Source: an uncultured Acidobacteriota bacterium (GTDB lineage Bacteria; Acidobacteriota; Thermoanaerobaculia; Multivoradales; UBA5704). From it: a DNA stretch of 64,000 bases. The stretch covers positions 416,001-480,000 of the forward strand of contig CAVYRF010000001.1 in NCBI GenBank assembly GCA_963770895.1. Direction: 5' to 3'. Below, piece by piece: positions 1 through 64,000 of the stretch. The position numbers and the translations under genes were made by a program. Within the stretch, counting starts at the first letter, position 1. Each line of letters starts with the position of its first letter. A model generated the notes under the pieces. The model saw nothing but the letters and a program-made list of their open reading frames with translations, was not told the DNA's origin and did not search any database.

Positions 1-547
1 CGTCGCGCACCAGCTCCCGTATCACCTCACGGCGCAAACGGCCGCGATGGTGCGGGCGCAGCAGGCGTACCGCCAGCAGGTCGTCGGGCTCCACGGTGGC
101 ATCGTCCAGCAGGTGCAGCGCACCGACGCCGGCAGCGGCCAGCTCGCACGCGGCCACCGCTCCCCACGGCTCGAGCCCGACCAGTAAGACCCGGGCCTGG
201 CGCAGGCCCTCGCCGGCCTCGGCGGGGGCGAGGCCGACGCCCTGGAAGAATCGCTCCTGGGCTGCGCCGGCGGCTTCGGGCTCACCGGCGGTATCCGCCG
301 CCGATTCGACGAGCCCCTTCTGGCGCAGCAGCTCGAGAAGGCCGTGCACGCTTGCCGGCGAGTAGCCGGGCAAGGCTCCGGCCACCTCGTCGAGATCGCG
401 GCTGCCGTCGAGCAGCGGCAGCAGCTGGCTGACAAAGACGCTGATATCGGGGCCGTCGAGCTGGAAGCTCCCGAGGTCCGACCGAAGGACCACCGCCTGC
501 GCCATGGGCGTGATGCTGGCGGACGGGCTCAGGCGTACCTTGCTCAT
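1..547 (-). CDS. TOMM-type RiPP maturase, N-terminal part: RRE (leader-binding) + ThiF/E1-like domain (cyclodehydratase scaffold, possibly YcaO-fused); partial, runs off window edge
   Basis: Not in the ORF track. Manual translation from ATG 547 gives MSKVRLSPSASITPMAQAVVLRSDLGSFQLDGPDISVFVSQLLPLLDGSRDLDEVAGALPGYSPASVHGLLELLRQKGLVE (RRE winged-helix pattern LLPLLDGSR...L..L...GLVE), then LRQARVLLVGLEPWGAVAACELAAAGVGALHLLDDATVEPDDL (ThiF/E1 Rossmann start). Open to position 1. Confidence 0.85.
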   Translation of the reverse strand, partial: MSKVRLSPSASITPMAQAVVLRSDLGSFQLDGPDISVFVSQLLPLLDGSRDLDEVAGALPGYSPASVHGLLELLRQKGLVESAADTAGEPEAAGAAQERFFQGVGLAPAEAGEGLRQARVLLVGLEPWGAVAACELAAAGVGALHLLDDATVEPDDLLAVRLLRPHHRGRLRREVIRELVRD

Positions 548-618
548 AGGCGGGCTCACATCCAGAATGCATTCCCCGGCCGGCGTGACCGGTAGGCTTC
601 CTGGACCGTTTCGCGGCG

Positions 619-652
619 GGCCCGCGCGCCGATCCAGGGTTGCGCGCGGGCC
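619..652. promoter_or_regulatory. GC-rich stem-loop between RiPP precursor and maturase gene
   Basis: Perfect 11-bp inverted repeat GGCCCGCGCGC (619-629) / GCGCGCGGGCC (642-652) with a 12-nt loop. No U-tract on the minus strand, so more likely an mRNA-stabilising/attenuating hairpin than a full terminator. Confidence 0.6.
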
Positions 653-682
653 GTGTTTCTCACCGTGAGGATACTTCGGACC

Positions 683-1135
683 TCACTTGGAGGACGAGCA
701 TTGAGCGCACGGGGTGCACTGGGCGCACGGCGTACATGGGGTGCACTGGGCGGCGTACTGCGTACATGGGGTGCACTGGGCGGTGCACTGCGTACATGGA
801 GTGCACTGGGTGGTGCACGGCGTACAAGCGGTGCACGGCGCGCACAGGGGGGTCGCATGGGCCTGGTAACAGGGCTGGCAATTGACGCAGTTCTGACACA
901 GCGCTTGGATGCACGAATTGCAGAGAATGCAGGCGGGAGGAGTGCATGTGAGGCACGGTGGGTGACACGGCCAGCACGCCGCTACCCAACACGGGTGCGC
1001 GACCACGCAGGGCTTCTGGGTCGCCTGCGTCAACGCGTCGACCTTATGTTGCAGGCCGTTGACCGCAGCGTGCAGCTCGGTCAGGACAACATGAAGATCC
1101 TTGGGAGGGTTTGGATCGTGGGGCTCATCGGCCAT
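683..1135 (-). CDS. Cys-rich RiPP precursor peptide (150 aa; Cys-x-x repeats)
   Basis: ATG 1135 is preceded by AGGAG (TTCAGGAGAAATCGA-ATG). A 42-aa Cys-free leader is followed by 108 aa containing 28 Cys, mostly spaced CxxC (CTP, CTQ, CAQ). It lies directly upstream of the RRE-ThiF gene. Confidence 0.8.
   Translation of the reverse strand: MADEPHDPNPPKDLHVVLTELHAAVNGLQHKVDALTQATQKPCVVAHPCWVAACWPCHPPCLTCTPPACILCNSCIQALCQNCVNCQPCYQAHATPLCAPCTACTPCTTQCTPCTQCTAQCTPCTQYAAQCTPCTPCAQCTPCAQCSSSK
711..846. repeat. Imperfect 30-bp coding tandem repeat inside the precursor core
   Basis: Units at 731-760 (cgtacatggggtgcactgggcggcgtactg), 761-790 (cgtacatggggtgcactgggcggtgcactg) and 791-820 (cgtacatggagtgcactgggtggtgcacgg), with degenerate flanks. 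Encodes about QCTAQCTPCT. Confidence 0.85.
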
Positions 1136-1282
1136 TCGATTTCTCCTGAACCACGGGTAAGTGGACGTCACACCAGCCACGCCGGCCGGGAAATGGGCAG
1201 CCTTGGGACAGTCGTATCGTGGGCTTCGGCTGTTGCCGCACAGCCGGCCCAAGGCGTTTAAAGAGCTGAAGGTAACAATCGG

Positions 1283-1311
1283 ATTATAGCAAAAGCAGCG
1301 ATACCGCTCAA
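1283..1311 (-). promoter_or_regulatory. Sigma70-type promoter for the RiPP precursor operon
   Basis: Minus strand reads TTGAGC (1311-1306) - 17 nt - TATAAT (1288-1283), with an extended -10 TGn immediately before (TTTGC-TATAAT), in an AT-rich patch of otherwise very GC-rich DNA. Confidence 0.75.
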
Positions 1312-1369
1312 GCGTGAACTTTGCAGCTTGTGGCCGGACGCACTCGGGAAAGTGCTCCTGGCGCCGCGG

Positions 1370-2836
1370 CTACGGCTTGGGCGGCAGCGATTGCGATGCG
1401 GCCTGGATGGCGCGCTCGAGCAGCTCGTCGCGGCCGGCGGCGATCCCCTGGCGGGTGGGAGCGACGGGGATCGTGGGGAGGATGCCGACGCCGTGGTGGC
1501 GCGAGCCGTCCTGTTTGTCGACCCGCATGCCCGTCCAATGGATGCGATAGCCACCGGGCAGGGTAAAGGGGTTCACGTCGCCGTTGGTGCCGGCGGTCGG
1601 GCCGCCGACGATCTCTCCCAGGTGGTAGTGCTCGACGATCCCCATGCAGCTCTCGGCGTAGCTGATGGCGCGGCCGTCGGTCACGAACACCAGGCGCGCC
1701 GTGAGCCGGACCGGGAGTGGCTCCAAGGTCCAGGCGCTTTCCCAATAGGTCACCCCCTGGCGGTCGGGGCGGATGGTGACCGGTATGCGCCAGCGCGCCG
1801 AGTGGAAGGTCTCGCCCACCAGGTGCTGCAGGAAGAGCGGCGAGAGCGTCGGATAGCCGCGAAAGTCGATCACGATGGCGCGCGCCTTCGCCAGGCGGTC
1901 GAGCGCCGCGGTGAAGTCCTGGTCCTGGATTCGCTGCACGTCGAGATACATCACGCCCGGAGCCACCTCGGCGATCGGGGCCGGGCGTCGCTCCGCGATC
2001 GCGCCGGGACCCTGGATCGGCAGCGAACGGTCGACGGTCACCGTCGCCGTCTCGCCGGTCAGGTGAGCGACCGACAGCCGCACGCTCGCCGACGGCCCCC
2101 TGAGCAGCCGCTCCACGGAGACGTACCGCAGAAACTGCGGCGTGGCAGCCGACGTCAGCTCCTGCTCGGCGGCAATCACCTCGGCTGCCGGACGGCCGTC
2201 GATCGCCGTCACGACGTCGCCGGGCTGGATGCCGGGGGCGTGCGCCGCATCGACCGCGGTCACCACCAGCTGCCCTTCGACCCAGCTCCAAGAGAGCGGC
2301 AGATGGAACGTCGCGGAGGTGGCGGAGATCAGGGTGACCAGGCCGTGGCCGTCGTGCAGCGCCGCGACCATCCGCCGCAAGGTATCGCGGAAAGCTACCG
2401 CGTCGCGATCAGTCGCGGCGCCACGCAAAGCCCGCCGCAGCTCCGCCGGCCAATCCGTCCCCGTCACGTCGAAATAGGGGTAGAAGTGCTGGAAGACATT
2501 CCAGGCCAGGATTACGTCGGCAAGCCGCGTCGCGCGATCGTCGCCCGAAGGGAAGAATCCGTCCGGCTTCTCGGGTGCCGGCGCCAGCACCCCGGCCGGC
2601 ACCTCCGGCAGCGTCCCCTTTTCATCGGCATAGAGCGTCAGCGGCACCGCCGCCGACACGCCGCCGCCCAGATCGACAGTCACCGGCTTGCCAGGCGGCG
2701 GCCAGTCGAGCGCCAGAGGCTTGCCATCCGGGTAGGTCTGCGGCCCCGTCACGTCGACGCGCTCGCTCAGGTAGAGCCCGCGCGCCACGTCCATGCCGGC
2801 ACCGACCCCGAAGTGGCGCCATCCCAGGACGCGCAC
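1370..2836 (-). CDS. S41-family (tail-specific/PDZ) peptidase, probably lacking its N-terminus
   Basis: WNVFQHFYPYF, LHDGHG, PDZ-like GIQPGDVVTAIDG, IVIDFRGYP, catalytic region AISYAES, GGPTAGTNG, HHGVGILP. No signal peptide or SD at GTG 2836. Confidence 0.8.
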   Translation of the reverse strand: MRVLGWRHFGVGAGMDVARGLYLSERVDVTGPQTYPDGKPLALDWPPPGKPVTVDLGGGVSAAVPLTLYADEKGTLPEVPAGVLAPAPEKPDGFFPSGDDRATRLADVILAWNVFQHFYPYFDVTGTDWPAELRRALRGAATDRDAVAFRDTLRRMVAALHDGHGLVTLISATSATFHLPLSWSWVEGQLVVTAVDAAHAPGIQPGDVVTAIDGRPAAEVIAAEQELTSAATPQFLRYVSVERLLRGPSASVRLSVAHLTGETATVTVDRSLPIQGPGAIAERRPAPIAEVAPGVMYLDVQRIQDQDFTAALDRLAKARAIVIDFRGYPTLSPLFLQHLVGETFHSARWRIPVTIRPDRQGVTYWESAWTLEPLPVRLTARLVFVTDGRAISYAESCMGIVEHYHLGEIVGGPTAGTNGDVNPFTLPGGYRIHWTGMRVDKQDGSRHHGVGILPTIPVAPTRQGIAAGRDELLERAIQAASQSLPPKP

Positions 2837-3003
2837 CTTTCCCGGTGGCGCGGCCAGCAGCTCCGCAGGGATGGGTCTGGGCAGGTTCGCAGAGGTTGCG
2901 CCGGGGGTGGGGCCGATGGCGGGCCGGCTCCGCTTCGGGCTCCGCTGCCGCGGACGCGAGGCCGCCCCGCCGCCGACGCTATCTGAGCGGCGGGACCGAG
3001 CGC

Positions 3004-4134
3004 ATGGAGCAATACCTGTCGGCGGCGCGGGAGCATGTCTCCCGGCGCTGCGCGGCGGATCGCGAGTGGCTCTACCGCAAACCCTTCGACGCCAATGCCG
3101 GCAATGCTGCGTTCTTCGACGAGATGTACTCGGTGATGAACCTGCTGCGGGCGATGGCCATCACGCCCGGCGGCAGGGTGCTCGAAGTCGGCAGCGGCCC
3201 CGGATGGGTGACCGAGATCCTGCTGGCGTTGGGTTATGAGGTCCATGCCCTCGAACCCAGCGAGGAGATGATCGCGATCGCCGCCGAGCGCGTCGCGGCC
3301 GCCCGCGGTCATTTCCATCTCGGCGACAGCCCGCCCGTCACCTTCCACGCCGAACCGCTCGAAACCTGCTCGCTTCCCAGCGAAGCCTATGACGCGGTGC
3401 TCTTCCATGCCTCGCTGCACCATGTCGTGGACGAAGATCGCGGCCTGGCCCAGTGTTTCCGCCTGCTGCGGCCGGGCGGCGTCCTGGGAGCGAGCGAAGG
3501 GGCCTGGATCCCCGGCGACCGCAAGCTGGAAGCCCAGCTCGACCAGGAGATGCAGCGCTTCGGCACACTCGAAAACCCCTACACCGTGGAATACCTCGAC
3601 TTCCTGCTCCGCCGCCACGGCTTCGTGGACGTTCGGCGCTACTTTGCCGTCAACGGCCTGCTGCCAGAGGCGATGGGGCGCCGCCCGGTGGCCGCGGTCG
3701 CCACCTCCCGTCCCTGGGACGGCAACAACCTGACGGCCCGCAAGCCCTCGCTCCATCGCGCCACCACCCTCGACGGCGGCACCGCCCGAACGCGCGCCCG
3801 GATCACCGTATTGGCGACCACCCTCGATCGACCCACCGGCGCCGCCCACCTCCAGGTGCGCCTGGCCAACCGCGGCGACACGGCCTGGCTGGCAAACGCT
3901 CCGCGCGTGGGTTGGGTGGCCGTCGCCCTGCGCCAGGGCGAACCGGGCAGCCCCGATCTCGTCGAGGCGGGCGGCCGCCACCCCCTGCCGCGCACCCTGG
4001 CCCCCGGCGAACAGATCGTCCTCGACCTCGACTTCCGCCTGCCTCCCGCACGCGCCGCCGGCCCCTGGCTTCTCGATCTCGTGAACGAAGGCATGTTCTG
4101 GTTCTCCGAGCGCGGCAGCCCGCCGTCCCCGTGA
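3004..4134 (+). CDS. Class I SAM-dependent methyltransferase with C-terminal Ig-like beta domain
   Basis: Motif I VLEVGSGPGW, YDAVLFHASLHH, LLRPGGVL. C-terminal VRLANRGDTAW...LPRTLAPGEQ...LDLVNEGMFWF. Start taken at ATG 3004; the ORF-track extension to 2575 overlaps the peptidase. Confidence 0.85.
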   Translation: MEQYLSAAREHVSRRCAADREWLYRKPFDANAGNAAFFDEMYSVMNLLRAMAITPGGRVLEVGSGPGWVTEILLALGYEVHALEPSEEMIAIAAERVAAARGHFHLGDSPPVTFHAEPLETCSLPSEAYDAVLFHASLHHVVDEDRGLAQCFRLLRPGGVLGASEGAWIPGDRKLEAQLDQEMQRFGTLENPYTVEYLDFLLRRHGFVDVRRYFAVNGLLPEAMGRRPVAAVATSRPWDGNNLTARKPSLHRATTLDGGTARTRARITVLATTLDRPTGAAHLQVRLANRGDTAWLANAPRVGWVAVALRQGEPGSPDLVEAGGRHPLPRTLAPGEQIVLDLDFRLPPARAAGPWLLDLVNEGMFWFSERGSPPSP

Positions 4135-4170
4135 TCTTCAACCCGCCGCCCTGAAGCAACCGCGCGCGCG

Positions 4171-6048
4171 TCAGCTACAGGGCAACGCCGCTGTGTCCTG
4201 CACCGGTGCCGCGGCGGTGCCGTCCGTGTTGGCGTAGGACTTGTGAGCGCCGGTCTGCAGGTCGGTCACCACGGCGGTGAAGCCGACGTTGGTGCCGGCG
4301 GCGTAGAACAGCCAGTATTTCTGGTTGACGCTGCAGCCGTCGATGACCTTGATCAGCATCTCCGGGTTGTCGGCGCTGAAGAACCAGAAGAGACCGCCCT
4401 GCGCAACGCCCAGGCTGTTGAGGGCGATCGCGTGGCCGTTGCCCGCGCTGCCGCCGCCCTCCGCGGTCTTGTAGCTGGCCGTGATCTGAAAACGGCCATT
4501 GATGCACAGAGTGGTGCCGTTGGCGGTACAGGTGGCGGCCTCGGGCAAGGCATCGATCGCGGTCGGCGGGGGGCTCTGCTCGGCGCTCGCGGGGCGCCGG
4601 TCGCCCGCTTCGAGGTGGGCGCTGGTCGCCGCGGCGACGTCGCCAGCGGCGGCGTCTGGAGCAGCGGGCGCGGCGTCTCCCTGGGCGTCGCACGTGAAGG
4701 CGGCGGTGTCCTGTTGCGGCGGCGCGGCGGTCTCGTCGGTGTTCTGGTAGGTCTTGGTGCGAGGAGTCTTGGTGTCCTTGACGCTGACGGTGAAGCCGAC
4801 GTTGGTGGTCGCCGAGTAGAACAGCCAGAAATGTTGGTTGACCGAGCAGCCGTTGATGACCTTGATCAGCATCTCCGGGTTGTCGGCGTCAAAGAACCAG
4901 AACAGGCCACCTTCGGTGACGCCCAGGCTGGCGAGCGGGATCGCCTGGCCGTTGCCGGCGAGCCCGCCGCTCTGCGCCGTCTTGTAGGCGACGCCGATCT
5001 GCCAGCGCTTGTCGCCCGGCTTGTCGTCGATGCACAGGGTTGTCGCCGTCGCCACGCAAGCCGCGTTGTGGGGCAGTTCCACACGGCCCACCTTGTTGCC
5101 GCTCACCTCGGTGAACCACATGTTGCCGTCGGGCCCGGCGGTGATGCCGCCCGGACTGGAGTGCGCCGTGGGCACCGGATACTCCGTGACCTTGCCGGCG
5201 GTGGTCACCATGCCGATCTGATTGGCCTCGAACTCGGTGAACCAGAGGTTGCCATCGGGTCCGGCGGTGATGAAAACGCTACCCGCCGTCGAGGTCGGCA
5301 GCGGAAACTCGGTGATCACGCCCGCCGGGGTGATGCGCCCTAGGTTGTTGCCGGAGAGCTCGGTGAACCAGACATTGCCGTCGGGGCCGAGGGTGATCCC
5401 GGTTGGCGCGGGTTGGGCGCCGGCGTCGGGTAGCGCGAACTCGTGGAAGACGCCGGCCGTCGTGAGCCGCCCGACCTTGCCGGTGTTCTGCTCGGTGAAC
5501 CAGAGGTTGCCGTCGGCTCCCACCGTGATGCCGGCGGGTCCGGCGCCGCCGGTCGGCACGGCGAACTCCTTGCACGCGCCGGCGGTCGTGATGCGTCCGA
5601 TCTTGCTACCGTTGAGCTCGGTGAACCAGAGGTTGCCGTCGGGGCCGGCCACGATGTCCGCCGGTCCGGCCTGAGAGGTGGGTACGTCGAAGAGCGTCAC
5701 GGCGCCGGCGGTCGTGATGCGTCCGATCTGATTGCCTTCGTAGGCCGCGAACCACAGATTGCCGTCGGGCCCCGCCGTGATGCCGCCCGAAACCGGGCTC
5801 GACAGCGCGCTCGCGACCGGAAACTGATTGACCACCGTGCCGGCGGTGGTGATGCGGCCGACGGCGTTGCCCTCGAGCTCGGTGAACCAGAGGTCGCCGT
5901 CCGGACCGGCGGCGATGCCGGCCGGCGACACGCCGCTCGTCGGTACCGGAAACTCGTTGATCGTGATGGCGCCGGCGGGCGCCGCCGCGAGGGTCGCCAG
6001 GATGACTGCGAACACCGCCGCACGGATGTCGTCGCTGAAGGTTGCCAT
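4171..6048 (-). CDS. Secreted Vgb-like 7-bladed beta-propeller with two tandem C-terminal Cys-containing domains
   Basis: Signal peptide (AAVFAVILATLAAAPAGA) and seven GPDGNLWFTE-type repeats. Two copies of C..TTLCI...GGLFWFF.ADNPEMLIKVI.GCSVNQ..WLFY...TNVGFT...D...P.QDTAA..C. GGAG upstream of ATG 6048. Confidence 0.85.
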   Translation of the reverse strand: MATFSDDIRAAVFAVILATLAAAPAGAITINEFPVPTSGVSPAGIAAGPDGDLWFTELEGNAVGRITTAGTVVNQFPVASALSSPVSGGITAGPDGNLWFAAYEGNQIGRITTAGAVTLFDVPTSQAGPADIVAGPDGNLWFTELNGSKIGRITTAGACKEFAVPTGGAGPAGITVGADGNLWFTEQNTGKVGRLTTAGVFHEFALPDAGAQPAPTGITLGPDGNVWFTELSGNNLGRITPAGVITEFPLPTSTAGSVFITAGPDGNLWFTEFEANQIGMVTTAGKVTEYPVPTAHSSPGGITAGPDGNMWFTEVSGNKVGRVELPHNAACVATATTLCIDDKPGDKRWQIGVAYKTAQSGGLAGNGQAIPLASLGVTEGGLFWFFDADNPEMLIKVINGCSVNQHFWLFYSATTNVGFTVSVKDTKTPRTKTYQNTDETAAPPQQDTAAFTCDAQGDAAPAAPDAAAGDVAAATSAHLEAGDRRPASAEQSPPPTAIDALPEAATCTANGTTLCINGRFQITASYKTAEGGGSAGNGHAIALNSLGVAQGGLFWFFSADNPEMLIKVIDGCSVNQKYWLFYAAGTNVGFTAVVTDLQTGAHKSYANTDGTAAAPVQDTAALPCS

Positions 6049-6319
6049 AGCGCTCGTCTCCAAGGTCCTCGTGGAGGGGAATACCTGGTTGGCGACCTCG
6101 AGAGTTCGCCGCGGTTGACGCGAAGCAACGTCAAGGTAACACACGGTGCCCGGCCCGGCGTGGCGAGGCAAAGGGTGCGCCTGCCGGCTGCGGTGATGGC
6201 GGCGAGCTGGCCGGTTTTGAAGCGGCTTCAGGACCGGAGGCTCCGCCAGCAGACGCTGCCCGCCAGCTGGTGGCCAGGTGGGCGTCGGGATCGGTGGGCT
6301 CTCGGCCTACGCTTGCGCT

Positions 6320-9300
6320 TCAGGGGCTCGCGCCGGCAGCTGGCGCCGGCGCCTGGGCCGCCTGGGCCGCGGAGATCTTGATGGTGGAGAAGGGCGAGAG
6401 GGTGAGCGTGCCGGGGTCGGCGAAGAACCAGCGCACCACCTGGCCGGCGAGGTTCGACATGCCGGCCGGGCGCGCGGCGCTGGCACGCAGGCGGGCCAGG
6501 CGCTCGACGGGATGGTCGACCGGCACGGCGTTGCCGGCGTCGTCGACGGCGAAGCCGCCGACCGCCTCGGCGAGGTCGGCGAGCGCGGTGCTGTCGGCGG
6601 AGGAGGTCTCGGGCTGGTCCCAGACGCGCACGGTGCCGTCGTTGTCGACGGTCATGACGCGCGAGCCGTCGGGGCTGAAGGTGGCTCTGGTCACCCAGCC
6701 CTGGGGGGGCGCGTGCCAGAGCGGTTCGGCGAGCTGGTGGCAGGAATCGACGTCCCAGACCTGGGCGAAGCCGTCGGCCGAGCGGGCGAGGAATCGCTGG
6801 CCGTCGGCGCTGAGCTCGGCGACGAAAGGGGTTTCGGCGACCGGGGGATAGACCTGGGAGGCGAGTTGAATGCGGCAGAGGAGCCGCCCGTTCGCGATCT
6901 CCCGCACCTCGACCTCGCCACGCCCGAGCGTGGCGATCATTCGCGTCGCGTCCTGGCTGAAGCTCAGGGTCTGGAACCCGCTGTCGAACGGCACGGAGCT
7001 GCCCGTCGGCTTGCCGCTTGGCGCGAAGAACCTGAGCACATGGTCGGCAGCGAGGATGGCGATGAGCCTGGCATGGGGGCTCCAGAGTCCCACGATTGGG
7101 TTCGCCAGCTCGACGTGGCCGACCATGCGGCCCGTTTGCGTTGCCCACACCTGGAGTCCGGACTTCGCCCAGGTGAGGACAAAGCGGCCCTCGTCGTCGA
7201 TCTCGGGTCTTTTGTCGTCAAGTTGGCGTGTCGCCGGGATCTCTTTGCCGCTGCGCGCATCCCAGCTTTGGATCTGCCAACCGACCGCCCACCAGGGCCC
7301 CAGCGCCAGGAGCCGCTCGCCGTCCGCGCTCACCTGAGCCGAGGACAGCTCTCGCACCTGAGGCACCTTGATCACCGCGCTGAGGCTGCGACCCGTCCTG
7401 GCATCCCAGGCCTGCAGGGTGTTCCGCTGCGGGTCGGCCGCGACCACGGCCAGCCGTCCATCCGCCAGCAGGTTGGCCGACAGCACCGGCAGCCCGCCAG
7501 GAGACACGACGCTGCTTTCCCCGGTCGCGAGGTCCCAGAGCCGCACGGTTCCATCCTGGGTGACGGCGATCGCCTCGGCGCCCCGGCTGCCGAACAGGGC
7601 GTAGCGGACCGGCTGCGCCAGGAGCTGCGGGCGGGCGTATCGGTCGGGGCGCATGTCCCAGATCTCGGCCGTTCCGTCATCCGCGGCGCTCACCGCCTTG
7701 CGTCCGTCGCGGCTCCAGCCGACGACGTTGACGGGACCCTTGTGCCGCAGGGCTTGCATCGCAGTTTCGCCGGTGCGGGCATCCCACAGCCACGCGGCGG
7801 AGTCGCGCGAGCCGGTCAGCACCCATCGGCCGTCCGGGCTGAAGTGCGCCGTGGACACCAGCCTGTCGTGCGGGATCGGCCGCGGCGGCGACCCGGGGGC
7901 GTCGAGGTTCCACAAACGCACGACGCGGTCGGCGCAGACGGTGAGCAGCGTGTGGTCGTCGGGACTGAACTCGGCCCAGGTGACAGGCGCCTTGTGATCG
8001 TGAGTGGAAACCACTCGCAGCGTCGTGAGGTCCGCGATCCGCACCGTACCCTGGGCGCCGACGGTGAGCAGGCGGTCGCCCCGGTGGTTGAAGGCCACCA
8101 GGGTCGCATCCTTGCCGAGAGACGAGAGCTCCCCCCGGGCGGCGCCGGCGCGCCGATCGAACAGGAGCGGTGCTTCGGCGGTCGGCAGGACGACGAGCAG
8201 CGGGGGCTCGCCGATCACGGTATTGCCGGTGGCGGCGAACCGCTTGCCGTCCGGGCTCAAGGCCGCAACATGGTAGGGAGGGGTCAGACGCTCCTGGGTT
8301 CGAGCATCCCATAGCGTGGTGCCTTCGTACGAGCTGATCATGAGCCGGTCGCCGCGCGAGCTCCACGCCACGCCGTCCACGGGAGGGTAGACCTTCATCT
8401 CGCGACCGAGGGGGGCGCCGCTCCTGCCGTCCCAGATCCGTGCCACGCCATCCTGGCAGCCGGTGAGCACCCGGTCGCCGTCGGGGCTGAACGCGGCCGA
8501 GGTCGCCGCGCCGCCATGGCGCATCACGGCCAGGGGGGCGCCGTCGCGCACCCGCCAGAGTCGCGCGGTGCCGTCAAGCGAGGCCGTCAGCAGGCGCTCC
8601 CCGTCCGGGCTGAGCTCGGCGGCGGTGACCGCCCGGTCGTGCCGCACCCTCAGCACCGGCAGCGGCCAGCTCTCGTGCAGCAGGATGCCGAGGGCGCGGT
8701 GGCGGGCGTCGTCGCTGTCCTCTGGGCGCGACCTCATGATCGAGGCGAGGTAGGCCAGAGCCTGCGCGGCGCGGCCTTTTTCGATCAGGTTTCCCGCCGA
8801 ATCGAAGAGCGCCCGCTCGGCGCGCCGCTGGGCGCTATCCGCGGCTTTCTCAGCCGCCTGGCTGTGCCGCCACAGGACGGCGGCGGCGATCGCCAAAACG
8901 ACGGTGGCGACCAGCACCCAGCCGAGCACCAGCGCCAGCTTGCGGCTGCGCGCGAGCAGGCGGCGCGTCTCGCGCTCGCGCTCGCCGGCCTGCTGCGCCA
9001 GGCGGTCGGCCTCGCGCGCGTCTTCTTCCGCCTGGCGGCGGGCCTCGCGCTGGCGGCGCAGCTCGCGGCTCTCGCCGATGACCTCGGTCAGCACGTCGTG
9101 GGTGAGCTCGACCCAGTCGACGCCGTGGCGCTCCTCGATGCGCAGCAGGCGCCGGTCGCGCAGGGTGAGCAGGGCGGCGGCCGTGACGCCCGGCACGGCG
9201 ACGGCGTTGTCCCACGCGACGCTGTCGCGGTAGCCGGAGCGGGTGAGCAGACGGTCCTCGATGAAGGTGCGCATCTCGGGGGTGAGCCCGGCCAGGCTGG

Positions 9301-10429
9301 CCTCGTAGAAGCGCGTCAGGATCTCCTTCCACGAACCGGAGAGCAGGTCGAAGGTGATGGTGGCCTCGCCGCGGTCCCGCCGCCGGTTGTTGAGCTCGCG
9401 GCAGACCAGGCTGAGCAGGGTGGGGTCGACCGTGAGCTCGGCGAGCGGCGGCGGGCCGTCCGCGCCGGCCTGCCGCCCGGCAAGGCCCTGGCGTTCCGCC
9501 GCCGCGCCACCGGCGCCGGCCGTCTCCTCATGCTCCGCCGCCGCGGCGCCCGCCCCGTCCGCACCGCCCGCCTGGGCCCGGCCGGCGCCCGAGACGAAGC
9601 GCACGACCTTCTCCGCCACCTCCGGCGCGATGAGGTGGCCGCCGGCGCAGGTCACGACGCGCAGCGCCGCTTCGCCGGTCATGTGCCGCAGCGCCAGCCG
9701 GCTGGCTCCGAGCGAGCGCATGCGGGCGCGCAGGGTGTCGAGGTCGGCCAGGAAGTCCTGGCGCAGGCAGACCAGGATCTTGTAGTCGTGCCGTTCGGGC
9801 GAGAAGTCCGCGGCGAGCGCCGGCGCGGCGTCGAGGCGCGCCTTGACCGCCGCGGGCGGGCGGCCCTCGACCAGGTCGGCGAGCTCGGCGAGGAACGCCT
9901 CGCGGCCGGGGTCCTTTCTGCCCAGGGTGAAGATCTCCTCGAACTGGTCGAAGACCAGCAGCGGCACGACGATGCGGTTGGCCGCGCTCCAGAAGTTGGC
10001 GCCCGCGCGGTGGAGCGACTCCCAGAGGGTCTCGCCGGGCGGCAACGGCGGCGCCTCGACCCGCGCGTCCGCCGCCGCGGCAAGGATCGCGTCCCGCACC
10101 TGGTCGACCAGCCCCCGCTCGGCGGGGCCGCGCTCGCCCGCCCAGGCCAGCCGGATGGCGACCGGCAGCACCTCCTGCCGGCGCAGCCGCGGGAAGAGGC
10201 CGGCCTGGAGGAGCGAGGTCTTGCCCAGCCCGGAACGGCCGTAGACCACGGTGGCACGGGTCGATTCCCGCATCACCGTGCGGCGCAGCTCCTCGATCTC
10301 GTCTTCGCGGCCGAAGAAGAAGGCCTGGTCCTGCTCGCGGAACGACGGCAGCCCCGGCCAGGGATTGTCGCGATCGACCTGCCCGCCCTGGGCGGCAAGG
10401 GACGCCGGCGCCGGCGCGGCCTCCGTCAC
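6320..10429 (-). CDS. nSTAND1-type P-loop NTPase - coiled coil - TM helix - WD40 repeats
   Basis: NPWPGLPSF...FFFGREDEI, Walker A GRSGLGKTS, Walker B LLVFDQFEEIF, ELTHDVL, hydrophobic LALVLGWVLVATVVLAIAAAVLW, many FSPDG...TAS.DGTARLW repeats. GTG 10429 overlaps the upstream TGA (GTGA). Confidence 0.88.
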   Translation of the reverse strand: MTEAAPAPASLAAQGGQVDRDNPWPGLPSFREQDQAFFFGREDEIEELRRTVMRESTRATVVYGRSGLGKTSLLQAGLFPRLRRQEVLPVAIRLAWAGERGPAERGLVDQVRDAILAAAADARVEAPPLPPGETLWESLHRAGANFWSAANRIVVPLLVFDQFEEIFTLGRKDPGREAFLAELADLVEGRPPAAVKARLDAAPALAADFSPERHDYKILVCLRQDFLADLDTLRARMRSLGASRLALRHMTGEAALRVVTCAGGHLIAPEVAEKVVRFVSGAGRAQAGGADGAGAAAAEHEETAGAGGAAAERQGLAGRQAGADGPPPLAELTVDPTLLSLVCRELNNRRRDRGEATITFDLLSGSWKEILTRFYEASLAGLTPEMRTFIEDRLLTRSGYRDSVAWDNAVAVPGVTAAALLTLRDRRLLRIEERHGVDWVELTHDVLTEVIGESRELRRQREARRQAEEDAREADRLAQQAGERERETRRLLARSRKLALVLGWVLVATVVLAIAAAVLWRHSQAAEKAADSAQRRAERALFDSAGNLIEKGRAAQALAYLASIMRSRPEDSDDARHRALGILLHESWPLPVLRVRHDRAVTAAELSPDGERLLTASLDGTARLWRVRDGAPLAVMRHGGAATSAAFSPDGDRVLTGCQDGVARIWDGRSGAPLGREMKVYPPVDGVAWSSRGDRLMISSYEGTTLWDARTQERLTPPYHVAALSPDGKRFAATGNTVIGEPPLLVVLPTAEAPLLFDRRAGAARGELSSLGKDATLVAFNHRGDRLLTVGAQGTVRIADLTTLRVVSTHDHKAPVTWAEFSPDDHTLLTVCADRVVRLWNLDAPGSPPRPIPHDRLVSTAHFSPDGRWVLTGSRDSAAWLWDARTGETAMQALRHKGPVNVVGWSRDGRKAVSAADDGTAEIWDMRPDRYARPQLLAQPVRYALFGSRGAEAIAVTQDGTVRLWDLATGESSVVSPGGLPVLSANLLADGRLAVVAADPQRNTLQAWDARTGRSLSAVIKVPQVRELSSAQVSADGERLLALGPWWAVGWQIQSWDARSGKEIPATRQLDDKRPEIDDEGRFVLTWAKSGLQVWATQTGRMVGHVELANPIVGLWSPHARLIAILAADHVLRFFAPSGKPTGSSVPFDSGFQTLSFSQDATRMIATLGRGEVEVREIANGRLLCRIQLASQVYPPVAETPFVAELSADGQRFLARSADGFAQVWDVDSCHQLAEPLWHAPPQGWVTRATFSPDGSRVMTVDNDGTVRVWDQPETSSADSTALADLAEAVGGFAVDDAGNAVPVDHPVERLARLRASAARPAGMSNLAGQVVRWFFADPGTLTLSPFSTIKISAAQAAQAPAPAAGASP

Positions 10430-11823
10430 GCCGAGGCGCCCTTCCTCTCCTGCTGCTGGTACTTCCGGTAGAGATCCCGCAGCCGCTCGACGAAGGATGG
10501 GTCGGCCTGCCCGGCAGGCAGGCGCGTCCAGTGGAGGGCGCGGAACAGCTCGGGCAGCGCCGCCTCGCTCGCCGAGACGTCGTCGACCGCCACCGGCAGG
10601 ATGAACGGCCGGTTGGGCGGGAAGAGCGGCGCCAGGTCGACCGCCTCGTTCCATTCGCGGCGGAAGAAGCGCGGGGCGTCGGTCAGGGTGTGGCGCGAGA
10701 GGACCGGCACGAACAGGCTGGAACCCTGGATGGCGCGCCGGATCTTGAGGCGGTAGTCGTCGCCCCCTTCGAGCGCCTGCTTGTCGAACCAGACGTCCAG
10801 GTTGCGGGACGCGAGGGCGTCGTGGATGGCGCGCGCCGCCTCCAGGTCCTCGCTCGCATAGGAGAGGAAGATGGCGCCGGGCTGCATCTCGGCGCGGCCC
10901 GGGCGCGGCGCCCCGGCGGCGGGGTCGCCGGCGGCGGAGGCGCCGGGCGCGGGCGCGGGATGCGCTTCGCCCCAGCGCCGCGCCAGCTCTTCGACGAACA
11001 GCGCGGCGCCGCCGGGGAAGACCTGGATGCCGGGACCGAAGTGGTGCAGGAAGAGCGCCAGGCCTTCTTCGCCGACTCCCGCTCGGTCGGCGAACACGTC
11101 GGTCTTGCCGCGCCGCGCCGACAGGCGCGCGCCGGTCCCGATGCGCAGGAAAAAGCGCGTCAGCCAGTCGGGGAAGTTGGTGCCGAGCACCAGCAGCGGC
11201 CGCTCGGCCAGCTCGTCGAGGACGCGCGGCCGCGTGTCCTCGGTCTGCAGGGAGTGGACGAACTCCAGCCGGTCCTCCTCGGTCAGCGCATATTCGCTCG
11301 ACAGCGCCGAGAGCTTGCCGAAAAGATGAAGGACGGCGGCGTCGCGCTCGCCGATGTCGCCGGGATCCACCGCCCCCGGAGAATACGAGAAGACCTCGGT
11401 GCGCGGCTCGCCGTCGAACCGCACCTGGTCGAGCGCCGCCTTGAGCAGCGAATCGAAGGTGGTCGAGATGAACAGCCGCAGCCGGGGAATGCCGGCGAGC
11501 AGCAGCAGCGGGCGCGGCAGCGGCAGCTCCTGCGGCGGGGGCATCGCCGACTTGAGCGCGGAGTAGAGGTACTGGACGTTGCCGCCGCGCGCCAGAAACC
11601 GGTAGGCCACCGCGTCGAGCTCGGCGCCGGCCGGATAGGCGTCGACCTCGACCTTGAGCCGCGCCGCCAGGCGCTCGGCGAGCAGCCGGTTGAGCGGCAC
11701 GTCACCGCCCGCTAGCGGCAGCGTGAGCAGGCCCTGGCCGACCACGGTCACCACGCGCCCCTCTTCGATGTACTCCAGGAGCTGTTCCCAGAAGAGCTCG
11801 AGGTCCGCCGCGGAAGCGCTCAT
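10426..11823 (-). CDS. SIR2-like domain + TIR domain protein
   Basis: N-terminal SIR2_2-like pattern (VVTVVGQGL, FISTTFDSLL, VLHLFGKL, LLVLGTNFPDW). C-terminal TIR (IFLSYASED, VWFDK, GGDDY..KI..AI, LFVPVLS, FFRREW). Start ATG 11823. Confidence 0.85.
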   Translation of the reverse strand: MSASAADLELFWEQLLEYIEEGRVVTVVGQGLLTLPLAGGDVPLNRLLAERLAARLKVEVDAYPAGAELDAVAYRFLARGGNVQYLYSALKSAMPPPQELPLPRPLLLLAGIPRLRLFISTTFDSLLKAALDQVRFDGEPRTEVFSYSPGAVDPGDIGERDAAVLHLFGKLSALSSEYALTEEDRLEFVHSLQTEDTRPRVLDELAERPLLVLGTNFPDWLTRFFLRIGTGARLSARRGKTDVFADRAGVGEEGLALFLHHFGPGIQVFPGGAALFVEELARRWGEAHPAPAPGASAAGDPAAGAPRPGRAEMQPGAIFLSYASEDLEAARAIHDALASRNLDVWFDKQALEGGDDYRLKIRRAIQGSSLFVPVLSRHTLTDAPRFFRREWNEAVDLAPLFPPNRPFILPVAVDDVSASEAALPELFRALHWTRLPAGQADPSFVERLRDLYRKYQQQERKGASA

Positions 11824-11935
11824 GGAGTGTGCGACAAAAATATGCCGGGCGCGGCGTTCCGTCAATCCAGGGCACGCGCTATGCTGCCCGCCATCCGTCC
11901 AACCCGTTTCCTCGACCTGACCTGCAGGAGGGAGC

Positions 11936-12898
11936 ATGCCGCACGTCACTTTCGTCCATGGCATCGCCAACAAGCCGCCCGCCGACCAGCTGCTCGACGT
12001 CTGGCGCCGCGGCCTCGCCGCGAGCGACGGCATCGACCTGGGCGCCCAGGGGTTCACCTCCTCGATGGTGTATTGGGCCGACGTGATGTACGCCAGCCCG
12101 CTCGCCGAGGCCGCGGTCGAGCGCGCCACCAACGAGGCCGCGAGCGAGGCGCTGGAGCCCGAGCCGGTGGATCTCGGCCTCGACGAGATGGACGCCGGGG
12201 AACGGTCCTGGGTCGCCGGGCTCGCCGCCAAGCTGGCCGTGCCGCTCGCCGTCGACGACGTGGTGGCCGCCGCCGCCCCGGGGCCGCTGCGCGACACCCT
12301 GGAGCGCATCCCGCTGCCGTGGCCGATCAAGGAGCGCATCATGAAAAGGTTCCTGCGCGACGTCCACCACTACCTCTTCGACGTCGACTACAGCCCGCGG
12401 CCGGGGGACACCTACCGGGTGCAGGAGGTGATCCGCGGGCGCATGATCGCGGCGCTGGCGGAGGGCGCCTCGCAACCGCCGCCGCATGTCGTGGTCAGCC
12501 ACAGCATGGGGACGGTGATCGCCTACGACTGCCTGATGCGGGTCGCCGCCGCCCCGGCCGTCGACGGCCTGATGACCCTCGGCAGCCCGCTCGGTCTCGA
12601 CGAGATCCAGGACAAGCTGAAGCCCGAATGGAGCCGCGACGACGGCTTTCCGCTCGCCAAGCTGCGCGGCCGCTGGGTCAACGTCTTCGACCGCCTCGAC
12701 CCGGTGGCCGGTTTCGATCCCGAGATCGCCAACGACTATCGCCGGGCGGGCCGCGCGGCGGTGGAAGACCTCAACGAGCAGAACCACGGCGCCTGGCGGC
12801 ACGACGTCAGCAAGTACCTGGCGGGGCCCGGGCTGCGCGGCAAGCTGGGCGAGCTGCTCGGGCTCACCGGTGCCGCGGCATCCGCGGCGGAAAGCTGA
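11936..12898 (+). CDS. Alpha/beta hydrolase
   Basis: FVHGI oxyanion motif, nucleophile elbow SHSMG, TLGSPLG, WVNVFDRLDPV (Asp), WRHDVSKYL (His). SD GGAGGGAG upstream. Confidence 0.85.
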   Translation: MPHVTFVHGIANKPPADQLLDVWRRGLAASDGIDLGAQGFTSSMVYWADVMYASPLAEAAVERATNEAASEALEPEPVDLGLDEMDAGERSWVAGLAAKLAVPLAVDDVVAAAAPGPLRDTLERIPLPWPIKERIMKRFLRDVHHYLFDVDYSPRPGDTYRVQEVIRGRMIAALAEGASQPPPHVVVSHSMGTVIAYDCLMRVAAAPAVDGLMTLGSPLGLDEIQDKLKPEWSRDDGFPLAKLRGRWVNVFDRLDPVAGFDPEIANDYRRAGRAAVEDLNEQNHGAWRHDVSKYLAGPGLRGKLGELLGLTGAAASAAES

Positions 12899-12909
12899 GG
12901 CGCGGCGCC

Positions 12910-14616
12910 ATGAGCTGGAACGAGGAGGACTACCTGGCGCGGCTCGCCGCGGCCATCGAGCGCTTTGACCGCGCCGGCGCCACCCGCCTGGTCGACGAGC
13001 TGGCCGCGGCGCTCGACCAGGGCGAGGCGCCGTCGCCCGCGGCGGCCCGCACGACGCTGCAGTCGCTGCGCCGCAAGTGCCTTTTCGACCTGATGGAGCG
13101 CGCCGCGGTGGCGCTGCGCCAGGCGGGACGGGACGAGGCGCAGATCCGCCGCCAGCATGCCCAGGCGCTGATCGACCAGGGGAAGCTGACGGCGGCGATC
13201 GACCTGCTCGAAGGGCTCGTCGCCCGCACCGCCGGGGACCCCGCCGAAAACGGCGAGGCGCGCGGCCTGCTCGGCCGCGCCTGCAAGCAGCTGTACATTG
13301 GCGCGGTCGGCGGTGCCGCCGGCGGCAGCGAGCCCGCCCGGTCCGGCGCCGGCGCGCGGCGCGCGGCGCAGCGGCACCTGGCGCGCGCCGTCGAGGCCTA
13401 CCGCACGGGCTACGTCGCCGACCCCGCGGGCCGCCTCTGGCACGGCATCAATACCGTGGCGCTGGTCTGCCGGGCGGGCCGCGACGGCGTGGAACTCGCG
13501 GCCGCCCCCGACCCCATGGCGCTGGCGCGCGAGATCCTGGCGCGGATCGGCGGCCCGCGCCAGGCGGTGGCGGCGTGGGACGTGGCGACCGCGGCCGAGG
13601 CCTGCGTCGCCCTCGGCCGGCCCGAGGAGGCCCTGCTGTGGATCGGCGAATACGTGCAGCGGCCGGAGGCCGACGCCTTCGAGCTCGCGAGCACCCTGCG
13701 CCAGCTGACCGAGGTCTGGCAGCTGAACCTGGCGACGCCGCCGGGCTCGCTGCTGCTGCCGCTCCTGCAATCGAACCTCCTGGTGCGCAAGGGGGGCCGG
13801 GTGGAGCTCGCGCCCGGAGAGCTGGGCCAGGCCATCGACCGCAGCCGCGAGGCCGCCGGCGCGGCCGAGCAGGCGACCGGCGAGCAGCTCGAGAAGATCC
13901 TCGGCCGCGACGGGGTGGTGACGCTCAAGTGGTACCAGACCGGCCTCGAGCGCTGCCGCACGGTGGCGCAGGTGCGCACCCGGCTCGACGAAGGCGTCGG
14001 CACCGGCTTCCTGGTGCGCGGCGGCGACTTCGCGGCCGGCCTTGCCGGGCAGATCCTGCTGCTGACCAACGCCCACGTGGTGAGCGCCGATCCCGCGGTG
14101 CAGAAAGAGCACGGGTCGCTCGATCCCGGCGACGTCCAGATCGTCTTCGAGGCGCTCCCCGGCACCGCCGGGCAGAGCTACCGCGCCGCCCGCCTGCTCT
14201 GGACCTCCCCTCCCGAGGAGCTCGACGCCACCCTCCTCGCGCTCGACCCGCCGCTGCCCGCCTCGGAGTGCTTCCCGCTCGCCCGCCGCCTGCCGGTCGC
14301 CGACGGCCAGCAGAAGGTCTACGTCATCGGCCATCCCGGCGGCCGGTCGCTGTCGATCTCCTTGCACGACAACCTGTTGCTCGACCACGACGGCGAGCGT
14401 CTGATCCACTACCGCGCGCCGACCGAGGGGGGCAGCTCCGGCAGCCCGGTGTTCAACCAGCAATGGGACCTGCTCGGCCTCCATCACGCGGGCGGCTTCG
14501 CCGTGGCCCGGCTGCGGGGCCAGACCGGCACCTACGCCGCCAACGAGGGAATCTGGATCCAGCGCATCATCCAGGAGCTCCAGAAGGCGGGGCTGCAGGA
14601 AATCTGCGCTCCTTAG
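12910..14616 (+). CDS. TPR (MAP3K TRAF-binding/DUF4071-like) + trypsin-like serine protease
   Basis: Helical repeats EARGLLGRACKQLY, WHGINTVAL, WDVATAAEACVALG. Protease triad motifs GTGFLV, LLTNAHVV, LDATLL, TEGGSSGSPVFNQQWDLLGLHHAG. Starts 11 nt after the hydrolase stop. Confidence 0.87.
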   Translation: MSWNEEDYLARLAAAIERFDRAGATRLVDELAAALDQGEAPSPAAARTTLQSLRRKCLFDLMERAAVALRQAGRDEAQIRRQHAQALIDQGKLTAAIDLLEGLVARTAGDPAENGEARGLLGRACKQLYIGAVGGAAGGSEPARSGAGARRAAQRHLARAVEAYRTGYVADPAGRLWHGINTVALVCRAGRDGVELAAAPDPMALAREILARIGGPRQAVAAWDVATAAEACVALGRPEEALLWIGEYVQRPEADAFELASTLRQLTEVWQLNLATPPGSLLLPLLQSNLLVRKGGRVELAPGELGQAIDRSREAAGAAEQATGEQLEKILGRDGVVTLKWYQTGLERCRTVAQVRTRLDEGVGTGFLVRGGDFAAGLAGQILLLTNAHVVSADPAVQKEHGSLDPGDVQIVFEALPGTAGQSYRAARLLWTSPPEELDATLLALDPPLPASECFPLARRLPVADGQQKVYVIGHPGGRSLSISLHDNLLLDHDGERLIHYRAPTEGGSSGSPVFNQQWDLLGLHHAGGFAVARLRGQTGTYAANEGIWIQRIIQELQKAGLQEICAP

Positions 14617-14704
14617 CCGCCGGTGAGGCATTTCCCGCGGCAGGTTGCGGCGGCGGCCGGGAGCTCCCGAGTTTGGAGGCGCAGAACACCCAGGCGAGAT
14701 CTTA

Positions 14705-14732
14705 TTTGAAGAAATTATCAACGCTGTATAGT
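14705..14732 (+). promoter_or_regulatory. Possible promoter upstream of exporter gene
   Basis: AT-rich patch with TTGAAG (14706-14711) and TATAGT (14727-14732). Spacing of 15-16 nt is suboptimal. Confidence 0.4.
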
Positions 14733-14771
14733 GTGTAAAGGTAAGCCCTTGCTCGCTGTGAGGGGTTCAGG

Positions 14772-16475
14772 ATGAGAGCGGTCGTACAACTTCTTGGCGT
14801 TTTCCTCGAGTGGTCGAAGGGCGTGCGGCGCTCGCGCTCGTCGGTAGTGCTGGCCAGTTTGGCGGGGGGCGTCTCCGGTCTTGCCAGCACGGCGGTGATC
14901 GCGGTCATCAATGCCGCTCTCAACGGCCCCGCTGGCTCCCGGCCGGCGCTGGCGCGGGAGCTGGCGGCGCTGTGCGTGGTGATTCCGCTCAGCGGCTTCC
15001 TGTCACAGGTCCTGCTCGCGCGGCTGACGGCCCAGGCGGGATATGAGCTGCGGATGACGCTGTCGCGGCGGATACTCGCTGCACCGTTCCGGCTGCTGGA
15101 GGAGATCGGCGCGCACCGCCTGCTGGCGACTCTCAACGAAGACATCCTGGCGGTGACCAACGCGGTCTCCACCCTGCCGGTGCTGGCTATGCAGCTCACT
15201 GTCCTGGCGGGATGCCTGGTCTATCTCGGGTGGCTCTCCGGGCCGCTGCTGCTGTGGCTGCTCGGCTACATGGCGATCGGCCTGGCCACGTACCAGCTGC
15301 CGCTGCGGCGGGCGGTGAGCTACTACCGGCGGATGCGCGGGGAGTCGGATTCGATGTTCCGGGCCTTCCGCGCGCTCACCGAAGGGGCGAAGGAGCTCAA
15401 GCTCAATCGCGAGCGGCGGGAGGTCTTCCGCGACCAGCAGCTGGAGCCTTCGCTGGCGGGGCTCCGGCGCTACGGCGTGCTGGCCAGCACGTTCACCGTG
15501 GCCGCCGCGCACTGGGGGCAGATCCTGTTCTTCGTCTTCATCGGGCTGAGCCTGTTCGTGCTGCCCGGCTTTGTCAGCGTCAGCCACCAGGCGCTGAGCG
15601 GGTATGTCCTGGCGGTCCTCTACATGATCTCGCCGCTGGCGGTGATCCTGAACAACGTGCCGACCTTGGGGCGGGCCTGGATCGCTGCCGAGACGGTGCA
15701 GCGCCTGGGGCTCTCCCTGACCGACCAGCAGCCCGAGAAGGCGGCGGCGGCGCGGCCCTGCCCCGGCTGGAACCGCCTCGAGCTGCGCGGCGTGACGCAT
15801 GTCTACGGCGCCGACGGCGAGGAGCGCTTCCGCCTGGGTCCCCTGGACCTGACCCTCCAGCCGGGCGAAGTGCTATTCCTGATCGGCGGCAACGGCAGCG
15901 GCAAGACGACGCTGGCCAAGCTCCTCATCGGCCTCTATGAACCGGAGGAGGGGGAGATCCGCCTCGACGGCCGGCCGGTGACGGAGGAGACCCGGGACGA
16001 GTACCGGCAGCGCTTCTCGGTGGTCTTCTACGACTTCTTCCTGTTCGATCGCCTGTTCGGCATCGACCCTGCGTATCTGCGGGCTCACGGGGGGGACTAC
16101 CTGGCCCGGCTCCATCTCGCCCACAAGGTTCGCCTGGAGGGGGACCGGCTGTCGACCCTCGACCTGTCGCAGGGGCAGCGCAAGCGGCTGGCCCTGCTTG
16201 CCGCCTATCTGGAGGACCGACCGATCTACGTTTTCGACGAGTGGGCGTCGGACCAGGACCCCACCTTCAAGCAGATCTTCTACCACCAGCTGTTGCCGGA
16301 GCTGAAAGCGCGGGGCAAGACCGTCATCGTGATCACTCACGACGATCGCTATTTCGATGCCGCGGACCGGATCGTCAAGCTGGAGCAGGGCCAGGTGGAG
16401 TACGACACTTGCGATCGAGCCCCCTTCACGACCGAGCAACGCGTCGGCGACGAAGTGGCGAGCGCTCCCTGGTAG
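14772..16475 (+). CDS. Cyclic peptide export ABC transporter (PvdE/SyrD family)
   Basis: TM domain, GAKELKLNRERR, Walker A GGNGSGKTT, LSQGQRKRLAL, FDEWASDQDP, VITHDDRYF. Confidence 0.93.
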   Translation: MRAVVQLLGVFLEWSKGVRRSRSSVVLASLAGGVSGLASTAVIAVINAALNGPAGSRPALARELAALCVVIPLSGFLSQVLLARLTAQAGYELRMTLSRRILAAPFRLLEEIGAHRLLATLNEDILAVTNAVSTLPVLAMQLTVLAGCLVYLGWLSGPLLLWLLGYMAIGLATYQLPLRRAVSYYRRMRGESDSMFRAFRALTEGAKELKLNRERREVFRDQQLEPSLAGLRRYGVLASTFTVAAAHWGQILFFVFIGLSLFVLPGFVSVSHQALSGYVLAVLYMISPLAVILNNVPTLGRAWIAAETVQRLGLSLTDQQPEKAAAARPCPGWNRLELRGVTHVYGADGEERFRLGPLDLTLQPGEVLFLIGGNGSGKTTLAKLLIGLYEPEEGEIRLDGRPVTEETRDEYRQRFSVVFYDFFLFDRLFGIDPAYLRAHGGDYLARLHLAHKVRLEGDRLSTLDLSQGQRKRLALLAAYLEDRPIYVFDEWASDQDPTFKQIFYHQLLPELKARGKTVIVITHDDRYFDAADRIVKLEQGQVEYDTCDRAPFTTEQRVGDEVASAPW

Positions 16476-16478
16476 GGG

Positions 16479-18638
16479 TCAGTAGGCCAGGGCCGTGCGC
16501 GACTCGAGGTGCCGCTCGATCTCCTCGCGGCCCCGCCAGACCGGCCGCAGGCGCTTCTCGGAGATCAGCGCGAGCTGGTCGCTGTGGTGTTTCGAGCCCG
16601 GTTGCGAGGCGTTCCCATAAGACAAGACCTCCGCCGCCCGGAGCGGGTGGGAGAGCTCGACGACCGCAATATAGGTCTCGCCCCCGGTGGCCTGGTAGCG
16701 GCCGTCCTTGGCAAGCTCGTAGTCGAGCGTCCGCAGAGAACCGACGGAATTGGGGCCGCCGTTGCCGGGCAGGTCCACGTCGCCGATCCGGAGCCGGTTG
16801 ACTTCCCCGAAGGGGACGTCCAGCCGGCCGAACCTCTTCCTCAGGTCCCGCGCCACGTCGGCGAGGATCTGCGCCGCCTCGACGGGCTTGAGGATCCCGC
16901 GCGGTGTGGTCAGGGGCTCGTTCTCTTGCCAGACCGTGGAGAAGTTGGTCGGCCGCGTGGATGGGCGCCGGCGCCGCATCTCCATCACCCAGACCTCGAA
17001 GAGGGTGGCGCCGCGGCTGTCCGCGTCCAGGGCGCGGTCCCACCTGGCGAGGACCTCGGCGGCCTCGCGGGCGTCCGGGTCGGCGCTGGCCCGTGCGGCT
17101 CGCACGAGGTCGTCCAGCCAGCGGTCGGCGAGCTCGCAGTGGGTCGAATGCTTGTAGGCCACCAGGTCGTCGAAGCTGATGTGGTCGTTCGCCCGCAGCA
17201 GCTGGATCGCTCTTTCCGCTCGCAGGCTCTCCCCCACCACGCCCAGCTCGCGCGGCGCGATATAGGGCGGAAACCGCGCCGGATCAAGCACCGGCGGAAA
17301 GGTGGTCAGCCAGGGCGGATCGTTGGCGTTCTGCAGCCACCCGGTCGGCGGGTCGAGGACGCGCGGCAGCTCTTCGTAGGGATGAGTTCGCGTCCACAGG
17401 TTGGACGCGGTGTCTCCGGGGACCAGCCCGGCCCAGAATTTCAGGTCCCCATGGCTCCGCACCGGGATCCGGCCGCCGAAGAGGTGAAGGATGTGCCCCT
17501 GATCGTCGGCGTAGATCACCGAGAACATGGGGGACTGCAAGCGCCGCAGCGCCCCTTCGAACTCCCGGAGGTTGCTGGCCCGTGCCATGTCCCAGTACTG
17601 CTCGACGATCCCCGTGGTGTCCAGGCCGGCGACCCGCAGGGCCACGGCCCGACCGCCGTCCTGCCAGATCACCGGGCCATGGATGGAGCGCAGGATCGGG
17701 AGCGGCTCGTCCTTGAGCGAGCCGTCCGGCTGCCGCACCTTGAGCGTCCGGGTTTCCCGTTCGAAGGCGCGGCTCCCTCCCTCCCAGGCGTACCCTCCCG
17801 GGCGTAGGTCCAGCAGGTACAGGTTGTAGGCGGCGAGAAGATTGACCGTGTGCCCCCAGCCGAGGTGGTCGTTGAAGCCGACCGCCAGGATGGGAAAGCC
17901 GACTATGGTTGCTCCCGTGATATCGACGCCGGGCGCATCGAGCTGAGATTCGTACCAGGTCACGGGGCCGTTCCACTCCACGTGGGGGTTGATGAGCAGC
18001 AAAGCGTGGCCGTCGCGGGTGTGCCCTGGAGCCACCGCCCAGGCCATCGAGCCGAGGCTGGAGGTTTCCCGGGACGCCGCCAGGCCTTCCTCGATCTCCC
18101 GGCGGATGGACAGCGGGCTTGCAAGGAACGTGAAGTGGAGGGTGTGCTGGACGTGGGCGAGGACGTCGACGGCATCGACCGGCAGCACGGCCCTCACGTC
18201 AGGCCCGAGGCGATCGCCGTGTTCACGGCCGTAGGCGTTGATCCCCGCCGCGAAAGCGTCGAGGCAGACGCTCATCGAGGGGGACTGGTCCGCGTACCAG
18301 CGCCGGGCGCGCTCCGGGATGTCGTTGATCTGCACCCAGCGGTCCTGGTCGAGGTACCTGGCGCCCCAGTACTCGGCTGCCCGCCCGCGCGCCGCGCCGT
18401 AGGAGCGCAGGAGCAGGTCGCCATGGCTCGCCATCTGGGCCCAGCCGTAGGCGTAGAAGAGCTGGCGGGAATCGGTGGCGAAGATATGGGGCACGCCCCA
18501 GGTGTCCCAGAGGATCTCGGCGTGGGGCGGAGCGGCCAGCGAAGCGGTCCGTGCGCCGGGAGAGCACGCGGTGGCCGCGAACAGGAGCGGAACCCAGAGC
18601 AATCTGGCGGCGGCGCGGAATCCTCCCTGGCTCCCCAT
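16479..18638 (-). CDS. Penicillin acylase family Ntn hydrolase (PvdQ/GL-7-ACA acylase-like), predicted lipoprotein
   Basis: EILWDTWGVPHIFA, YAYGWAQM, beta-subunit start GSMAWAVAP, LLLINPH, GWLQNANDPPW, SYGNASQPGSKH..DQ. Lipobox-like FAATAC. Start uncertain (18638 or 18659). Confidence 0.9.
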   Translation of the reverse strand: MGSQGGFRAAARLLWVPLLFAATACSPGARTASLAAPPHAEILWDTWGVPHIFATDSRQLFYAYGWAQMASHGDLLLRSYGAARGRAAEYWGARYLDQDRWVQINDIPERARRWYADQSPSMSVCLDAFAAGINAYGREHGDRLGPDVRAVLPVDAVDVLAHVQHTLHFTFLASPLSIRREIEEGLAASRETSSLGSMAWAVAPGHTRDGHALLLINPHVEWNGPVTWYESQLDAPGVDITGATIVGFPILAVGFNDHLGWGHTVNLLAAYNLYLLDLRPGGYAWEGGSRAFERETRTLKVRQPDGSLKDEPLPILRSIHGPVIWQDGGRAVALRVAGLDTTGIVEQYWDMARASNLREFEGALRRLQSPMFSVIYADDQGHILHLFGGRIPVRSHGDLKFWAGLVPGDTASNLWTRTHPYEELPRVLDPPTGWLQNANDPPWLTTFPPVLDPARFPPYIAPRELGVVGESLRAERAIQLLRANDHISFDDLVAYKHSTHCELADRWLDDLVRAARASADPDAREAAEVLARWDRALDADSRGATLFEVWVMEMRRRRPSTRPTNFSTVWQENEPLTTPRGILKPVEAAQILADVARDLRKRFGRLDVPFGEVNRLRIGDVDLPGNGGPNSVGSLRTLDYELAKDGRYQATGGETYIAVVELSHPLRAAEVLSYGNASQPGSKHHSDQLALISEKRLRPVWRGREEIERHLESRTALAY

Positions 18639-18685
18639 GGCGGGAAAAGACGGTATCATGAAAATTATGAGGTGCAAAAGTTAGC

Positions 18686-21190
18686 ATGCCTTTCTCTGTT
18701 CTTTTGCCGGAGCGCGGCCCCCGCGGCCTTTTGGAGGCCACCCTGGAGTCGGTCCAGGCCCAGACCTCGGGCGCCCGGGAGCTGATCCGGGTGGGCGCTG
18801 ACCACAATGCCGGCATCGCTCGGGCGCGCGCCCCCTTCCTCCTCTTTCTCGAAGCCGGCAACCTGCTCCATCCGCGCTGCCTGCAATGGATGGAGGAGGC
18901 CCTGGATGGGGGGGCGGTGGACGCCGTCCTCTGCGGCTGGCGCTTCGTGGACGCGGCAGGGCACCCGGGACCGGAGCACCCCTGCCCAGCCGAAGAGGAC
19001 CTTTTCCCGCCACTCGCCGCCCACCCGCTCTTCCCGGCCGCCGCCTGCCTGGTGCGGAAGAGCCGGGTCGAGGAGGCGGGCGGCTTCGATCCCGACCTGC
19101 CGGCCTGCGGCGCCTGGGCGCTCTGGCAGCGGATCGCCCGTTCCGGAGCCCGCTTCGGGCGGCTGGCCGAGCCGCTCGTGGGTTGCCGCCTGCGGCCGCA
19201 AGCGGCAGAGGCGCTATGGCTGGAGGGCCTGGAGGTGATCGCCCGCGCCCATGCCGCGGACCCGCGGGTCCCCTTTCCCACGCCGGTCCACGCGGCAGGC
19301 CGGCCGCCTGCCGAGCTGGGGCCGGCCCGCCTGCGCTTCGCGGCCTGGTGTGCCGGCCTGGCCCTCGGCCAGGGGAGCGATCCGCGCGCCATCCTCGGCC
19401 GCCTGGGGGGGCCGTCCGAGCTCCTGGCAGGCGGGCTCGATCCCGCGTCGATCGCGCGGGCTTTCGCTGCCGCGATCCCCCTTGGCGCCGGCAGGACCGA
19501 GGACGCCTGGGGCTCCCTTTGGCCGGAGATCGAGGAGCGGCTGGAAGGCTTTCTGGCCGTGCTCGAGACGCTGACCCGGGTGCAGCGGCTCGGCCGGCGG
19601 GTCCGCTCCGTCCTCGAAGGCCGGGCGGCGGCGGCGGCGAGCTCCCGCCCCCTCGATCTCGGGCGGCTGCGCGCGGTCACCTGGGAGCTGACCATGCCGC
19701 TCGCGGACCTCGCCATCCCCTCCGCCGGGACCGAGTACTTGCGCTGCGACCTGACCCTGGAGGGAGAGGCCCTGGGCGCCGTCGATCTCCCGGTGGTGGG
19801 AGACCGGGTCGCCGCGGCGGTACTCGCCGACGCGGCGGCCGCCGCCTTCGCCCGGCCGATCGCCGAGCGCTTCCAGGCGCGCTCGGGACGCCCGTCCGGC
19901 TGGGACCGTCTCCTCGCGGAAATCCGGCCCCTCGACGCTGCGTCCGTCGAGAGACCGCGGGACGGCTGGCTCGCCGTGGAGGTCGGCTCGCCCCTTCCCG
20001 GGGTTGCGGCGGCGGCGCCGTTTCAGCTCGCGGTCCGCCTGGGCGGGGCCGCCGTCGGCGTCCTCGATCTCCCCGCCGGCCGCTTCCGCCCCGCGGAGCT
20101 CTGGCGGGTGATCGCAGAGACCGCCGGTGGCGAGCTCCGCCGTGCCGCCGTGCGCGAGGGGATCCTCGGCCGGCCGCTCGACAGCCCGGGATCGCTGCGC
20201 CAGCGGTTGGCGGCGCTGGCGGCGCGGCGGAGCGCGGCAGGAAGCGACGCTCCCGGCGGCGTCGTGCTCGCGCGCCACCGCGGCGCCAGCGGGACCGCCG
20301 CCGCGCGGCGGGCGGACCTTCCGGCCGCCGCCCTGGACGATCTATTCGCGTCCGCCGAGGCCGCCGGAGAGCCCGTCGCGCGGACCCCCGGAGGGAATCC
20401 CGGGGGGCGGGTCGCGTACGCCCCGGATCTGCTCTGGAGCGGCTGTGGCGAGGCGGTGGCGGAGCCGCCGGGAGCGGAGCGCCCTGCCGCGGCCAGGCGG
20501 CTTCCCATCCTGCTCTACCACAGTGTGGCACCGGAGGGGCCTTCCTCTCTGGGGCGCTACCGGGTCTCTCGCGAGGGGTTCGCGGAGCACCTCGCGTACC
20601 TCAAGGACCTCGGCTGCTATACGCCGCGGCTGGCCGACTGGGGCCGGGCCGTGATGGCCGGCCGGCCGCTTCCCGGGCGTCCCGTGCTGCTGACCTTCGA
20701 CGACGGCTATCGCGACTTCGCGCTCTTCGCCTGGCCGCTGCTGCGCCAGCACGGCTTCCGCGCCCTGGTGTTCCTGGTGGCGGAGCAGGTGGGGAAGACG
20801 AGCCGGTGGGACGAGTCGTACGGCGAACCCCTGCCGCTGCTCGGCTGGGAGGAGATCCGGACGCTGCGCGACGAGGGGGTCGAGCTCGGCTCGCACTCGG
20901 CCACGCATCCGGCGTTGACGGGGCTCTCCCCGGCCGAGGTGGTCCGGGAGGCGGCGCGCTCGCGTGCCCTGCTCACCCGCGGCCTCGGCCGCGCCGTCGA
21001 GGCCTTCGCCTACCCCCATGGCGACTACAACCCCACGATCCTCCACCTGGTGGGGGCCTGCGGCTACCTCTACGGCTTCACCGCCAGGCCGGAGCCGGCC
21101 GGCGTCGACGATCCACTCCTGGCGCTGCCACGGATCGAGATCGCCGGCGGCGACGGCCCCGCCGAGCTGGCCAGCAAATTGATCTGGTGA
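18686..21190 (+). CDS. Degenerate GT2-like domain fused to NodB-type polysaccharide deacetylase
   Basis: N-terminal GT2 traces (NAGIARARAPFLLFLEAGN, EAGGFDPDL). C-terminal LPILLYHSV, LLTFDDGY, GSHSATHPAL, FAYPHG. Confidence 0.8.
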   Translation: MPFSVLLPERGPRGLLEATLESVQAQTSGARELIRVGADHNAGIARARAPFLLFLEAGNLLHPRCLQWMEEALDGGAVDAVLCGWRFVDAAGHPGPEHPCPAEEDLFPPLAAHPLFPAAACLVRKSRVEEAGGFDPDLPACGAWALWQRIARSGARFGRLAEPLVGCRLRPQAAEALWLEGLEVIARAHAADPRVPFPTPVHAAGRPPAELGPARLRFAAWCAGLALGQGSDPRAILGRLGGPSELLAGGLDPASIARAFAAAIPLGAGRTEDAWGSLWPEIEERLEGFLAVLETLTRVQRLGRRVRSVLEGRAAAAASSRPLDLGRLRAVTWELTMPLADLAIPSAGTEYLRCDLTLEGEALGAVDLPVVGDRVAAAVLADAAAAAFARPIAERFQARSGRPSGWDRLLAEIRPLDAASVERPRDGWLAVEVGSPLPGVAAAAPFQLAVRLGGAAVGVLDLPAGRFRPAELWRVIAETAGGELRRAAVREGILGRPLDSPGSLRQRLAALAARRSAAGSDAPGGVVLARHRGASGTAAARRADLPAAALDDLFASAEAAGEPVARTPGGNPGGRVAYAPDLLWSGCGEAVAEPPGAERPAAARRLPILLYHSVAPEGPSSLGRYRVSREGFAEHLAYLKDLGCYTPRLADWGRAVMAGRPLPGRPVLLTFDDGYRDFALFAWPLLRQHGFRALVFLVAEQVGKTSRWDESYGEPLPLLGWEEIRTLRDEGVELGSHSATHPALTGLSPAEVVREAARSRALLTRGLGRAVEAFAYPHGDYNPTILHLVGACGYLYGFTARPEPAGVDDPLLALPRIEIAGGDGPAELASKLIW

Positions 21191-21234
21191 TTAAGCAATT
21201 CCAGATGCTACGCTAGCGGTCAGGGAGAACCACG

Positions 21235-23664
21235 ATGAGGCACCTGGGCCGAGACCTGCACGTCGCACTCCTCAGACTCCGCAAGAAGCCATTGAGCAGC
21301 CTGGTGATCGTCCTCACCCTGGCGCTCTGCATCGGCACCGGCACGGCGCTGCTCACCGTCATCAAGGGGGCCCTGCTGGATCCGTGGCCCTACGTGGGGC
21401 AGGACCGGATCCTGGCCATGCGGGGCAACTATCCGAAACTGAGCCAGCCGGCGAAGAGCTCCTGGTCGGTCCCCGACTACCTGGACCTGAGCCAGCAGAA
21501 GGGGATCTTCGACGGCATTCTCGCGGGGATGTCCCACGACGTGAACCTCACCGACGGCAGCCAGCCGGAGCATCTGCACGCGGTGCAGATGACCGCCGAA
21601 GGCTTCCACATGCTCGGGGTCACGCCGCTCCTGGGGCGTTACTACACGTCCGAGGAGGATCGCCCGGGAGGGGAGAAGGTGGTGGTCATGGCCTACGGCC
21701 TCTGGCAGCGCCGCTATGGCGGCGACCCCCAGATCGTCGGCAAGAGCCTGCGCGTGGAGGGAGACAGCTACCAGATCATCGGCGTCATGCCCGATCGGTT
21801 CCGGTGGTGGGACGCCAGCCTCTGGTTCCCGCTGGGGCTCGACCTGACCCTCACCGACCGCTCGCAGCGAAACCTGTACGCCCAGGCGCGCCTCCGCCCG
21901 GGTGTGAGCCTGGAGCAGGCGCAGGCACAGCTCGCAAGCCTGGCCCGCCGGATCGAAAGCGACCACCTGGGCACCAACCCTGAATACGAGCATTTCAGCT
22001 TCCGGCTGATCCATCTCCGGGACGAGGTGCTGCGCGATCTTCGGCTCTCGCTCGTCGTGCTGCTGGCCTTCATGATCGTGGTGTACCTGATGGCCTGCGC
22101 CAACATCGCCAACCTGCTGCTGGCCGAGGCCGCGGCGCGCCGCCGGGAGATGGCCGTGCGCACGGCCCTGGGCGCCGGCCCCGGGCAGCTCGTGCGGCAG
22201 ATCATGGTGGAGTGCCTCGTCTTCACCCTGCCGGGGGCCGCGCTGGGGCTCGGCCTCGCCGTCGTGATCGTGAGGTCGGTCCTGACGCTGATCCCCTACG
22301 GCTATATCCCGGCGGAGGCGGTGATCGAGGTCGGCCCGTCGGCGGTGGCCTTCAGCCTCGTCCTGGCGCTGGTCGCTGCCGGGCTCTGCGGCCTGGGGCC
22401 GGCGCGGGAGGCGAGCCGCACGGCCAACCTCGCGGCGCTGCGGGAGGGGGGGCAGCGGTCGATCGGCACGCAGCAGGTCCGCCGCTTCCAGGACCTCCTG
22501 GTGGTCGGCGAGGTGGTGATGGCCCTGATGGTGTTGGCCGCCGCGGGCCTGATGATTCAGAGCTACGTCCGCCTCACGGCTGTCTCCCCGGGCTTCGATC
22601 CCAAGGGGGTCCTGACGATGCGGACGACCCTGTCGGCGGACCGCTACACACAGGACGCCCAGGTGGCGAGCTTTGTCCAGGAGCTGCTGCGGCGGGCCCG
22701 CGCCATCCCGGGCGTCCAGGCGGCCGGGGCCGTCAGCTCGGTGCCGCTGACCGGCGGCCCCAGCCGGGTGGTGCTGCTCGAGGGTCGGTCGGCGGCCGAG
22801 CTCGGCTTCATCCCCGAGGCCAACACGCGAGTGGCGACCGCCGGCTACTTCCAGGCCCTGCGGATCCCGCTCCTCCAGGGGCGGACTTTCGGCGATCAGG
22901 ACGTGCAGGGCTCCCAGCCGGTCGTGGTCATCAACCAGACCATGGCGCAACGGTTCTGGCCGGGCCAGAGCCCGCTCGGCAAGCGGATACAGCTCGCCGA
23001 CGCCCTCCCCACCGACCCCTGGCTCACCGTGGTGGGGGTCGCCGGCGACGTGCGCGAGGACCGCCTCGAGACCGAGCCGCGGCCGCAGCTCTATCTCCCC
23101 TTCCCCCAGCGGCCGTTCCGGGGGCGTGACCTGGTGCTCACCGCGCGCTCCAGCCAGAGACCCGAGTGGCTCTCGCGGACGTTGCGGGACACGGTGCTCG
23201 CCCTCGACCCGAACCAGCCGGTCTACGAAGTGCAGACCCTGGAAGAGATCGTCGCCAATTCTCTCGGCGCCAAGCGGCTCACCCTGGTCCTCCTGTCGAT
23301 CTTCGGCCTCACCTCGCTGCTGCTGGCCGGGTTGGGGATCTTCGCCGTGCTCGCCCACCTGGTCAACAACCGCCAGCAGGAGATCGGGGTGCGCATGGCC
23401 CTGGGAGCGCAGGTCCAGACGGTGGTCGGCCAGTTCGTGGCACACGGCCTCCGCCTGGCGGCGATCGGCACCGCCATCGGTCTCCTCTCCGCCTTCTTCT
23501 CCTCCCAGGTGCTGGCCAGCCTGGTCTACGGGGTCAGCACCAGCGATCCCCTGACCTTCGCCGGCATCGCGCTCCTGTTCGGGGCCATCGCCGCTCTCGC
23601 CAGCTACATACCGGCCCGGCGGGCGGCGCAGGTCGATCCGGTCGTGACGCTCAACGGCGGTTAG
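21235..23664 (+). CDS. ABC transporter permease, duplicated MacB/FtsX type (ADOP family)
   Basis: LTLALCIG, ACANIANLLLA..AARRREMAVRTALGA, second RQQEIGVRMALGA, C-terminal ASYIPARRAAQVDPV. No cognate ATPase adjacent. Confidence 0.9.
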   Translation: MRHLGRDLHVALLRLRKKPLSSLVIVLTLALCIGTGTALLTVIKGALLDPWPYVGQDRILAMRGNYPKLSQPAKSSWSVPDYLDLSQQKGIFDGILAGMSHDVNLTDGSQPEHLHAVQMTAEGFHMLGVTPLLGRYYTSEEDRPGGEKVVVMAYGLWQRRYGGDPQIVGKSLRVEGDSYQIIGVMPDRFRWWDASLWFPLGLDLTLTDRSQRNLYAQARLRPGVSLEQAQAQLASLARRIESDHLGTNPEYEHFSFRLIHLRDEVLRDLRLSLVVLLAFMIVVYLMACANIANLLLAEAAARRREMAVRTALGAGPGQLVRQIMVECLVFTLPGAALGLGLAVVIVRSVLTLIPYGYIPAEAVIEVGPSAVAFSLVLALVAAGLCGLGPAREASRTANLAALREGGQRSIGTQQVRRFQDLLVVGEVVMALMVLAAAGLMIQSYVRLTAVSPGFDPKGVLTMRTTLSADRYTQDAQVASFVQELLRRARAIPGVQAAGAVSSVPLTGGPSRVVLLEGRSAAELGFIPEANTRVATAGYFQALRIPLLQGRTFGDQDVQGSQPVVVINQTMAQRFWPGQSPLGKRIQLADALPTDPWLTVVGVAGDVREDRLETEPRPQLYLPFPQRPFRGRDLVLTARSSQRPEWLSRTLRDTVLALDPNQPVYEVQTLEEIVANSLGAKRLTLVLLSIFGLTSLLLAGLGIFAVLAHLVNNRQQEIGVRMALGAQVQTVVGQFVAHGLRLAAIGTAIGLLSAFFSSQVLASLVYGVSTSDPLTFAGIALLFGAIAALASYIPARRAAQVDPVVTLNGG

Positions 23665-23698
23665 GCCCGGTCCAGCCGGGTCTCGCAGCGATCCATCC

Positions 23699-23725
23699 TC
23701 CCCCAGGTGGCAACGGCCTGGGGGA
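23699..23725 (+). terminator. Hairpin after permease (possible terminator)
   Basis: TCCCCCAGG / CCTGGGGGA 9-bp stem; no U-tract. Confidence 0.4.
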
Positions 23726-23796
23726 CGACGCCCCCTCCCCCTAAATCTCCAGCGCCAGTAGCGCGAGCGCCGCCGCGGGACGGTGTCTGATCGCTG

Positions 23797-23834
23797 TTGA
23801 CTTCCTATAGATATTTTGTTTTATTCACATACGC
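23797..23834 (+). promoter_or_regulatory. Putative promoter of the main BGC operon
   Basis: TTGACT at 23797-23802 followed by a strongly AT-rich stretch (ATAGATATTTTGTTTTATTCACAT) ending just before ATG 23835. -10 box ambiguous; no SD. Confidence 0.5.
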
Positions 23835-25166
23835 ATGTCTATTAGAGTGCTTTTAACGAATCTCGGTTCTGTCGGCGATGTCCAGCCTCTCTTCGCGCTG
23901 GCCGCGGAGATGCGGTCGCAGGGTCACCGCCCTGTCCTTGCCCTCGCGCCGCTCTTCAGGTCCCGGGTCCGTGAGCTCGATTTCGACTACACCCCTCTGG
24001 GACCGGACCTCGACTTCCCCGAGATCGACCGCCGGGCGATCGGCGCCCTGCTGCGGGGAGTGGATCCCTTGGAGGTCATGCGCGATTCTCTCGCCCTCCT
24101 CGACTCGATGCTCCCCGACCTGCTCGCGACGACTCTCGCGCTGAGCCTTGACGCCGACGTCCTGGTGAGCGGTCATCTCCAGCCGGCGGCCCAGATGGTC
24201 CATGAGCTGACGCAGATCCCTTTCGTCTCGGTGCAGGTCAACCACTTCGGGGGGCGCCGGGCAGCGGGGGAGAGGGAGGCGCTCGCGCACGTGATCAACG
24301 CCTTCCGGCGCCGGCATGGCCTCGCGCCGCTCTCCGATCCCATGCACAGCGACGCGAACTCGCCGCAGCTAGCCCTCTACGCGATCAGCCGTCACCTCGG
24401 CCTCACGACCGAGGGCTGGCCGGAGCACCACCACGTCACCGGCTTTTTCTTCCTGGAAGAGGGCGGCTGGGCACCCCCGTCCGACCTAGCGGATTTCCTG
24501 ACGGGCGGTGAGCCGCCGGTCGTGCTTTCGTTCAGCAGCCTGTCCCACGAAGACCCGGGGGCGGTGACGGATCTGCTCGTCGCGGCGATGCGCCGCGCGG
24601 GATGCCGGGCGATCCTCCAGCGAGGGTGGAGCGGTCTGGGGGAGGGCAGCATGCCGGCCGGGATCAAGGTCGCGGGCTTCGTTCCCCATGCCTGGCTCTT
24701 CCCGCGCGCCGCCTGCGTCGTCCACCACGGCGGAGCCCAGACCTCGGCGGCGGTGTTCCGCGCCGGCGTGCCCGCGGTGGTCGTGCCCCACGTCCGCGAT
24801 CAACCGATCTGGGCGGAGCTCAGCCGCGACCTGGGGGTTTCCGGCCCTCCTCTCTCCTCCGCGGAGCTCAGTGCGGAGAGCCTCGCCGCGCGGATCAGCG
24901 AAACTCTTTCCAATCCTCGCCATCGCCAGGCGGCGGCCGACCTGGGCGCCAGGGTGCGCGCCGAACAGGGCGTGGCGCGGGCGCGGCATCTCATCGAGCG
25001 ATTGGTCGGCAAGGTCGGCCTCTGCCAGCAGGCGACGGCCGGCGAGGATCTGGCCGGCGTGGCGCGCGGACGACAGCCGGCGCGGCGTGCTGCCTACCTG
25101 GCACAGCGCCGGGAGCTGCGGCGGGAAGCCTCGCGGTCCGGCTTCCGCGAGGAATCGATCCCATGA
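23835..25166 (+). CDS. GT1-family glycosyltransferase (GtfB/sterol glucosyltransferase-like)
   Basis: GSVGDVQPLFALA, FVPHAWLFPRAACVVHHGGAQT, VVPHVRDQPIWA. Confidence 0.9.
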   Translation: MSIRVLLTNLGSVGDVQPLFALAAEMRSQGHRPVLALAPLFRSRVRELDFDYTPLGPDLDFPEIDRRAIGALLRGVDPLEVMRDSLALLDSMLPDLLATTLALSLDADVLVSGHLQPAAQMVHELTQIPFVSVQVNHFGGRRAAGEREALAHVINAFRRRHGLAPLSDPMHSDANSPQLALYAISRHLGLTTEGWPEHHHVTGFFFLEEGGWAPPSDLADFLTGGEPPVVLSFSSLSHEDPGAVTDLLVAAMRRAGCRAILQRGWSGLGEGSMPAGIKVAGFVPHAWLFPRAACVVHHGGAQTSAAVFRAGVPAVVVPHVRDQPIWAELSRDLGVSGPPLSSAELSAESLAARISETLSNPRHRQAAADLGARVRAEQGVARARHLIERLVGKVGLCQQATAGEDLAGVARGRQPARRAAYLAQRRELRREASRSGFREESIP

Positions 25167-26530
25167 GGGCCTCTGAATCTCCGGTTCCGGAGGACCTGTC
25201 GCCCGAGCAAGTGCATGGAGATCGTCTGCGGGTGGCGCTCCTCACGGTGGAGTACGGGCCCGACCTGAGCGGTGGCGTGGGCACCCACGCGCGCGAGATC
25301 GCCACCGGGCTGGCCCGGCAAGGGCACGAGGTGGACGTCCTGGCGCTCGGCTCGGGTGCGTCCGGCGCAGTGGCGGAAGATGGCGTCAACGTTCATCGGG
25401 TCTCCCCGGAAGGCGGGGCGGCGGGAGCCGCCCGGGTCTCAATGGCACGGGCGATCGATGTCTTCAACGCCGAGCTGCTGACGTATGGCCGCAAGCTGCT
25501 CACCTCGCGGGCGCATCGCCCCGACCTCCTGCAGTTCTACAACTGGCTGACCTTCCCGGCCGCCTGGCGGCTGGGAGAAGAGCTGGGAATCCCCGTGCTG
25601 GGGCGTTTCTCTTTTCTCTCCGAGCCGATCGAGCGCTTTTGGGGGCAGACCCCCGACCCCGAGATCGTGGAGCGCGAGCGGCAGGTGTTTCAGCAGCCGC
25701 TTCCCCTGATCGCGGTCAGCCGTTCGATGGCGGACCTGATCGCCAGGACCCATGGGGTCCCAGAGGCCCGGATGGACGTGATCCGCAACGGCATCGACGA
25801 GCGGTCGATCGCGCGCACCAGGCTCCCTGTCGCGGCCCGCGAGCGGCTGCGGCGCACCATCGCCAGGGAGGACGAGCCGATCCTTCTCTTCGCCGGGCGG
25901 CTCAATCCGCAGAAGGGGATCGCGCCGCTCCTGGAGTCGGCCGGCGAGGTGGTCGCCGCCGAGCCGCGGGCTCGCTACCTGATCGTCGGGGAGCCTGACT
26001 CGCGGGACTTCCGGCGGGCGATCGATGGGATGCTCGACCGGCGTTCGGGTCTGCGCGAACGGGTCACATTTCTCGGCAGGGTCCCGCGCAAGCAGCTCGA
26101 GATGCTCTATCAGGTCGCCGATATGGCGGTGATGCCGTCGATCTATGAGCCTTTCGGTTGGGTGGCCGTCGAGGCCATGGCGGCGGGCCTGCCTGTCGTG
26201 GCCACGCCGGCGGGGGGTACGGCGGAGATCGTCGTGCATCGTCACACCGGGCTTCTGGTTCCTGTCCGCGAGAGCGCCGCGGGCAGCCACACGCTGGATG
26301 CCGGCGAGCTCGCCGCGGCCCAGCTGGAGGTGTTGCGAGATCGGGACCTGGCGCGCCAGTTGGGGGAGGCGGGGCGCCGGCGCGTCCTGACGGAATTCAC
26401 CTGTGAGCGGATGGTCCAGGCGACGATCCGGACCTATCGCGCAGTGGTCGCCGAGGGTGGCGATCGCCGCCTGATGTCCATTCCACATGTCACTACGCCC
26501 ACCGACCGAGAACCCAGGACCCAGGCATGA
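25163..26530 (+). CDS. GT4-family glycosyltransferase
   Basis: EY.PDLSGGVGTH, VIRNGID, FAGRLNPQKG, E-x7-E motif PSIYEPFGWVAVEAMAAGLPVV. ATGA overlap with the upstream gene. Confidence 0.9.
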   Translation: MRASESPVPEDLSPEQVHGDRLRVALLTVEYGPDLSGGVGTHAREIATGLARQGHEVDVLALGSGASGAVAEDGVNVHRVSPEGGAAGAARVSMARAIDVFNAELLTYGRKLLTSRAHRPDLLQFYNWLTFPAAWRLGEELGIPVLGRFSFLSEPIERFWGQTPDPEIVERERQVFQQPLPLIAVSRSMADLIARTHGVPEARMDVIRNGIDERSIARTRLPVAARERLRRTIAREDEPILLFAGRLNPQKGIAPLLESAGEVVAAEPRARYLIVGEPDSRDFRRAIDGMLDRRSGLRERVTFLGRVPRKQLEMLYQVADMAVMPSIYEPFGWVAVEAMAAGLPVVATPAGGTAEIVVHRHTGLLVPVRESAAGSHTLDAGELAAAQLEVLRDRDLARQLGEAGRRRVLTEFTCERMVQATIRTYRAVVAEGGDRRLMSIPHVTTPTDREPRTQA

Positions 26531-28593
26531 TCATTGTTGGCTTTTCCGGAGGCCCGAACGCCATCCACGAGAAGATCTTCGAGGTCTTCCCCGCGGCCAT
26601 GCACGACTCGGCGGCGGTGCTTTTGCGTGACGGCGAGGTCGTGGCGGCCATCGAGCAGGAGCGCCTGGACCGGATCAAGCACTCCAACAAGGCGCCCCTG
26701 GATGCGATCCGCTTCTGCCTCGACTCGGCGGAGCTGCGCGTCGGGGACGTGGACCGCTGGGTTTTCTACGGTGAGCAGGCCTACTGGGACCGGCTGCTCC
26801 AGACCTATTACCTGGAGCACTTCGACGCGCCCCGGCTATTGGATGCCCGGACGTTTCTGCGCTCGATCCTGGCGCGGGAGCTGGGGGCGGAGATCCCCGC
26901 CGGGCAACCGCTGTTCGTCGGCCACCACCTGGCCCACGCGATGAGCGCGGCAGCCATGTCCGGCTTTGCGGAGAGCCTGGTGGTGACCCTCGACGGCGAG
27001 GGAGACCAGATCGCCGGCACCGTCTACACCGCCCTGGGCACCCAGCTCGAGCTTCTGGAAACCATTCCCGAGGAGCGCTCCCTGGGCTACTTCTACCTGC
27101 GGGTGATCAACTTCCTCGGCTTTCGCATGTTCGACGAATACAAGGTCATGGGGCTCGCTCCCTATGGCGATCCCGGGCGCTATGAAAAGCTTTTCAAGAG
27201 TCTCTACACGCTGGCGCCGGGGGGGCGGTATACCGTCGCCGCCAAGCCGGCGCCGAGGCTCTTCGAGATCGCGCCGCCGCGCCGTCCCGGGGAGCCGATC
27301 GCGCAGGTGCACATGGACATCGCCGCCGCCCTGCAGAGCTCGCTCGAGGAGATCGTCTTCCACGTGCTGCGCCACTACCGGGAGGCCGCCGGGCGGCGCC
27401 ATCTCTGTCTGGCCGGAGGGGTGGCCCACAACTGCACCTTGAACGGCAAGCTCCTGCGCTCGGGCCTCTTCGAAGATGTCTTCGTGCAGCCGGCTTCGCA
27501 CGACGCCGGCTGCGCGCTCGGCGCCGCCCTCACGGTGCACGCGCGGGAGACCGGCTGCAGGCCCGGGCGGCGTCTCTCCCACGTCTACTGGGGGAGCAAT
27601 CTGGGCGATGCCGCGAAGGTGGCGGACGAGCTGTCGCTGTGGGAACGCTTCCTCGCCATCGAGCGGGTTGCCGACGTGTGTGCCACGGCCGCCGAGCTCC
27701 TGGCGCGCGGCCTGGTCCTCGGGTGGGTGCAGGGGCGTTCGGAGTTCGGTCCCCGCGCCCTGGGCAACCGCAGCATCGTCGCGGACCCGCGGCCGGCGCG
27801 GAACAAGGATCTGATCAATGCCATGGTCAAGAAGCGGGAGGCCTTCCGGCCCTTCGCGCCGTCCGTGCTCGAGGAGCGAGCGCATGAGTTCTTCGAGCTG
27901 CCCGCGGGCGTCGATCGGCTCCCTTTCATGGTGTACACGGTCGGCGTGCGGGAGGAGAAGCGGGGGCTCCTCGGGGCCGTCACGCACGTCGACGGTTCGG
28001 CGCGCATCCAGACGGTGTCGCGGCACACCAACGAGCGCTACTGGCGGCTCATCGATGAGTTCGGCCGGCGGACCGGCGTGCCCGTGGTGCTCAACACATC
28101 GTTCAACAACAACGCGGAGCCGATCGTCGATTCGGTGCGCGACGCGGTGGCCTGCTTCCTGACCACCCAGCTCAATGGCCTGGTGGTGGGCGATTTCGTG
28201 ATTCACAAGCGGCAAGTCTCCCCGGTCGATTACCTGCGGCTGGTGCCGACGCTGCCGCGCCACGTCGAGGTTGCGGAGCACCGCGCCTACTCTCCCGAAT
28301 CCGGTTGGGAGAGCCGCTGCCGGATCGCGAGCAACGCCGCGGGGAGACAAGGTCAGGCGATCTCGAAACCGATGCACGACCTCCTCGCGAGGATCGACGG
28401 ACGATCCTCGTTGGAGAGCCTGCTGGCCGCGGATGGGCCTTTCAGCGGCCGCATGGAGGACCTGATCCAAGAGACCCTGGGTCTCTGGAGCAGCCGCCTG
28501 TTGGGTCTGGCTCCCGCCACCGTGGTGGGGACGGAGCAGGCCGCCGGGATGGCCGCGGTCGTGGGAGGTGAGCATGAACGTTGCCCTCCATGA
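26527..28593 (+). CDS. O-carbamoyltransferase (NodU/CmcH family) with C-terminal extension
   Basis: HDSAAVLL.DG, EQERLDRIKH, HHLAHA, LDGEG, EYKVMGLAPYG, LAGGVAHNC, GRSEFGPRALGNRSI, KKREAFRPFAP, LNTSFN. Confidence 0.95.
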   Translation: MIIVGFSGGPNAIHEKIFEVFPAAMHDSAAVLLRDGEVVAAIEQERLDRIKHSNKAPLDAIRFCLDSAELRVGDVDRWVFYGEQAYWDRLLQTYYLEHFDAPRLLDARTFLRSILARELGAEIPAGQPLFVGHHLAHAMSAAAMSGFAESLVVTLDGEGDQIAGTVYTALGTQLELLETIPEERSLGYFYLRVINFLGFRMFDEYKVMGLAPYGDPGRYEKLFKSLYTLAPGGRYTVAAKPAPRLFEIAPPRRPGEPIAQVHMDIAAALQSSLEEIVFHVLRHYREAAGRRHLCLAGGVAHNCTLNGKLLRSGLFEDVFVQPASHDAGCALGAALTVHARETGCRPGRRLSHVYWGSNLGDAAKVADELSLWERFLAIERVADVCATAAELLARGLVLGWVQGRSEFGPRALGNRSIVADPRPARNKDLINAMVKKREAFRPFAPSVLEERAHEFFELPAGVDRLPFMVYTVGVREEKRGLLGAVTHVDGSARIQTVSRHTNERYWRLIDEFGRRTGVPVVLNTSFNNNAEPIVDSVRDAVACFLTTQLNGLVVGDFVIHKRQVSPVDYLRLVPTLPRHVEVAEHRAYSPESGWESRCRIASNAAGRQGQAISKPMHDLLARIDGRSSLESLLAADGPFSGRMEDLIQETLGLWSSRLLGLAPATVVGTEQAAGMAAVVGGEHERCPP

Positions 28594-31500
28594 GCCTCGC
28601 AGTTTTCATGAGCTCCTGCGGGCGCGCGCCGCCGGCGACCCCGGCCGCTGGGCCTATTCGTTCCTGGCCGAGGGCGAAACGGAGTCGGCGCGGCTCACCT
28701 ACGGAGAGCTGGATGCACAGGCGCGCGCCATCGCCGTGCGGCTGCTCCAGGCAACTTCCCCAGGCGACCGGGCGCTGCTGCTCTATCCCCCGGGGCTGGA
28801 GTTCGTCGCCGCCTTCTTCGGCTGCCTCTACGCGGGGGTGGTGGCGGTGCCCGCCTATCCGCCGCGCTCCCACCGGCGTTCCGGCCGGTTGGCCGCCATC
28901 GTCCAGGATGCCCGCCCCGCGACCGTCCTCACCACCGCGGCTCTCGCCGCGCGCTGGGCGGCGGCGGAGGGGCGGCCGGCGGAGCTGCGGAGCCTGGGCT
29001 GGATCGCCACCGACGAGCTGCCCGCGGACCTGGCCGCCGGCTGGCGGGAGCCGCGGACCGGCCGCCCGTCCCTGGCCTTCCTGCAGTACACCTCGGGCTC
29101 GACCTCCACTCCCAAGGGGGTGATGGTGAGCCACGGCAACCTGCTCGCCAACCAGGAGATGATCCGGCTCGCTTTCGGGCAGTCGGAGGCTTCGGTGATC
29201 GTCGGCTGGCTACCCGTCTACCACGACATGGGGCTGATCGGTAACGTCCTGCAGCCGCTGTACGTGGGCGCTCCGTGCGTCCTGATGCCGCCGCTGGCGT
29301 TCCTGCAGAGCCCGGCGCGCTGGCTGCGGGCGGTGTCGCGGTATCGCGCCACCACCAGCGGCGGTCCCAGCTTCGCCTACGAGCTTTGCGCGCAGCGCGT
29401 CTCCGCGGAGGTCCGGCGGGACTTCGACCTGAGCTCCTGGCGGGTGGCCTTCAACGGCGCGGAGCCGGTGCGGGCGGACATCCTCGACCGCTTCGCCGAG
29501 GCCTTCGCTCCCTGCGGCTTCCAGCGGCAGGCCTTCTATCCGTGCTACGGCCTGGCGGAGGCGACGCTCTTCGTCAGCGGCGGCGAGATCCAGGCACCGC
29601 CCGTGGTGCGGGAGCGCGAGGGGCGCCCGCTGGTGGGCTGCGGGCGGTCCTGGGACGGGCAGCGGATCGTGGTGGTCTCCCCCGAGACGCTGGCGCCGTG
29701 CGGCGAGGCAGAGGTGGGGGAGATCTGGGTCGCCGGCCCCAGCGTGGCGCAGGGCTACTGGGGGCGCCCGGAAGCCAGCGGGGAGGCCTTCGGCGCCTGC
29801 CTGGCCGGCGGCGAGGGCCCCTTCCTGCGCACCGGGGACCTGGGCTTCCTGGCGGCCGGCGAGCTGTTCGTGACCGGACGTATCAAGGACCTCATCATCG
29901 TCCGCGGGCGCAACCACTACCCGCAGGACCTGGAGCTCACGGCCGAACGCAGCCTCCCCGGCCTGCGGCCGGGCGGCGGCGGCGCCTTCACGGCGGAGGT
30001 GGCAGGGGAGGAGCGCCTGGTGGTGGTCCACGAGGTAGAGCGGGGCGCCCACGTCGACCCGCTGGCGGCGTTGCAGGCCATCCGTGAGGCGATCGCCGAA
30101 GAGCACGACGTCCACGTGCACCGGGTGGTACTGATCCGGGCCGGCTCCCTGCCCAGGACCTCCAGCGGCAAGGTCCAGCGCTACGCCTGCCGGCAGGCCT
30201 TCCTGCACGGCGCTTTGGAGACCTTCGCCGATGCCGCGCCGGTGCCGGAGGGCGGGGCGCCGCAGCGCCGCGATCCGCTGGAGGAGCTGCTGCGGGATCG
30301 GATCGCCCGCGCCCTGCAGGTGGAGCCGTCCCAGGTCAGTCTCCAGCGCTCGCTGCCGTCCCTCGGCTTCGACTCGCTGATGGCGGCCAACCTGAAGGCC
30401 GAGCTGGAGGCCGAGCTGGGCGTCGCCGTGCCCCTGGTGCCGCTGCTCGAGGCCCGCGGCCTGACCGAGGTCGTCGACCTCCTGCGCGCCGAGGGCGCCG
30501 TGCCCGCGGCGGCGATCCCCCTCGCACCGGGGGCGGCCGCGGACAGCGGAGGCCTGCCCGCGTCCCACGGCCAGAAGGCCCTCTGGTACCTGCAGCGGCT
30601 GGCTCCCGAGAGCGCGGCCTACAACGTCGCCGCCGCGGCGGTCCTCGACGCCGAGCCGGATGCCGTCCTTCTGCAGCGGGCGTTGCGCGCCCTGGCGGAC
30701 CGCCACCAGGCCCTGCGCACGCTGTTCCCGAGCGAGCGCGGCGAGCCGGTCCAGCAGGTCCAGGCCACGCTGGAGCCGGACTGCGCCGCCGTGGACGCCC
30801 GCGGCTGGAGCGACGGCGAGCTGAGCGCCCGCATGGATGCCGAGGTGCTGCGCCCGTTCGTCCTGGACGCCGGGCCGCTGCTGCGCGTCCGGCTCTATCG
30901 CCGCCCCGCCGGCCGGCCGGTGCTGCTGCTGGTGGTCCACCACGTCGTGGCGGATTTCTGGTCGCTCTGCAACCTCGTGACCGAGCTGGGGCTCCTGCTC
31001 GGCGAGCTGGCGGGCGGCGAGCCTGCCGGCCTGGCGCCCCTGCCGCTGACCTACGGCGACTGGGCGCGGTGGCAGCAGCGAATGCTCGCCGAGCGCGGCG
31101 AGGAGCTGTGGGAGGGCTGGCGCCGGCGCCTGGCCGGGCTGTCCGCTCTCGCCCTCCCCGTCGACGAGCCCTCGCCCGCCGTGCAGAGCTTCCGCGGCGC
31201 GGGCCGCCGCCTGCATGTCGGCGGGGAGACCGCGGCGGCCGTGCGGTCGCTGGGGCGCGCACGCGGCGCCACGCTCTACATGACGCTCCTCGCCGCCTTG
31301 CAGACCGCCCTTCTCCGCTGGACCGGCCAGGAGGACGTCGCCGTGGGCTCGCCCTGCTCCGGGCGCGGCGACCGCCGGCTGTTCCCGCTCGTGGGGTACT
31401 TCGTCAACCTCCTCGTGCTGCGCTCCGATCTGAGCGGCGATCCCCCCTTCGGCGGGCTCCTGGAGAAGACCCGGCGGGTGGCGCTCGACGCCTTCGCCGG

Positions 31501-34500
31501 GCAGGAGTACCCGTTCGCCCTCCTCGCCGAACGGCTGCAGCCGGCCCGCGACGCCGGGCGCTCGACGCTGGTGCAGGTGAGCTTCAACTTCCTGCGCGGG
31601 ACGCCGCAGGGGCTGGAGGCGTTCGCCGTGGGGGCCGTCGGCGCGCGGGCGCGCGCCGGTTCCTGGACGCTGGAGGTGGCGCCGCTCGCGCCCCGCACGG
31701 CGCAGTTCGAGCTGGCGCTGGTGGCCGCGGAGGTGGAGGGCGGGCTGGCGCTCCTCCTCCAGTACGGCACCGACCGCTTCGACGGCGCCACGGCGGCGCG
31801 CCTGCTCGGCCATCTCGGCTCGCTGCTCGACGGCGTCGCCGCCGGCGCGGATACGCCGCTGAGCGAGCTGCCGCTGCTGACCGCGGCGGAGCGGGAGCAC
31901 CTGGTCGCGGAGCAGAGCCGCACCGCGGTGGAGGTGCCGCGGGGATTGTGCGCCCACGATCCATTCTTCGCCTGGGCCGGACGCGCGCCGGGCGCCACGG
32001 CGCTGATCCACGGCCGGGAGGCGGCTACGTACGAGGAGCTGGCCGGCCGCGCGGGCCGCCTGGCGTGGGTGCTGGCCCGCCACGGCGCGGCGCCGGGCGA
32101 GCCGGTGGGGATCTTCCTGGACCGCTCCATCGACATGGTGGTGGGGATGCTCGGCATCCTCGCGGCGGGCTGTGCCTACGTCCCCCTGGATCCCGACTAC
32201 CCGGAGGCGCGCAACGCCCACATCCTGCAGGACGCCGGGATCTGCCGGGTGGTCACCCGGCCCGCCCTGGCCGCGCGCCTGCCCGCCGGCGCCTGGCGGC
32301 CGGTCTTCCCTCCGGCGCCGGGCGAGGGTGGGCCGCCGCGGCCGGTGCCCGCCCGCGCCACGCCGGACCATCCCGCCTACGTGATCTACACCTCGGGATC
32401 GACGGGGCGGCCGAAGGGGGTCGTGGTGCCTCACTCGGCGGTGGTCAACTTCTTCAGCGGCATGGACGCCGTGGTGGGGTGCGGCCCCGGCGACACCCTG
32501 CTGGCGGTGACCAGCATCGCCTTCGACATTTCGGTGCTGGAGCTGCTCTGGACACTGGGGCGGGGGGCCCGGGTGGTCCTCTACGCGGAGGGGAGCCCGG
32601 TACCGGCGGCGCGCCGCACGGGCGCGGCGCGGCGGCCTCTCGATTGCAGCCTGTTCTATTTCGCCAGCAGCCAGGGGGAAGGGGAGCGGCGGAAGTATCG
32701 CCTCCTCCTGGAGGGGGCCCGCTTCGCGGACCGCGAAGGGCTGCGCGCCGTCTGGACCCCCGAGCGCCACTTCCACGCTTTCGGCGGCATCTTCCCCAAC
32801 CCCTCGGTGCTCGGCGGGGCCTTGGCGGCGATCACCGAGCGGGTCCAGATCCGCGCCGGCAGCGTCGTGCTGCCGCTGCACCATCCGATCCGGGTAGCCG
32901 AGGAGTGGTCGGTGGTCGACAACCTCTCCGGCGGGCGCGTGGGGCTGGCCTTCGCCTCCGGCTGGCACGCGGACGACTTCGTCTTCTCCCCGGACAGCTA
33001 TGCGGATCGGAAGGAGGTCCTCTATCGCGACCTGGAGACGGTGCGCCGCCTATGGCGGGGAGAGACGGTGCGGGTGCGCGGCGGGTCCGGTCAGGAGGTC
33101 CAGGTCGGTGTTTTCCCGCGGCCGCTCCAGGCGGAGCTGCCGGTATGGATCACCTCGGCGGGACAGCCCGAGACCTTCATCCGGGCGGGCGAGGTAGGCG
33201 CCCACGTCCTGACCCACCTGCTCGGGCAGAGCCCCGACGAGGTCGCCGCCAAGGTGCGGCTCTACCGCCAGGCGCGCGCGCAGCGGGGCCTGGCGCCGGA
33301 GGAGGGCCTGGTCACCCTGATGCTCCATACCTTCGTCGGGGCGGACCGCAGGGTGGTGCGGGACACGGTGCGCGGCCCTTTCATCGAGTACCTCCGCTCG
33401 TCCGTGGGGCTCATCCGCAACCTGGTCGCGAGCCTGGGGCTCCCCCTGCGGCTGGAGGAGATGAGCCCGCGCGACATGGACGACCTGCTGGCTTTCGCCT
33501 GCGACCGCTACCTCGAGACCAGCGGGCTGTTCGGCACGGTCGGCGAGTGCCTGGAGCGGCTGGAGGACCTGCGCGCCCTGGGAGTCGACGAGATCGCCTG
33601 CCTCATCGACTTCGGCGTGCCGGAGGAGCAGGTGCTGGCGAGCCTGCCGCGCCTGGCGGAGGTGGCGCGGCGGGCCAACGCCCCGCATCCTGCATGGGAC
33701 GAGGCGGCGGCGCCCGCCTCGCTGGCCGCGCTGACGGAGCTGCACCGGCCGACCCTCCTCCAGTGCACCCCCTCGCGGCTGCGGATGATGGCGCTGGAGA
33801 GCGGCTCCCTGCAGCCCCTGCTTCCCCTGCGCGCCCTCCTGCTGGGCGGCGAAGCCCTGCCGCCGGCCCTGGCCCGCCAGGTCAAGGACGCGCTGCCCGC
33901 GCGGTTGGTCAACGTCTACGGACCGACCGAGACCACGGTCTGGTCGGCGGCCCTGGAGGTCGCGGCTGCGGTCGGGTCGAGCGTCCCCATCGGCCGGCCG
34001 ATCGCCAACACCGAGATCCACGTCCTCGACCGGCGGCAGAATCTCGTCCCCCTGGGGGTGGTGGGGGAGGTCTGCATCGGCGGCCTCGGGGTGGCCCGCG
34101 GCTACCTGGGCCAGCCCCACCTGACGGCCGAGCGCTTCATTCCCGACCCCTTTGGGGAGCGGTCTGGGGGGCGCCTGTACCGGACCGGCGACCTGGGCGT
34201 CCAGCGGTCGGATGGCGCGCTGGAGCTGCGCGGGCGCGCCGACCGCCAGGTCAAGGTGCGGGGGGTGCGCATCGAGCTCGACGAGATCGAGGCGCACCTC
34301 TGCGAGCACCCCGCGGTGCGGGAGGCGGCGGTGGTGCTCTCCGGGCCCGCGGAAGAAGGGCGCCTGGCGGCCTACCTGGCGCTGCGCGAGGGGGATGGGG
34401 CGGCCGCGGAAGAGCTCCGTGCCTTCCTCCAGGAGCGGGTGACCGAGGCCATGGTCCCCTCGTTCTTCGTCGCCCTGGAGAGCCTGCCGCGGACCCCCAA

Positions 34501-34900
34501 CGGCAAGCTCGACCGCCGCGGCCTGCCGGCCGCCGCGGGCGGGCTGCCGCAGCGGTCCACGTTCGTGGCCCCGCGCAACCCGTTCGAGCGGCAGATCGCG
34601 GAGATCTGGTGCGACGTCCTGGGGGTCGAGCGGGTCGGAGTGGACGACAACTTCTTCGCCCTGGGCGGGCACTCGCTGCTGATGGCCCAGGTGCACGGCC
34701 GCCTGCGCGAAGTGCTTGCCGACGAGCTGCCGCTGGTCAAGCTGCTGGAGCACCCCACCATCGCTTCCCTGGCCCGCTATCTGCGGCAGGAGGAGCCGGC
34801 CGGCGCCGCGCTCGACGAGAGCCGCGAGCGCGCCCGGCGGCAGCAGGAGGGGCGCCGGCGCCTGCAACGGCGGGCGGTGGAGAAGGTACAGACGCCATGA
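28574..34900 (+). CDS. NRPS initiation protein: FAAL-ACP-C-A(Gly)[LLM monooxygenase insert]-PCP
   Basis: FAAL FLQYTSGSTSTPKG, WLPVYHDMGLIG; ACP LGFDSL; C HHVVADFWS; A YTSGSTGRPKG...FDISVLEL; luciferase-like WTPERHFHAFGG...PIRVAEEWSVVDNLSGGR (~32635-33680); NVYGPTETTVW; PCP LGGHSL. GGAGG 5 nt before ATG 28574. Confidence 0.93.
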   Translation: MNVALHEPRSFHELLRARAAGDPGRWAYSFLAEGETESARLTYGELDAQARAIAVRLLQATSPGDRALLLYPPGLEFVAAFFGCLYAGVVAVPAYPPRSHRRSGRLAAIVQDARPATVLTTAALAARWAAAEGRPAELRSLGWIATDELPADLAAGWREPRTGRPSLAFLQYTSGSTSTPKGVMVSHGNLLANQEMIRLAFGQSEASVIVGWLPVYHDMGLIGNVLQPLYVGAPCVLMPPLAFLQSPARWLRAVSRYRATTSGGPSFAYELCAQRVSAEVRRDFDLSSWRVAFNGAEPVRADILDRFAEAFAPCGFQRQAFYPCYGLAEATLFVSGGEIQAPPVVREREGRPLVGCGRSWDGQRIVVVSPETLAPCGEAEVGEIWVAGPSVAQGYWGRPEASGEAFGACLAGGEGPFLRTGDLGFLAAGELFVTGRIKDLIIVRGRNHYPQDLELTAERSLPGLRPGGGGAFTAEVAGEERLVVVHEVERGAHVDPLAALQAIREAIAEEHDVHVHRVVLIRAGSLPRTSSGKVQRYACRQAFLHGALETFADAAPVPEGGAPQRRDPLEELLRDRIARALQVEPSQVSLQRSLPSLGFDSLMAANLKAELEAELGVAVPLVPLLEARGLTEVVDLLRAEGAVPAAAIPLAPGAAADSGGLPASHGQKALWYLQRLAPESAAYNVAAAAVLDAEPDAVLLQRALRALADRHQALRTLFPSERGEPVQQVQATLEPDCAAVDARGWSDGELSARMDAEVLRPFVLDAGPLLRVRLYRRPAGRPVLLLVVHHVVADFWSLCNLVTELGLLLGELAGGEPAGLAPLPLTYGDWARWQQRMLAERGEELWEGWRRRLAGLSALALPVDEPSPAVQSFRGAGRRLHVGGETAAAVRSLGRARGATLYMTLLAALQTALLRWTGQEDVAVGSPCSGRGDRRLFPLVGYFVNLLVLRSDLSGDPPFGGLLEKTRRVALDAFAGQEYPFALLAERLQPARDAGRSTLVQVSFNFLRGTPQGLEAFAVGAVGARARAGSWTLEVAPLAPRTAQFELALVAAEVEGGLALLLQYGTDRFDGATAARLLGHLGSLLDGVAAGADTPLSELPLLTAAEREHLVAEQSRTAVEVPRGLCAHDPFFAWAGRAPGATALIHGREAATYEELAGRAGRLAWVLARHGAAPGEPVGIFLDRSIDMVVGMLGILAAGCAYVPLDPDYPEARNAHILQDAGICRVVTRPALAARLPAGAWRPVFPPAPGEGGPPRPVPARATPDHPAYVIYTSGSTGRPKGVVVPHSAVVNFFSGMDAVVGCGPGDTLLAVTSIAFDISVLELLWTLGRGARVVLYAEGSPVPAARRTGAARRPLDCSLFYFASSQGEGERRKYRLLLEGARFADREGLRAVWTPERHFHAFGGIFPNPSVLGGALAAITERVQIRAGSVVLPLHHPIRVAEEWSVVDNLSGGRVGLAFASGWHADDFVFSPDSYADRKEVLYRDLETVRRLWRGETVRVRGGSGQEVQVGVFPRPLQAELPVWITSAGQPETFIRAGEVGAHVLTHLLGQSPDEVAAKVRLYRQARAQRGLAPEEGLVTLMLHTFVGADRRVVRDTVRGPFIEYLRSSVGLIRNLVASLGLPLRLEEMSPRDMDDLLAFACDRYLETSGLFGTVGECLERLEDLRALGVDEIACLIDFGVPEEQVLASLPRLAEVARRANAPHPAWDEAAAPASLAALTELHRPTLLQCTPSRLRMMALESGSLQPLLPLRALLLGGEALPPALARQVKDALPARLVNVYGPTETTVWSAALEVAAAVGSSVPIGRPIANTEIHVLDRRQNLVPLGVVGEVCIGGLGVARGYLGQPHLTAERFIPDPFGERSGGRLYRTGDLGVQRSDGALELRGRADRQVKVRGVRIELDEIEAHLCEHPAVREAAVVLSGPAEEGRLAAYLALREGDGAAAEELRAFLQERVTEAMVPSFFVALESLPRTPNGKLDRRGLPAAAGGLPQRSTFVAPRNPFERQIAEIWCDVLGVERVGVDDNFFALGGHSLLMAQVHGRLREVLADELPLVKLLEHPTIASLARYLRQEEPAGAALDESRERARRQQEGRRRLQRRAVEKVQTP

Positions 34901-37900
34901 GCGACCTCGACGTCGACCAGCACGAGGGCCAGGTCGCCGTCGTCGGCATGGCCGCGCGGCTGCCGGGCGCCCACGACGCCCGCGAGCTATGGCACAACCT
35001 GCGCGACGGGGTGGAGAGCATCACCTTCTTCACTCCGGAGGAGCTGGCCGCCGTGGGGGTGAGCCCCGAATTCCTCAGCGCATCCAACTTCGTCCGCGCC
35101 GCCCCCGTGCTGCGCGATTTCGACCGCTTCGACGCGGCGTTCTTCGGCTATTCCCCCCGCGAGGCCACGCTGCTCGATCCCCAGCAGCGGATCTTCCTGG
35201 AGTGCGCCTGGGAGGCCCTGGAGAGCGCCGGCTACCGGCCCGACGGTTGCGACGGGCTGGTGGGCGTCTACGCGGGGATGAGCATGAGCAGCTACCTGCT
35301 GTTCAACCTCCTGCCCAACCCGCGTCTCAACCTGGCCGAGGAGAGCTTTCAGCTCATGATCGGCACCGACAAGGACTTCCTGAGCACCCGGGTGTCCTAC
35401 CACCTGAACCTGAAGGGGCCGAGCCTCGACGTCCAGACCGGCTGCTCCACCTCGCTGGTGGCCACCCACCTGGCCTGCGAGGCGCTGCTGAGCTACCAGT
35501 GCGACATGGCTTTGGCGGGCGGTGTCTCGATCCAGGTGCCGCAGCGCTGGGGGTACTTCCACCAGGAGGGTGGGCTGGCGTCGCCCGACGGGCACTGCCG
35601 GGCCTTCGATGCCGCGGCCCGCGGGACGCTCTTCGGCAGCGGCGCCGGGATCGTGGTGCTCAAGCGGATGGCCGACGCCGTCGCGCAGCGGGACACGATC
35701 CTGGCGGTGATCAAGGGCTCGGCCATCAACAACGACGGCGCGGTCAAGGTCGGCTTCACCGCCCCCGGGGCGCAGGGGCAGGCCGAGGTCATCGCCCGCG
35801 CCCTGGCCATCGCCGGGGTGGAGCCGGAGACGGTCGGCTACGTGGAGGCCCACGGCACCGCCACCGCCCTGGGCGATTCGCTGGAGGTGTCGGCGCTGGC
35901 CAAGGCGTTCGGCCCCGCGGTGCCCCGCGAGTCCTGCGGCCTGGGGTCGGTGAAGACGAACGTCGGCCACCTCGACGCGGCCGCCGGAGCGGCCGGCCTG
36001 ATCAAGACCATCCTGGCCCTGCAGCACGGCCAGATCCCCCCCAGCCTGCACTTCCGGGAGCCGAACCCCAGGCTGGCGCTGAGCGAATCCCCCTTCTACG
36101 TCCCCACCACCCTCCTCCCCTGGAGCCGCGGGGCGACGCCCCGGCGGGCGGGCGTCAGCTCCTTCGGGATCGGCGGCACCAACGCGCACGTGGTGTTGGA
36201 GGAGGCGCCTCTCCCGTTGCCGGTGGAAGAGGGGAGACCGCTGCAGATCCTGCCGCTCTCCGCCCGCACCGAGGACGAGCTGGAGCGGGCGTCCGCCGCC
36301 TTGCGCGAGCGCCTGGAGGAGCCGGGCGACCTGTCTCTGGCCGACGTGGCCTTCACCCTGCAAGCGGGCCGCAAGCGCTTCCCCTGCCGGCGCGTCGTCC
36401 TCTGCCGCGGTTTCGAGGAGGCCCGGGCGCGGCTCGGCGGGCTCGACCCGGCGGGCTCCTGGCAGGAGCGCAACGAAGCCGACGATCGGCCGGTGGTCTT
36501 CCTGTTCCCAGGAGGTGGGACCCAGTACCCGGGCATGGGCGCCGGTCTCTACCGGGAGGAGCCGGTCTTCCGCGCCGAGATCGACCGCTGCGCCGTCCTG
36601 CTGCGCGGCGAGCTCGGCTTCGACGCGCGGGAACTCCTCTATCCCGCGCCTGACCGCGCCGCCGAGGCGGAGCGGCGGATGAAGCGGACCGCCCTCGCGC
36701 TGCCTTGTCTGTTCAGCGTCGAATACGCCCTGGCCCGGCTGCTGATGTCCTGGGGCCTCCGCCCCCAGGCGCTGGTCGGCCACAGCCTCGGCGAGTACGT
36801 GGCGGCCTGCCTCGCCGGGGTCTTCCGCCTGGAGGACGCCCTGACCCTGGTGGCGGTCCGCGGGCGGCTCCTGGAGCAGATCCCGAGCGGCGCCATGCTC
36901 AGCGTGCCGCTCCCCGAGGGAGAGGTGCGGCCCCTGATGGCGGCAGCGGGCCCCACCCTCGCCCTGGCCGCGGTGAACGGCCCGGCCCAATGCGTGGTTT
37001 CCGGGCCGCTCGCCGAGGTGGACGCCCTTGCCGCCCTGCTGGAGGAGGAGGACGTGGAGTTCCGGCGCGTTCAGATCGACGTCGCCAGCCACTCCCCCCT
37101 GGTGGAGCCGATCCTGGAGCCGTTCCTGCGCTGCCTCGATCGTCTGCAGCTGGGGCCGCCCCAGATCCCCTTCCTGTCGAACCTGAGCGGCACCTGGGCG
37201 ATCGCGGACGAGGTGACCCGGTCCACCTACTGGGTCCGCCACCTGCGCCACACCGTGCGCTTCGGCGACAGCGTCCGCGAGCTCCTCGCCGATCCGGATT
37301 GGGCCCTGGTCGAGGTCGGCCCCGGGCGCACCTTGACCACGCTGGCGCAGGGGATCGCGGCAGCGCGGTCGGGCCGGGTGATCCTGCCCACGCTGCGCCA
37401 CGCCCAGGAGCGGACGCCCGACGGCGAGCTGCTGAGCGGCACCCTGGGGCGGCTGTGGCTGGCCGGCCTGCGCATCGACTGGACGGCGCTCCACCCGGCA
37501 CCGCGCCGGCGGGTGCCCCTGCCGACCTACCCCTTCTCGCGCCAGCGCTGCTGGATCGATCCGGCCCCCGCCGCGGCTCGCCCCGCCGCGGGCAAGACGC
37601 CGGACGTCTCCTCCTGGCTCTACCTTCCCTGCTGGAAGCCGGCCCTGCCGCCGCCGCCCGCTCGCGAAGCTCTCGCCGCGCTGGGGCCCGTCCTGGCGCT
37701 CGCCGCCGACGGCCCGCTGCCGCCGCTGGCCGCGGCCCTGCTGGAAGGCATGGCGGCAGCGGGGACGGCCGTGATGGTGGCGCGGCCCGGGGAGGAGGAG
37801 CTGGGGGCCCTGCTCGACCGGCTCGACGCCAAGGGTTGGTTGCCGGCCGCGGTGCTGCACCTCCGCACCCTGGGAGCGCCGGCGGAGGATCGGGAGGGCA

Positions 37901-39384
37901 GCTTCTTCAGCCTGCTCCACCTGGCCCAGGTCCTGGGCGAGCGCGGGCCGGGCCGGCCCTGCCGGCTGCTGGTGGTCTCGGACCACCTCCACCGGGTGGA
38001 CGGCACGGACGTCCTGCTGCCGGAACGCGCGCTCCTCCTGGGGCCCTGCCAGGTCATCCCCCAGGAATATCCCGGCATCCGGGCCCAGTCGGTCGACGTT
38101 CCGCCCCGCATGGCGGAGGGGCCGGAGGCGCTGCAGCTGGCCGGCTGGATCATCGCCGAGCTGGCGGCGGCGCGGCCGCAGCCCGTGGTGGCCTACCGCG
38201 ATGGGCGGCGCTGGCTGCCGGGGTTCGAGCCGGCCTCCCTGGCCAGCGGCGGAGGGGTGCGGCGTCTGCGCCCGCGGGGGGTCTACGTGCTGACCGGCGG
38301 CCTGGGCGGCGTCGGCATGCTGGTGGCGCGGGAGCTGGCCCGATCGGTCGGGGCGCGCCTGGTGCTCGTGGCGCGCACCGCGTCCGCGGAGCGCGACGCC
38401 GGGCGGCTCCAGGAGCTGGAGGCCCTGGGGGCGGAGGTCCTGGTGGCGGCGGCCGACGTGGCCGACCGGGAGCAGATGCAGGCCGTGCTCGACCGCGCCA
38501 CGGAGCGCTTCGGCGCCATCCACGGCGTCTTCCACCTCGCCGGCTACAGTGGCCAGGCGACCGTCAAGCTGATCCCCGAGGTCGACCGCGCCGAGGCCGA
38601 GCGCCACTTCCGGGCGAAGGTCGACGGCACCCGCGTGCTGGCGGAGCTGCTGGCCGGCCGGGCACTGGACTTCTGCCTTCTCTTCTCGTCCAACGCCGCC
38701 GTCCTGGGGGGGCTCGGCGCCGTCGCGTACGCGGCGGCCAACCGTTTCCTGGACGCCTTCGCGGCGGCGCGGCCGGGCGGCGGCGCGCCCTGGCTCAGCG
38801 TCAGCTGGGACGGCTGGCAGCTGGCCGCCGGGGCGCTGCTGGGTTCGTTCCAGTCCAGCCTCGACCGCTATTCCATGACCCCCGCCGAGGGCCTGGAGGT
38901 GCTGCGGCGCGTCGTCGAGCAGGTCCCGCCGGGCCGCGTGGTGGTCTCGACCGGCGACTTGCGCGCCCGCCTGGTCGAGTCGGCGGTGGCGGAGCGCGAC
39001 GAAGCCGCCGGTGGCCCGCCGACGGTCGTGGCCCGCGGGGCGATCTCCGCGGCGCCCACCAACGAGATCGAGACGCGGGTGGCGGCGGTCTGGAGCTCGC
39101 TGCTGGGCTTCGACGAGATCGGCATCGACGACAACTTCTTCGATCTCGGCGGCAGCTCGCTGCTCGGCCTGCGGGTGGTTTCCCGGCTGCAGCGGGAGCT
39201 GGGCATCGAGATCCCCATGGTCAAGCTCTTCGAGGGGCCGACCGTCCGCTCGTTCGCCCGCCTGCTCGCCGCGGTGGAGGCCCCGGCGGCAACCGCGCTG
39301 GCGGACAGCAGCGATCGCGGCGCGCGGCGGCGCGGGCAACGGCCGGTCGCCGCCGAGGAAGCGGTTCTCCGGGAGCACGCGTGA
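34897..39384 (+). CDS. Type I PKS module KS-AT-KR-ACP
   Basis: KS QTGCSTS/EAHGTAT/NVGHL; AT GHSLG with DVASHS; KR TGGLGGVG, SSNAAVLGGLGAVAYAAAN; ACP LGGSSL. ATGA overlap. Confidence 0.95.
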   Translation: MSDLDVDQHEGQVAVVGMAARLPGAHDARELWHNLRDGVESITFFTPEELAAVGVSPEFLSASNFVRAAPVLRDFDRFDAAFFGYSPREATLLDPQQRIFLECAWEALESAGYRPDGCDGLVGVYAGMSMSSYLLFNLLPNPRLNLAEESFQLMIGTDKDFLSTRVSYHLNLKGPSLDVQTGCSTSLVATHLACEALLSYQCDMALAGGVSIQVPQRWGYFHQEGGLASPDGHCRAFDAAARGTLFGSGAGIVVLKRMADAVAQRDTILAVIKGSAINNDGAVKVGFTAPGAQGQAEVIARALAIAGVEPETVGYVEAHGTATALGDSLEVSALAKAFGPAVPRESCGLGSVKTNVGHLDAAAGAAGLIKTILALQHGQIPPSLHFREPNPRLALSESPFYVPTTLLPWSRGATPRRAGVSSFGIGGTNAHVVLEEAPLPLPVEEGRPLQILPLSARTEDELERASAALRERLEEPGDLSLADVAFTLQAGRKRFPCRRVVLCRGFEEARARLGGLDPAGSWQERNEADDRPVVFLFPGGGTQYPGMGAGLYREEPVFRAEIDRCAVLLRGELGFDARELLYPAPDRAAEAERRMKRTALALPCLFSVEYALARLLMSWGLRPQALVGHSLGEYVAACLAGVFRLEDALTLVAVRGRLLEQIPSGAMLSVPLPEGEVRPLMAAAGPTLALAAVNGPAQCVVSGPLAEVDALAALLEEEDVEFRRVQIDVASHSPLVEPILEPFLRCLDRLQLGPPQIPFLSNLSGTWAIADEVTRSTYWVRHLRHTVRFGDSVRELLADPDWALVEVGPGRTLTTLAQGIAAARSGRVILPTLRHAQERTPDGELLSGTLGRLWLAGLRIDWTALHPAPRRRVPLPTYPFSRQRCWIDPAPAAARPAAGKTPDVSSWLYLPCWKPALPPPPAREALAALGPVLALAADGPLPPLAAALLEGMAAAGTAVMVARPGEEELGALLDRLDAKGWLPAAVLHLRTLGAPAEDREGSFFSLLHLAQVLGERGPGRPCRLLVVSDHLHRVDGTDVLLPERALLLGPCQVIPQEYPGIRAQSVDVPPRMAEGPEALQLAGWIIAELAAARPQPVVAYRDGRRWLPGFEPASLASGGGVRRLRPRGVYVLTGGLGGVGMLVARELARSVGARLVLVARTASAERDAGRLQELEALGAEVLVAAADVADREQMQAVLDRATERFGAIHGVFHLAGYSGQATVKLIPEVDRAEAERHFRAKVDGTRVLAELLAGRALDFCLLFSSNAAVLGGLGAVAYAAANRFLDAFAAARPGGGAPWLSVSWDGWQLAAGALLGSFQSSLDRYSMTPAEGLEVLRRVVEQVPPGRVVVSTGDLRARLVESAVAERDEAAGGPPTVVARGAISAAPTNEIETRVAAVWSSLLGFDEIGIDDNFFDLGGSSLLGLRVVSRLQRELGIEIPMVKLFEGPTVRSFARLLAAVEAPAATALADSSDRGARRRGQRPVAAEEAVLREHA

Positions 39385-42300
39385 GCGCGTCGGGGGTCGC
39401 CATCATCGGCCTCGCCGGCCGCTTCCCGGGCGCCGCCTCGGTGGAGGAGCTGTGGCGCAACCTCTGCCGAGGGGTGGAGTCGGTGCGCTTCCTGGAACGG
39501 GCAGAGGTGCTGTCGCGGGGCGTCGATCCCGCTCTGGCGGACGATCCGGCGTTCGTGCCGGCCGAGGCCCTGCCCGACGGCGTCGAGCTGTTCGACGCGG
39601 CCTTCTTCGACATGAGCCACCGCGAGGCCGAGATCACCGATCCGCAGCACCGGCTGCTCCTGGAGTGCGCCTGCCACGCCCTGGAGGACGCGGGCTACGA
39701 CCCGACGCGCGCTCCGGGCCCGGTGGGGATCTTCGCCGGGGCCACCCTCAATACCTACCTGCCGCTGCACCTGATGAGCGATCCCGGCCTGCTCGCCTCG
39801 CTCGACCCGATGCAGGTGAACGTCGCCAGCGCGGCCGACTTCCTGACCACCCGGATCTCCTACAAGCTCAACTTGCAGGGGCCGAGCCTGGGCGTCCAGA
39901 GCGCCTGCTCGACCTCGCTGGTGGCGGTGGCGCTCGCCTGCCAGAAGCTGCTGGACCAGGAGTGCGACCTGGCGCTGGCGGGCGGGGTGTCGCTCAACGC
40001 CAGCCTGCGCGGCGGCTACCGGTACGTGGTGGGCGGGGTGATGTCGCCGGACGGCCACTGCCGCCCCTTCGACGCCCGGGCCCGGGGGACGGTCTTCGGC
40101 GGCGGTGTCGGCCTGGTGGTCCTCAAGCGGCTGGAAGAGGCCCTGACGGACGGTGACACGGTGCGGGCGGTGATCCGCGGCGCCGCGGTCAACAACGACG
40201 GCTGGCGGAAGGTGGGCTATACCGCCCCCAGCGTCGAGGGGCAGGCGAGCGTGGTGGCCGAGGCCCTCGCCAACGCGGGGATCTCGCCCGCGACGGTCGG
40301 TTACCTGGAGGCCCACGGCACCGCCACCCCGCTGGGCGATCCGGTCGAGGTCGAGGCGCTCACGCGGGCCTTCCGCGCGGCGACGGAGCGGCGCGGCTTC
40401 TGCGCCCTCGGCTCGATCAAGGGCAACGTCGGGCACCTCGACGCCGCGGGAGGGGTGACCGGCCTGATCAAGGCCGCCCTCTGCCTGGAGCGCGAGGCGA
40501 TCCCGCCGGTCTGCGGCTTCCGCTCGCCCAACCCGGAGATCGACCTGGCCGGCAGCCCCTTTCACGTCAACACGGAGCTCGTGGAGTGGCCGCGCGGGAG
40601 CGAGCCCCGCCGGGCCGGGGTGAGCTCCTTCGGGGCTGGCGGCACCAACGCCCACCTGGTCCTGGAGGAGGCGCCCGCGGCAGCGCCGGGAGGAGCGTCG
40701 CGGCCGTGGCAGCTGCTGGTCCTGTCGGCGCGCACGGCCTCCTCCCTGACGGCGGCGACGGAGGCGCTGGCCTGCTGCCTGGAGAGCGCGCCGCACCTCG
40801 ACGGCCCCGGACTGGCCGACGCCGCCTTCACCCTCCAGCTCGGCCGCCGCGCCTTCGAGCAGCGGCGCGCCGTGGTCTGCCGTGGCCGGGAACCCGCCAG
40901 CGCCGCCCTGCGCCAGCCCCACCGGTGGCGGGACGGGGCGCCGATCAAGGGTGGCCCCGCCCTGGCCTTCCTCTTCCCGGGCCAGGGCGCCCAGGCGGCG
41001 GGAGTCGCCGCCGGCCTGTACGCGGAGGAGCCGGTCTTTCGCTCCGAGGTCGACCGCTGCGTCGAGATCGTGGCCCCGGATCGCGGGGAAGAGCTGCGGG
41101 CCCTGTGGCGCGATGGCCTGGAGACGGAGCGGCTGCTGCGCACCGACTGGGTGCAGCCGGCCCTGCTGATCGTCGAGCTCGCCCTGGCCCACCTCCTCGC
41201 CAGCTGGGGGATCCGCCCTGCGGCGCTGGCGGGCCACAGTCTGGGCGAATACGCCGCGGCCTGTCTGGCCGGCGTCTTCTCCCGCGAGGACGCCCTGCGC
41301 CTGGTGGCCGCCCGCGGCCGGTTGATGCGCGAGCTCCCGGCCGGCGCCATGCTCGCCGTCCCCCTGGCGGAGGAGGAGCTGGAGCCCTGGCTGGCCGCCG
41401 GCTCCGGGCTGGCGCTGGCCGCCGTCAACGGGCGCGGGCGTTGCGTGGCGGCCGGGCCCCTGGAGGCGGTGGAGGAGCTGGAACGCCGCCTCGCCGGCGA
41501 GGGGGTGAGCGGGCGGCGCCTCGCCACCTCCCACGCCTTCCACTCGCCGGCCCTCGACCCGCTGGTGGAGCGCTTCATCGGGCTGGTGGCCGCAGTGGAG
41601 ATGCGGCCGCCGGAAATCCCCTTCCTTTCCAACGTCACCGGCACCTGGATCCGGGCCGAGGAGGCCGTGGATCCCCGCTACTGGGGGCGGCAGATGCGCC
41701 GCACCGTGCGCTTTGCCGACAACCTGGACGAGCTGCTGCGCGACCCCCGCCATCTCCTGCTCGAGGTGGGGCCCGGCAAGACGCTGAGCCTGCTCGCCCG
41801 GCGCCACCCCGGGGCGGACCCCGGCCGGGTGGTGGCCGCGCTCGACGGCGCGGCGGGGACGGCGGAGCCGGCGGCGCTCCTCGACGCCGCCGGCAAGCTC
41901 TGGACGCGCGGCGTGGAGGTGGACTGGCGAGGCCTCCATGCCGGCGGCCGGCGGCGCCGGGTCTCCCTCCCCGGCTACGTCTTCGACCGCGGCCGCTACT
42001 GGATCGAGCGCCGGCCGCCGGCCGCCGGCGTGGCGCCGGGCCGCCCGGCCGAAGAGGCACCGGCGGCGGCGGAGGGCGCAGCGGCTGTGCGTCCCGCCCT
42101 GCACCCGCGGCCCGAGCTGGAGACCGTTTACGTCGCGCCGGGATCCTCGCTGGAGCGGCGGATCGCCGAGGTCTGGCAGCAGTGCCTGGGGGTCGACCGG
42201 GTCGGCATGCTCGACAGCTTCTTCGCGCTGGGCGGGGACTCGCTGCTCGCCGTGCAGACCATCGACCGCCTGCGGCGCGACCTGGGCCGCGAGATACCGG

Positions 42301-42460
42301 CGACCGACGTCTACGAAGGGATCACCGTGCGCGATCTCGCCCGGCTCCTGGAGCCCGCCGCGGCGGCGGCGCCCGGCGACGGAAACCGGCAGCTGCGGAT
42401 GCTCTCCCGCCGGTCGCTGCAGCGCGAAATGCGGGTCCGCCGCAGACAGGAGGAGGTGAG

Positions 42461-42464
<4 letters not shown>
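39381..42464 (+). CDS. Type I PKS module KS-AT-ACP (non-reducing)
   Basis: KS QSACSTS/EAHGTAT/NVGHL; AT GHSLG, HAFH (malonyl-type); ACP LGGDSL. GTGA overlap. Confidence 0.95.
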
Positions 42465-47023
<4,559 letters not shown>

Positions 47024-47025
47024 CG

Positions 47026-50000
47026 ATGAGCGAGCACGCCAAGGGCATCGACGTGCTCTCGCCGGCGAAGCGGGCCCTCTTCGAGCGGCTGCTGGCGGAC
47101 CGGGCCCGCGCGCGCCGGGGGGCGGCCACGCCCGCCGGCGGGATCTCGCCGCGCCCGGCGGGTCTCGCCACCCTGCCGCTCTCCTTTGCCCAGCAGCGGC
47201 TCTGGTTCCTGGACCGCCTGGACGGCGGCAACCCCGCCTATCACGTGCCGATTCCGGTGCGACTGCGCGGGGCGCTCGACGTCGGCGCCCTGCACGCCTC
47301 CCTGCTGGCGGTGATCGGCCGCCACGAGGTTTTGCGCACCACGTTCGACGAGGCGGCGGGACAGCCCTTCCAGGTCATCCACGCGCGGGCGTCCCTGCCG
47401 TGGGCAGAAGCCGACCTGCGGGGGCTCGGCGAGGCCGGTGAGGAGGAGAGCCGGCTGGCGGTGTCGGTGGCAGCCCGCCGACCGTTCGACCTGCGGGCCG
47501 GTCCGCTGTTGCGCGGCCTCCTCCTGCGCCTGGACGAGCGCGAGCACGTGCTGCTGCTGACCATCCACCACGTCGTGTTCGACGGTTGGTCGATCAGCCT
47601 GCTGATCCGCGAGCTCGACGCGCTGTACCGCGCCGCCCTGGCGGGCGAGGCCGCGCACCTGCCGCCGCTCCCCATCCAGTATGCCGATTTCGCGCTCTGG
47701 CAGCGGCAATGGGAGGCGGCGGGAGGGCTGGACGCGCAGCTCGGCTACTGGCGGCGGCAGCTGGCCGGGGTCGACGAGCTCCTGCCGCTGCCCACCGACC
47801 GGCCGCGTCCGGCGGTCCAGACCCACGCCGGAGCGACGCGGAGCGGCCGGCTCGAGCCCGAGCTGGCGCACCGCCTGCGCCGGCTGGCCCGCGCGCAGGG
47901 GACGACGCTGTTCGTGGTGCTCCTGGCGGCGTTCCAGGGGTTGCTCCACCGGCTGACGGGGAGTCCGGCGATCGCGGTGGGGACGCCGATCGCCAACCGC
48001 AACCAGGTGGAGACGGATGGGGTCATCGGGTTCTTCGTCAACACGCTGGTGATGCGCGCCGAGGTGAGCGGCGATCTCCGCTTCCGCGAACTGGTGGCGC
48101 GGGTCCGCGAGGTGGCCCTGGGCGCCTACGCCCACCAGGACCTGCCTTTCGAGAAGCTGGTGGAGGCTCTGCAGCCGCGGCGCGACCTCAGCCGGCCGCC
48201 GCTCTTCCAGGTGCTGCTGGCGTTCCGCAACACGCCGAAGGCCGGCTTCGCGCTGCCGGGCCTGGACGTCGAGATGCTGCCCCTCGATGCGGGGGTGACG
48301 CAGTTCGACCTGACGCTATCGATGTCCGAGGACGGCGAGACGATCCCCATCGACCTGGTCTACAACCTCGACCTCTTCGATCCGCCGACCGCCAGCCGCC
48401 TGCTCGGCTACTTCCGCAACCTCCTGGCCGCTCTCGGCGGCAGCGGCGAGCGGCGTGTCGGCGAGCTCCCCCTGCTCACCGCGGCCGAGGCCCACCAGAG
48501 CCTGCGGGAATGGAACGACACCGGGACCGGCTACGGGGCTGGCGGCACACCGCTGCACGAGCTCGTCGCGGCGCAGGCGGCGCGCTCGCCCGACCGGACG
48601 GCGCTGGTCTTCGGCGGCGCCTGCCTGACCTATGGCGAGCTCGACGCCCGCGCCAACCGGCTCGCCCATCACCTGGTCCACCTCGGGGTCAAGACGGAGT
48701 CGCGGGTGGGCTTGGCGGTGGAGCGCTCGTTCGACATGGTGATCGGCATCCTGGGCATCCTCAAGGCGGGCGGGGCCTATGTGCCCTTCGACCCCCACGG
48801 CCCCGCCGAGCGCCTGGCCCGCATGGTGGACGACGCCCGGATTGAGGCGCTATTGACAGAGGACGGCGCGATCGGCCGGCTGCCGCGGACCGCGGTGCCC
48901 GTCGTCTGCCTCGATACCGGCTGGGCGGAGGTGGCGCAGTACCCGATATTTGCGCCGGCGATCGCGGTCGCGGCCGACCAGCTCGCCTACGTGATTTTCA
49001 CCTCCGGCTCCTCCGGGCGCCCGAAAGGGGCGATGAACACCCATCGCGGGGTCTGCAACCGGTTGCTCTGGATGCAGGCGACCTATGCCCTCACGGCGGC
49101 GGACCGGGTGCTCCAGAAGACCCCGGCCAGCTTCGACGTCTCGGTGTGGGAGCTCTTCTGGCCGTTGCTCACCGGCGCCTGCCTGGTGGTCGCCCGGCCG
49201 CAAGGGCACCAGGATCCGGCGTATCTCGCGCGGACCATGGCGGCGGCAGGGATCACCACCGTCCACTTCGTCCCGTCCATGCTCCAGGCCTTCCTCGCGG
49301 AGGATCTCCCGGCCGGTGCCTGTCTACGGCGGCTGATCTGCAGCGGCGAGTCGCTGTCGCCTGAGCTGGCGCGCCGCGCCTCGGCCCGGTTCGGCGAGAC
49401 CGTGGAGCTGCACAACCTGTACGGACCCACGGAAGCGGCCGTGGACGTCACCGCCTGGGCCTGCCCGGCGGCGGCCGACCTGCACAGCGTTCCCATCGGG
49501 CGCCCCATCGCCAACTTGCGGGTCCACGTCGTGGACGGCGGCCGGCGCCCGGTACCGATCGGCGTATGCGGAGAGCTGCTCATCGGCGGCGTCGGGCTCG
49601 CGCGCGGCTACCTGCGCCGGCCGGACCTCACGGCGGAGCGCTTCGTCCCGGACCCGTTCGGCGCCGCCGGCGAGCGTCTCTACCGCACCGGCGACCTGGC
49701 GCGCCTGCTCCCCTCCGGGGTGATCGAGATCCTGGGGCGGATCGACCAGCAGGTGAAGATCCGGGGCGTCCGCATCGAGCTGGGAGAGATCGAGGCCGCC
49801 CTGGAACGGGCTCCCGCCGTGCGGGCGGCGGCGGTCCTCGCCCGGCCGGACCGTACCGGAGAGTCCACCTTGATGGCCTGGGTCGCGGTGGACGGTCCGC
49901 CGCCGGGGGTCGCGGAGCTGCGGGACTTCCTGCGCCGCCAGCTGCCCGAGGTCATGGTGCCCGCGCTGTTCACCTTCGTCGAGGCCCTGCCGCTCAACGC

Positions 50001-53000
50001 CAACGGCAAGCTGGACCGCAAAGCGCTGGCGCGGACCGAGGCCGCGGCGGCCAGCGCGGAGGCGCCGTGCGAGGCGCCGCGCACGCCGACGGAAGAGATC
50101 CTGACCGAGCTCTGGCTGGAAGTGCTGGGCCGCGACCGGATCGGGGTCTGCGAGAGCTTCTTCGACCTGGGGGGGCACTCGCTGCGGGCGACCCAGGTGA
50201 TGTCGCGGGTGCGCGAGGTGCTTGGGGTGGACCTGCCGGTGCGCGCGCTGTTCGAGGCGCCGACTGTGGCCCTGCTGGCGGCGCGGATCGAACGGGCTCG
50301 GGGCTCCGTGCCGCCGGCGCCGCCGATCGTCGCGGTGCCGCGGCAGGGGGAGCTGCCGCTCTCCTTCGCCCAGCAGCGGCTCTGGTTCCTGGACAGGTTG
50401 GAACCGGAGAGCCCGGCGTACCACGTCCCGGCCGCGGCCAGGCTGGATGGGCCCCTCGCTCCGGGCGTGCTGACGAGCGCTCTCGGTCAGCTGGCGCGAC
50501 GCCACGAGGCGCTGCGCACCACGTTCCCGGAGAGCGACGGCGTGCCGTTCCAGCGGATCGCCGGCGACTTCCACCCCTTCCTGCCGGTGATCGACCTGGA
50601 GGGCCTGCCGGCCGCGGCGCGCGAGACCGAGGCGCTGCGCGTGGCGACCGCCGAGGCGCGGCGCCCTTTCGATCTGGCTGCCGGCCCCCTGGTCCGGAGC
50701 CGTCTGCTGAGGCTCGGCCGCCGGGAGCACATCCTGTCGGCCACCCTGCACCACATCGTCTCGGACGGCTGGTCCATCGAGCTCCTGCTGGGCGAGCTGG
50801 CGCGGCTCTACGGCGCGATCGCGCGGGGCGAGCCCGCGCTGCTGCCGGAGCTGCCGGTGCAGCCCGCGGACCACGCGGTGTGGCAGCGCGCCTGGCTCAC
50901 CGGCGACGTCCTTGCAGCCCAGCTCGCCTACTGGCGCGGCCAGCTCGCCGGGGCGCACTGGGAGCTCAACCTTCCCCGTGACCGGCCCCGCACCGCGGCG
51001 CGCCAGCCGCGAGGCGCCTCCCTCCCCCTGCATCTCCGGCACGGGCTCGCGGCAGCTCTGGCGGGGCTGAGCCGCCGCGAGGGGACGACCCTCTTCATGA
51101 CCCTGCTGGCCGCCTTGCAGGTCACGCTCGGACGCCTCGCGGGCCAGGACGACGTGCTGGTCGGGACCCCCATCGCGGGCCGCAATCGCCGCGAGCTCGA
51201 AGGGTTGATCGGTTTTTTCGTCAACACCCTGGTGCTGCGCGCCGACCTCCGCGGGGAGCCGCCCTTCCGTGCTTTCCTGGCGCGGATCCGGCAGGCGGCC
51301 CTGGACGCCTATGCGCACCAGGACCTGCCGTTCGAGCGCCTGGTGGAGGAGCTCGCGCAGGAGCGCGACGCCGGGCGCTCCCTGCTGTTGCAGGTGATGC
51401 TGGCGCTGCAGAATCCGCCGCGCGCGCGGAGCGGCGACACCTCGGGGCCGGCGATCACGCCGCTGGTCCTCAAGATGGGCGCCGCCAAGTTCGAGCTGTC
51501 GCTGACGATCGAGGAGAGGGCGGACGGGCTGGCGGGGTCGCTGGACTACGACGCCGGCCTCTACGACGCCGCGACCGCGCAGCGCCTGCTGGGGCATTTC
51601 GGCGTCCTGCTCGCCGGCTGCGTGCGCGATCCCGGGGTGCGCCTGTCGGAGCTGCCGCTCCTGGCCCCCGAGGAGCGCCACCAGCTGCTGGTGGAGTGGG
51701 GGGACACGGCCGCGGTGGACCCGCGGGAGGGGCTCTGTGTCCACCACCTCGTGCTGGCCCAGGCGCGGCGAACTCCCGCGGCGGAGGCGGTGATCTCCGG
51801 GCGCGACCGGCTCACCTACCGCGAGCTGGAGAGGCGGAGCGCGGCCCTGGCGGCGCGGCTGGCCGCGGCCGGCGTCCGCCCGGGCTCTTTCGTGCCCGTC
51901 CTCCTCGACGGTGGCGCGGAGCTGGTGGTCGCGTGGCTGGGCGTGCTGCGAGCGGGAGCGGCGTTCGTGCCGCTGGACCTGGCGTGGCCCGCGGCGCGGC
52001 GCGACGCCGTCCTGGAGGAGCTCGGTGGAGGAGCTCTGCTGGCAGAGGGCGCTCCGGCGGACCTCGACCTTGCGCGCTGGCGGGTCCTGGCGCCGGCGGG
52101 CACCCTTGCCGCGGCGGTGGCGGCGGATGCGCCGTCGCCGCCGGAGGCGCCGGTCTACGCCATCTACACCTCGGGCTCTACCGGCCGGCCCAAGGGGGTG
52201 GTGGTCCCTCACCGTGGGATCGTCAACCGCTTCCTGTGGATGGACCGCTACTTCGGTGCGGCCGCGGCGGCCCGCGTGCTGCAGACGACCCGTCCGGTTT
52301 ACGACAGCGCCGTCTGGCAGCTGCTCTGGCCCCTGACCCGAGGGGGCGCCACCGTGACGACCCGCGCCGCGGAGAGCTCCGACCCCGAGGCCCTCAGCGC
52401 CCTGATCGCCGGCCACGGCGTCACCATGACCGACTTCGTGCCCGCCGTGTTCCAGCTGCTGGTCCAGCAGCTCCAGGACAAGCCGGCAGAGGCCGCCCGC
52501 CTGGCCTCCCTGCGGGCGGTCGTGGTGGGTGGCGAAGAGATGGTTCCCGCCGCCGCGGAGTCGTTCCTGCGGATCCTCCCGGACGTCGCGCTGGTGAACC
52601 TCTATGGGCCGACCGAGGCGAGCATCGGCTGCATCTGCCACCGGGTGGCCGCCGGGGACGGGGTGCACGGCCGGGTGCCGATCGGCCGGCCGATCTCCAA
52701 CGCGCGGCCGCTGATCCTGGACCGGTGGGGGAACCCAGCCCCGGTCGGAGCGGCCGGCGAGCTCTGCCTCGCCGGCCGCTGCCTTGCCCAGGGCTACCTG
52801 CGCGATGGGGGGCAGACGGCCGGGGCCTTCGCGCCCAACCCCGTGCCCGAGATCGCCCACGACCGCCTGTACCGGACGGGAGACCTGGCCCGCTGGATGC
52901 CCGACGGCAGGATCGACCTGCTCGGGCGCGTCGACCGCCAGGTCAAGATCCGCGGCCTGCGGATCGAGCTGGGCGAGATCGAAAGCGCCTTGCGCGCCCA

Positions 53001-54984
53001 TCCGCGTGTGTCCGCCGCGGCCGCCCTGGCCTGGCAGCCCGGCACCGACCGCGGCGACCGTCTGCTGGCGGCCTGTTTCACCGTCCGGCCGGGAGAGCCG
53101 CCGCCGGCGGAGGCGGAGCTGCTCGACTTTTTGCGCCGGCGCCTGCCGCCGTCCATGCTGCCGTGGCTCCTGCTGCGCCTGCGGACCCTGCCGCTCACCC
53201 CGGCAGGGAAGGTCGACCGGCGGCAGCTGGCGCGGGAGGTCGCGCGCCACTGGCGTCCCGTCGCGCCAGGTTCCGGCACCGCGCCGCGCACCCCCGTCGA
53301 GAGCGTCCTGGCCGGGATCTGGGCCGACCTGCTCGGGCGCGAGCGGATCGAGCTGGAAGACGACTTCTTCACCCTGGGGGGCCATTCGCTGCTGGCGACG
53401 CGGGTCGCCTCGCGCGTGCGCCGGGCGTTCGGTGTCGAGCTGCCGATCCGCGCCCTTTTCGAGGCTCCCACCCTGGCCGGCCTGGCGCGGCGGATCGAGG
53501 AGGCGCTCCGCTGTGGGGAGGCGGACCAGGTGCCGCCCCTGCTGCCGGTGCCCCGCGACCGGGATCTGCCGCTGTCCTTCGCCCAGCAGCGGCTGCTCTT
53601 TCTGTACATGCTCGCGCCGCGGGACGCGTCCTACGGCGTGCCCTTCGGCCTGCGCCTGAGCGGGCCGCTGGAGCCGTCCCGCCTGCGCCGGGCTCTGCGC
53701 CGGCTGGTGGACCGGCATGAGGCTCTCCGTACCACCTTCGCCTTCGCCGACGGCGGGCCGGTGCAGCGCGTCGGCCCGGCGGGGGCGCAGGAGATGCCGC
53801 TGCTGGACCTCGCGGGGCTCCCCAGGGAGCTGGCCGAGCGGGAGGTGTGGCGCGTGGCGGCGGCGGAGGCCCTGCGTCCGTTCGACCTGCTCCGCGGCCC
53901 GATCCTGCGCGCGGCGCTGCTGCGCCTGCGGCCGGACGAGCACGTGCTGGTCGCCGCCGTCCACCACGTGGCGATGGACGGCTGGGCCGGGGGGGTGTTC
54001 CGCCGCGAGCTGGCGGCGCTCTACGAGCAGGCAACGGCGACCGAGCTGCCCGAGCTGCCGGTCCAGTACGCCGACTTCGCCGCCTGGCAGCGGGGCTGGC
54101 TGCAGGGCGATCTGCTCGACCGGCAGCTGGAATACTGGCGGCAGCGGCTCGCCGGCCTGGCGCCGTCGGAGCTCGCCGTCGACCACCCCCGGCCACCGGT
54201 CCGCAGCGGCAGGGGGGCCGCCCTCCCCATTCACGTCGAGGCAGGGGTGGTGGAGAACCTGAGGGGCCTGGGACGGCAGGAGGATGCGACCCTTTTCATG
54301 TCGCTCCTGGCCGCCTTCGCCGTCCTCGTGCGCCAGCGCTCCGCGCGCGACCGGGTGGTCCTCGGGACGGACATCGCGAACCGCACGCGGGCCGAGCTCG
54401 AAGGGCTCATCGGGCTCTTCGTGAACCAGCTGGTGCTGAGCTTCGACCTGTCGGGAAACCCCACCTTCCGCGAGCTCCTGCGCCAGGTGCGCCGGCACAC
54501 CTTGGAGGCCTACGCCCACCAGGATGCTCCCTTCGACAGGCTCGTCGAGCTGCTGAGGCCGGAGCGCGACATGAGCCGCACCCCCCTCTTCCAGCTCAAG
54601 CTCGTGCTCCAGAACGTCCCGGCCGAAGTCCAGTCGCCGCGGGCTCTCACGGTGACCGCCCTCGAGCTCCCCAGGCCGACGGCGAAGTTCGACCTGCTGC
54701 TCAACCTGTTGGAGACCGGAGATGGTCTCGCGGGACACGCGGAGTACAGCACCGACCTGTTCAAGGCGACAACGATCGGCCGCCTTCTCGACGACTTCGC
54801 GCGGGTCCTCCGCCAGGTGGCCGAGCGGCCGGACACCCACCTGCGGGAGATCGAAGCGGAGCTCATCTTCCTGGATGTTCGTGAAGAGGAACGGCGGGCT
54901 CAGGAGCGGCGGAGCCTCTCCCTGGCCCGCGCGCGCCGGCGGACCCTGGTGGCGGCCGGCGCGGTGGAGGACCAGGGGCAGTGA
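47026..54984 (+). CDS. NRPS C-A(Ser)-PCP-C-A(unknown)-PCP-C
   Basis: N-terminal docking-like LSPAKRALFE. C motifs HHVVFDG, HHIVSDG, HHVAMDG. A1 pocket residues read as DVWH.SLVDK (Ser-type); A2 as DSWDVGLIGK (unassigned). Two LGGHSL PCPs. Confidence 0.93.
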   Translation: MSEHAKGIDVLSPAKRALFERLLADRARARRGAATPAGGISPRPAGLATLPLSFAQQRLWFLDRLDGGNPAYHVPIPVRLRGALDVGALHASLLAVIGRHEVLRTTFDEAAGQPFQVIHARASLPWAEADLRGLGEAGEEESRLAVSVAARRPFDLRAGPLLRGLLLRLDEREHVLLLTIHHVVFDGWSISLLIRELDALYRAALAGEAAHLPPLPIQYADFALWQRQWEAAGGLDAQLGYWRRQLAGVDELLPLPTDRPRPAVQTHAGATRSGRLEPELAHRLRRLARAQGTTLFVVLLAAFQGLLHRLTGSPAIAVGTPIANRNQVETDGVIGFFVNTLVMRAEVSGDLRFRELVARVREVALGAYAHQDLPFEKLVEALQPRRDLSRPPLFQVLLAFRNTPKAGFALPGLDVEMLPLDAGVTQFDLTLSMSEDGETIPIDLVYNLDLFDPPTASRLLGYFRNLLAALGGSGERRVGELPLLTAAEAHQSLREWNDTGTGYGAGGTPLHELVAAQAARSPDRTALVFGGACLTYGELDARANRLAHHLVHLGVKTESRVGLAVERSFDMVIGILGILKAGGAYVPFDPHGPAERLARMVDDARIEALLTEDGAIGRLPRTAVPVVCLDTGWAEVAQYPIFAPAIAVAADQLAYVIFTSGSSGRPKGAMNTHRGVCNRLLWMQATYALTAADRVLQKTPASFDVSVWELFWPLLTGACLVVARPQGHQDPAYLARTMAAAGITTVHFVPSMLQAFLAEDLPAGACLRRLICSGESLSPELARRASARFGETVELHNLYGPTEAAVDVTAWACPAAADLHSVPIGRPIANLRVHVVDGGRRPVPIGVCGELLIGGVGLARGYLRRPDLTAERFVPDPFGAAGERLYRTGDLARLLPSGVIEILGRIDQQVKIRGVRIELGEIEAALERAPAVRAAAVLARPDRTGESTLMAWVAVDGPPPGVAELRDFLRRQLPEVMVPALFTFVEALPLNANGKLDRKALARTEAAAASAEAPCEAPRTPTEEILTELWLEVLGRDRIGVCESFFDLGGHSLRATQVMSRVREVLGVDLPVRALFEAPTVALLAARIERARGSVPPAPPIVAVPRQGELPLSFAQQRLWFLDRLEPESPAYHVPAAARLDGPLAPGVLTSALGQLARRHEALRTTFPESDGVPFQRIAGDFHPFLPVIDLEGLPAAARETEALRVATAEARRPFDLAAGPLVRSRLLRLGRREHILSATLHHIVSDGWSIELLLGELARLYGAIARGEPALLPELPVQPADHAVWQRAWLTGDVLAAQLAYWRGQLAGAHWELNLPRDRPRTAARQPRGASLPLHLRHGLAAALAGLSRREGTTLFMTLLAALQVTLGRLAGQDDVLVGTPIAGRNRRELEGLIGFFVNTLVLRADLRGEPPFRAFLARIRQAALDAYAHQDLPFERLVEELAQERDAGRSLLLQVMLALQNPPRARSGDTSGPAITPLVLKMGAAKFELSLTIEERADGLAGSLDYDAGLYDAATAQRLLGHFGVLLAGCVRDPGVRLSELPLLAPEERHQLLVEWGDTAAVDPREGLCVHHLVLAQARRTPAAEAVISGRDRLTYRELERRSAALAARLAAAGVRPGSFVPVLLDGGAELVVAWLGVLRAGAAFVPLDLAWPAARRDAVLEELGGGALLAEGAPADLDLARWRVLAPAGTLAAAVAADAPSPPEAPVYAIYTSGSTGRPKGVVVPHRGIVNRFLWMDRYFGAAAAARVLQTTRPVYDSAVWQLLWPLTRGGATVTTRAAESSDPEALSALIAGHGVTMTDFVPAVFQLLVQQLQDKPAEAARLASLRAVVVGGEEMVPAAAESFLRILPDVALVNLYGPTEASIGCICHRVAAGDGVHGRVPIGRPISNARPLILDRWGNPAPVGAAGELCLAGRCLAQGYLRDGGQTAGAFAPNPVPEIAHDRLYRTGDLARWMPDGRIDLLGRVDRQVKIRGLRIELGEIESALRAHPRVSAAAALAWQPGTDRGDRLLAACFTVRPGEPPPAEAELLDFLRRRLPPSMLPWLLLRLRTLPLTPAGKVDRRQLAREVARHWRPVAPGSGTAPRTPVESVLAGIWADLLGRERIELEDDFFTLGGHSLLATRVASRVRRAFGVELPIRALFEAPTLAGLARRIEEALRCGEADQVPPLLPVPRDRDLPLSFAQQRLLFLYMLAPRDASYGVPFGLRLSGPLEPSRLRRALRRLVDRHEALRTTFAFADGGPVQRVGPAGAQEMPLLDLAGLPRELAEREVWRVAAAEALRPFDLLRGPILRAALLRLRPDEHVLVAAVHHVAMDGWAGGVFRRELAALYEQATATELPELPVQYADFAAWQRGWLQGDLLDRQLEYWRQRLAGLAPSELAVDHPRPPVRSGRGAALPIHVEAGVVENLRGLGRQEDATLFMSLLAAFAVLVRQRSARDRVVLGTDIANRTRAELEGLIGLFVNQLVLSFDLSGNPTFRELLRQVRRHTLEAYAHQDAPFDRLVELLRPERDMSRTPLFQLKLVLQNVPAEVQSPRALTVTALELPRPTAKFDLLLNLLETGDGLAGHAEYSTDLFKATTIGRLLDDFARVLRQVAERPDTHLREIEAELIFLDVREEERRAQERRSLSLARARRRTLVAAGAVEDQGQ

Positions 54985-57900
54985 TGCAGCAGGCCGCCAG
55001 CGCGGGGTTCCGCCTCTCCCCCCAGCAGCAGCACGTCTGGTGGGCGCAGCTGGGGGAGCACTCCGCCGCGTTCGTCGTTCAGGCCCGTATCGACGTCACG
55101 GGCCCGCTCGACCGCGCGCGTCTCGCGGCGGCCCTGGCGGCGGTCGTGGAACGGCACGAGATCCTGCGCACCGCGTTCCCCCGACTGCCCGGCCTGGGCA
55201 TACCGGTGCAGGCTATCGCGGGCGCCGGCGCGATCGATTGGCGCGAGAGCAGCCTGACCGGCCTCCCGGCTGCTCTCCGCCAGGCGGCTCTCGACCGGCT
55301 CTGCGACGACGTCCGGGAGCTCCCCTTCGACCTTGCGCAGGGGCCGCTGGTGCGCGCCATCCTGATCGTCCTGGGCGGCGAGCGCCATGCCCTGCTGGTG
55401 ACCCAGCCTCCGCTCGCCGCCGATGGGCCGTCTTTGGACCTCCTGGCCGCGGACACCGCCGCCGCCTACCACGGCCGCCTCGCCGGCGAGGCCCTGCAGT
55501 ACGCCGACCTGGCCGAGATCCTCCACGAGTGGCAGGGCTCTCCTGCCGAGGAGGCCGGGCCTGCCTTCTGGCGTGATCAGGACCTCTCCGCCCTGGTGCG
55601 CGTGCCCGCGGGTCCGGCCGGCCTCCCCGACGGTCAGCCCTTCCGGCCGCGGCGGGTCCGCCGGCATCTCGGGCGTGCCGCCATCGAGGAGGCCGCCGCG
55701 CGGCTCGGGACCCCGCTCTGGCAGCTCCTGCTCGCCGGCTGGATGGGGGCGATCCACGCCTCGACGGGAGAGGAAGAGCTGGTGGTCGGCGTGCTGTTCG
55801 ATGGCCGGACCTGCGAGGAGTTCCGCGGCGCTCTCGGTCCGTTCGCGCGCTACGTCCCGGTCCGCGGGCGCGCCGCCGCGGACTCGACCCTCGCGGAGCT
55901 GTGCGGAGCGCTCGCCGACACCCTGGCCAACGCGGCACGGAGGCAGGACTTCTTTTCGTCCGAGCCGGTCGAAAGGCTGCTTGCCCAGCATGGCGCCACG
56001 GGATGGCCGTTCGGGTTCGACTACCGGCAGCGCGGCGAGCCCGCGGCCGTCCCCGGCTCCCCCCGGTTCGCCATCGGCGACGGTTACCTGGGTCTCGACC
56101 GCTTCGGCGTGCGCCTGTCCGTGCTCGACGATGGCCGATCGCTGCGCGCCGAGTTGACCTACGATCCGGCCCTGGTCCGGCCCGGCGAGGCCGGGCGCTC
56201 GCTTGAGCGGCTGGCGCGCGTGCTGGACGGCCTGCTTGCCGGCTCGCCGCTCGGTGAGATCGAGGTGCTGACGGATGACGAGCGGCGGGAGCTGCTGGCG
56301 CTCGACCGGACGGAGACGGCAGTGCCCGCCGGCCTGCTCGCCCACCAGCTGTTCGAGGAGCAGGCACGGCGCGCGCCGGACGCCCTGGCGGTGGTCCACG
56401 CGGGGTGTGCCTGGACCTACGGCGAGCTCGACGCCCGCGCCAACCGGCTGGCCCGCTGGATGTGCGCCGCGGGCCTGGGTCCGGGATCGTTCGTCGGCCT
56501 GTGTCTGCAGCGCTCGCCCGAGCTGGTGGCGGCCGTGCTCGGCACTCTCAAGGCGGGCGCCGCCTACGTGCCGCTCGACCCGGGCGCGCCGGCCGAGCGC
56601 CTGGCCTGGATGGCAGAGGATGCGGGGCTCTCGCTCCTGCTGACCCGGGAGTCGCTCCTGCCCCTGCTCTCCGGCGAGGACGGCGAGGCCCCTCCCCCTG
56701 TCGCCGATCCGGCCGACCTCGCCTACGTGATCTACACCTCCGGCTCGACGGGGCGGCCGAAGGGGGTGATGATCGCCCACCGCGGCCTGGTCAACTACCT
56801 GCTCTGGGCGCGGCAGACCTACGGCGCCGGCGAGGGGGCGGGGGCCCCCGTTCATTCGGCGATCGGCTTCGATCTCACCGTGACCAGCCTGCTGGTGCCG
56901 CTCGCCGCGGGCACCGCGGTCACCCTTGTCGACGAGGGCCGCGCGGTCGAGGCGCTGGCCGGCGCCCTGCGTGGGACCGGCGGTTTCAGTCTGGTCAAGC
57001 TCACCCCGGCCCACCTGGACGTGCTCAACGCCGTGCTCGCGGAGGGGGAGCTCGCTGGACGGGCGCGGGTCCTGGTGATCGGCGGCGAGGCGCTGCGGGG
57101 CGAGAGCGTGGCGCCGTGGCGGGAGCACGCCGCGGACACCCGCCTGATCAACGAGTACGGTCCCACCGAGGCGACCGTCGGCTGTTGCGTCCACCAGGTC
57201 GTGCCGGACGATCCCCAGGCCGGCGCCGTGGCCATCGGCCACGCGATCGCAAACACCCGCCTGCACGTGGTCGGCCGCGGCATGCGGCGGGTGCCGCTCG
57301 GGGCGCCCGGCGAGCTGTGGATCGGCGGCGACGGCCTCGCGCGCGGGTACCTGGGGCGCCCCGAGCTGACCGCCGAGCGCTTCGTCCCCGATCCGTTCGC
57401 CGAGGAAGCCGGCAGAGCGGGGGAGCGCCTCTACCGGACGGGCGACCTGGTCCGGCGTGGACGGGACAGCGGGCTGGAGTTCCTCGGCCGCGTCGACGGC
57501 CAGCTCAAGATCCGTGGCTTCCGGATCGAGCCTGGGGAAATCGAGGCGGTGCTGGCTGCCCATCCGAAGGTCCGCGAGTGCGTGGTCCTGGCGCGCGAGA
57601 CCCAGCACGGCAAGCAGCTCGTGGCCTGCGTGGTGCCGCGCAGTCCAGCCGGCCGGCCGGCGGCCGCCGAGCTCCGCCGCCAGCTGGAGGAGCGGCTGCC
57701 GGACTACATGGTGCCTTCGTTTTTCGCCGTGCTGGAGAGCCTCCCGCTGACCCCCAACGGCAAGGTCGACCGCCGGGCGCTGCTGGCGTCCGGCCTGCCG
57801 GAGCACGAGGAGACGCCCTACGCGCCGCCCCGCACGCTGGTCGAAGAGGTGCTGGCGGAGATCTGGATGGAGCTGCTCGGCATGAGCCGGGTGGGGATCG

Positions 57901-60593
57901 ACGATCCCTTCTTCAGTCTGGGCGGCGACTCGATCCGTTCCCTCCAGGTGATCGCGCTCGCCAGGAAGCGGGGACTCGCGATGACCCTCCAGGACCTGTT
58001 CCAGCGGCCGACGATCCGCCGCTTGGCGCAGGTCGTGCGGCTCGACGGTGTGGCGCCCGAGGCGGAATCTGTCCTGGCCCCCTTCGCCCTGATCGCCGCG
58101 GAGGACCGCGAACGGCTCGACGCCGCGATCGAGGACGCCTACCCGCTGGCGCGGCTCCAGGCCGGCATGCTGTTCCACAGTGAGCTCGCGCCGGCGTCGG
58201 CGATCTACCACGACCTCCACAGCTTCCACCTCCGGGCCCCCCTCGAGCCGGGCCGGATGCGCGAAGCCCTGCGCCAGGTCTCGCTGCTCCACCCCATGCT
58301 GCGGACTTCCTTCGACCTCGGAGACTTCCGCGAGCCCCTGCAACTGGTGCACGCCGGCGTCACCGTGCCGCTGGAGGTCTACGCCCCGCTGCGGGGGGGG
58401 CCGGACGAGCAGGCGGAGCTCCTGTCGGAGTGGCTGGCCGAGGAGCGGCGGCGAGGGTTCGACTGGACGCGTCCGCCCCTCGTCGCCTTCCACGTCCACC
58501 CGCGGGGCGAGGAGAGCTTCCAGATCACCTTGAGCTTCCATCACGCCGTCCTGGACGGCTGGAGCGCCGCCACCCTGCTCACCGACCTTTTCCGACGCTA
58601 CGCCCTGCTCCTCCGGGGTGAGCAGCCGCCCTCAAACTCCCCTCCCGAGGTGGCCTACCGGGACTTCGTGGCGCTCGAGCGCGCGGCGCGCGCCTCGCCA
58701 GAGGCGCGCAGCTTCTGGGGCCGGATGCTCGACGGCGCCGAGCCGGCCCGTCTGCCGCGCCTGGCGCCGGCGGCCGGGAGGACGGCGGCCGTGCGCGAGA
58801 TCCATCGCCCCATCGATCCGGCCCTGTCGGACGCCGCCCACCGCATGGCCCGCCGGGCCGAGGTGCCGCTCAAGAGCCTCCTGCTGGCGCTGCACGTCAA
58901 GGTCGCCGGACTCCTCGGCGGCACCCGCGACGTGCTCACCGGCCTGGTCTCGCACGGCCGGCCGGAGCACCCCGACAGCGAGCGGATCCTGGGACTCTTT
59001 CTCAACACCTTGCCCTTCCGGATCGAGTTGCACGCAGGCTCCTGGCGGGATCTCGCCCGCGAGGTCTTCGACCTGGAGCGCCGGATGCTCCCCTTCCGGC
59101 GTTTTCCGTTCGCCGACATGCGCGCTCCGGGGGGCGGCCGGCCGGGTCCGGAGATCGTCTACAGCTATCTCCACTTCCACGTCTACCAGGCCACCATGGA
59201 CGTGCACGGGACCGAGGTCCTGGGACGGTACGGTTACGAGGAAACCAACTTTCCCCTGGTCGTCAACCTTTCGCTCGATCCCTTCTCGCAGCAGCTGCGG
59301 CTGGACCTCTCCTGCCGCACGCCGGATCTCGACCCGCTGGAGGCCGAAAGATTCGCCGATTTCCTGCTCCGCGCCCTGGAGGCGGCCACGGCCGACGCGG
59401 AGTCCCCGCATGACGCGCTCAGCCTCTCGGCTGCCGAGCGCCAGCAGCTCCTCGACCGCCTGGACCAACCGGTCGACCGGCTACCGGTTGCGCAGCCGCG
59501 GAGCCCCGGCAGGGCCCTGGTGGCGCCGCGGACGCCGGTGGAGGAGGTCCTGGTGGAGATCTGGGCGGAGATCCTGGGTACGGGGAGAGTGGGCGTCCGC
59601 GACAGCTTCTTCGATCTCGGCGGGCACTCCCTGACCGCCGTTCACCTGATGGCCCGCATCAAGCGGCGGCTCGGCAGGACGCTCCCCCTGACCGCCCTGT
59701 TCGAGGCGCCCACCGTGGAGGCCCTGGCCGCGCTGCTCTCCCGGCCGGGCACCGAGATCGCGGAGCTGCGGCGTCCGGCCGTGGTCGTCCTCAAACCGGA
59801 GGGGGGCCGCCCCCCCTTCTTCTGCGTCCACCCCGTCGGCGGCAACGTCCTTTGCTATCTGGATCTGGCGCGGCATCTCCCGGCGGAGCAGCCGTTCTAC
59901 GGCCTCCAGACGCCCGGTGCCGGGCCGGCCAGCCTGGAAGAGATCGCCACCCGCTACCTGAGCGAGCTGCGGCGGGTCTGGCCGCGGGGTCCCTACCGGC
60001 TCGGGGGCTGGTCCCTGGGCGGGCTGATCGCGTTTGAGATGGCGCGGCAGCTGGCAGCGCAAGGGGAGCAGCCCGAGCTGGTGGCGCTGATCGACACGCT
60101 GCCGCCGGCTCCTGCCCCGGAGCCGGCACAGGGGGAGCTGGTGGCCCGATTCGCCGAGGATCTAGGCCAGCTCCTGGGCGGCGACCTCGGGATCCCGCCC
60201 GAGAGGCTGCGCAGCCTTGCCAGGGGAGAGACGCTGGACCAAGCCGTCCGGCAGGCCCACGCCGCGGGCCTGCTGCCGGAAGAGGTGGGCGTCGCCCAGA
60301 TTGCGCCGCTCTTCGCGACCTTCGCCGCCAACCTGCGGGCGGGGCGATCGTACGACCCCGGACCCTACCCGGGGCGCCTCACCCTCTGGATGGCGGACGC
60401 GACCCTGGCCACGGTCCCCGATCTGCCCGACCGCTGGGGCCGCCTGGCTCTGGCGGGCCTGGAGACGAGCACGCTGATGAGCGACCACTACGGCCTGCTG
60501 CGCCGGCCCGCCGTCGAACGGCTGGCCGGGGAGCTCGCCGCCCGCCTCGGGCTGGTCGACATCGACGACCAGCCCGGCGCCGTCTGCTGGTAA
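54981..60593 (+). CDS. NRPS C*(degenerate)-A(Asn)-PCP-C-PCP-TE
   Basis: First C has QPPLAADG in place of HHxxxDG. A pocket about DLTK.GEVGK (Asn-type); PCP LGGDSI; C DAYPL..LQAGMLFH...HHAVLDG; PCP LGGHSL; TE HPVGG, GWSLGG, DHY. Start GTG 54981 or ATG 54984. Confidence 0.93.
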   Translation: MMQQAASAGFRLSPQQQHVWWAQLGEHSAAFVVQARIDVTGPLDRARLAAALAAVVERHEILRTAFPRLPGLGIPVQAIAGAGAIDWRESSLTGLPAALRQAALDRLCDDVRELPFDLAQGPLVRAILIVLGGERHALLVTQPPLAADGPSLDLLAADTAAAYHGRLAGEALQYADLAEILHEWQGSPAEEAGPAFWRDQDLSALVRVPAGPAGLPDGQPFRPRRVRRHLGRAAIEEAAARLGTPLWQLLLAGWMGAIHASTGEEELVVGVLFDGRTCEEFRGALGPFARYVPVRGRAAADSTLAELCGALADTLANAARRQDFFSSEPVERLLAQHGATGWPFGFDYRQRGEPAAVPGSPRFAIGDGYLGLDRFGVRLSVLDDGRSLRAELTYDPALVRPGEAGRSLERLARVLDGLLAGSPLGEIEVLTDDERRELLALDRTETAVPAGLLAHQLFEEQARRAPDALAVVHAGCAWTYGELDARANRLARWMCAAGLGPGSFVGLCLQRSPELVAAVLGTLKAGAAYVPLDPGAPAERLAWMAEDAGLSLLLTRESLLPLLSGEDGEAPPPVADPADLAYVIYTSGSTGRPKGVMIAHRGLVNYLLWARQTYGAGEGAGAPVHSAIGFDLTVTSLLVPLAAGTAVTLVDEGRAVEALAGALRGTGGFSLVKLTPAHLDVLNAVLAEGELAGRARVLVIGGEALRGESVAPWREHAADTRLINEYGPTEATVGCCVHQVVPDDPQAGAVAIGHAIANTRLHVVGRGMRRVPLGAPGELWIGGDGLARGYLGRPELTAERFVPDPFAEEAGRAGERLYRTGDLVRRGRDSGLEFLGRVDGQLKIRGFRIEPGEIEAVLAAHPKVRECVVLARETQHGKQLVACVVPRSPAGRPAAAELRRQLEERLPDYMVPSFFAVLESLPLTPNGKVDRRALLASGLPEHEETPYAPPRTLVEEVLAEIWMELLGMSRVGIDDPFFSLGGDSIRSLQVIALARKRGLAMTLQDLFQRPTIRRLAQVVRLDGVAPEAESVLAPFALIAAEDRERLDAAIEDAYPLARLQAGMLFHSELAPASAIYHDLHSFHLRAPLEPGRMREALRQVSLLHPMLRTSFDLGDFREPLQLVHAGVTVPLEVYAPLRGGPDEQAELLSEWLAEERRRGFDWTRPPLVAFHVHPRGEESFQITLSFHHAVLDGWSAATLLTDLFRRYALLLRGEQPPSNSPPEVAYRDFVALERAARASPEARSFWGRMLDGAEPARLPRLAPAAGRTAAVREIHRPIDPALSDAAHRMARRAEVPLKSLLLALHVKVAGLLGGTRDVLTGLVSHGRPEHPDSERILGLFLNTLPFRIELHAGSWRDLAREVFDLERRMLPFRRFPFADMRAPGGGRPGPEIVYSYLHFHVYQATMDVHGTEVLGRYGYEETNFPLVVNLSLDPFSQQLRLDLSCRTPDLDPLEAERFADFLLRALEAATADAESPHDALSLSAAERQQLLDRLDQPVDRLPVAQPRSPGRALVAPRTPVEEVLVEIWAEILGTGRVGVRDSFFDLGGHSLTAVHLMARIKRRLGRTLPLTALFEAPTVEALAALLSRPGTEIAELRRPAVVVLKPEGGRPPFFCVHPVGGNVLCYLDLARHLPAEQPFYGLQTPGAGPASLEEIATRYLSELRRVWPRGPYRLGGWSLGGLIAFEMARQLAAQGEQPELVALIDTLPPAPAPEPAQGELVARFAEDLGQLLGGDLGIPPERLRSLARGETLDQAVRQAHAAGLLPEEVGVAQIAPLFATFAANLRAGRSYDPGPYPGRLTLWMADATLATVPDLPDRWGRLALAGLETSTLMSDHYGLLRRPAVERLAGELAARLGLVDIDDQPGAVCW

Positions 60594-60636
60594 CCCCCCC
60601 CGCTCCATCCAGCCATCCGCGCTCCTCCGGGCGGCA

Positions 60637-60664
60637 GGCTCCGGCCCTGTGCAGGGCCGGAGCC
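60637..60664. terminator. Strong hairpin between convergent genes (likely bidirectional terminator)
   Basis: GGCTCCGGCCCTG-TG-CAGGGCCGGAGCC perfect inverted repeat, 44 nt after the NRPS stop and 24 nt before the convergent stop. Confidence 0.65.
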
Positions 60665-60687
60665 CACGCCGTCCCCACCCTGGCGGC

Positions 60688-61125
60688 TCAGTCGTCCTGG
60701 CCGGGCTCGCAGGCGCAGGCGGGTAGCGGCACCTGGGAGAGGTAGAGGTCGGTGGGGGTGGTCAATCGCAGCATGCAGCCCTTTCTGTCCTGGTTGGCGT
60801 AGACCTCGTACACCACGCCCGAATTCGAGGCGAAGCGGGTCTTCGAAGTCAGCACGCGCAGGTCCGCCGCCAGACGGGAGTTGGGACGCGGCATGTTGGC
60901 GACCTGTTGCAACAGATCCTGCATCGCGCTCACCGCGAGGGTGTGCGCCACCGCCCGCGGCTCCTTGTTGTCGACCAGCATCTGCTCGATGCCCTGCTGC
61001 ACCTGCGCCCCGCATTCGCCGCCGGCGAGGTTGTCGATGCGCTGCGGGTTATATGTCGCACACCCCGCGGCGCCTGAGAGCATTGCTGCCAGCGCCGCGG
61101 CGGCCAAGCTACTCTTGAAGTTCAT
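60688..61125 (-). CDS. Hypothetical lipoprotein (145 aa)
   Basis: AGGAGG SD, MNFKSSLAAAALAAMLSGAAG-C lipobox; four further Cys. Confidence 0.75.
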   Translation of the reverse strand: MNFKSSLAAAALAAMLSGAAGCATYNPQRIDNLAGGECGAQVQQGIEQMLVDNKEPRAVAHTLAVSAMQDLLQQVANMPRPNSRLAADLRVLTSKTRFASNSGVVYEVYANQDRKGCMLRLTTPTDLYLSQVPLPACACEPGQDD

Positions 61126-61403
61126 AGAGCCTCCTGAAAGACTCCCACGCGGCCGCGCATGGGGTCCTGCCAAAAGATGCGCCGGCCGCTTCCCCGCGGG
61201 GACATGGGGTGGGCGCGAGACCCGTGCCGCCTCTGGCGCACAGGCGGTGTTTCCGGCCATCCGGCTCTGGTAGACTGATGCCGGCGCGAGCAGGTCGCGT
61301 CATGTCCGCGCAAGGGCCGCGCCCACCTGCACCGAGCAACGTTGCCTTCCCTGCGCAACCTCTTTCGCCTGTCTTGCGGACCAGGCATACGAAGGAGGTA
61401 AGC

Positions 61404-62882
61404 GTGCACCTCGAACAACAGAAGAAACAGGCCCGCGAGCTGTTGCGGGCAGTCCGCGCAGGCAGCGACGACGCCCTCGCCCGGCTGCGCAGCCGCAGCC
61501 TTCGTTGGGCCGGCGTGGATGTCGCCGTCGTGCGGCAAGACGTGGCCTTGCACGATGCGCAGTTCGTGATCGCGCGGGAGCAAGGGTTCGCCAGCTGGAC
61601 CAAGCTGAAAGCCTACGCAGAACCGTCTCCGCACGCACGCCATACGCGGCTCTTCGTCGCCGACGTGCAGTGGCTCACGGAGCGGGCTCGTGGCCTCCTG
61701 CGGACCCGCCAGTCGGCAGGTCCGGCGGCGCTGGAGCAGATTCGCGCCTGGCACCCGCGTTTTGACGGTTGCTCCGACGACGAGATCCTGCGTGCGCCGC
61801 TGACCGAGGCAGACGCTCAACTCGTCTATGCCAGGGAGCATGGGTTCGATCGTTGGAGCGACCTGCTCGAGCGCGTCAACCTGCTTGCCTCGGCGCCGCA
61901 CCCTGAGGCGACGGAACCCTTCCTGGCCGCCTTTCGGGCCATGGAAGCGGGAGATGCCGCAGGCCTGCATTCGTTGCTGCTGCGCCACCCGCGGCTGGTC
62001 AAGGAAGCCGGCACCAACGGCAATACGCTGCTCAACCTCGCGGTGAGCCTCGCCGCGAAGTCCCCACGTGGTCCTGCAGGAATGCGGCTGGTGGAGTCTC
62101 TGCTTGCTGCCGGCGCGGATGTGAACGAAGCGAACGACCGGGGATGGACGCCCTTGCATGCGGCGGCGTACTCAAACCACTGCGCGATTGCCACTGCATT
62201 GATCCAGCGCGGAGCAGACCTGGACCTGGAAGCCCACGGTTCGGGAGGAACTCCCTTGATCACCGCGTTGTTCTGGGGGCACCGCGAAGTGGCCGATGTG
62301 CTGGGCCGCCACTGCCTGGCTCCCGGCAATCTACGCGCCGCCGCCGGCTTGGGGAGCCATCAGCTCCTGGAGCAGTGCTTCTCCGGCGAACGGACGCTCA
62401 CCACGGATGCTTTCGCGGCACGAGGATTCTACCGGCCGCATAGTGGATTTCCGGACTGGCGCCCGTCGGCCGATCCCCAGGAGGTCCTGGACGAGGCGCT
62501 GGTCTGGGCATGTAAGAGCGGCCGCACGGAGGTGCTCCCGCGCCTGGTTCGAGCTGGGGCGCGCCTGGACACCGACCCGTATCGCGGCACGCCGCTGATC
62601 TGGGCGGCGGTCTGCAACCGCATGGACACGGCCGAATGGCTGATCGATCACGGAGCGACCGTAGACCTGAAGGCCACGTTCGGCGGTCTCACGCACGGCC
62701 AGGGCGTGACCGCACTGCACATGGCATCGCAGAATGGCCACCTCGCCATGGTGCAGCTCCTCATCCAAAGAAAAGCGGATCCGAAGATCAAGGATGACCT
62801 GTATCACGGCGACGCCGAAGGGGCAGCCAGCCACTTCGGGCAGATCGCCGTGCGTGATTACCTGCGCTCTATCGGGCGATAG
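61404..62882 (+). CDS. Ankyrin repeat protein with duplicated N-terminal AQxxxAREyGF motif
   Basis: AAGGAGG SD before GTG 61404. LEQQKKQARELL, AQFVIAREQGFASW and AQLVYAREHGFDRW; ankyrin GWTPLHAAA, GTPLIWAA, GVTALHMASQNGH. Confidence 0.88.
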   Translation: MHLEQQKKQARELLRAVRAGSDDALARLRSRSLRWAGVDVAVVRQDVALHDAQFVIAREQGFASWTKLKAYAEPSPHARHTRLFVADVQWLTERARGLLRTRQSAGPAALEQIRAWHPRFDGCSDDEILRAPLTEADAQLVYAREHGFDRWSDLLERVNLLASAPHPEATEPFLAAFRAMEAGDAAGLHSLLLRHPRLVKEAGTNGNTLLNLAVSLAAKSPRGPAGMRLVESLLAAGADVNEANDRGWTPLHAAAYSNHCAIATALIQRGADLDLEAHGSGGTPLITALFWGHREVADVLGRHCLAPGNLRAAAGLGSHQLLEQCFSGERTLTTDAFAARGFYRPHSGFPDWRPSADPQEVLDEALVWACKSGRTEVLPRLVRAGARLDTDPYRGTPLIWAAVCNRMDTAEWLIDHGATVDLKATFGGLTHGQGVTALHMASQNGHLAMVQLLIQRKADPKIKDDLYHGDAEGAASHFGQIAVRDYLRSIGR

Positions 62883-63046
62883 ATCGATTCCCGCTGGACC
62901 TGCCGCGGCGGGAGTGGCGGCGAGGAGCGCGGTGCCCTTGCCGCACGACCGGCAGTGCCGATATACTTAAATCAAGCGCTGCAGGCGATTCTGCGCGAAA
63001 TCCTGCTTTCGTCGCTTCCCATTTCGTGGAACAGAAAGGACTTGTC

Positions 63047-63430
63047 ATGTCGAAGATCCGTATCCTGCTTGTCCCTGCCATCCTGCTGATTGTCGCTTTG
63101 ACCGCCGGAACGGCCTTCGGAGCAGCTGCCGACACGCAGCCGGGCACGGCGTCCGCTTCGCTGGTTGCGCCGGCGCCAGCCTGCCATGCCAACGCGTCCA
63201 TGCTGGCAGTGCCGACCCTGCTGCCCTTGGCGCAACAGCTCAGCTCCTCCGAACCTCTCCTTAAAACCAACATGTGCGGCTCGTGCAGCGACGCCGTATG
63301 CCAAGGCGTGGGCGTGAACTTCGTGTGCAAGATCGTGGGCACTCAACGGTACCATTGCATCAACGCGTTGGAGAACTTCTGCTCGGACAATACCGCGCAG
63401 TGCGAGTGCGAGCTCACTGGCGGTAACTGA
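63047..63430 (+). CDS. Small secreted Cys-rich protein (signal peptide + pro-like region + 8-Cys domain)
   Basis: AAAGGA SD, MSKIRILLVPAILLIVALTAGTAFG signal. C-terminal CGSCSDAVC-x8-C-x9-C-x7-C-x6-CEC. Confidence 0.75.
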   Translation: MSKIRILLVPAILLIVALTAGTAFGAAADTQPGTASASLVAPAPACHANASMLAVPTLLPLAQQLSSSEPLLKTNMCGSCSDAVCQGVGVNFVCKIVGTQRYHCINALENFCSDNTAQCECELTGGN

Positions 63431-63587
63431 CGCTCACTACCTCGACCTTCCGGTGGGCCGCCTTCGACCTGGCGCCCACCAGAAGATTCCCAGGCGTTGG
63501 GTTGCGTCACGGTCGGGCGCCACTTCCTGGCCGCCCTCCAGCTCATCTTTGAGCCCGCGGCGCGCGATCGGCCGTCGTCAGGCCATT

Positions 63588-64000
63588 TCAGGCGGTGGGA
63601 GCAGAGTACGACAGCTCAACAAAGCCGTTCTTGTAAGCGACTACGTTCGTCAAATCCCACCTCTCCTCCGTCAGGGCACCACCGAAGAGCCGAAGTCCTT
63701 CACCCAACAGAACGGGCGCTATCGTCAGGCTGATCTGGTCCACCAAGCCCAGCTCCAGGAAGCGCTGGCTCAGCATGGCGCCGCCGACGAGCCAGATGTT
63801 GCGATAGCGAGATGCGAGTCTCCCATCGATCAGTGTCTTGAGATCGCCCGCATAGAATTGGACGCTTTTCCTTGCCGGCGGCCATTCCCTGCTGGTCACC
63901 ACCACGACCGGAGTATCGCCGTATGGCCAGCCTAGCTCAAGCGCATGTTCATAGGTGCGGGAACCGAGCACGTAACAGTCGATCGCCTTGACGAAGGCCG
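63588..64000 (-). CDS. Dihydrofolate reductase-like / RibD C-terminal domain protein (5' partial)
   Basis: IDCYVLGSRTYE, WPYGDTPVVVVT, NIWLVGGA, LGLVDQISLTIAPVLLGEGLRLF. Frame open to the window end. Confidence 0.88.
   Translation of the reverse strand, partial: AFVKAIDCYVLGSRTYEHALELGWPYGDTPVVVVTSREWPPARKSVQFYAGDLKTLIDGRLASRYRNIWLVGGAMLSQRFLELGLVDQISLTIAPVLLGEGLRLFGGALTEERWDLTNVVAYKNGFVELSYSAPTA

Follow-up and report, generated by a model that had tools for sequence, protein, structure and literature searches.

Azoline reduction is a textbook step of nonribosomal siderophore assembly, and bis-thiazolinyl intermediates tethered to carrier proteins are the substrates of the known thiazolinyl imide reductases. 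Reviews describe the reaction for nonribosomal peptide synthetases (NRPSs) only, with both Irp3 and PchG using NRPS intermediates. Our literature search returned no thiazolinyl imide reductase paired with a YcaO protein, and no RiPP thiazolidine (azolidine ring) is described in the literature searched; the available part of Cox 2015 (PMC4603692), apart from its supplementary precursor tables, which might list similar peptides, contains none of the terms "reductase," "Acidobacter," and "thiazolidine." Among ribosomal peptides, the heterocycloanthracin/sonorensin TOMMs of Bacillus (TIGR03601) are known for Cys-rich precursors, with BA_2677 quoted at 13 Cys in the portion of Haft 2009 (PMC2674419) drawn on here. 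The Thermoanaerobaculia are a barely cultivated soil lineage recently noted for unusual RiPP enzymology, according to the available part of PMC13083261. The window analyzed here, a 64,000-nt stretch of an Acidobacteriota genome, probably holds part of a four-gene RiPP operon for a linear azol(in)e peptide (TOMM), namely the whole of gene 1 and the beginning of gene 2. Read from its sequences, the peptide family is real, uncharacterized, and of predicted linear azol(in)e chemistry.

The precursor gene (positions 683..1135, minus strand), delimited from its ORF and its homologs, begins with an ATG and encodes 150 aa plus a stop codon, with 28 Cys. A 10-sequence alignment places the leader at residues 1-42 (1010..1135, minus strand), and the ORF translation leaves a Cys-bearing core of 108 aa (residues 43-150; 686..1009, minus strand), in which residue 43 is the first Cys of the precursor. 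The sequence-only reading had described just such a 28-Cys, 150-aa peptide, the Cys of its 108-aa C-terminal part lying mostly in CxxC spacing, and the periodicity proved real: successive Cys are exactly three residues apart in 18 of 27 pairs, a number reached in 0 of 100,000 core shuffles (shuffle maximum, 13). The core lacks any Cys-Cys dyad, as did only 5 of 100,000 shuffles, and carries 12 Cys-Thr dyads; charged residues are nearly absent (15 Pro, 15 Thr, and 4 Ser, with a single Lys or Arg, and neither Gly nor Asp or Glu). A 30-bp (10-aa) tandem DNA repeat of 4.3 copies (711..836; 86% matches, score of 168), coding for CTPCTQCTAQ-type decapeptides, makes up part of the core only.

Across the 10 aligned sequences, the leader retains the motif PKDL-x3-LTELH-x-AV-x2-L-x2-K-x-D, with (i) M1, D3, P11, K12, L14, T19, E20, A24, and K31 being invariant and (ii) D13, N15, I16, L21, H22, S23, A27, L28, D33, and K34 being nearly so. 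Leader conservation at the protein level extends to at least 14 sequences from various genomes and metagenomes. The cores of the 10 aligned relatives are hypervariable in length and sequence and keep the Cys periodicity (145 of 255 gaps, pooled over the 10 precursors, are of three residues) together with a C-terminal CTPCA motif. Such a conserved leader joined to a core free in length and sequence reads as a RiPP signature. Five of the 10 aligned precursors contain a Cys-Cys dyad, and the number of Cys per precursor ranges from 14 to 40 across the family, which places these peptides, to our knowledge, among the most Cys-dense TOMM substrates. The core had been proposed to be Gly-free, a statement that holds for this peptide and fails for its relatives, the cores of which contain 0-10 Gly. 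The suggestion of an undescribed family agrees with Pfam and NCBIfam searches, in which none of the 10 precursors had a significant family match. A separate ESM Atlas search gave no usable match. A distant-precursor profile run against 390 other genomes sampled from the phylum returned only five weak matches, all restricted to the core (E of 3e-4 to 9e-4). Two precursor-profile matches in genome G999 (E of 1e-6 and 1e-5) were left out of the family count, because both are frames of low complexity whose 3-kb loci contain no cluster enzymes, and a second candidate in the same genome as the window (C1:2134609; E of 0.07, with one stop codon) was set aside.

The promoter, Shine-Dalgarno sequence, and hairpin reported earlier around this gene are all present. 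The sigma-70-like promoter (1283..1311, minus strand) upstream of the precursor gene, TTGAGC-17 nt-TATAAT with a TG element, is a putative one resting on a 10/12 consensus match, and one promoter-like site was found against a shuffle mean of 0.3. The Shine-Dalgarno sequence AGGAGA (1142..1147, minus strand), read directly from the DNA, lies 6 nt 5' of the ATG, and loci L007, L008, and L009 likewise have GGAGA before the ATG of the precursor. A spacer of 135 nt separates the precursor gene from the cyclodehydratase gene, and its folding (z of -2.5 for the whole spacer) predicts an 11-bp GC-rich hairpin stem (about 619..652, minus strand). We did not count this hairpin as an intrinsic terminator, because it lacks a U-tail (T-run), and no intrinsic terminator was found in the region. 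A role as a conserved attenuator was likewise rejected: the spacer measures only ∼40 nt in relatives, and the hairpin is therefore not conserved.

The second gene enters the window with its 5' part (1..547, minus strand), identified by domain matches, and runs past the window edge to C1:414067. Its product had been read as an RRE and E1-like protein partnering a separate YcaO. The RRE and E1-like domains are indeed encoded at 1-547. Extended leftwards, however, the same ORF continues into a YcaO domain, giving a single fused protein of 826-830 aa; the YcaO had been expected downstream, with its absence named as grounds for abandoning the RiPP assignment. We set the start at the ATG at 547, because this Met aligns with the starts of six homologs; M5 is invariant in the homolog alignment, and the alternative start is a GTG at 559. 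The protein matches Pfam ThiF (63 bits) and YcaO (228.2 bits), as well as TIGR03604 (235.5 bits; cut-off of 219.25) and the leader-binding model TIGR03882 (85.3 bits; cut-off of 36.9). Its residues 8-85 align with the entire winged-helix protein PbtF (E of 8.5e-7), and a C-terminal P-x-P-x-P is present in seven of seven YcaO proteins. The closest solved structures are those of the fused cyanobactin heterocyclases LynD (E of 1.2e-36), TruD, and MusD, with E values ranging to 1.1e-27. AlphaFold2 modeling of this 830-aa protein from a seven-row alignment gave a structure too poor for use (mean pLDDT of 42.3), and complex predictions for the leader (residues 1-48) with the RRE/E1-like part (residues 1-440) scored 0.24 and 0.29 against a mark of 0.32, values that carry no weight in either direction. 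The third gene (C1:413297-414067, minus strand) encodes a SagB dehydrogenase (TIGR03605, 155.3 bits; cut-off of 78.4), in which WKYGQRGYRY, including the Lys-Tyr pair, and RRSxRD are invariant in seven of seven SagB sequences.

The fourth gene (C1:412263-413318, minus strand) encodes a thiazolinyl imide reductase, which matches TIGR01761 (205.9 bits; cut-off of 188.8) over model positions 4-338 of 350 and the Pfam families GFO_IDH_MocA and Irp3-like_C. Its H108 (in an EHP motif) and Y135 align with Irp3 H101 and Y128, which we take to be the proposed proton-donor residues. H108 is invariant in eight of eight sequences, and Y135 in the seven of seven main-type clusters, with a Phe in L025. The homology to Irp3/YbtU (4gmg) spans residues 11-345 (E of 4.3e-30). 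A domain search of the genome gave 113 condensation-domain matches, with no condensation/cyclization domain within 50 kb of the reductase (the nearest is 50 kb off, at C1:463170). The neighbors of the reductase are YcaO and SagB, with no nearby NRPS, and its family name therefore denotes homology rather than a pathway. In a reductase tree, RiPP-linked and other reductases did not separate cleanly (key split support, 83/77), and the tree included 23 unlabeled rows, two identical to cluster reductases and the other 21 lacking a gene-context label.

What is directly established is which genes are present, their order and coupling, their conservation, and the integrity of their motifs. All four genes lie on the minus strand in the order precursor, cyclodehydratase, SagB, and thiazolinyl imide reductase; the YcaO stop codon overlaps the SagB start codon (TGATG), and the SagB gene shares 22 nt with that of the reductase in this genome, against 4 nt in L007 and L008. 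This order is kept in seven of seven complete loci (that of the window, L007, L008, L009, L022, L023, and L024), all hosted by Thermoanaerobaculia-type Acidobacteriota, which bears out the Acidobacterium-like host inferred earlier; an eighth locus, L006, is cut by its contig end after the cyclodehydratase start. The precursor adjoins the cyclodehydratase in the same orientation in eight of eight loci; a search for homologous precursors beside homologous maturases was one of the checks proposed in the sequence-only reading. Parts of the stretch occur in six sequencing runs, which are soil metagenomes or "organism A." The genome contains one YcaO and one precursor. Its ORFs flanking the operon have no match at the other loci compared; L007 and L009 have flanks in common, and those of L007 and L008 share one weak match only (32%). 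Between the latter two loci, precursors are 63% and cyclodehydratases 89% identical. Furthermore, two clusters of a second RiPP type from the same class (L025 and L026) combine a Nif11 leader, a fused TOMM cyclodehydratase, a methyltransferase, and a homolog of the thiazolinyl imide reductase, and have no SagB; the association of reductase and YcaO is therefore not a one-off. A leftward search had been suggested for YcaO, SagB, a protease, and a transporter, and the first two were found. Beside the operon, the flanks of the loci compared show no conserved gene for a protease, a transporter, or immunity. An S41 peptidase (window 1370-2836, upstream) and an M1 peptidase (C1:407874-410555) were rejected as leader peptidases, since tblastn finds neither in L006-L009 or L022-L026; both are therefore treated as mere neighbors.

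We infer every chemical step of the pathway, together with the choice of modified Cys, leader removal, export, and biological role. The 150-aa peptide is very likely the substrate of the YcaO/SagB pair. After translation of the precursor, its leader (about residues 10-35, probably helical) would be bound by the N-terminal winged-helix RRE of the fused E1-like/YcaO protein. With ATP, the YcaO domain would convert many of the core's 28 Cys to thiazolines by cyclodehydration, and (methyl)oxazolines might also form from some of its Thr (15) and Ser (4) residues. FMN-dependent SagB would then oxidize azolines to azoles, and the Irp3/PchG-type, NAD(P)H-using reductase, translationally coupled to SagB, may turn a subset of the thiazolines into thiazolidines. 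A very long peptide would result, uncharged and rigid, in which approximately every third residue carries a heterocycle and thiazole and thiazolidine rings are mixed. That the reductase makes thiazolidines on the 150-aa peptide is a proposal to which we give not quite even weight. Among the points against it, SagB and the reductase would compete for the same thiazoline intermediates, and this precursor has no Cys-Cys dyad with which to imitate the substrate of the NRPS enzymes. For the pathway as a whole, the lack of a conserved protease, transporter, or immunity gene also counts against the scheme.

The poly-thiazole product put forward earlier is probably too simple, because the operon contains a conserved fourth gene for a thiazolinyl imide reductase. 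A corresponding alternative, which we hold to be rather unlikely, is an ordinary poly-thiazole linear azole peptide made by YcaO and SagB alone, with the reductase leaving the peptide rings untouched; the reductase could then serve an NRPS in trans by reducing its bound thiazoline, reduce another C=N or C=O, or be a noncatalytic partner. The NRPS substrates of all of the characterized reductases (Irp3 and PchG, in reviews), the many condensation-domain matches of this NRPS-rich genome, and a motif-intact SagB, which alone would consume the substrate of the reductase, all speak for it. However, all seven complete clusters have the reductase in fourth place although the flanks in this genome are unshared, its gene overlaps the SagB stop codon, it is the sole TIGR01761 match over the cut-off in the genome, there is no condensation domain within 50 kb, and the SagB-less second cluster type also has a homolog; these observations argue against this alternative.

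The peptide itself might be an unmodified metal-binding or disulfide-rich (metallothionein-like) protein lying beside RiPP enzymes by coincidence. Proteins that bind metal also typically show such a Cys content (∼19%) and C-x-x-C spacing, and neither an export gene nor a protease gene is linked to the peptide. This explanation is nevertheless highly improbable given the co-oriented cyclodehydratase at every locus, the RiPP pattern of a conserved leader and a hypervariable, indel-rich core, the predicted leader-binding RRE domain, and the pairing of one precursor with one YcaO in the genome. A metallothionein-like setting had been named as evidence against a RiPP, and 0 of the 8 homologous loci lie in one. 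A chance frame across the GC-rich 30-bp tandem repeat, rather than a gene, is more improbable still. The core overlaps that repeat, many spurious ORFs overlap the precursor in this 71% GC genome, and the precursor GC3 of 0.75 falls below the 0.88-0.90 of neighboring genes, but the nonrepetitive leader is conserved as protein in the sequences noted above, and the Shine-Dalgarno sequence and ATG occupy the same position in relatives.

Returning to the mixed thiazole/thiazolidine reading, we suggest, more tentatively than for the reductase step itself, that this may be the first RiPP family to use a recruited siderophore-type reductase for converting YcaO-made thiazolines into thiazolidines, giving a polymer of at least 100 residues with mixed rings at every third one and a possible metal binder, with L025 and L026 as a pyochelin-like counterpart. 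If so, the product may bind metal as the thiazolidine siderophores yersiniabactin and pyochelin do, rather than act as a classical exported bacteriocin, a role that would fit because protease, exporter, and immunity genes are not linked. In that case, the Nif11-type clusters, with their cyclodehydratase, reductase, and methyltransferase, would parallel on the ribosomal side the N-methyl-thiazolidine of pyochelin. The conserved, SagB-coupled reductase is a directly testable candidate for a new RiPP tailoring step, and an operon of about 5 kb makes heterologous expression practical.

By its periodicity, the family is closest to heterocycloanthracin, yet it is not a member of that family. Within the part of PMC2674419 used here, the two share (i) a leader that is conserved and a core that is long, of low complexity, and built on repeated Cys-Xaa-Xaa units, (ii) core variation through indels of repeat units, and (iii) a ThiF-like protein, YcaO, and a SagB-type dehydrogenase as maturases. 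Their leaders are not homologous, in line with the earlier exclusion of heterocycloanthracin: 0 of 10 precursors match TIGR03601 at E ≤ 1. The acidobacterial core is Pro/Thr/Gln/Ala-rich and Gly-poor, in contrast to the Cys-Gly-Gly units there, and it has no Gly-rich (or Trp-Ser) spacers; its 14-40 Cys per precursor compare with the 13 of BA_2677. Moreover, as far as that source extends, the acidobacterial precursor differs in always adjoining its enzymes, in its host (Acidobacteriota rather than Bacillus), and in the extra reductase gene. The tha/the clusters of Thermoanaerobaculia are from the same class and also have a Cys-rich RiPP core that gains thiazoles, but in them a flavin oxidoreductase of the GMC family makes the thiazole instead of YcaO, either by itself or alongside a lanthionine synthetase, and their genes are unrelated, as described in the available part of PMC13083261.

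LynD, TruD, and MusD (PDB 4v1t, 4bs9, and 7u58) have the same three-part layout of N-terminal leader-binding, E1-like, and YcaO domains, although the strong match spans residues 253-788 only and the N-terminal domain is nearer PbtF. Cyanobactin precursors, furthermore, carry short cassettes macrocyclized by PatA/PatG-type proteases, which are absent from the acidobacterial operon. Known azole peptides with the same enzyme set (E1-like/RRE partner, YcaO, and SagB) have much shorter cores and clusters with exporters, proteases, or immunity genes, and a reduced ring is not reported for them in the literature searched; these compounds carry 4,2-linked bis-azoles, which the 12 Cys-Thr dyads here could also give. 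Finally, the reductase resembles Irp3 (YbtU) and PchG (TIGR01761; PDB 4gmg and 4gmf; yersiniabactin and pyochelin) in full-length homology and in its aligned EHP His and Tyr, whereas those enzymes act on NRPS carrier-bound bis-thiazolinyl intermediates and the acidobacterial reductase is coupled to SagB in a ribosomal operon.

The precursor gene is an ATG-initiated ORF of 150 codons on the minus strand (window positions 683-1135), and its product comprises a leader (residues 1-42) and a core (residues 43-150) that holds all 28 Cys residues, none lying before residue 43. Cys-to-Cys spacing is exactly three residues at 18 of the 27 successive gaps, a count never equaled when the 108 core residues were shuffled 100,000 times (maximum, 13). 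The core contains 15 Pro, 15 Thr, one basic residue, no acidic residue, and no Gly, as well as 12 Cys-Thr dyads; Cys-Cys dyads are absent, as they are in only 5 of the 100,000 shuffles. A 30-bp tandem repeat (positions 711-836; 4.3 copies) encodes part of this core. Upstream, we read a Shine-Dalgarno sequence, AGGAGA, 6 nt before the ATG, and one candidate sigma-70-like site that matches the consensus, TTGAGC-17-TATAAT with TG (1311..1283, minus strand). An 11-bp GC stem (∼619-652) lies in the spacer between the precursor and cyclodehydratase genes; because it lacks a T-run, we rejected it as an intrinsic terminator. Thus, all elements claimed by the sequence-only reading, namely a promoter, a Shine-Dalgarno site, a 150-residue peptide with a Gly-free core and Cys mostly at every third position, and a hairpin, were recovered. 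The window corresponds to C1:416001-480000 of genome G000, which encodes one precursor of this type.

Ten aligned precursors share the leader M-A-D-E ... P-K-D-L-N-I-x-L-T-E-L-H-S-A-V-x-A-L-x-x-K-L-D-K, along with a C-terminal C-T-P-C-A motif. Their cores range from 46 to 154 residues, with 14 to 40 Cys, and are built from varying repeat units (e.g., CYHTGPQPLCQP and CVAPCAPPP), with three-residue spacing at 145 of 255 Cys gaps. Between two of the relatives' loci, L007 and L008, identity is 63% for the precursors versus 89% for the cyclodehydratases. This combination of a constrained leader and a free core is the usual RiPP pattern. None of the ten precursors significantly matched a Pfam or NCBIfam model, the best being TIGR04117 (E 0.032, one member). 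A precursor-profile hmmsearch of 1.84 billion representatives returned 19 proteins at E <= 0.001, five of them at E <= 1e-10. Weaker matches (P0031-P0044), which are metagenomic, keep the leader (PxDLxVxLTELxxAVKxL) and have shorter cores, in which C-(R/K)-V-C repeats are bracketed by a C-x-E-C-S-C-G-P-C motif. This motif also occurs at the core start in three relatives' loci (L022, L023, and L024), and the two precursor types look like a wider leader superfamily.

The partial cyclodehydratase ORF at positions 1-547 (minus strand) encodes winged-helix and ThiF/E1-like domains, which bears out the earlier claim of an RRE plus E1-like gene here. In the leftward DNA, this ORF continues past the window edge to C1:414067 as a single protein of 830 residues from a GTG, or of 826 residues if translation begins at the ATG at position 547, which is in register with the starts of six homologs. 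The protein matches (i) Pfam ThiF (63 bits) and YcaO (228 bits), (ii) TIGR03604 (235.5 bits; cut-off, 219.25), and (iii) the TOMM leader-binding model TIGR03882 (85.3 bits; cut-off, 36.9). Among solved structures, it is closest to LynD (E 1.2e-36), TruD, and MusD, all of them fused heterocyclases; its N-terminal ∼80 residues align over their full length with PbtF (E 8.5e-7), which binds the leader in a thiopeptide pathway. Conserved among the cyclodehydratases are the GEAIERYS region of YcaO and a P-x-P-x-P at the C terminus, and the E1-like domain has four invariant Cys residues (C269, C272, C359, and C362). Overlapping the YcaO stop (TGATG) is the start codon of the gene for a 256-residue SagB (TIGR03605, 155.3 bits; cut-off, 78.4) with conserved RRSxRD and Lys-Tyr motifs. 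These YcaO, E1-like, and SagB motifs are presumably the ones that TOMM chemistry needs. G000 has one YcaO gene.

The fourth gene encodes a 351-residue protein that matches Pfam GFO_IDH_MocA and Irp3-like_C and is the one protein in G000 above the cut-off of TIGR01761, the thiazolinyl imide reductase model (205.9 bits; cut-off, 188.8). The yersiniabactin reductase Irp3/YbtU (4gmg) matches its residues 11-345 (E 4.3e-30), and it retains an EHP histidine and a Tyr aligned with Irp3 H101 and Y128. According to PMC7465668, Irp3 reduces the thiazoline C=N by hydride transfer from NADPH, followed by protonation. The gene after the reductase, for a CsgG/FlgO-like lipoprotein, lies on the opposite strand and marks the operon boundary.

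Word-indexed searching across 5.8 billion protein clusters returned three homologous peptides, all metagenomic. Pattern scans yielded one metagenome contig with a homolog and, across ∼185,000 species genomes, three loci in Acidobacteriota or Thermoanaerobaculia MAGs. A reductase search of 401 genomes from the class of one such locus matched seven, five with the cluster type of the window and two with a second type; in a phylum sample, 0 of 400 other genomes matched. Strong precursor-profile matches occurred in 5 of 401 genomes from the class of the window: G000, one of the 13 other members of its family, and three of the 96 genomes in family f8. Four matches had the contig numbers and coordinates of loci from the pattern scans and reductase search, which places G000 in the class of those loci, Thermoanaerobaculia. 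A sixth genome (G999, f8), with weak low-complexity precursor matches and no cluster enzymes nearby, was set aside. The cluster distribution is thus rare and patchy.

The relatives' enzymes are 41-62% identical to those of the window locus. All seven complete loci (our own, L007, L008, L009, L022, L023, and L024; L006 stops within the cyclodehydratase) keep the order precursor, fused cyclodehydratase, SagB, reductase, so that homologous precursors do stand beside homologous maturases. This strict synteny bears on whether the reductase may instead serve an NRPS in trans. G000 has 113 condensation-domain matches, which mark it as an NRPS-rich "super-producer", and one set falls within the window at ∼47-60 kb, where two very large plus-strand ORFs (47026-60593; 2652 and 1870 residues) carry matches at 47170 and 50344. 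A role in trans is therefore possible, but the seven-of-seven synteny and the overlap of the reductase start with the SagB stop, by 22 nt of the SagB 3′ end, argue against it. The reductase tree (31 rows, of which 23 are unlabeled, two of these being identical to cluster reductases and 21 having no context) does not resolve cluster-linked from other reductases cleanly: all seven cluster-linked sequences fall inside one 26-row group, separate from the group holding a JGI-named PchG and the second-type locus L025, but with a split support of only 83/77.

The flanks are less constant. The ORFs flanking the cluster in G000 had no match at the other loci; L007 and L009 have flanks in common, and L007 versus L008 gave a single weak match (32%). 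Scanned flanking genes encode a deoxyhypusine synthase, TPR proteins, a kinase, and a sigma factor. Of the partners that the sequence-only reading proposed looking for leftward, YcaO and SagB were present, whereas no protease or exporter was found among the scanned flanking genes of the loci, nor were candidates for leader removal, export, or self-protection. An S41/PDZ peptidase gene (1370-2836, minus strand) immediately precedes the precursor promoter and is co-oriented with it; since it was not found at the other loci, it is probably unrelated to the cluster. Also on the minus strand are genes for a 666-residue virginiamycin B lyase-family propeller protein (4171-6171; 388 bits), with two copies of an unassigned, Cys-containing C-terminal module after the propeller, and for a 1444-residue protein (6320-10654), in which a P-loop-like N-terminal region (GRSGLGKTS) is combined with a transmembrane stretch and numerous WD40-like repeats and which by eye looks like a STAND-type protein.

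The second RiPP cluster type in the class was found at L025 (G720:C32:17000-35000, positions 9522-15962) and, with the same enzyme set, at L026 (G550:C115:18000-36000, positions 2570-7734). L025 encodes a precursor with a Nif11 leader (TIGR03798, 39.8 bits) and one Cys in its core, a fused TOMM cyclodehydratase (TIGR03604, 250.8 bits), a methyltransferase, a 598-residue protein without a family match (∼590 residues in this cluster type), and, on the opposite strand, a TIGR01761 homolog under the cut-off (165.5 bits). Neither locus yielded a SagB by tblastn. In pyochelin biosynthesis, thiazoline reduction is followed by N-methylation; by analogy, the L025-type cluster may be a ribosomal counterpart of the route to pyochelin's N-methyl-thiazolidine. 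This parallel is suggestive and lends independent support to the recruitment of TIGR01761 reductases to YcaO pathways.

In TOMM systems, as outlined in PMC2674419, a partner domain binds the leader, YcaO closes Cys, Ser, or Thr onto the carbonyl before it by cyclodehydration, and azolines are then oxidized to azoles by SagB. The window locus has, as predicted from its conserved parts and motifs, everything for these three steps. We infer that the reductase would convert some peptide thiazolines to thiazolidines, with others aromatized by SagB, and the 12 Cys-Thr dyads could become linked thiazole-methyloxazol(in)e pairs. A Cys-Cys dyad, which would most closely resemble the NRPS substrate, occurs in five of the ten aligned precursors but not in that of the window.

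The enzyme content places the cluster among linear azol(in)e peptide (TOMM) systems. Its precursor resembles heterocycloanthracin in Cys periodicity but differs in composition, and the defining heterocycloanthracin leader model, TIGR03601, matched none of the ten precursors, which upholds the earlier distinction between the two. Our literature search of openly accessible main texts found no report tying the TIGR01761 family to YcaO and none of a RiPP-made thiazolidine; reviews describe azoline reduction for NRPS only. The reductase of the window is a homologous member of TIGR01761, but in a non-NRPS setting.

Follow-up and report, generated by a model that had tools for sequence, protein, structure and literature searches.

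The locus consists of four genes, A to D, arranged as two tightly coupled pairs that lie back to back within the window (the whole 64,000-nucleotide stretch that was analysed). Genes A and B are encoded on the minus strand and genes C and D on the plus strand, with the following features:

6320..10429, minus strand: gene B, nSTAND1 NTPase, single TM helix and WD40 propellers (1369 aa, GTG start; Pfam)
8870..8938, minus strand: TM segment of B, residues 498-520 (23 uncharged residues; Kyte-Doolittle 19-residue mean 2.73)
10426..11823, minus strand: gene A, degenerate SIR2-like domain and TIR domain (465 aa; Pfam SIR2_2, TIR_2)
10507..10872, minus strand: TIR domain of A, residues 318-439 (Pfam TIR_2, 69.3 bits)
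11824..11935, no strand: divergent spacer between A and C (112 bp)
11936..12898, plus strand: gene C, alpha/beta hydrolase, lipase/esterase-like (320 aa; Pfam Abhydrolase_6)
12092..12301, plus strand: acidic, low-confidence insertion of C, residues 53-122 (alignment and AF2 model)
12910..14616, plus strand: gene D, TPR-S helical solenoid and trypsin-like serine protease (568 aa; Pfam TPR-S, Trypsin_2)
12922..13878, plus strand: TPR-S solenoid of D, residues 5-323 (AF2 model; family signature residues)

The A/B junction is a 4-nt overlap, GTGA at 10426-10429, made up of the TGA of A and the GTG of B, while C and D are separated by 11 nt (12899-12909). The spacer contains a minus-strand sigma-70-like site at 11865..11837 (one found against 0.2 expected) and a GGAGGGAG stretch immediately 5' of the ATG of C. 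The original prediction had placed the four genes and described the overlap, the gap and the 112-bp divergent spacer; the gene coordinates agree, all three junctions hold and every one of its domain calls was confirmed by Pfam. Because the pairs are divergently transcribed here, they do not form one operon, and since both are conserved elsewhere (see below) the arrangement goes beyond chance. The genes flanking the locus in the window are ordinary (a methyltransferase, a Vgb-lyase-like propeller, an ABC transporter and a penicillin amidase), and no defence island was seen in these flanks.

Domains and catalytic residues of the four proteins

The N-terminal part of protein A matches Pfam SIR2_2 (31.1 bits, residues 117-227). 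When A is profile-aligned to KomC, a SIR2 NADase, its Phe168 pairs with the KomC His called H146 in PDB mutant entries and Thr122 pairs with the Asn of the KomC TTNYD motif; across A homologues the His column is occupied by F, L, M or Y. These substitutions support the earlier description of the domain as a pseudo-SIR2, and A was rejected as an active SIR2 NADase of the ThsA, KomC or DSR type because it lacks the two catalytic residues of that fold, His and Asn. In the TIR domain, Glu390 shares an alignment column with the Glu found at position 77 in SPARTA TIR-APAZ chains, which we take to be catalytic, and this column is Glu in 8/9 sequences of the A family. Among solved structures, this TIR is most closely related to the TIR-APAZ chains with which short Argonaute systems deplete NAD+.

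Protein B contains an nSTAND1 domain (PF20703; 101.1 bits against a cut-off of 27.1), which covers residues 23-260 and profile positions 1-197 of 379, with a Walker A motif GRSGLGKTS from residue 64 and a Walker B motif LLVFDQFEE from residue 157, as well as WD40 repeats (158.8 bits). The hydrophobic segment that had been noticed in the sequence is real (residues 498-520, Kyte-Doolittle mean 2.73) and is flanked by seven K/R residues on its N-side and three on its C-side. One TM helix stands behind the NTPase at an equivalent position in 12/12 TIR-linked nSTAND1 proteins examined, so the repeat sensor is predicted to lie outside the cytoplasm; for B this topology would put the NTPase inside the cell and a WD40 sensor of ~850 residues outside. 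PPC domains are typical of secreted proteins, and the B-type protein of locus L025 has one in its part beyond the TM helix. Identity to B is 75-76% in the NTPase part and 49-51% in the WD40 part for L056-L058, and 73% and 65%, respectively, for L059; judged by these values the sensor part is evolving faster than the NTPase part.

Protein C scores just over the Pfam threshold for Abhydrolase_6 (26.7 bits, cut-off 26.3). Its AF2 model (pLDDT 73.2, pTM 0.76) matches a broad, nearly tied group of alpha/beta-hydrolase folds comprising Nir2 DDHD, lipases, LCAT/LPLA2 and thioesterases (Z 11-13). Residues H8, G9, S190, D252, D255 and H289 are invariant in 21/21 sequences, and the invariance of the catalytic residues identifies C as an enzyme rather than a scaffold. 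All 21 homologues carry an insert of 69-76 aa; Asp+Glu make up 28% of it, versus 13% across the remainder of the protein, and in the model of C the pLDDT falls below 50 at residues 65-75 and 98-127. Protein D combines TPR-S (PF20308; 58.1 bits, cut-off 27.6) with Trypsin_2 (74.7 bits), and its AF2 model (pLDDT 88.1) consists of helices (5-323), a linker (322-338) and a protease (339-560) whose fold resembles the FAM111A, V8, Spl and DegS proteases. The triad H389, D439 and S510 is invariant (30/30 sequences). Within the TPR-S solenoid, Y164, N181 and W223 are invariant in 12/12 TPR-S proteins with differing partner domains, and across the same 12 proteins the conservation of E116, G122, K126, G179, T227 and T262 is 90% or higher. 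From their sequences, the TIR of A, the NTPase B, the hydrolase C and the protease D all look catalytically active.

Occurrence of the pairs alone and together

Each pair is conserved as a unit in its own right. A B homologue follows the A homologue in 8/8 related metagenome loci with room for it, and in Sinorhizobium TIR and nSTAND1 form one fused 1422-aa protein. In 24 of 42 D loci, from at least six phyla, gene C immediately precedes D, and 25 of the 52 longer C homologues (25 database clusters) are fusions of C, TPR-S and trypsin in the same order as in the gene pair. The pairs are also separable. Among the related metagenome loci, the five that extend 3 kb or more upstream of A (L056, L057, L058, L060 and L062) all have A-B without C-D, two further TIR and nSTAND1 pairs in this genome have no adjoining C-D, and C-D lacks a nearby TIR in 27/42 loci. 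In two Pedobacter genomes that bear C-D, searches with four TIR Pfam families gave no match, so that either TPR-S is able to work without a TIR or these copies are orphans. Either pair alone is far commoner than both together. The two pairs are independent evolutionary units, and their separability means that they do not constitute an obligate four-gene system.

The original prediction proposed neighbourhood conservation of all four genes as a check, and both pair types do occur together in four distant lineages: Acidobacteriota, Actinomycetota, Bacteroidota (as a seven-gene same-strand run) and a Sinorhizobium plasmid, pK101b, in which C-D is followed by TIR-nSTAND1. A SIR2-TIR gene and nSTAND1 accompany C-D in L023, L025, L043 and L048, and stand beside it in decayed form in L030; L055 is a short contig that carries only A and C. 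The TIR and D units share a strand in L043, L048 and L068, and the seven genes of L048 are all on one strand with gaps of no more than 28 nt. The co-located sets differ in gene order and their A proteins are only 21-26% identical to each other. The presence of the pairs together in distant bacteria suggests that one signals to the other. TIR genes are enriched around the C-D pair: one of some kind is found in the examined flanks of 15/42 D loci, and this genome has nine TIR_2 matches in 8.16 Mb. Many related loci also hold transposases and defence-type genes (DUF4062, NACHT and patatin), and because defence genes cluster in general the counts of co-location will be inflated.

Further TPR-S proteins are found in these neighbourhoods. 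Stand-alone TPR-S proteins adjoin the TIR-STAND pairs of L025, L043 and L048 and share an N-terminal domain that matches nothing in Pfam or NCBIfam; these proteins could be effectors of the type VIII Thoeris kind. In L029 and L048, TPR-S proteins have patatin phospholipases as neighbours; in the former, the place upstream of D that C usually takes is occupied by a patatin gene and a TPR-S gene.

A possible relay between the two pairs

The locus joins two self-contained conflict modules, probably of an anti-phage or abortive-infection type, that are probably in communication. We consider the chances evenly balanced that they work as a Thoeris-like relay, running from a STAND-controlled TIR to a TPR-S-gated protease and on to the hydrolase. 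STAND proteins oligomerise. B would be a STAND-type NTP switch, anchored in the cytoplasmic membrane by its one helix, which oligomerises when a trigger is sensed and gathers copies of A; the dead SIR2 domain would serve as an adaptor and the TIR would cleave NAD+. D would be a trypsin-like protease restrained by its TPR-S solenoid until an NAD+-derived TIR product, for example a cyclic ADP-ribose isomer, binds the solenoid and frees it. The freed protease would then activate the lipase-like serine hydrolase C, perhaps via a cut in the acidic insertion, and activated C would damage the cell.

It is possible, though we incline against it, that the pairs are simply independent neighbours. A and B would then be a full abortive-infection device, in which a STAND sensor sets off a TIR NADase that drains NAD+, and C and D a separate one whose TPR-S senses not a TIR product but some different cue, for example a protein or another nucleotide. 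The predominance of lone pairs, the Pedobacter genomes in which C-D occurs without a detectable TIR and the divergent transcription seen here all fit this explanation, as does the kinship of the A TIR with NAD+-depleting TIR-APAZ chains; with A-B mostly found alone, the TIR could be a plain NAD+-depleting effector. It sits less well with the recurrence of both pair types in four distant lineages with varied gene order and highly divergent A proteins, with their inclusion in one tight same-strand run in L048, with the TIR genes near D in 15 of the 42 loci, or with the tie between TPR-S and TIR signalling reported in the available text of a preprint (10.64898/2025.12.03.692087). A role outside phage defence is improbable: every domain family involved is known chiefly from anti-phage systems, many related loci contain transposases, DUF4062, NACHT and patatin genes, and nothing here indicates a specific alternative trigger. 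Such a role might be another conflict or stress task, for instance the sensing of envelope damage, neighbours or predators from outside, leading to regulated cell death or membrane remodelling, and it would agree with the extracytoplasmic sensor predicted in 12/12 family members, the PPC domain after the TM helix in L025, the non-defence genes flanking the locus in the window and the link to multicellular or social habits that Aravind papers draw for such systems, as far as the accessible part of one of them goes (PMC7159879).

The last step of the relay has an alternative of its own, which we regard as rather unlikely, namely that C is not the substrate of D but a fixed partner or co-factor of proteases, either as a second effector released with others or as a regulator of the protease. 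The C domain is joined to several protease types, to trypsin in 25 clusters and, in the form of distant C-like domains, to Peptidase_S8 by fusion or pairing in 12, and caspases are always accompanied by a neighbouring alpha/beta hydrolase in the part of Kaur et al. (2020) available to us (PMC7159879). It is also fused to unrelated effectors (Metallophos, Endonuclease I and Endonuclease_NS), so that, with nucleases and phosphoesterases joined to it, C may be something other than the terminal effector. The invariant catalytic residues nevertheless make C an enzyme, and the patatins beside TPR-S in L029 and L048, in the former at the usual place of C, fit a lipid-directed effector role. The original prediction had offered two alternatives, a single cascade of four genes or two co-located conflict modules, and the findings lie between them. 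The relay is a reasonable account where the pairs occur together, because they recur in four lineages and because the TPR-S of D is linked to TIR signalling, yet it cannot describe an obligate four-gene system; the modules do occur separately, yet the same pair types recur together.

A broader extension of the relay is speculative and in our view unlikely to hold in full. TIR-linked nSTAND1 proteins would be transmembrane NLR-like receptors, in which an outward sensor (WD40, ankyrin/Sel1 or PPC) prompts the cytoplasmic NTPase to assemble a TIR enzyme, whose NAD+-derived product switches on TPR-S-gated executioners, including a protease that unlocks a lipase-like hydrolase. An outward-facing sensor would detect a threat before or during its crossing of the envelope. 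If true, this would be an outside-in bacterial immune relay, Toll-receptor-like but built on a STAND switch and not on a fused TIR.

Comparison with known systems

B resembles the STAND proteins of Avs/AVAST and other bacterial NLR-like systems in having a Walker-motif NTPase and a C-terminal repeat sensor, together with a death effector domain (TIR/SIR2). In those systems, however, the effector is fused N-terminally, whereas nSTAND1 begins at residue 23 of B and the TIR is on the separate, translationally coupled A; the NTPase of B is also of the nSTAND1 clade and is divided from the sensor by a TM helix. None of the PADLOC Avs models matched B, the sole PADLOC match being PDC-S27 (E 0.007). 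The original prediction did not recognise the combination as a named system, and this stands with respect to PADLOC and NCBIfam, where none of the four proteins reached significance with a defence model at system level. It does not extend to the parts, since Aravind's group reportedly described both nSTAND1 and TPR-S, and TIR assemblies centred on TPRs have already been published. Burroughs and Aravind reportedly predicted TPR-S-centred systems that use an NAD+-derived signal (J Bacteriol, 2020). As outlined in a summary (10.1101/2023.05.26.542521), TIR, patatin, calcineurin-like and caspase genes adjoin the core of these systems, and each of these neighbours is seen around D homologues or in this genome.

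Two further precedents concern the C-D pair. In the MoxR-vWA ternary systems, caspase domains always have a neighbouring alpha/beta hydrolase according to the accessible text of Kaur et al. (2020; PMC7159879); these are likewise NTPase-regulated conflict systems with a peptidase constantly paired with an alpha/beta hydrolase gene, but there a caspase takes the part of the peptidase and MoxR-vWA that of the regulators. [quoted passage not shown] C, too, is encoded upstream of a trypsin-like protease, and it has a conserved acidic, low-confidence insert of ~70 aa; the partner enzyme there is a metallo-beta-lactamase-fold DNase, whereas C is an alpha/beta serine hydrolase. The resemblance to Lamassu hydrolase-protease variants drawn in the original prediction found no backing in PADLOC, where C matched 0 families and D matched only RT-Protease_XI and PDC-S45; NCBIfam likewise held no significant defence model for C.

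The closest parallel for the proposed relay lies in Thoeris. A is a TIR protein with Glu390, and the TPR-S of D is encoded in the divergent unit. The locus does not match the models of described Thoeris proteins in PADLOC and NCBIfam, against which A gave partial TIR-level matches far under cut-off (PADLOC ThsB1, E 0.0027; NCBIfam ThcB4, 16.7 bits against 220). In the available text of the preprint on type VIII Thoeris (10.64898/2025.12.03.692087), the system consists of a TIR protein and ThsI, which has a CMP-hydrolase domain and a TPR, and effectors with 'this TPR domain' are activated by canonical cADPR made by the TIR. Set against that description, the output domain here would be a trypsin-like protease with a hydrolase partner, where type VIII Thoeris has a nucleotide hydrolase. 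A STAND NTPase and a dead SIR2 go with the TIR, and the genes form two divergent units. What links the two is the TPR implicated in sensing TIR-made cADPR, represented here by the Pfam TPR-S domain of D and by the stand-alone TPR-S proteins in several related loci.

Four genes in two divergent pairs

The locus consists of two gene pairs, A–B and C–D, encoded as follows (window coordinates):

6320..10429, minus strand: B, 1369 aa, GTG start; Pfam nSTAND1 and WD40
10426..11823, minus strand: A, 465 aa; Pfam SIR2_2 and TIR_2
11936..12898, plus strand: C, 320 aa; Pfam Abhydrolase_6, a weak match (26.7 bits against a cut-off of 26.3)
12910..14616, plus strand: D, 568 aa; Pfam TPR-S and Trypsin_2

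The gene arrangement described in the original prediction is present in every detail: A and B overlap in a GTGA (the TGA stop of A and the GTG start of B), C and D are separated by 11 nt, and the pairs diverge from a spacer of 112 bp. This spacer contains one sigma-70-like site, in the minus-strand direction, and a purine-rich run ahead of the ATG of C. The G+C content of the window is approximately 70%, and the genes flanking the locus are ordinary (methyltransferase, Vgb-lyase-like propeller, ABC transporter, penicillin amidase, polysaccharide deacetylase and MacB). The propeller protein (4171-6171, minus strand; 388 bits) has a signal-like N-terminus and, judged by eye, a segment of about 100 residues that is duplicated C-terminal to the propeller. 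PADLOC and NCBIfam contained no system-level match to the four genes, just partial matches to the TIR and protease components, and zero matches to C. The simple GC3-based gene caller used here got some genes of high-GC loci wrong, A and D of the window among them, and neighbour lists may therefore miss genes.

Features of the four proteins

The SIR2 part of A aligns by profile to the SIR2 NADase KomC (E 1.9e-05). The KomC histidine (H146 in PDB mutant entries) falls on Phe168 of A and the asparagine of the KomC TTNYD motif on Thr122, and the histidine column is occupied by F, L, M or Y in A homologues. With these replacements, the SIR2 domain is very probably inactive, which agrees with its earlier designation as a pseudo-SIR2. 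The TIR part most closely resembles the TIR-APAZ chains of short Argonaute systems (E 6e-09 to 1e-07), whose Glu at position 77, taken here as the catalytic residue, lines up with Glu390 of A. Eight of nine family sequences have Glu in this column, and on this basis the TIR domain looks active.

B carries Walker A and Walker B motifs and, C-terminal to the NTPase module, a single uncharged segment of 23 residues flanked by seven Lys/Arg on the N side and three on the C side. A transmembrane helix is found in all 12 TIR-linked nSTAND1 proteins examined (B itself, four metagenome relatives, four proteins from distant phyla, two paralogues from the same genome and one Sinorhizobium fusion), and Lys/Arg are richer on the N-side flank in 11/11 of those with flanks counted. 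From this excess, the positive-inside rule predicts a cytoplasmic NTPase, with the part behind the helix lying outside. That part spans 172–1552 residues and contains WD40 repeats in B, WD40, ankyrin and Sel1 repeats in some relatives, and a PPC domain in the Acidimicrobiaceae locus L025. Among close relatives of B, the NTPase part is 75–76% identical and the WD40 part 49–51% (L056–L058); the corresponding values for L059 are 73% and 65%. The conserved helix, which goes beyond the original prediction, is the most surprising point, as it would mean that an NLR-like switch has its sensor outside the cytoplasm.

C has the features of an active-looking serine hydrolase, with His8-Gly9, Ser190 (in SHSMGT), Asp252, Asp255 and His289 invariant in 21/21 sequences. 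All 21 also contain an insert of 69–76 residues, 28% Asp+Glu compared to 13% elsewhere in the protein; the AF2 model is fair (pLDDT 73.2, pTM 0.76) except in this acidic insert, where its confidence is low. Fold matches are almost tied at Z 11–13 and include Nir2 DDHD, lysosomal phospholipase A2/LCAT, small lipases, acyl-protein thioesterases and carboxylesterases, so the model indicates a lipase/esterase-like protein to which no finer enzyme class can be assigned. The C profile had no significant sequence match in the PDB (best E 0.3). The family is modest in size, with 1625, 492 and 95 cluster representatives at E <=1e-3, 1e-10 and 1e-30, respectively.

The model of D is good (AF2, pLDDT 88.1) and shows 15 helices over residues 5–323, a floppy linker, and a trypsin fold at 339–560. 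A Foldseek search with the whole model, in which all matches were taken up by the protease domain, placed this fold nearest to the FAM111A, V8, Spl and DegS proteases. His389, Asp439 and Ser510 are invariant in 30/30 sequences, and the closest homologues are from Acidobacteriota assemblies. The helical solenoid bears the TPR-S signature that is common to TPR-S proteins whose partner domains differ widely: 12/12 such proteins have Tyr164, Asn181 and Trp223, and six more positions are at least 90% conserved. We take TPR-S to be the 'TPR scaffold predicted to recognise NAD+-derived signals' of Burroughs and Aravind 2020.

TPR-S proteins also occur in other settings. Stand-alone forms in five of the compared loci (L025:11666-13234, L029:7887-9920, L040:11740-13113, L043:7496-8947 and L048:3372-4664), for which NCBIfam holds no model, have a common N-terminal domain with the motifs MPFG and NVFYELGxRH. 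Neither Pfam nor NCBIfam gives a match for this domain, which may correspond to the hydrolase domain found in ThsI-type effectors. One of the proteins, that of L040, is similar to the central region of human ASK1 (MAP3K5; E 2e-17). The same genome encodes a second TPR-S protein (446 aa, 86.5 bits), immediately followed by a caspase (Peptidase_C14), at L065 (contig 2, 1741000-1757000; genes 6577-7569 and 7585-8925, both minus strand). The best NCBIfam model for this caspase is the 'EACC1-associated type' (95 bits, under the cut-off of 140), and the locus resembles another TPR-S/protease module, one that lacks an adjoining TIR gene. Where D homologues lack C, a Trypsin_2+PLD protein (936 aa) lies directly upstream in L031:2569-5379 and a Trypsin_2+TIR_2 protein (418 aa) lies beside them in L021 and L022. 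DUF4062 proteins, some fused to NACHT or iSTAND, occur near D homologues in L021, L022, L040, L045 and L051; a 2026 preprint reportedly renames DUF4062 as a NADase domain.

The pairs together and apart

Each pair is a conserved unit in its own right. A scan with D over one genome per species gave 42 loci from Acidobacteriota, Bacteroidota, Gammaproteobacteria, Actinomycetota, Planctomycetota, Gemmatimonadota and others. In 24 of them the gene immediately upstream, in the same orientation, encodes a C homologue; upstream sequence is lacking in two loci, and a third contains only a fragment of D. The C–D pair is widespread across phyla, with no entry in the defence libraries searched. Among 52 longer C homologues, 25 are fusions of C, TPR-S and trypsin (865–954 aa) with the domains in the order of the gene pair, and the remaining 27 have the following architectures:

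Domain architectures among longer C homologues (clusters)
C, TPR-S, trypsin and Metallophos: 3
C, TPR-S, trypsin and Endonuclease_NS: 4
C and Metallophos: 2
C and Endonuclease I: 1
Trypsin, Endonuclease_NS and C, without TPR-S: 2
Distant C-like domain and Peptidase_S8 (subtilase): 12
Trypsin only: 1
CHAT: 2

Since the C domain is fused to calcineurin-like phosphoesterases and nucleases and, in distant versions, to subtilases, C-type hydrolases may be general companions of proteases and other effectors. A candidate C–D fusion in L019 was rejected (stop codon at 9986-9988). A metagenome scan with A gave ten loci, and a B homologue follows A in all eight that have downstream sequence.

The two pairs also recur together. 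A SIR2_2+TIR_2 protein followed by nSTAND1 accompanies C–D in four further loci: L023 (Acidobacteriota) and L043 (Chitinophagaceae), on the same strand in both; L025, where the domain order is TIR-SIR2; and L048 (Bacteroidota), where seven genes lie on one strand with gaps of at most 28 nt, in the order TPR-S protein, patatin, SIR2-TIR, nSTAND1, C, D, patatin. At L030:2746-6031, an intact C–D pair is preceded by a SIR2_2 fragment and the two pieces of a split nSTAND1 gene, beside a DDE transposase, apparently a decayed sensor module next to a retained effector module. On the 773-kb plasmid pK101b of a cultured, non-pathogenic rhizobium, Sinorhizobium sp. K101, a C-like gene, a TPR-S-trypsin gene and a TIR-nSTAND1 fusion encoding one protein of 1422 aa follow each other on one strand (L068, 192167-207687), with a further TIR-annotated TPR protein 5 kb away; this plasmid is a convenient experimental source of both modules. 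More broadly, a TIR-domain gene of any architecture is present in the examined flanks (approximately 5 kb upstream and 3.5 kb downstream) of 15 of the 42 D loci (L015, L018, L019, L021, L022, L023, L025, L027, L034, L038, L040, L043, L047, L048 and L053), a count which overstates specificity because defence genes cluster. It includes matches slightly below the Pfam cut-off (L043 and L047), one neighbour gene counted twice within a single assembly (L021 and L022), and TIR genes beyond the standard flank in L023 and L025, included because tblastn flagged them. The genome as a whole has nine TIR_2 and two TPR-S matches in 8.16 Mb.

Plain co-location of two independent pairs, which we regard as the lesser but still substantial possibility, would fit the many loci where one pair stands alone. 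C–D is missing from 5/5 metagenome loci with at least 3 kb of sequence upstream of A (L056, L057, L058, L060 and L062), in four of which A is 78–83% identical to that of the window; only the short L055 has C in the divergent position. Two more A–B-type pairs are found on contig 2 of the same genome, both with a transmembrane helix in the NTPase and neither with C–D alongside. L067 (near 5.681 Mb, between priA and accA) has a Pfam-confirmed SIR2_2+TIR_2 protein with nSTAND1; L066 (near 5.507 Mb, adjoining a transposase) has a TIR protein with nSTAND1-WD40, the N-terminal part of which resembles the SIR2 part of A by tblastn only. A proteins from C–D-linked loci are just 21–26% identical to A of the window, and these unlinked paralogues are closer (33–41%), so the association is either old with many losses or has been made repeatedly. 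Conversely, 27/42 D loci have no TIR gene within the flanks examined. When five such genomes were searched whole, TIR_2 genes were found elsewhere in three, and two Pedobacter genomes had no match to TIR_2, TIR, ThsB_TIR or CAP12-PCTIR_TIR, DUF4062 being the only match (above cut-off in one genome). The cascade originally proposed, from sensor through TIR signal and TPR-gated protease to hydrolase, is reasonable in that the pairs recur together, but the four genes are not a fixed four-gene system, since the pairs also occur alone. On balance we give functional coupling of A–B and C–D about an even chance. A role other than phage defence seems improbable. The locus is built from already described parts; nSTAND1 was named by Kaur et al. 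2021 (PMC8195603) as a STAND clade of counter-invader systems.

A possible activation route and its relation to known systems

We infer all of the activation steps that follow, the observations themselves being of sequence features. If the pairs are coupled, B would sit in the membrane with its WD40 part sensing a trigger, and, as B assembles in an NTP-driven manner, it would recruit A via the dead SIR2 domain or by direct contact. Active sites would then arise from the TIR domains of A, and their cleavage of NAD+ would both deplete it and yield ADP-ribose-derived products, one of which would bind the TPR-S of D and free the protease. D would act on C, perhaps within the acidic insert at residues 53–122, and C could then attack lipids or another ester substrate, stopping the cell. 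Whether C is a substrate or a co-factor of D is a separate question from that of coupling, co-location or a non-phage role. Three runs of a D+C complex prediction scored 0.48, 0.00 and 0.11, which speaks neither for nor against binding. Because each pair also occurs alone, A–B must be able to act by itself, by NAD+ depletion, and C–D must be able to answer to another signal source or another ligand. Coupling, if real, would join NLR-like STAND sensing, TIR second-messenger signalling and proteolytic unlocking of a latent effector, so far mostly studied separately, and would give the TPR-S receptor family a protease-plus-lipase output. If the pairs are independent, they are still two tidy candidate defence modules without names.

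The helix in B and its relatives raises the question of whether phage or other threats are sensed from outside the cytoplasm by an NLR-like switch. In a literature search on STAND NTPases with a transmembrane helix, the one paper found to treat periplasmic sensors linked to STAND proteins was PMC10907252, which proposes such a predicted location for other proteins. A full-text search found no paper on 'TPR-S' with TIR and trypsin, and the hydrolase plus TPR-S-protease type may already be listed in Yirmiya et al. 2025 or Burroughs and Aravind 2020. According to Liu et al. 2023 (10.1101/2023.05.26.542521), TPR-centred assemblies stand alone in 29/78 cases and occur with TIR in 28/78, other partners being patatin, YspA, calcineurin and caspase. 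Patatin, calcineurin-like and caspase partners are also seen here: patatin beside TPR-S proteins in L029 and L048, and calcineurin-like genes after D in L019 and L039 and fused in three clusters. In the systems of Kaur et al. 2020 (PMC7159879), caspases are always accompanied by an alpha/beta hydrolase gene. Type VIII Thoeris effectors, as described in Yirmiya et al. 2025 (10.64898/2025.12.03.692087), combine a CMP-hydrolase domain with this TPR and are specifically activated by canonical cADPR from the partner TIR. Finally, PMC12799240 describes sensor-fused trypsin-like proteases whose target is a nuclease proenzyme encoded upstream, which they cleave in disordered insertions that gate it, and these nuclease-protease pairs are a precedent for the proposed proteolytic step of D on C.
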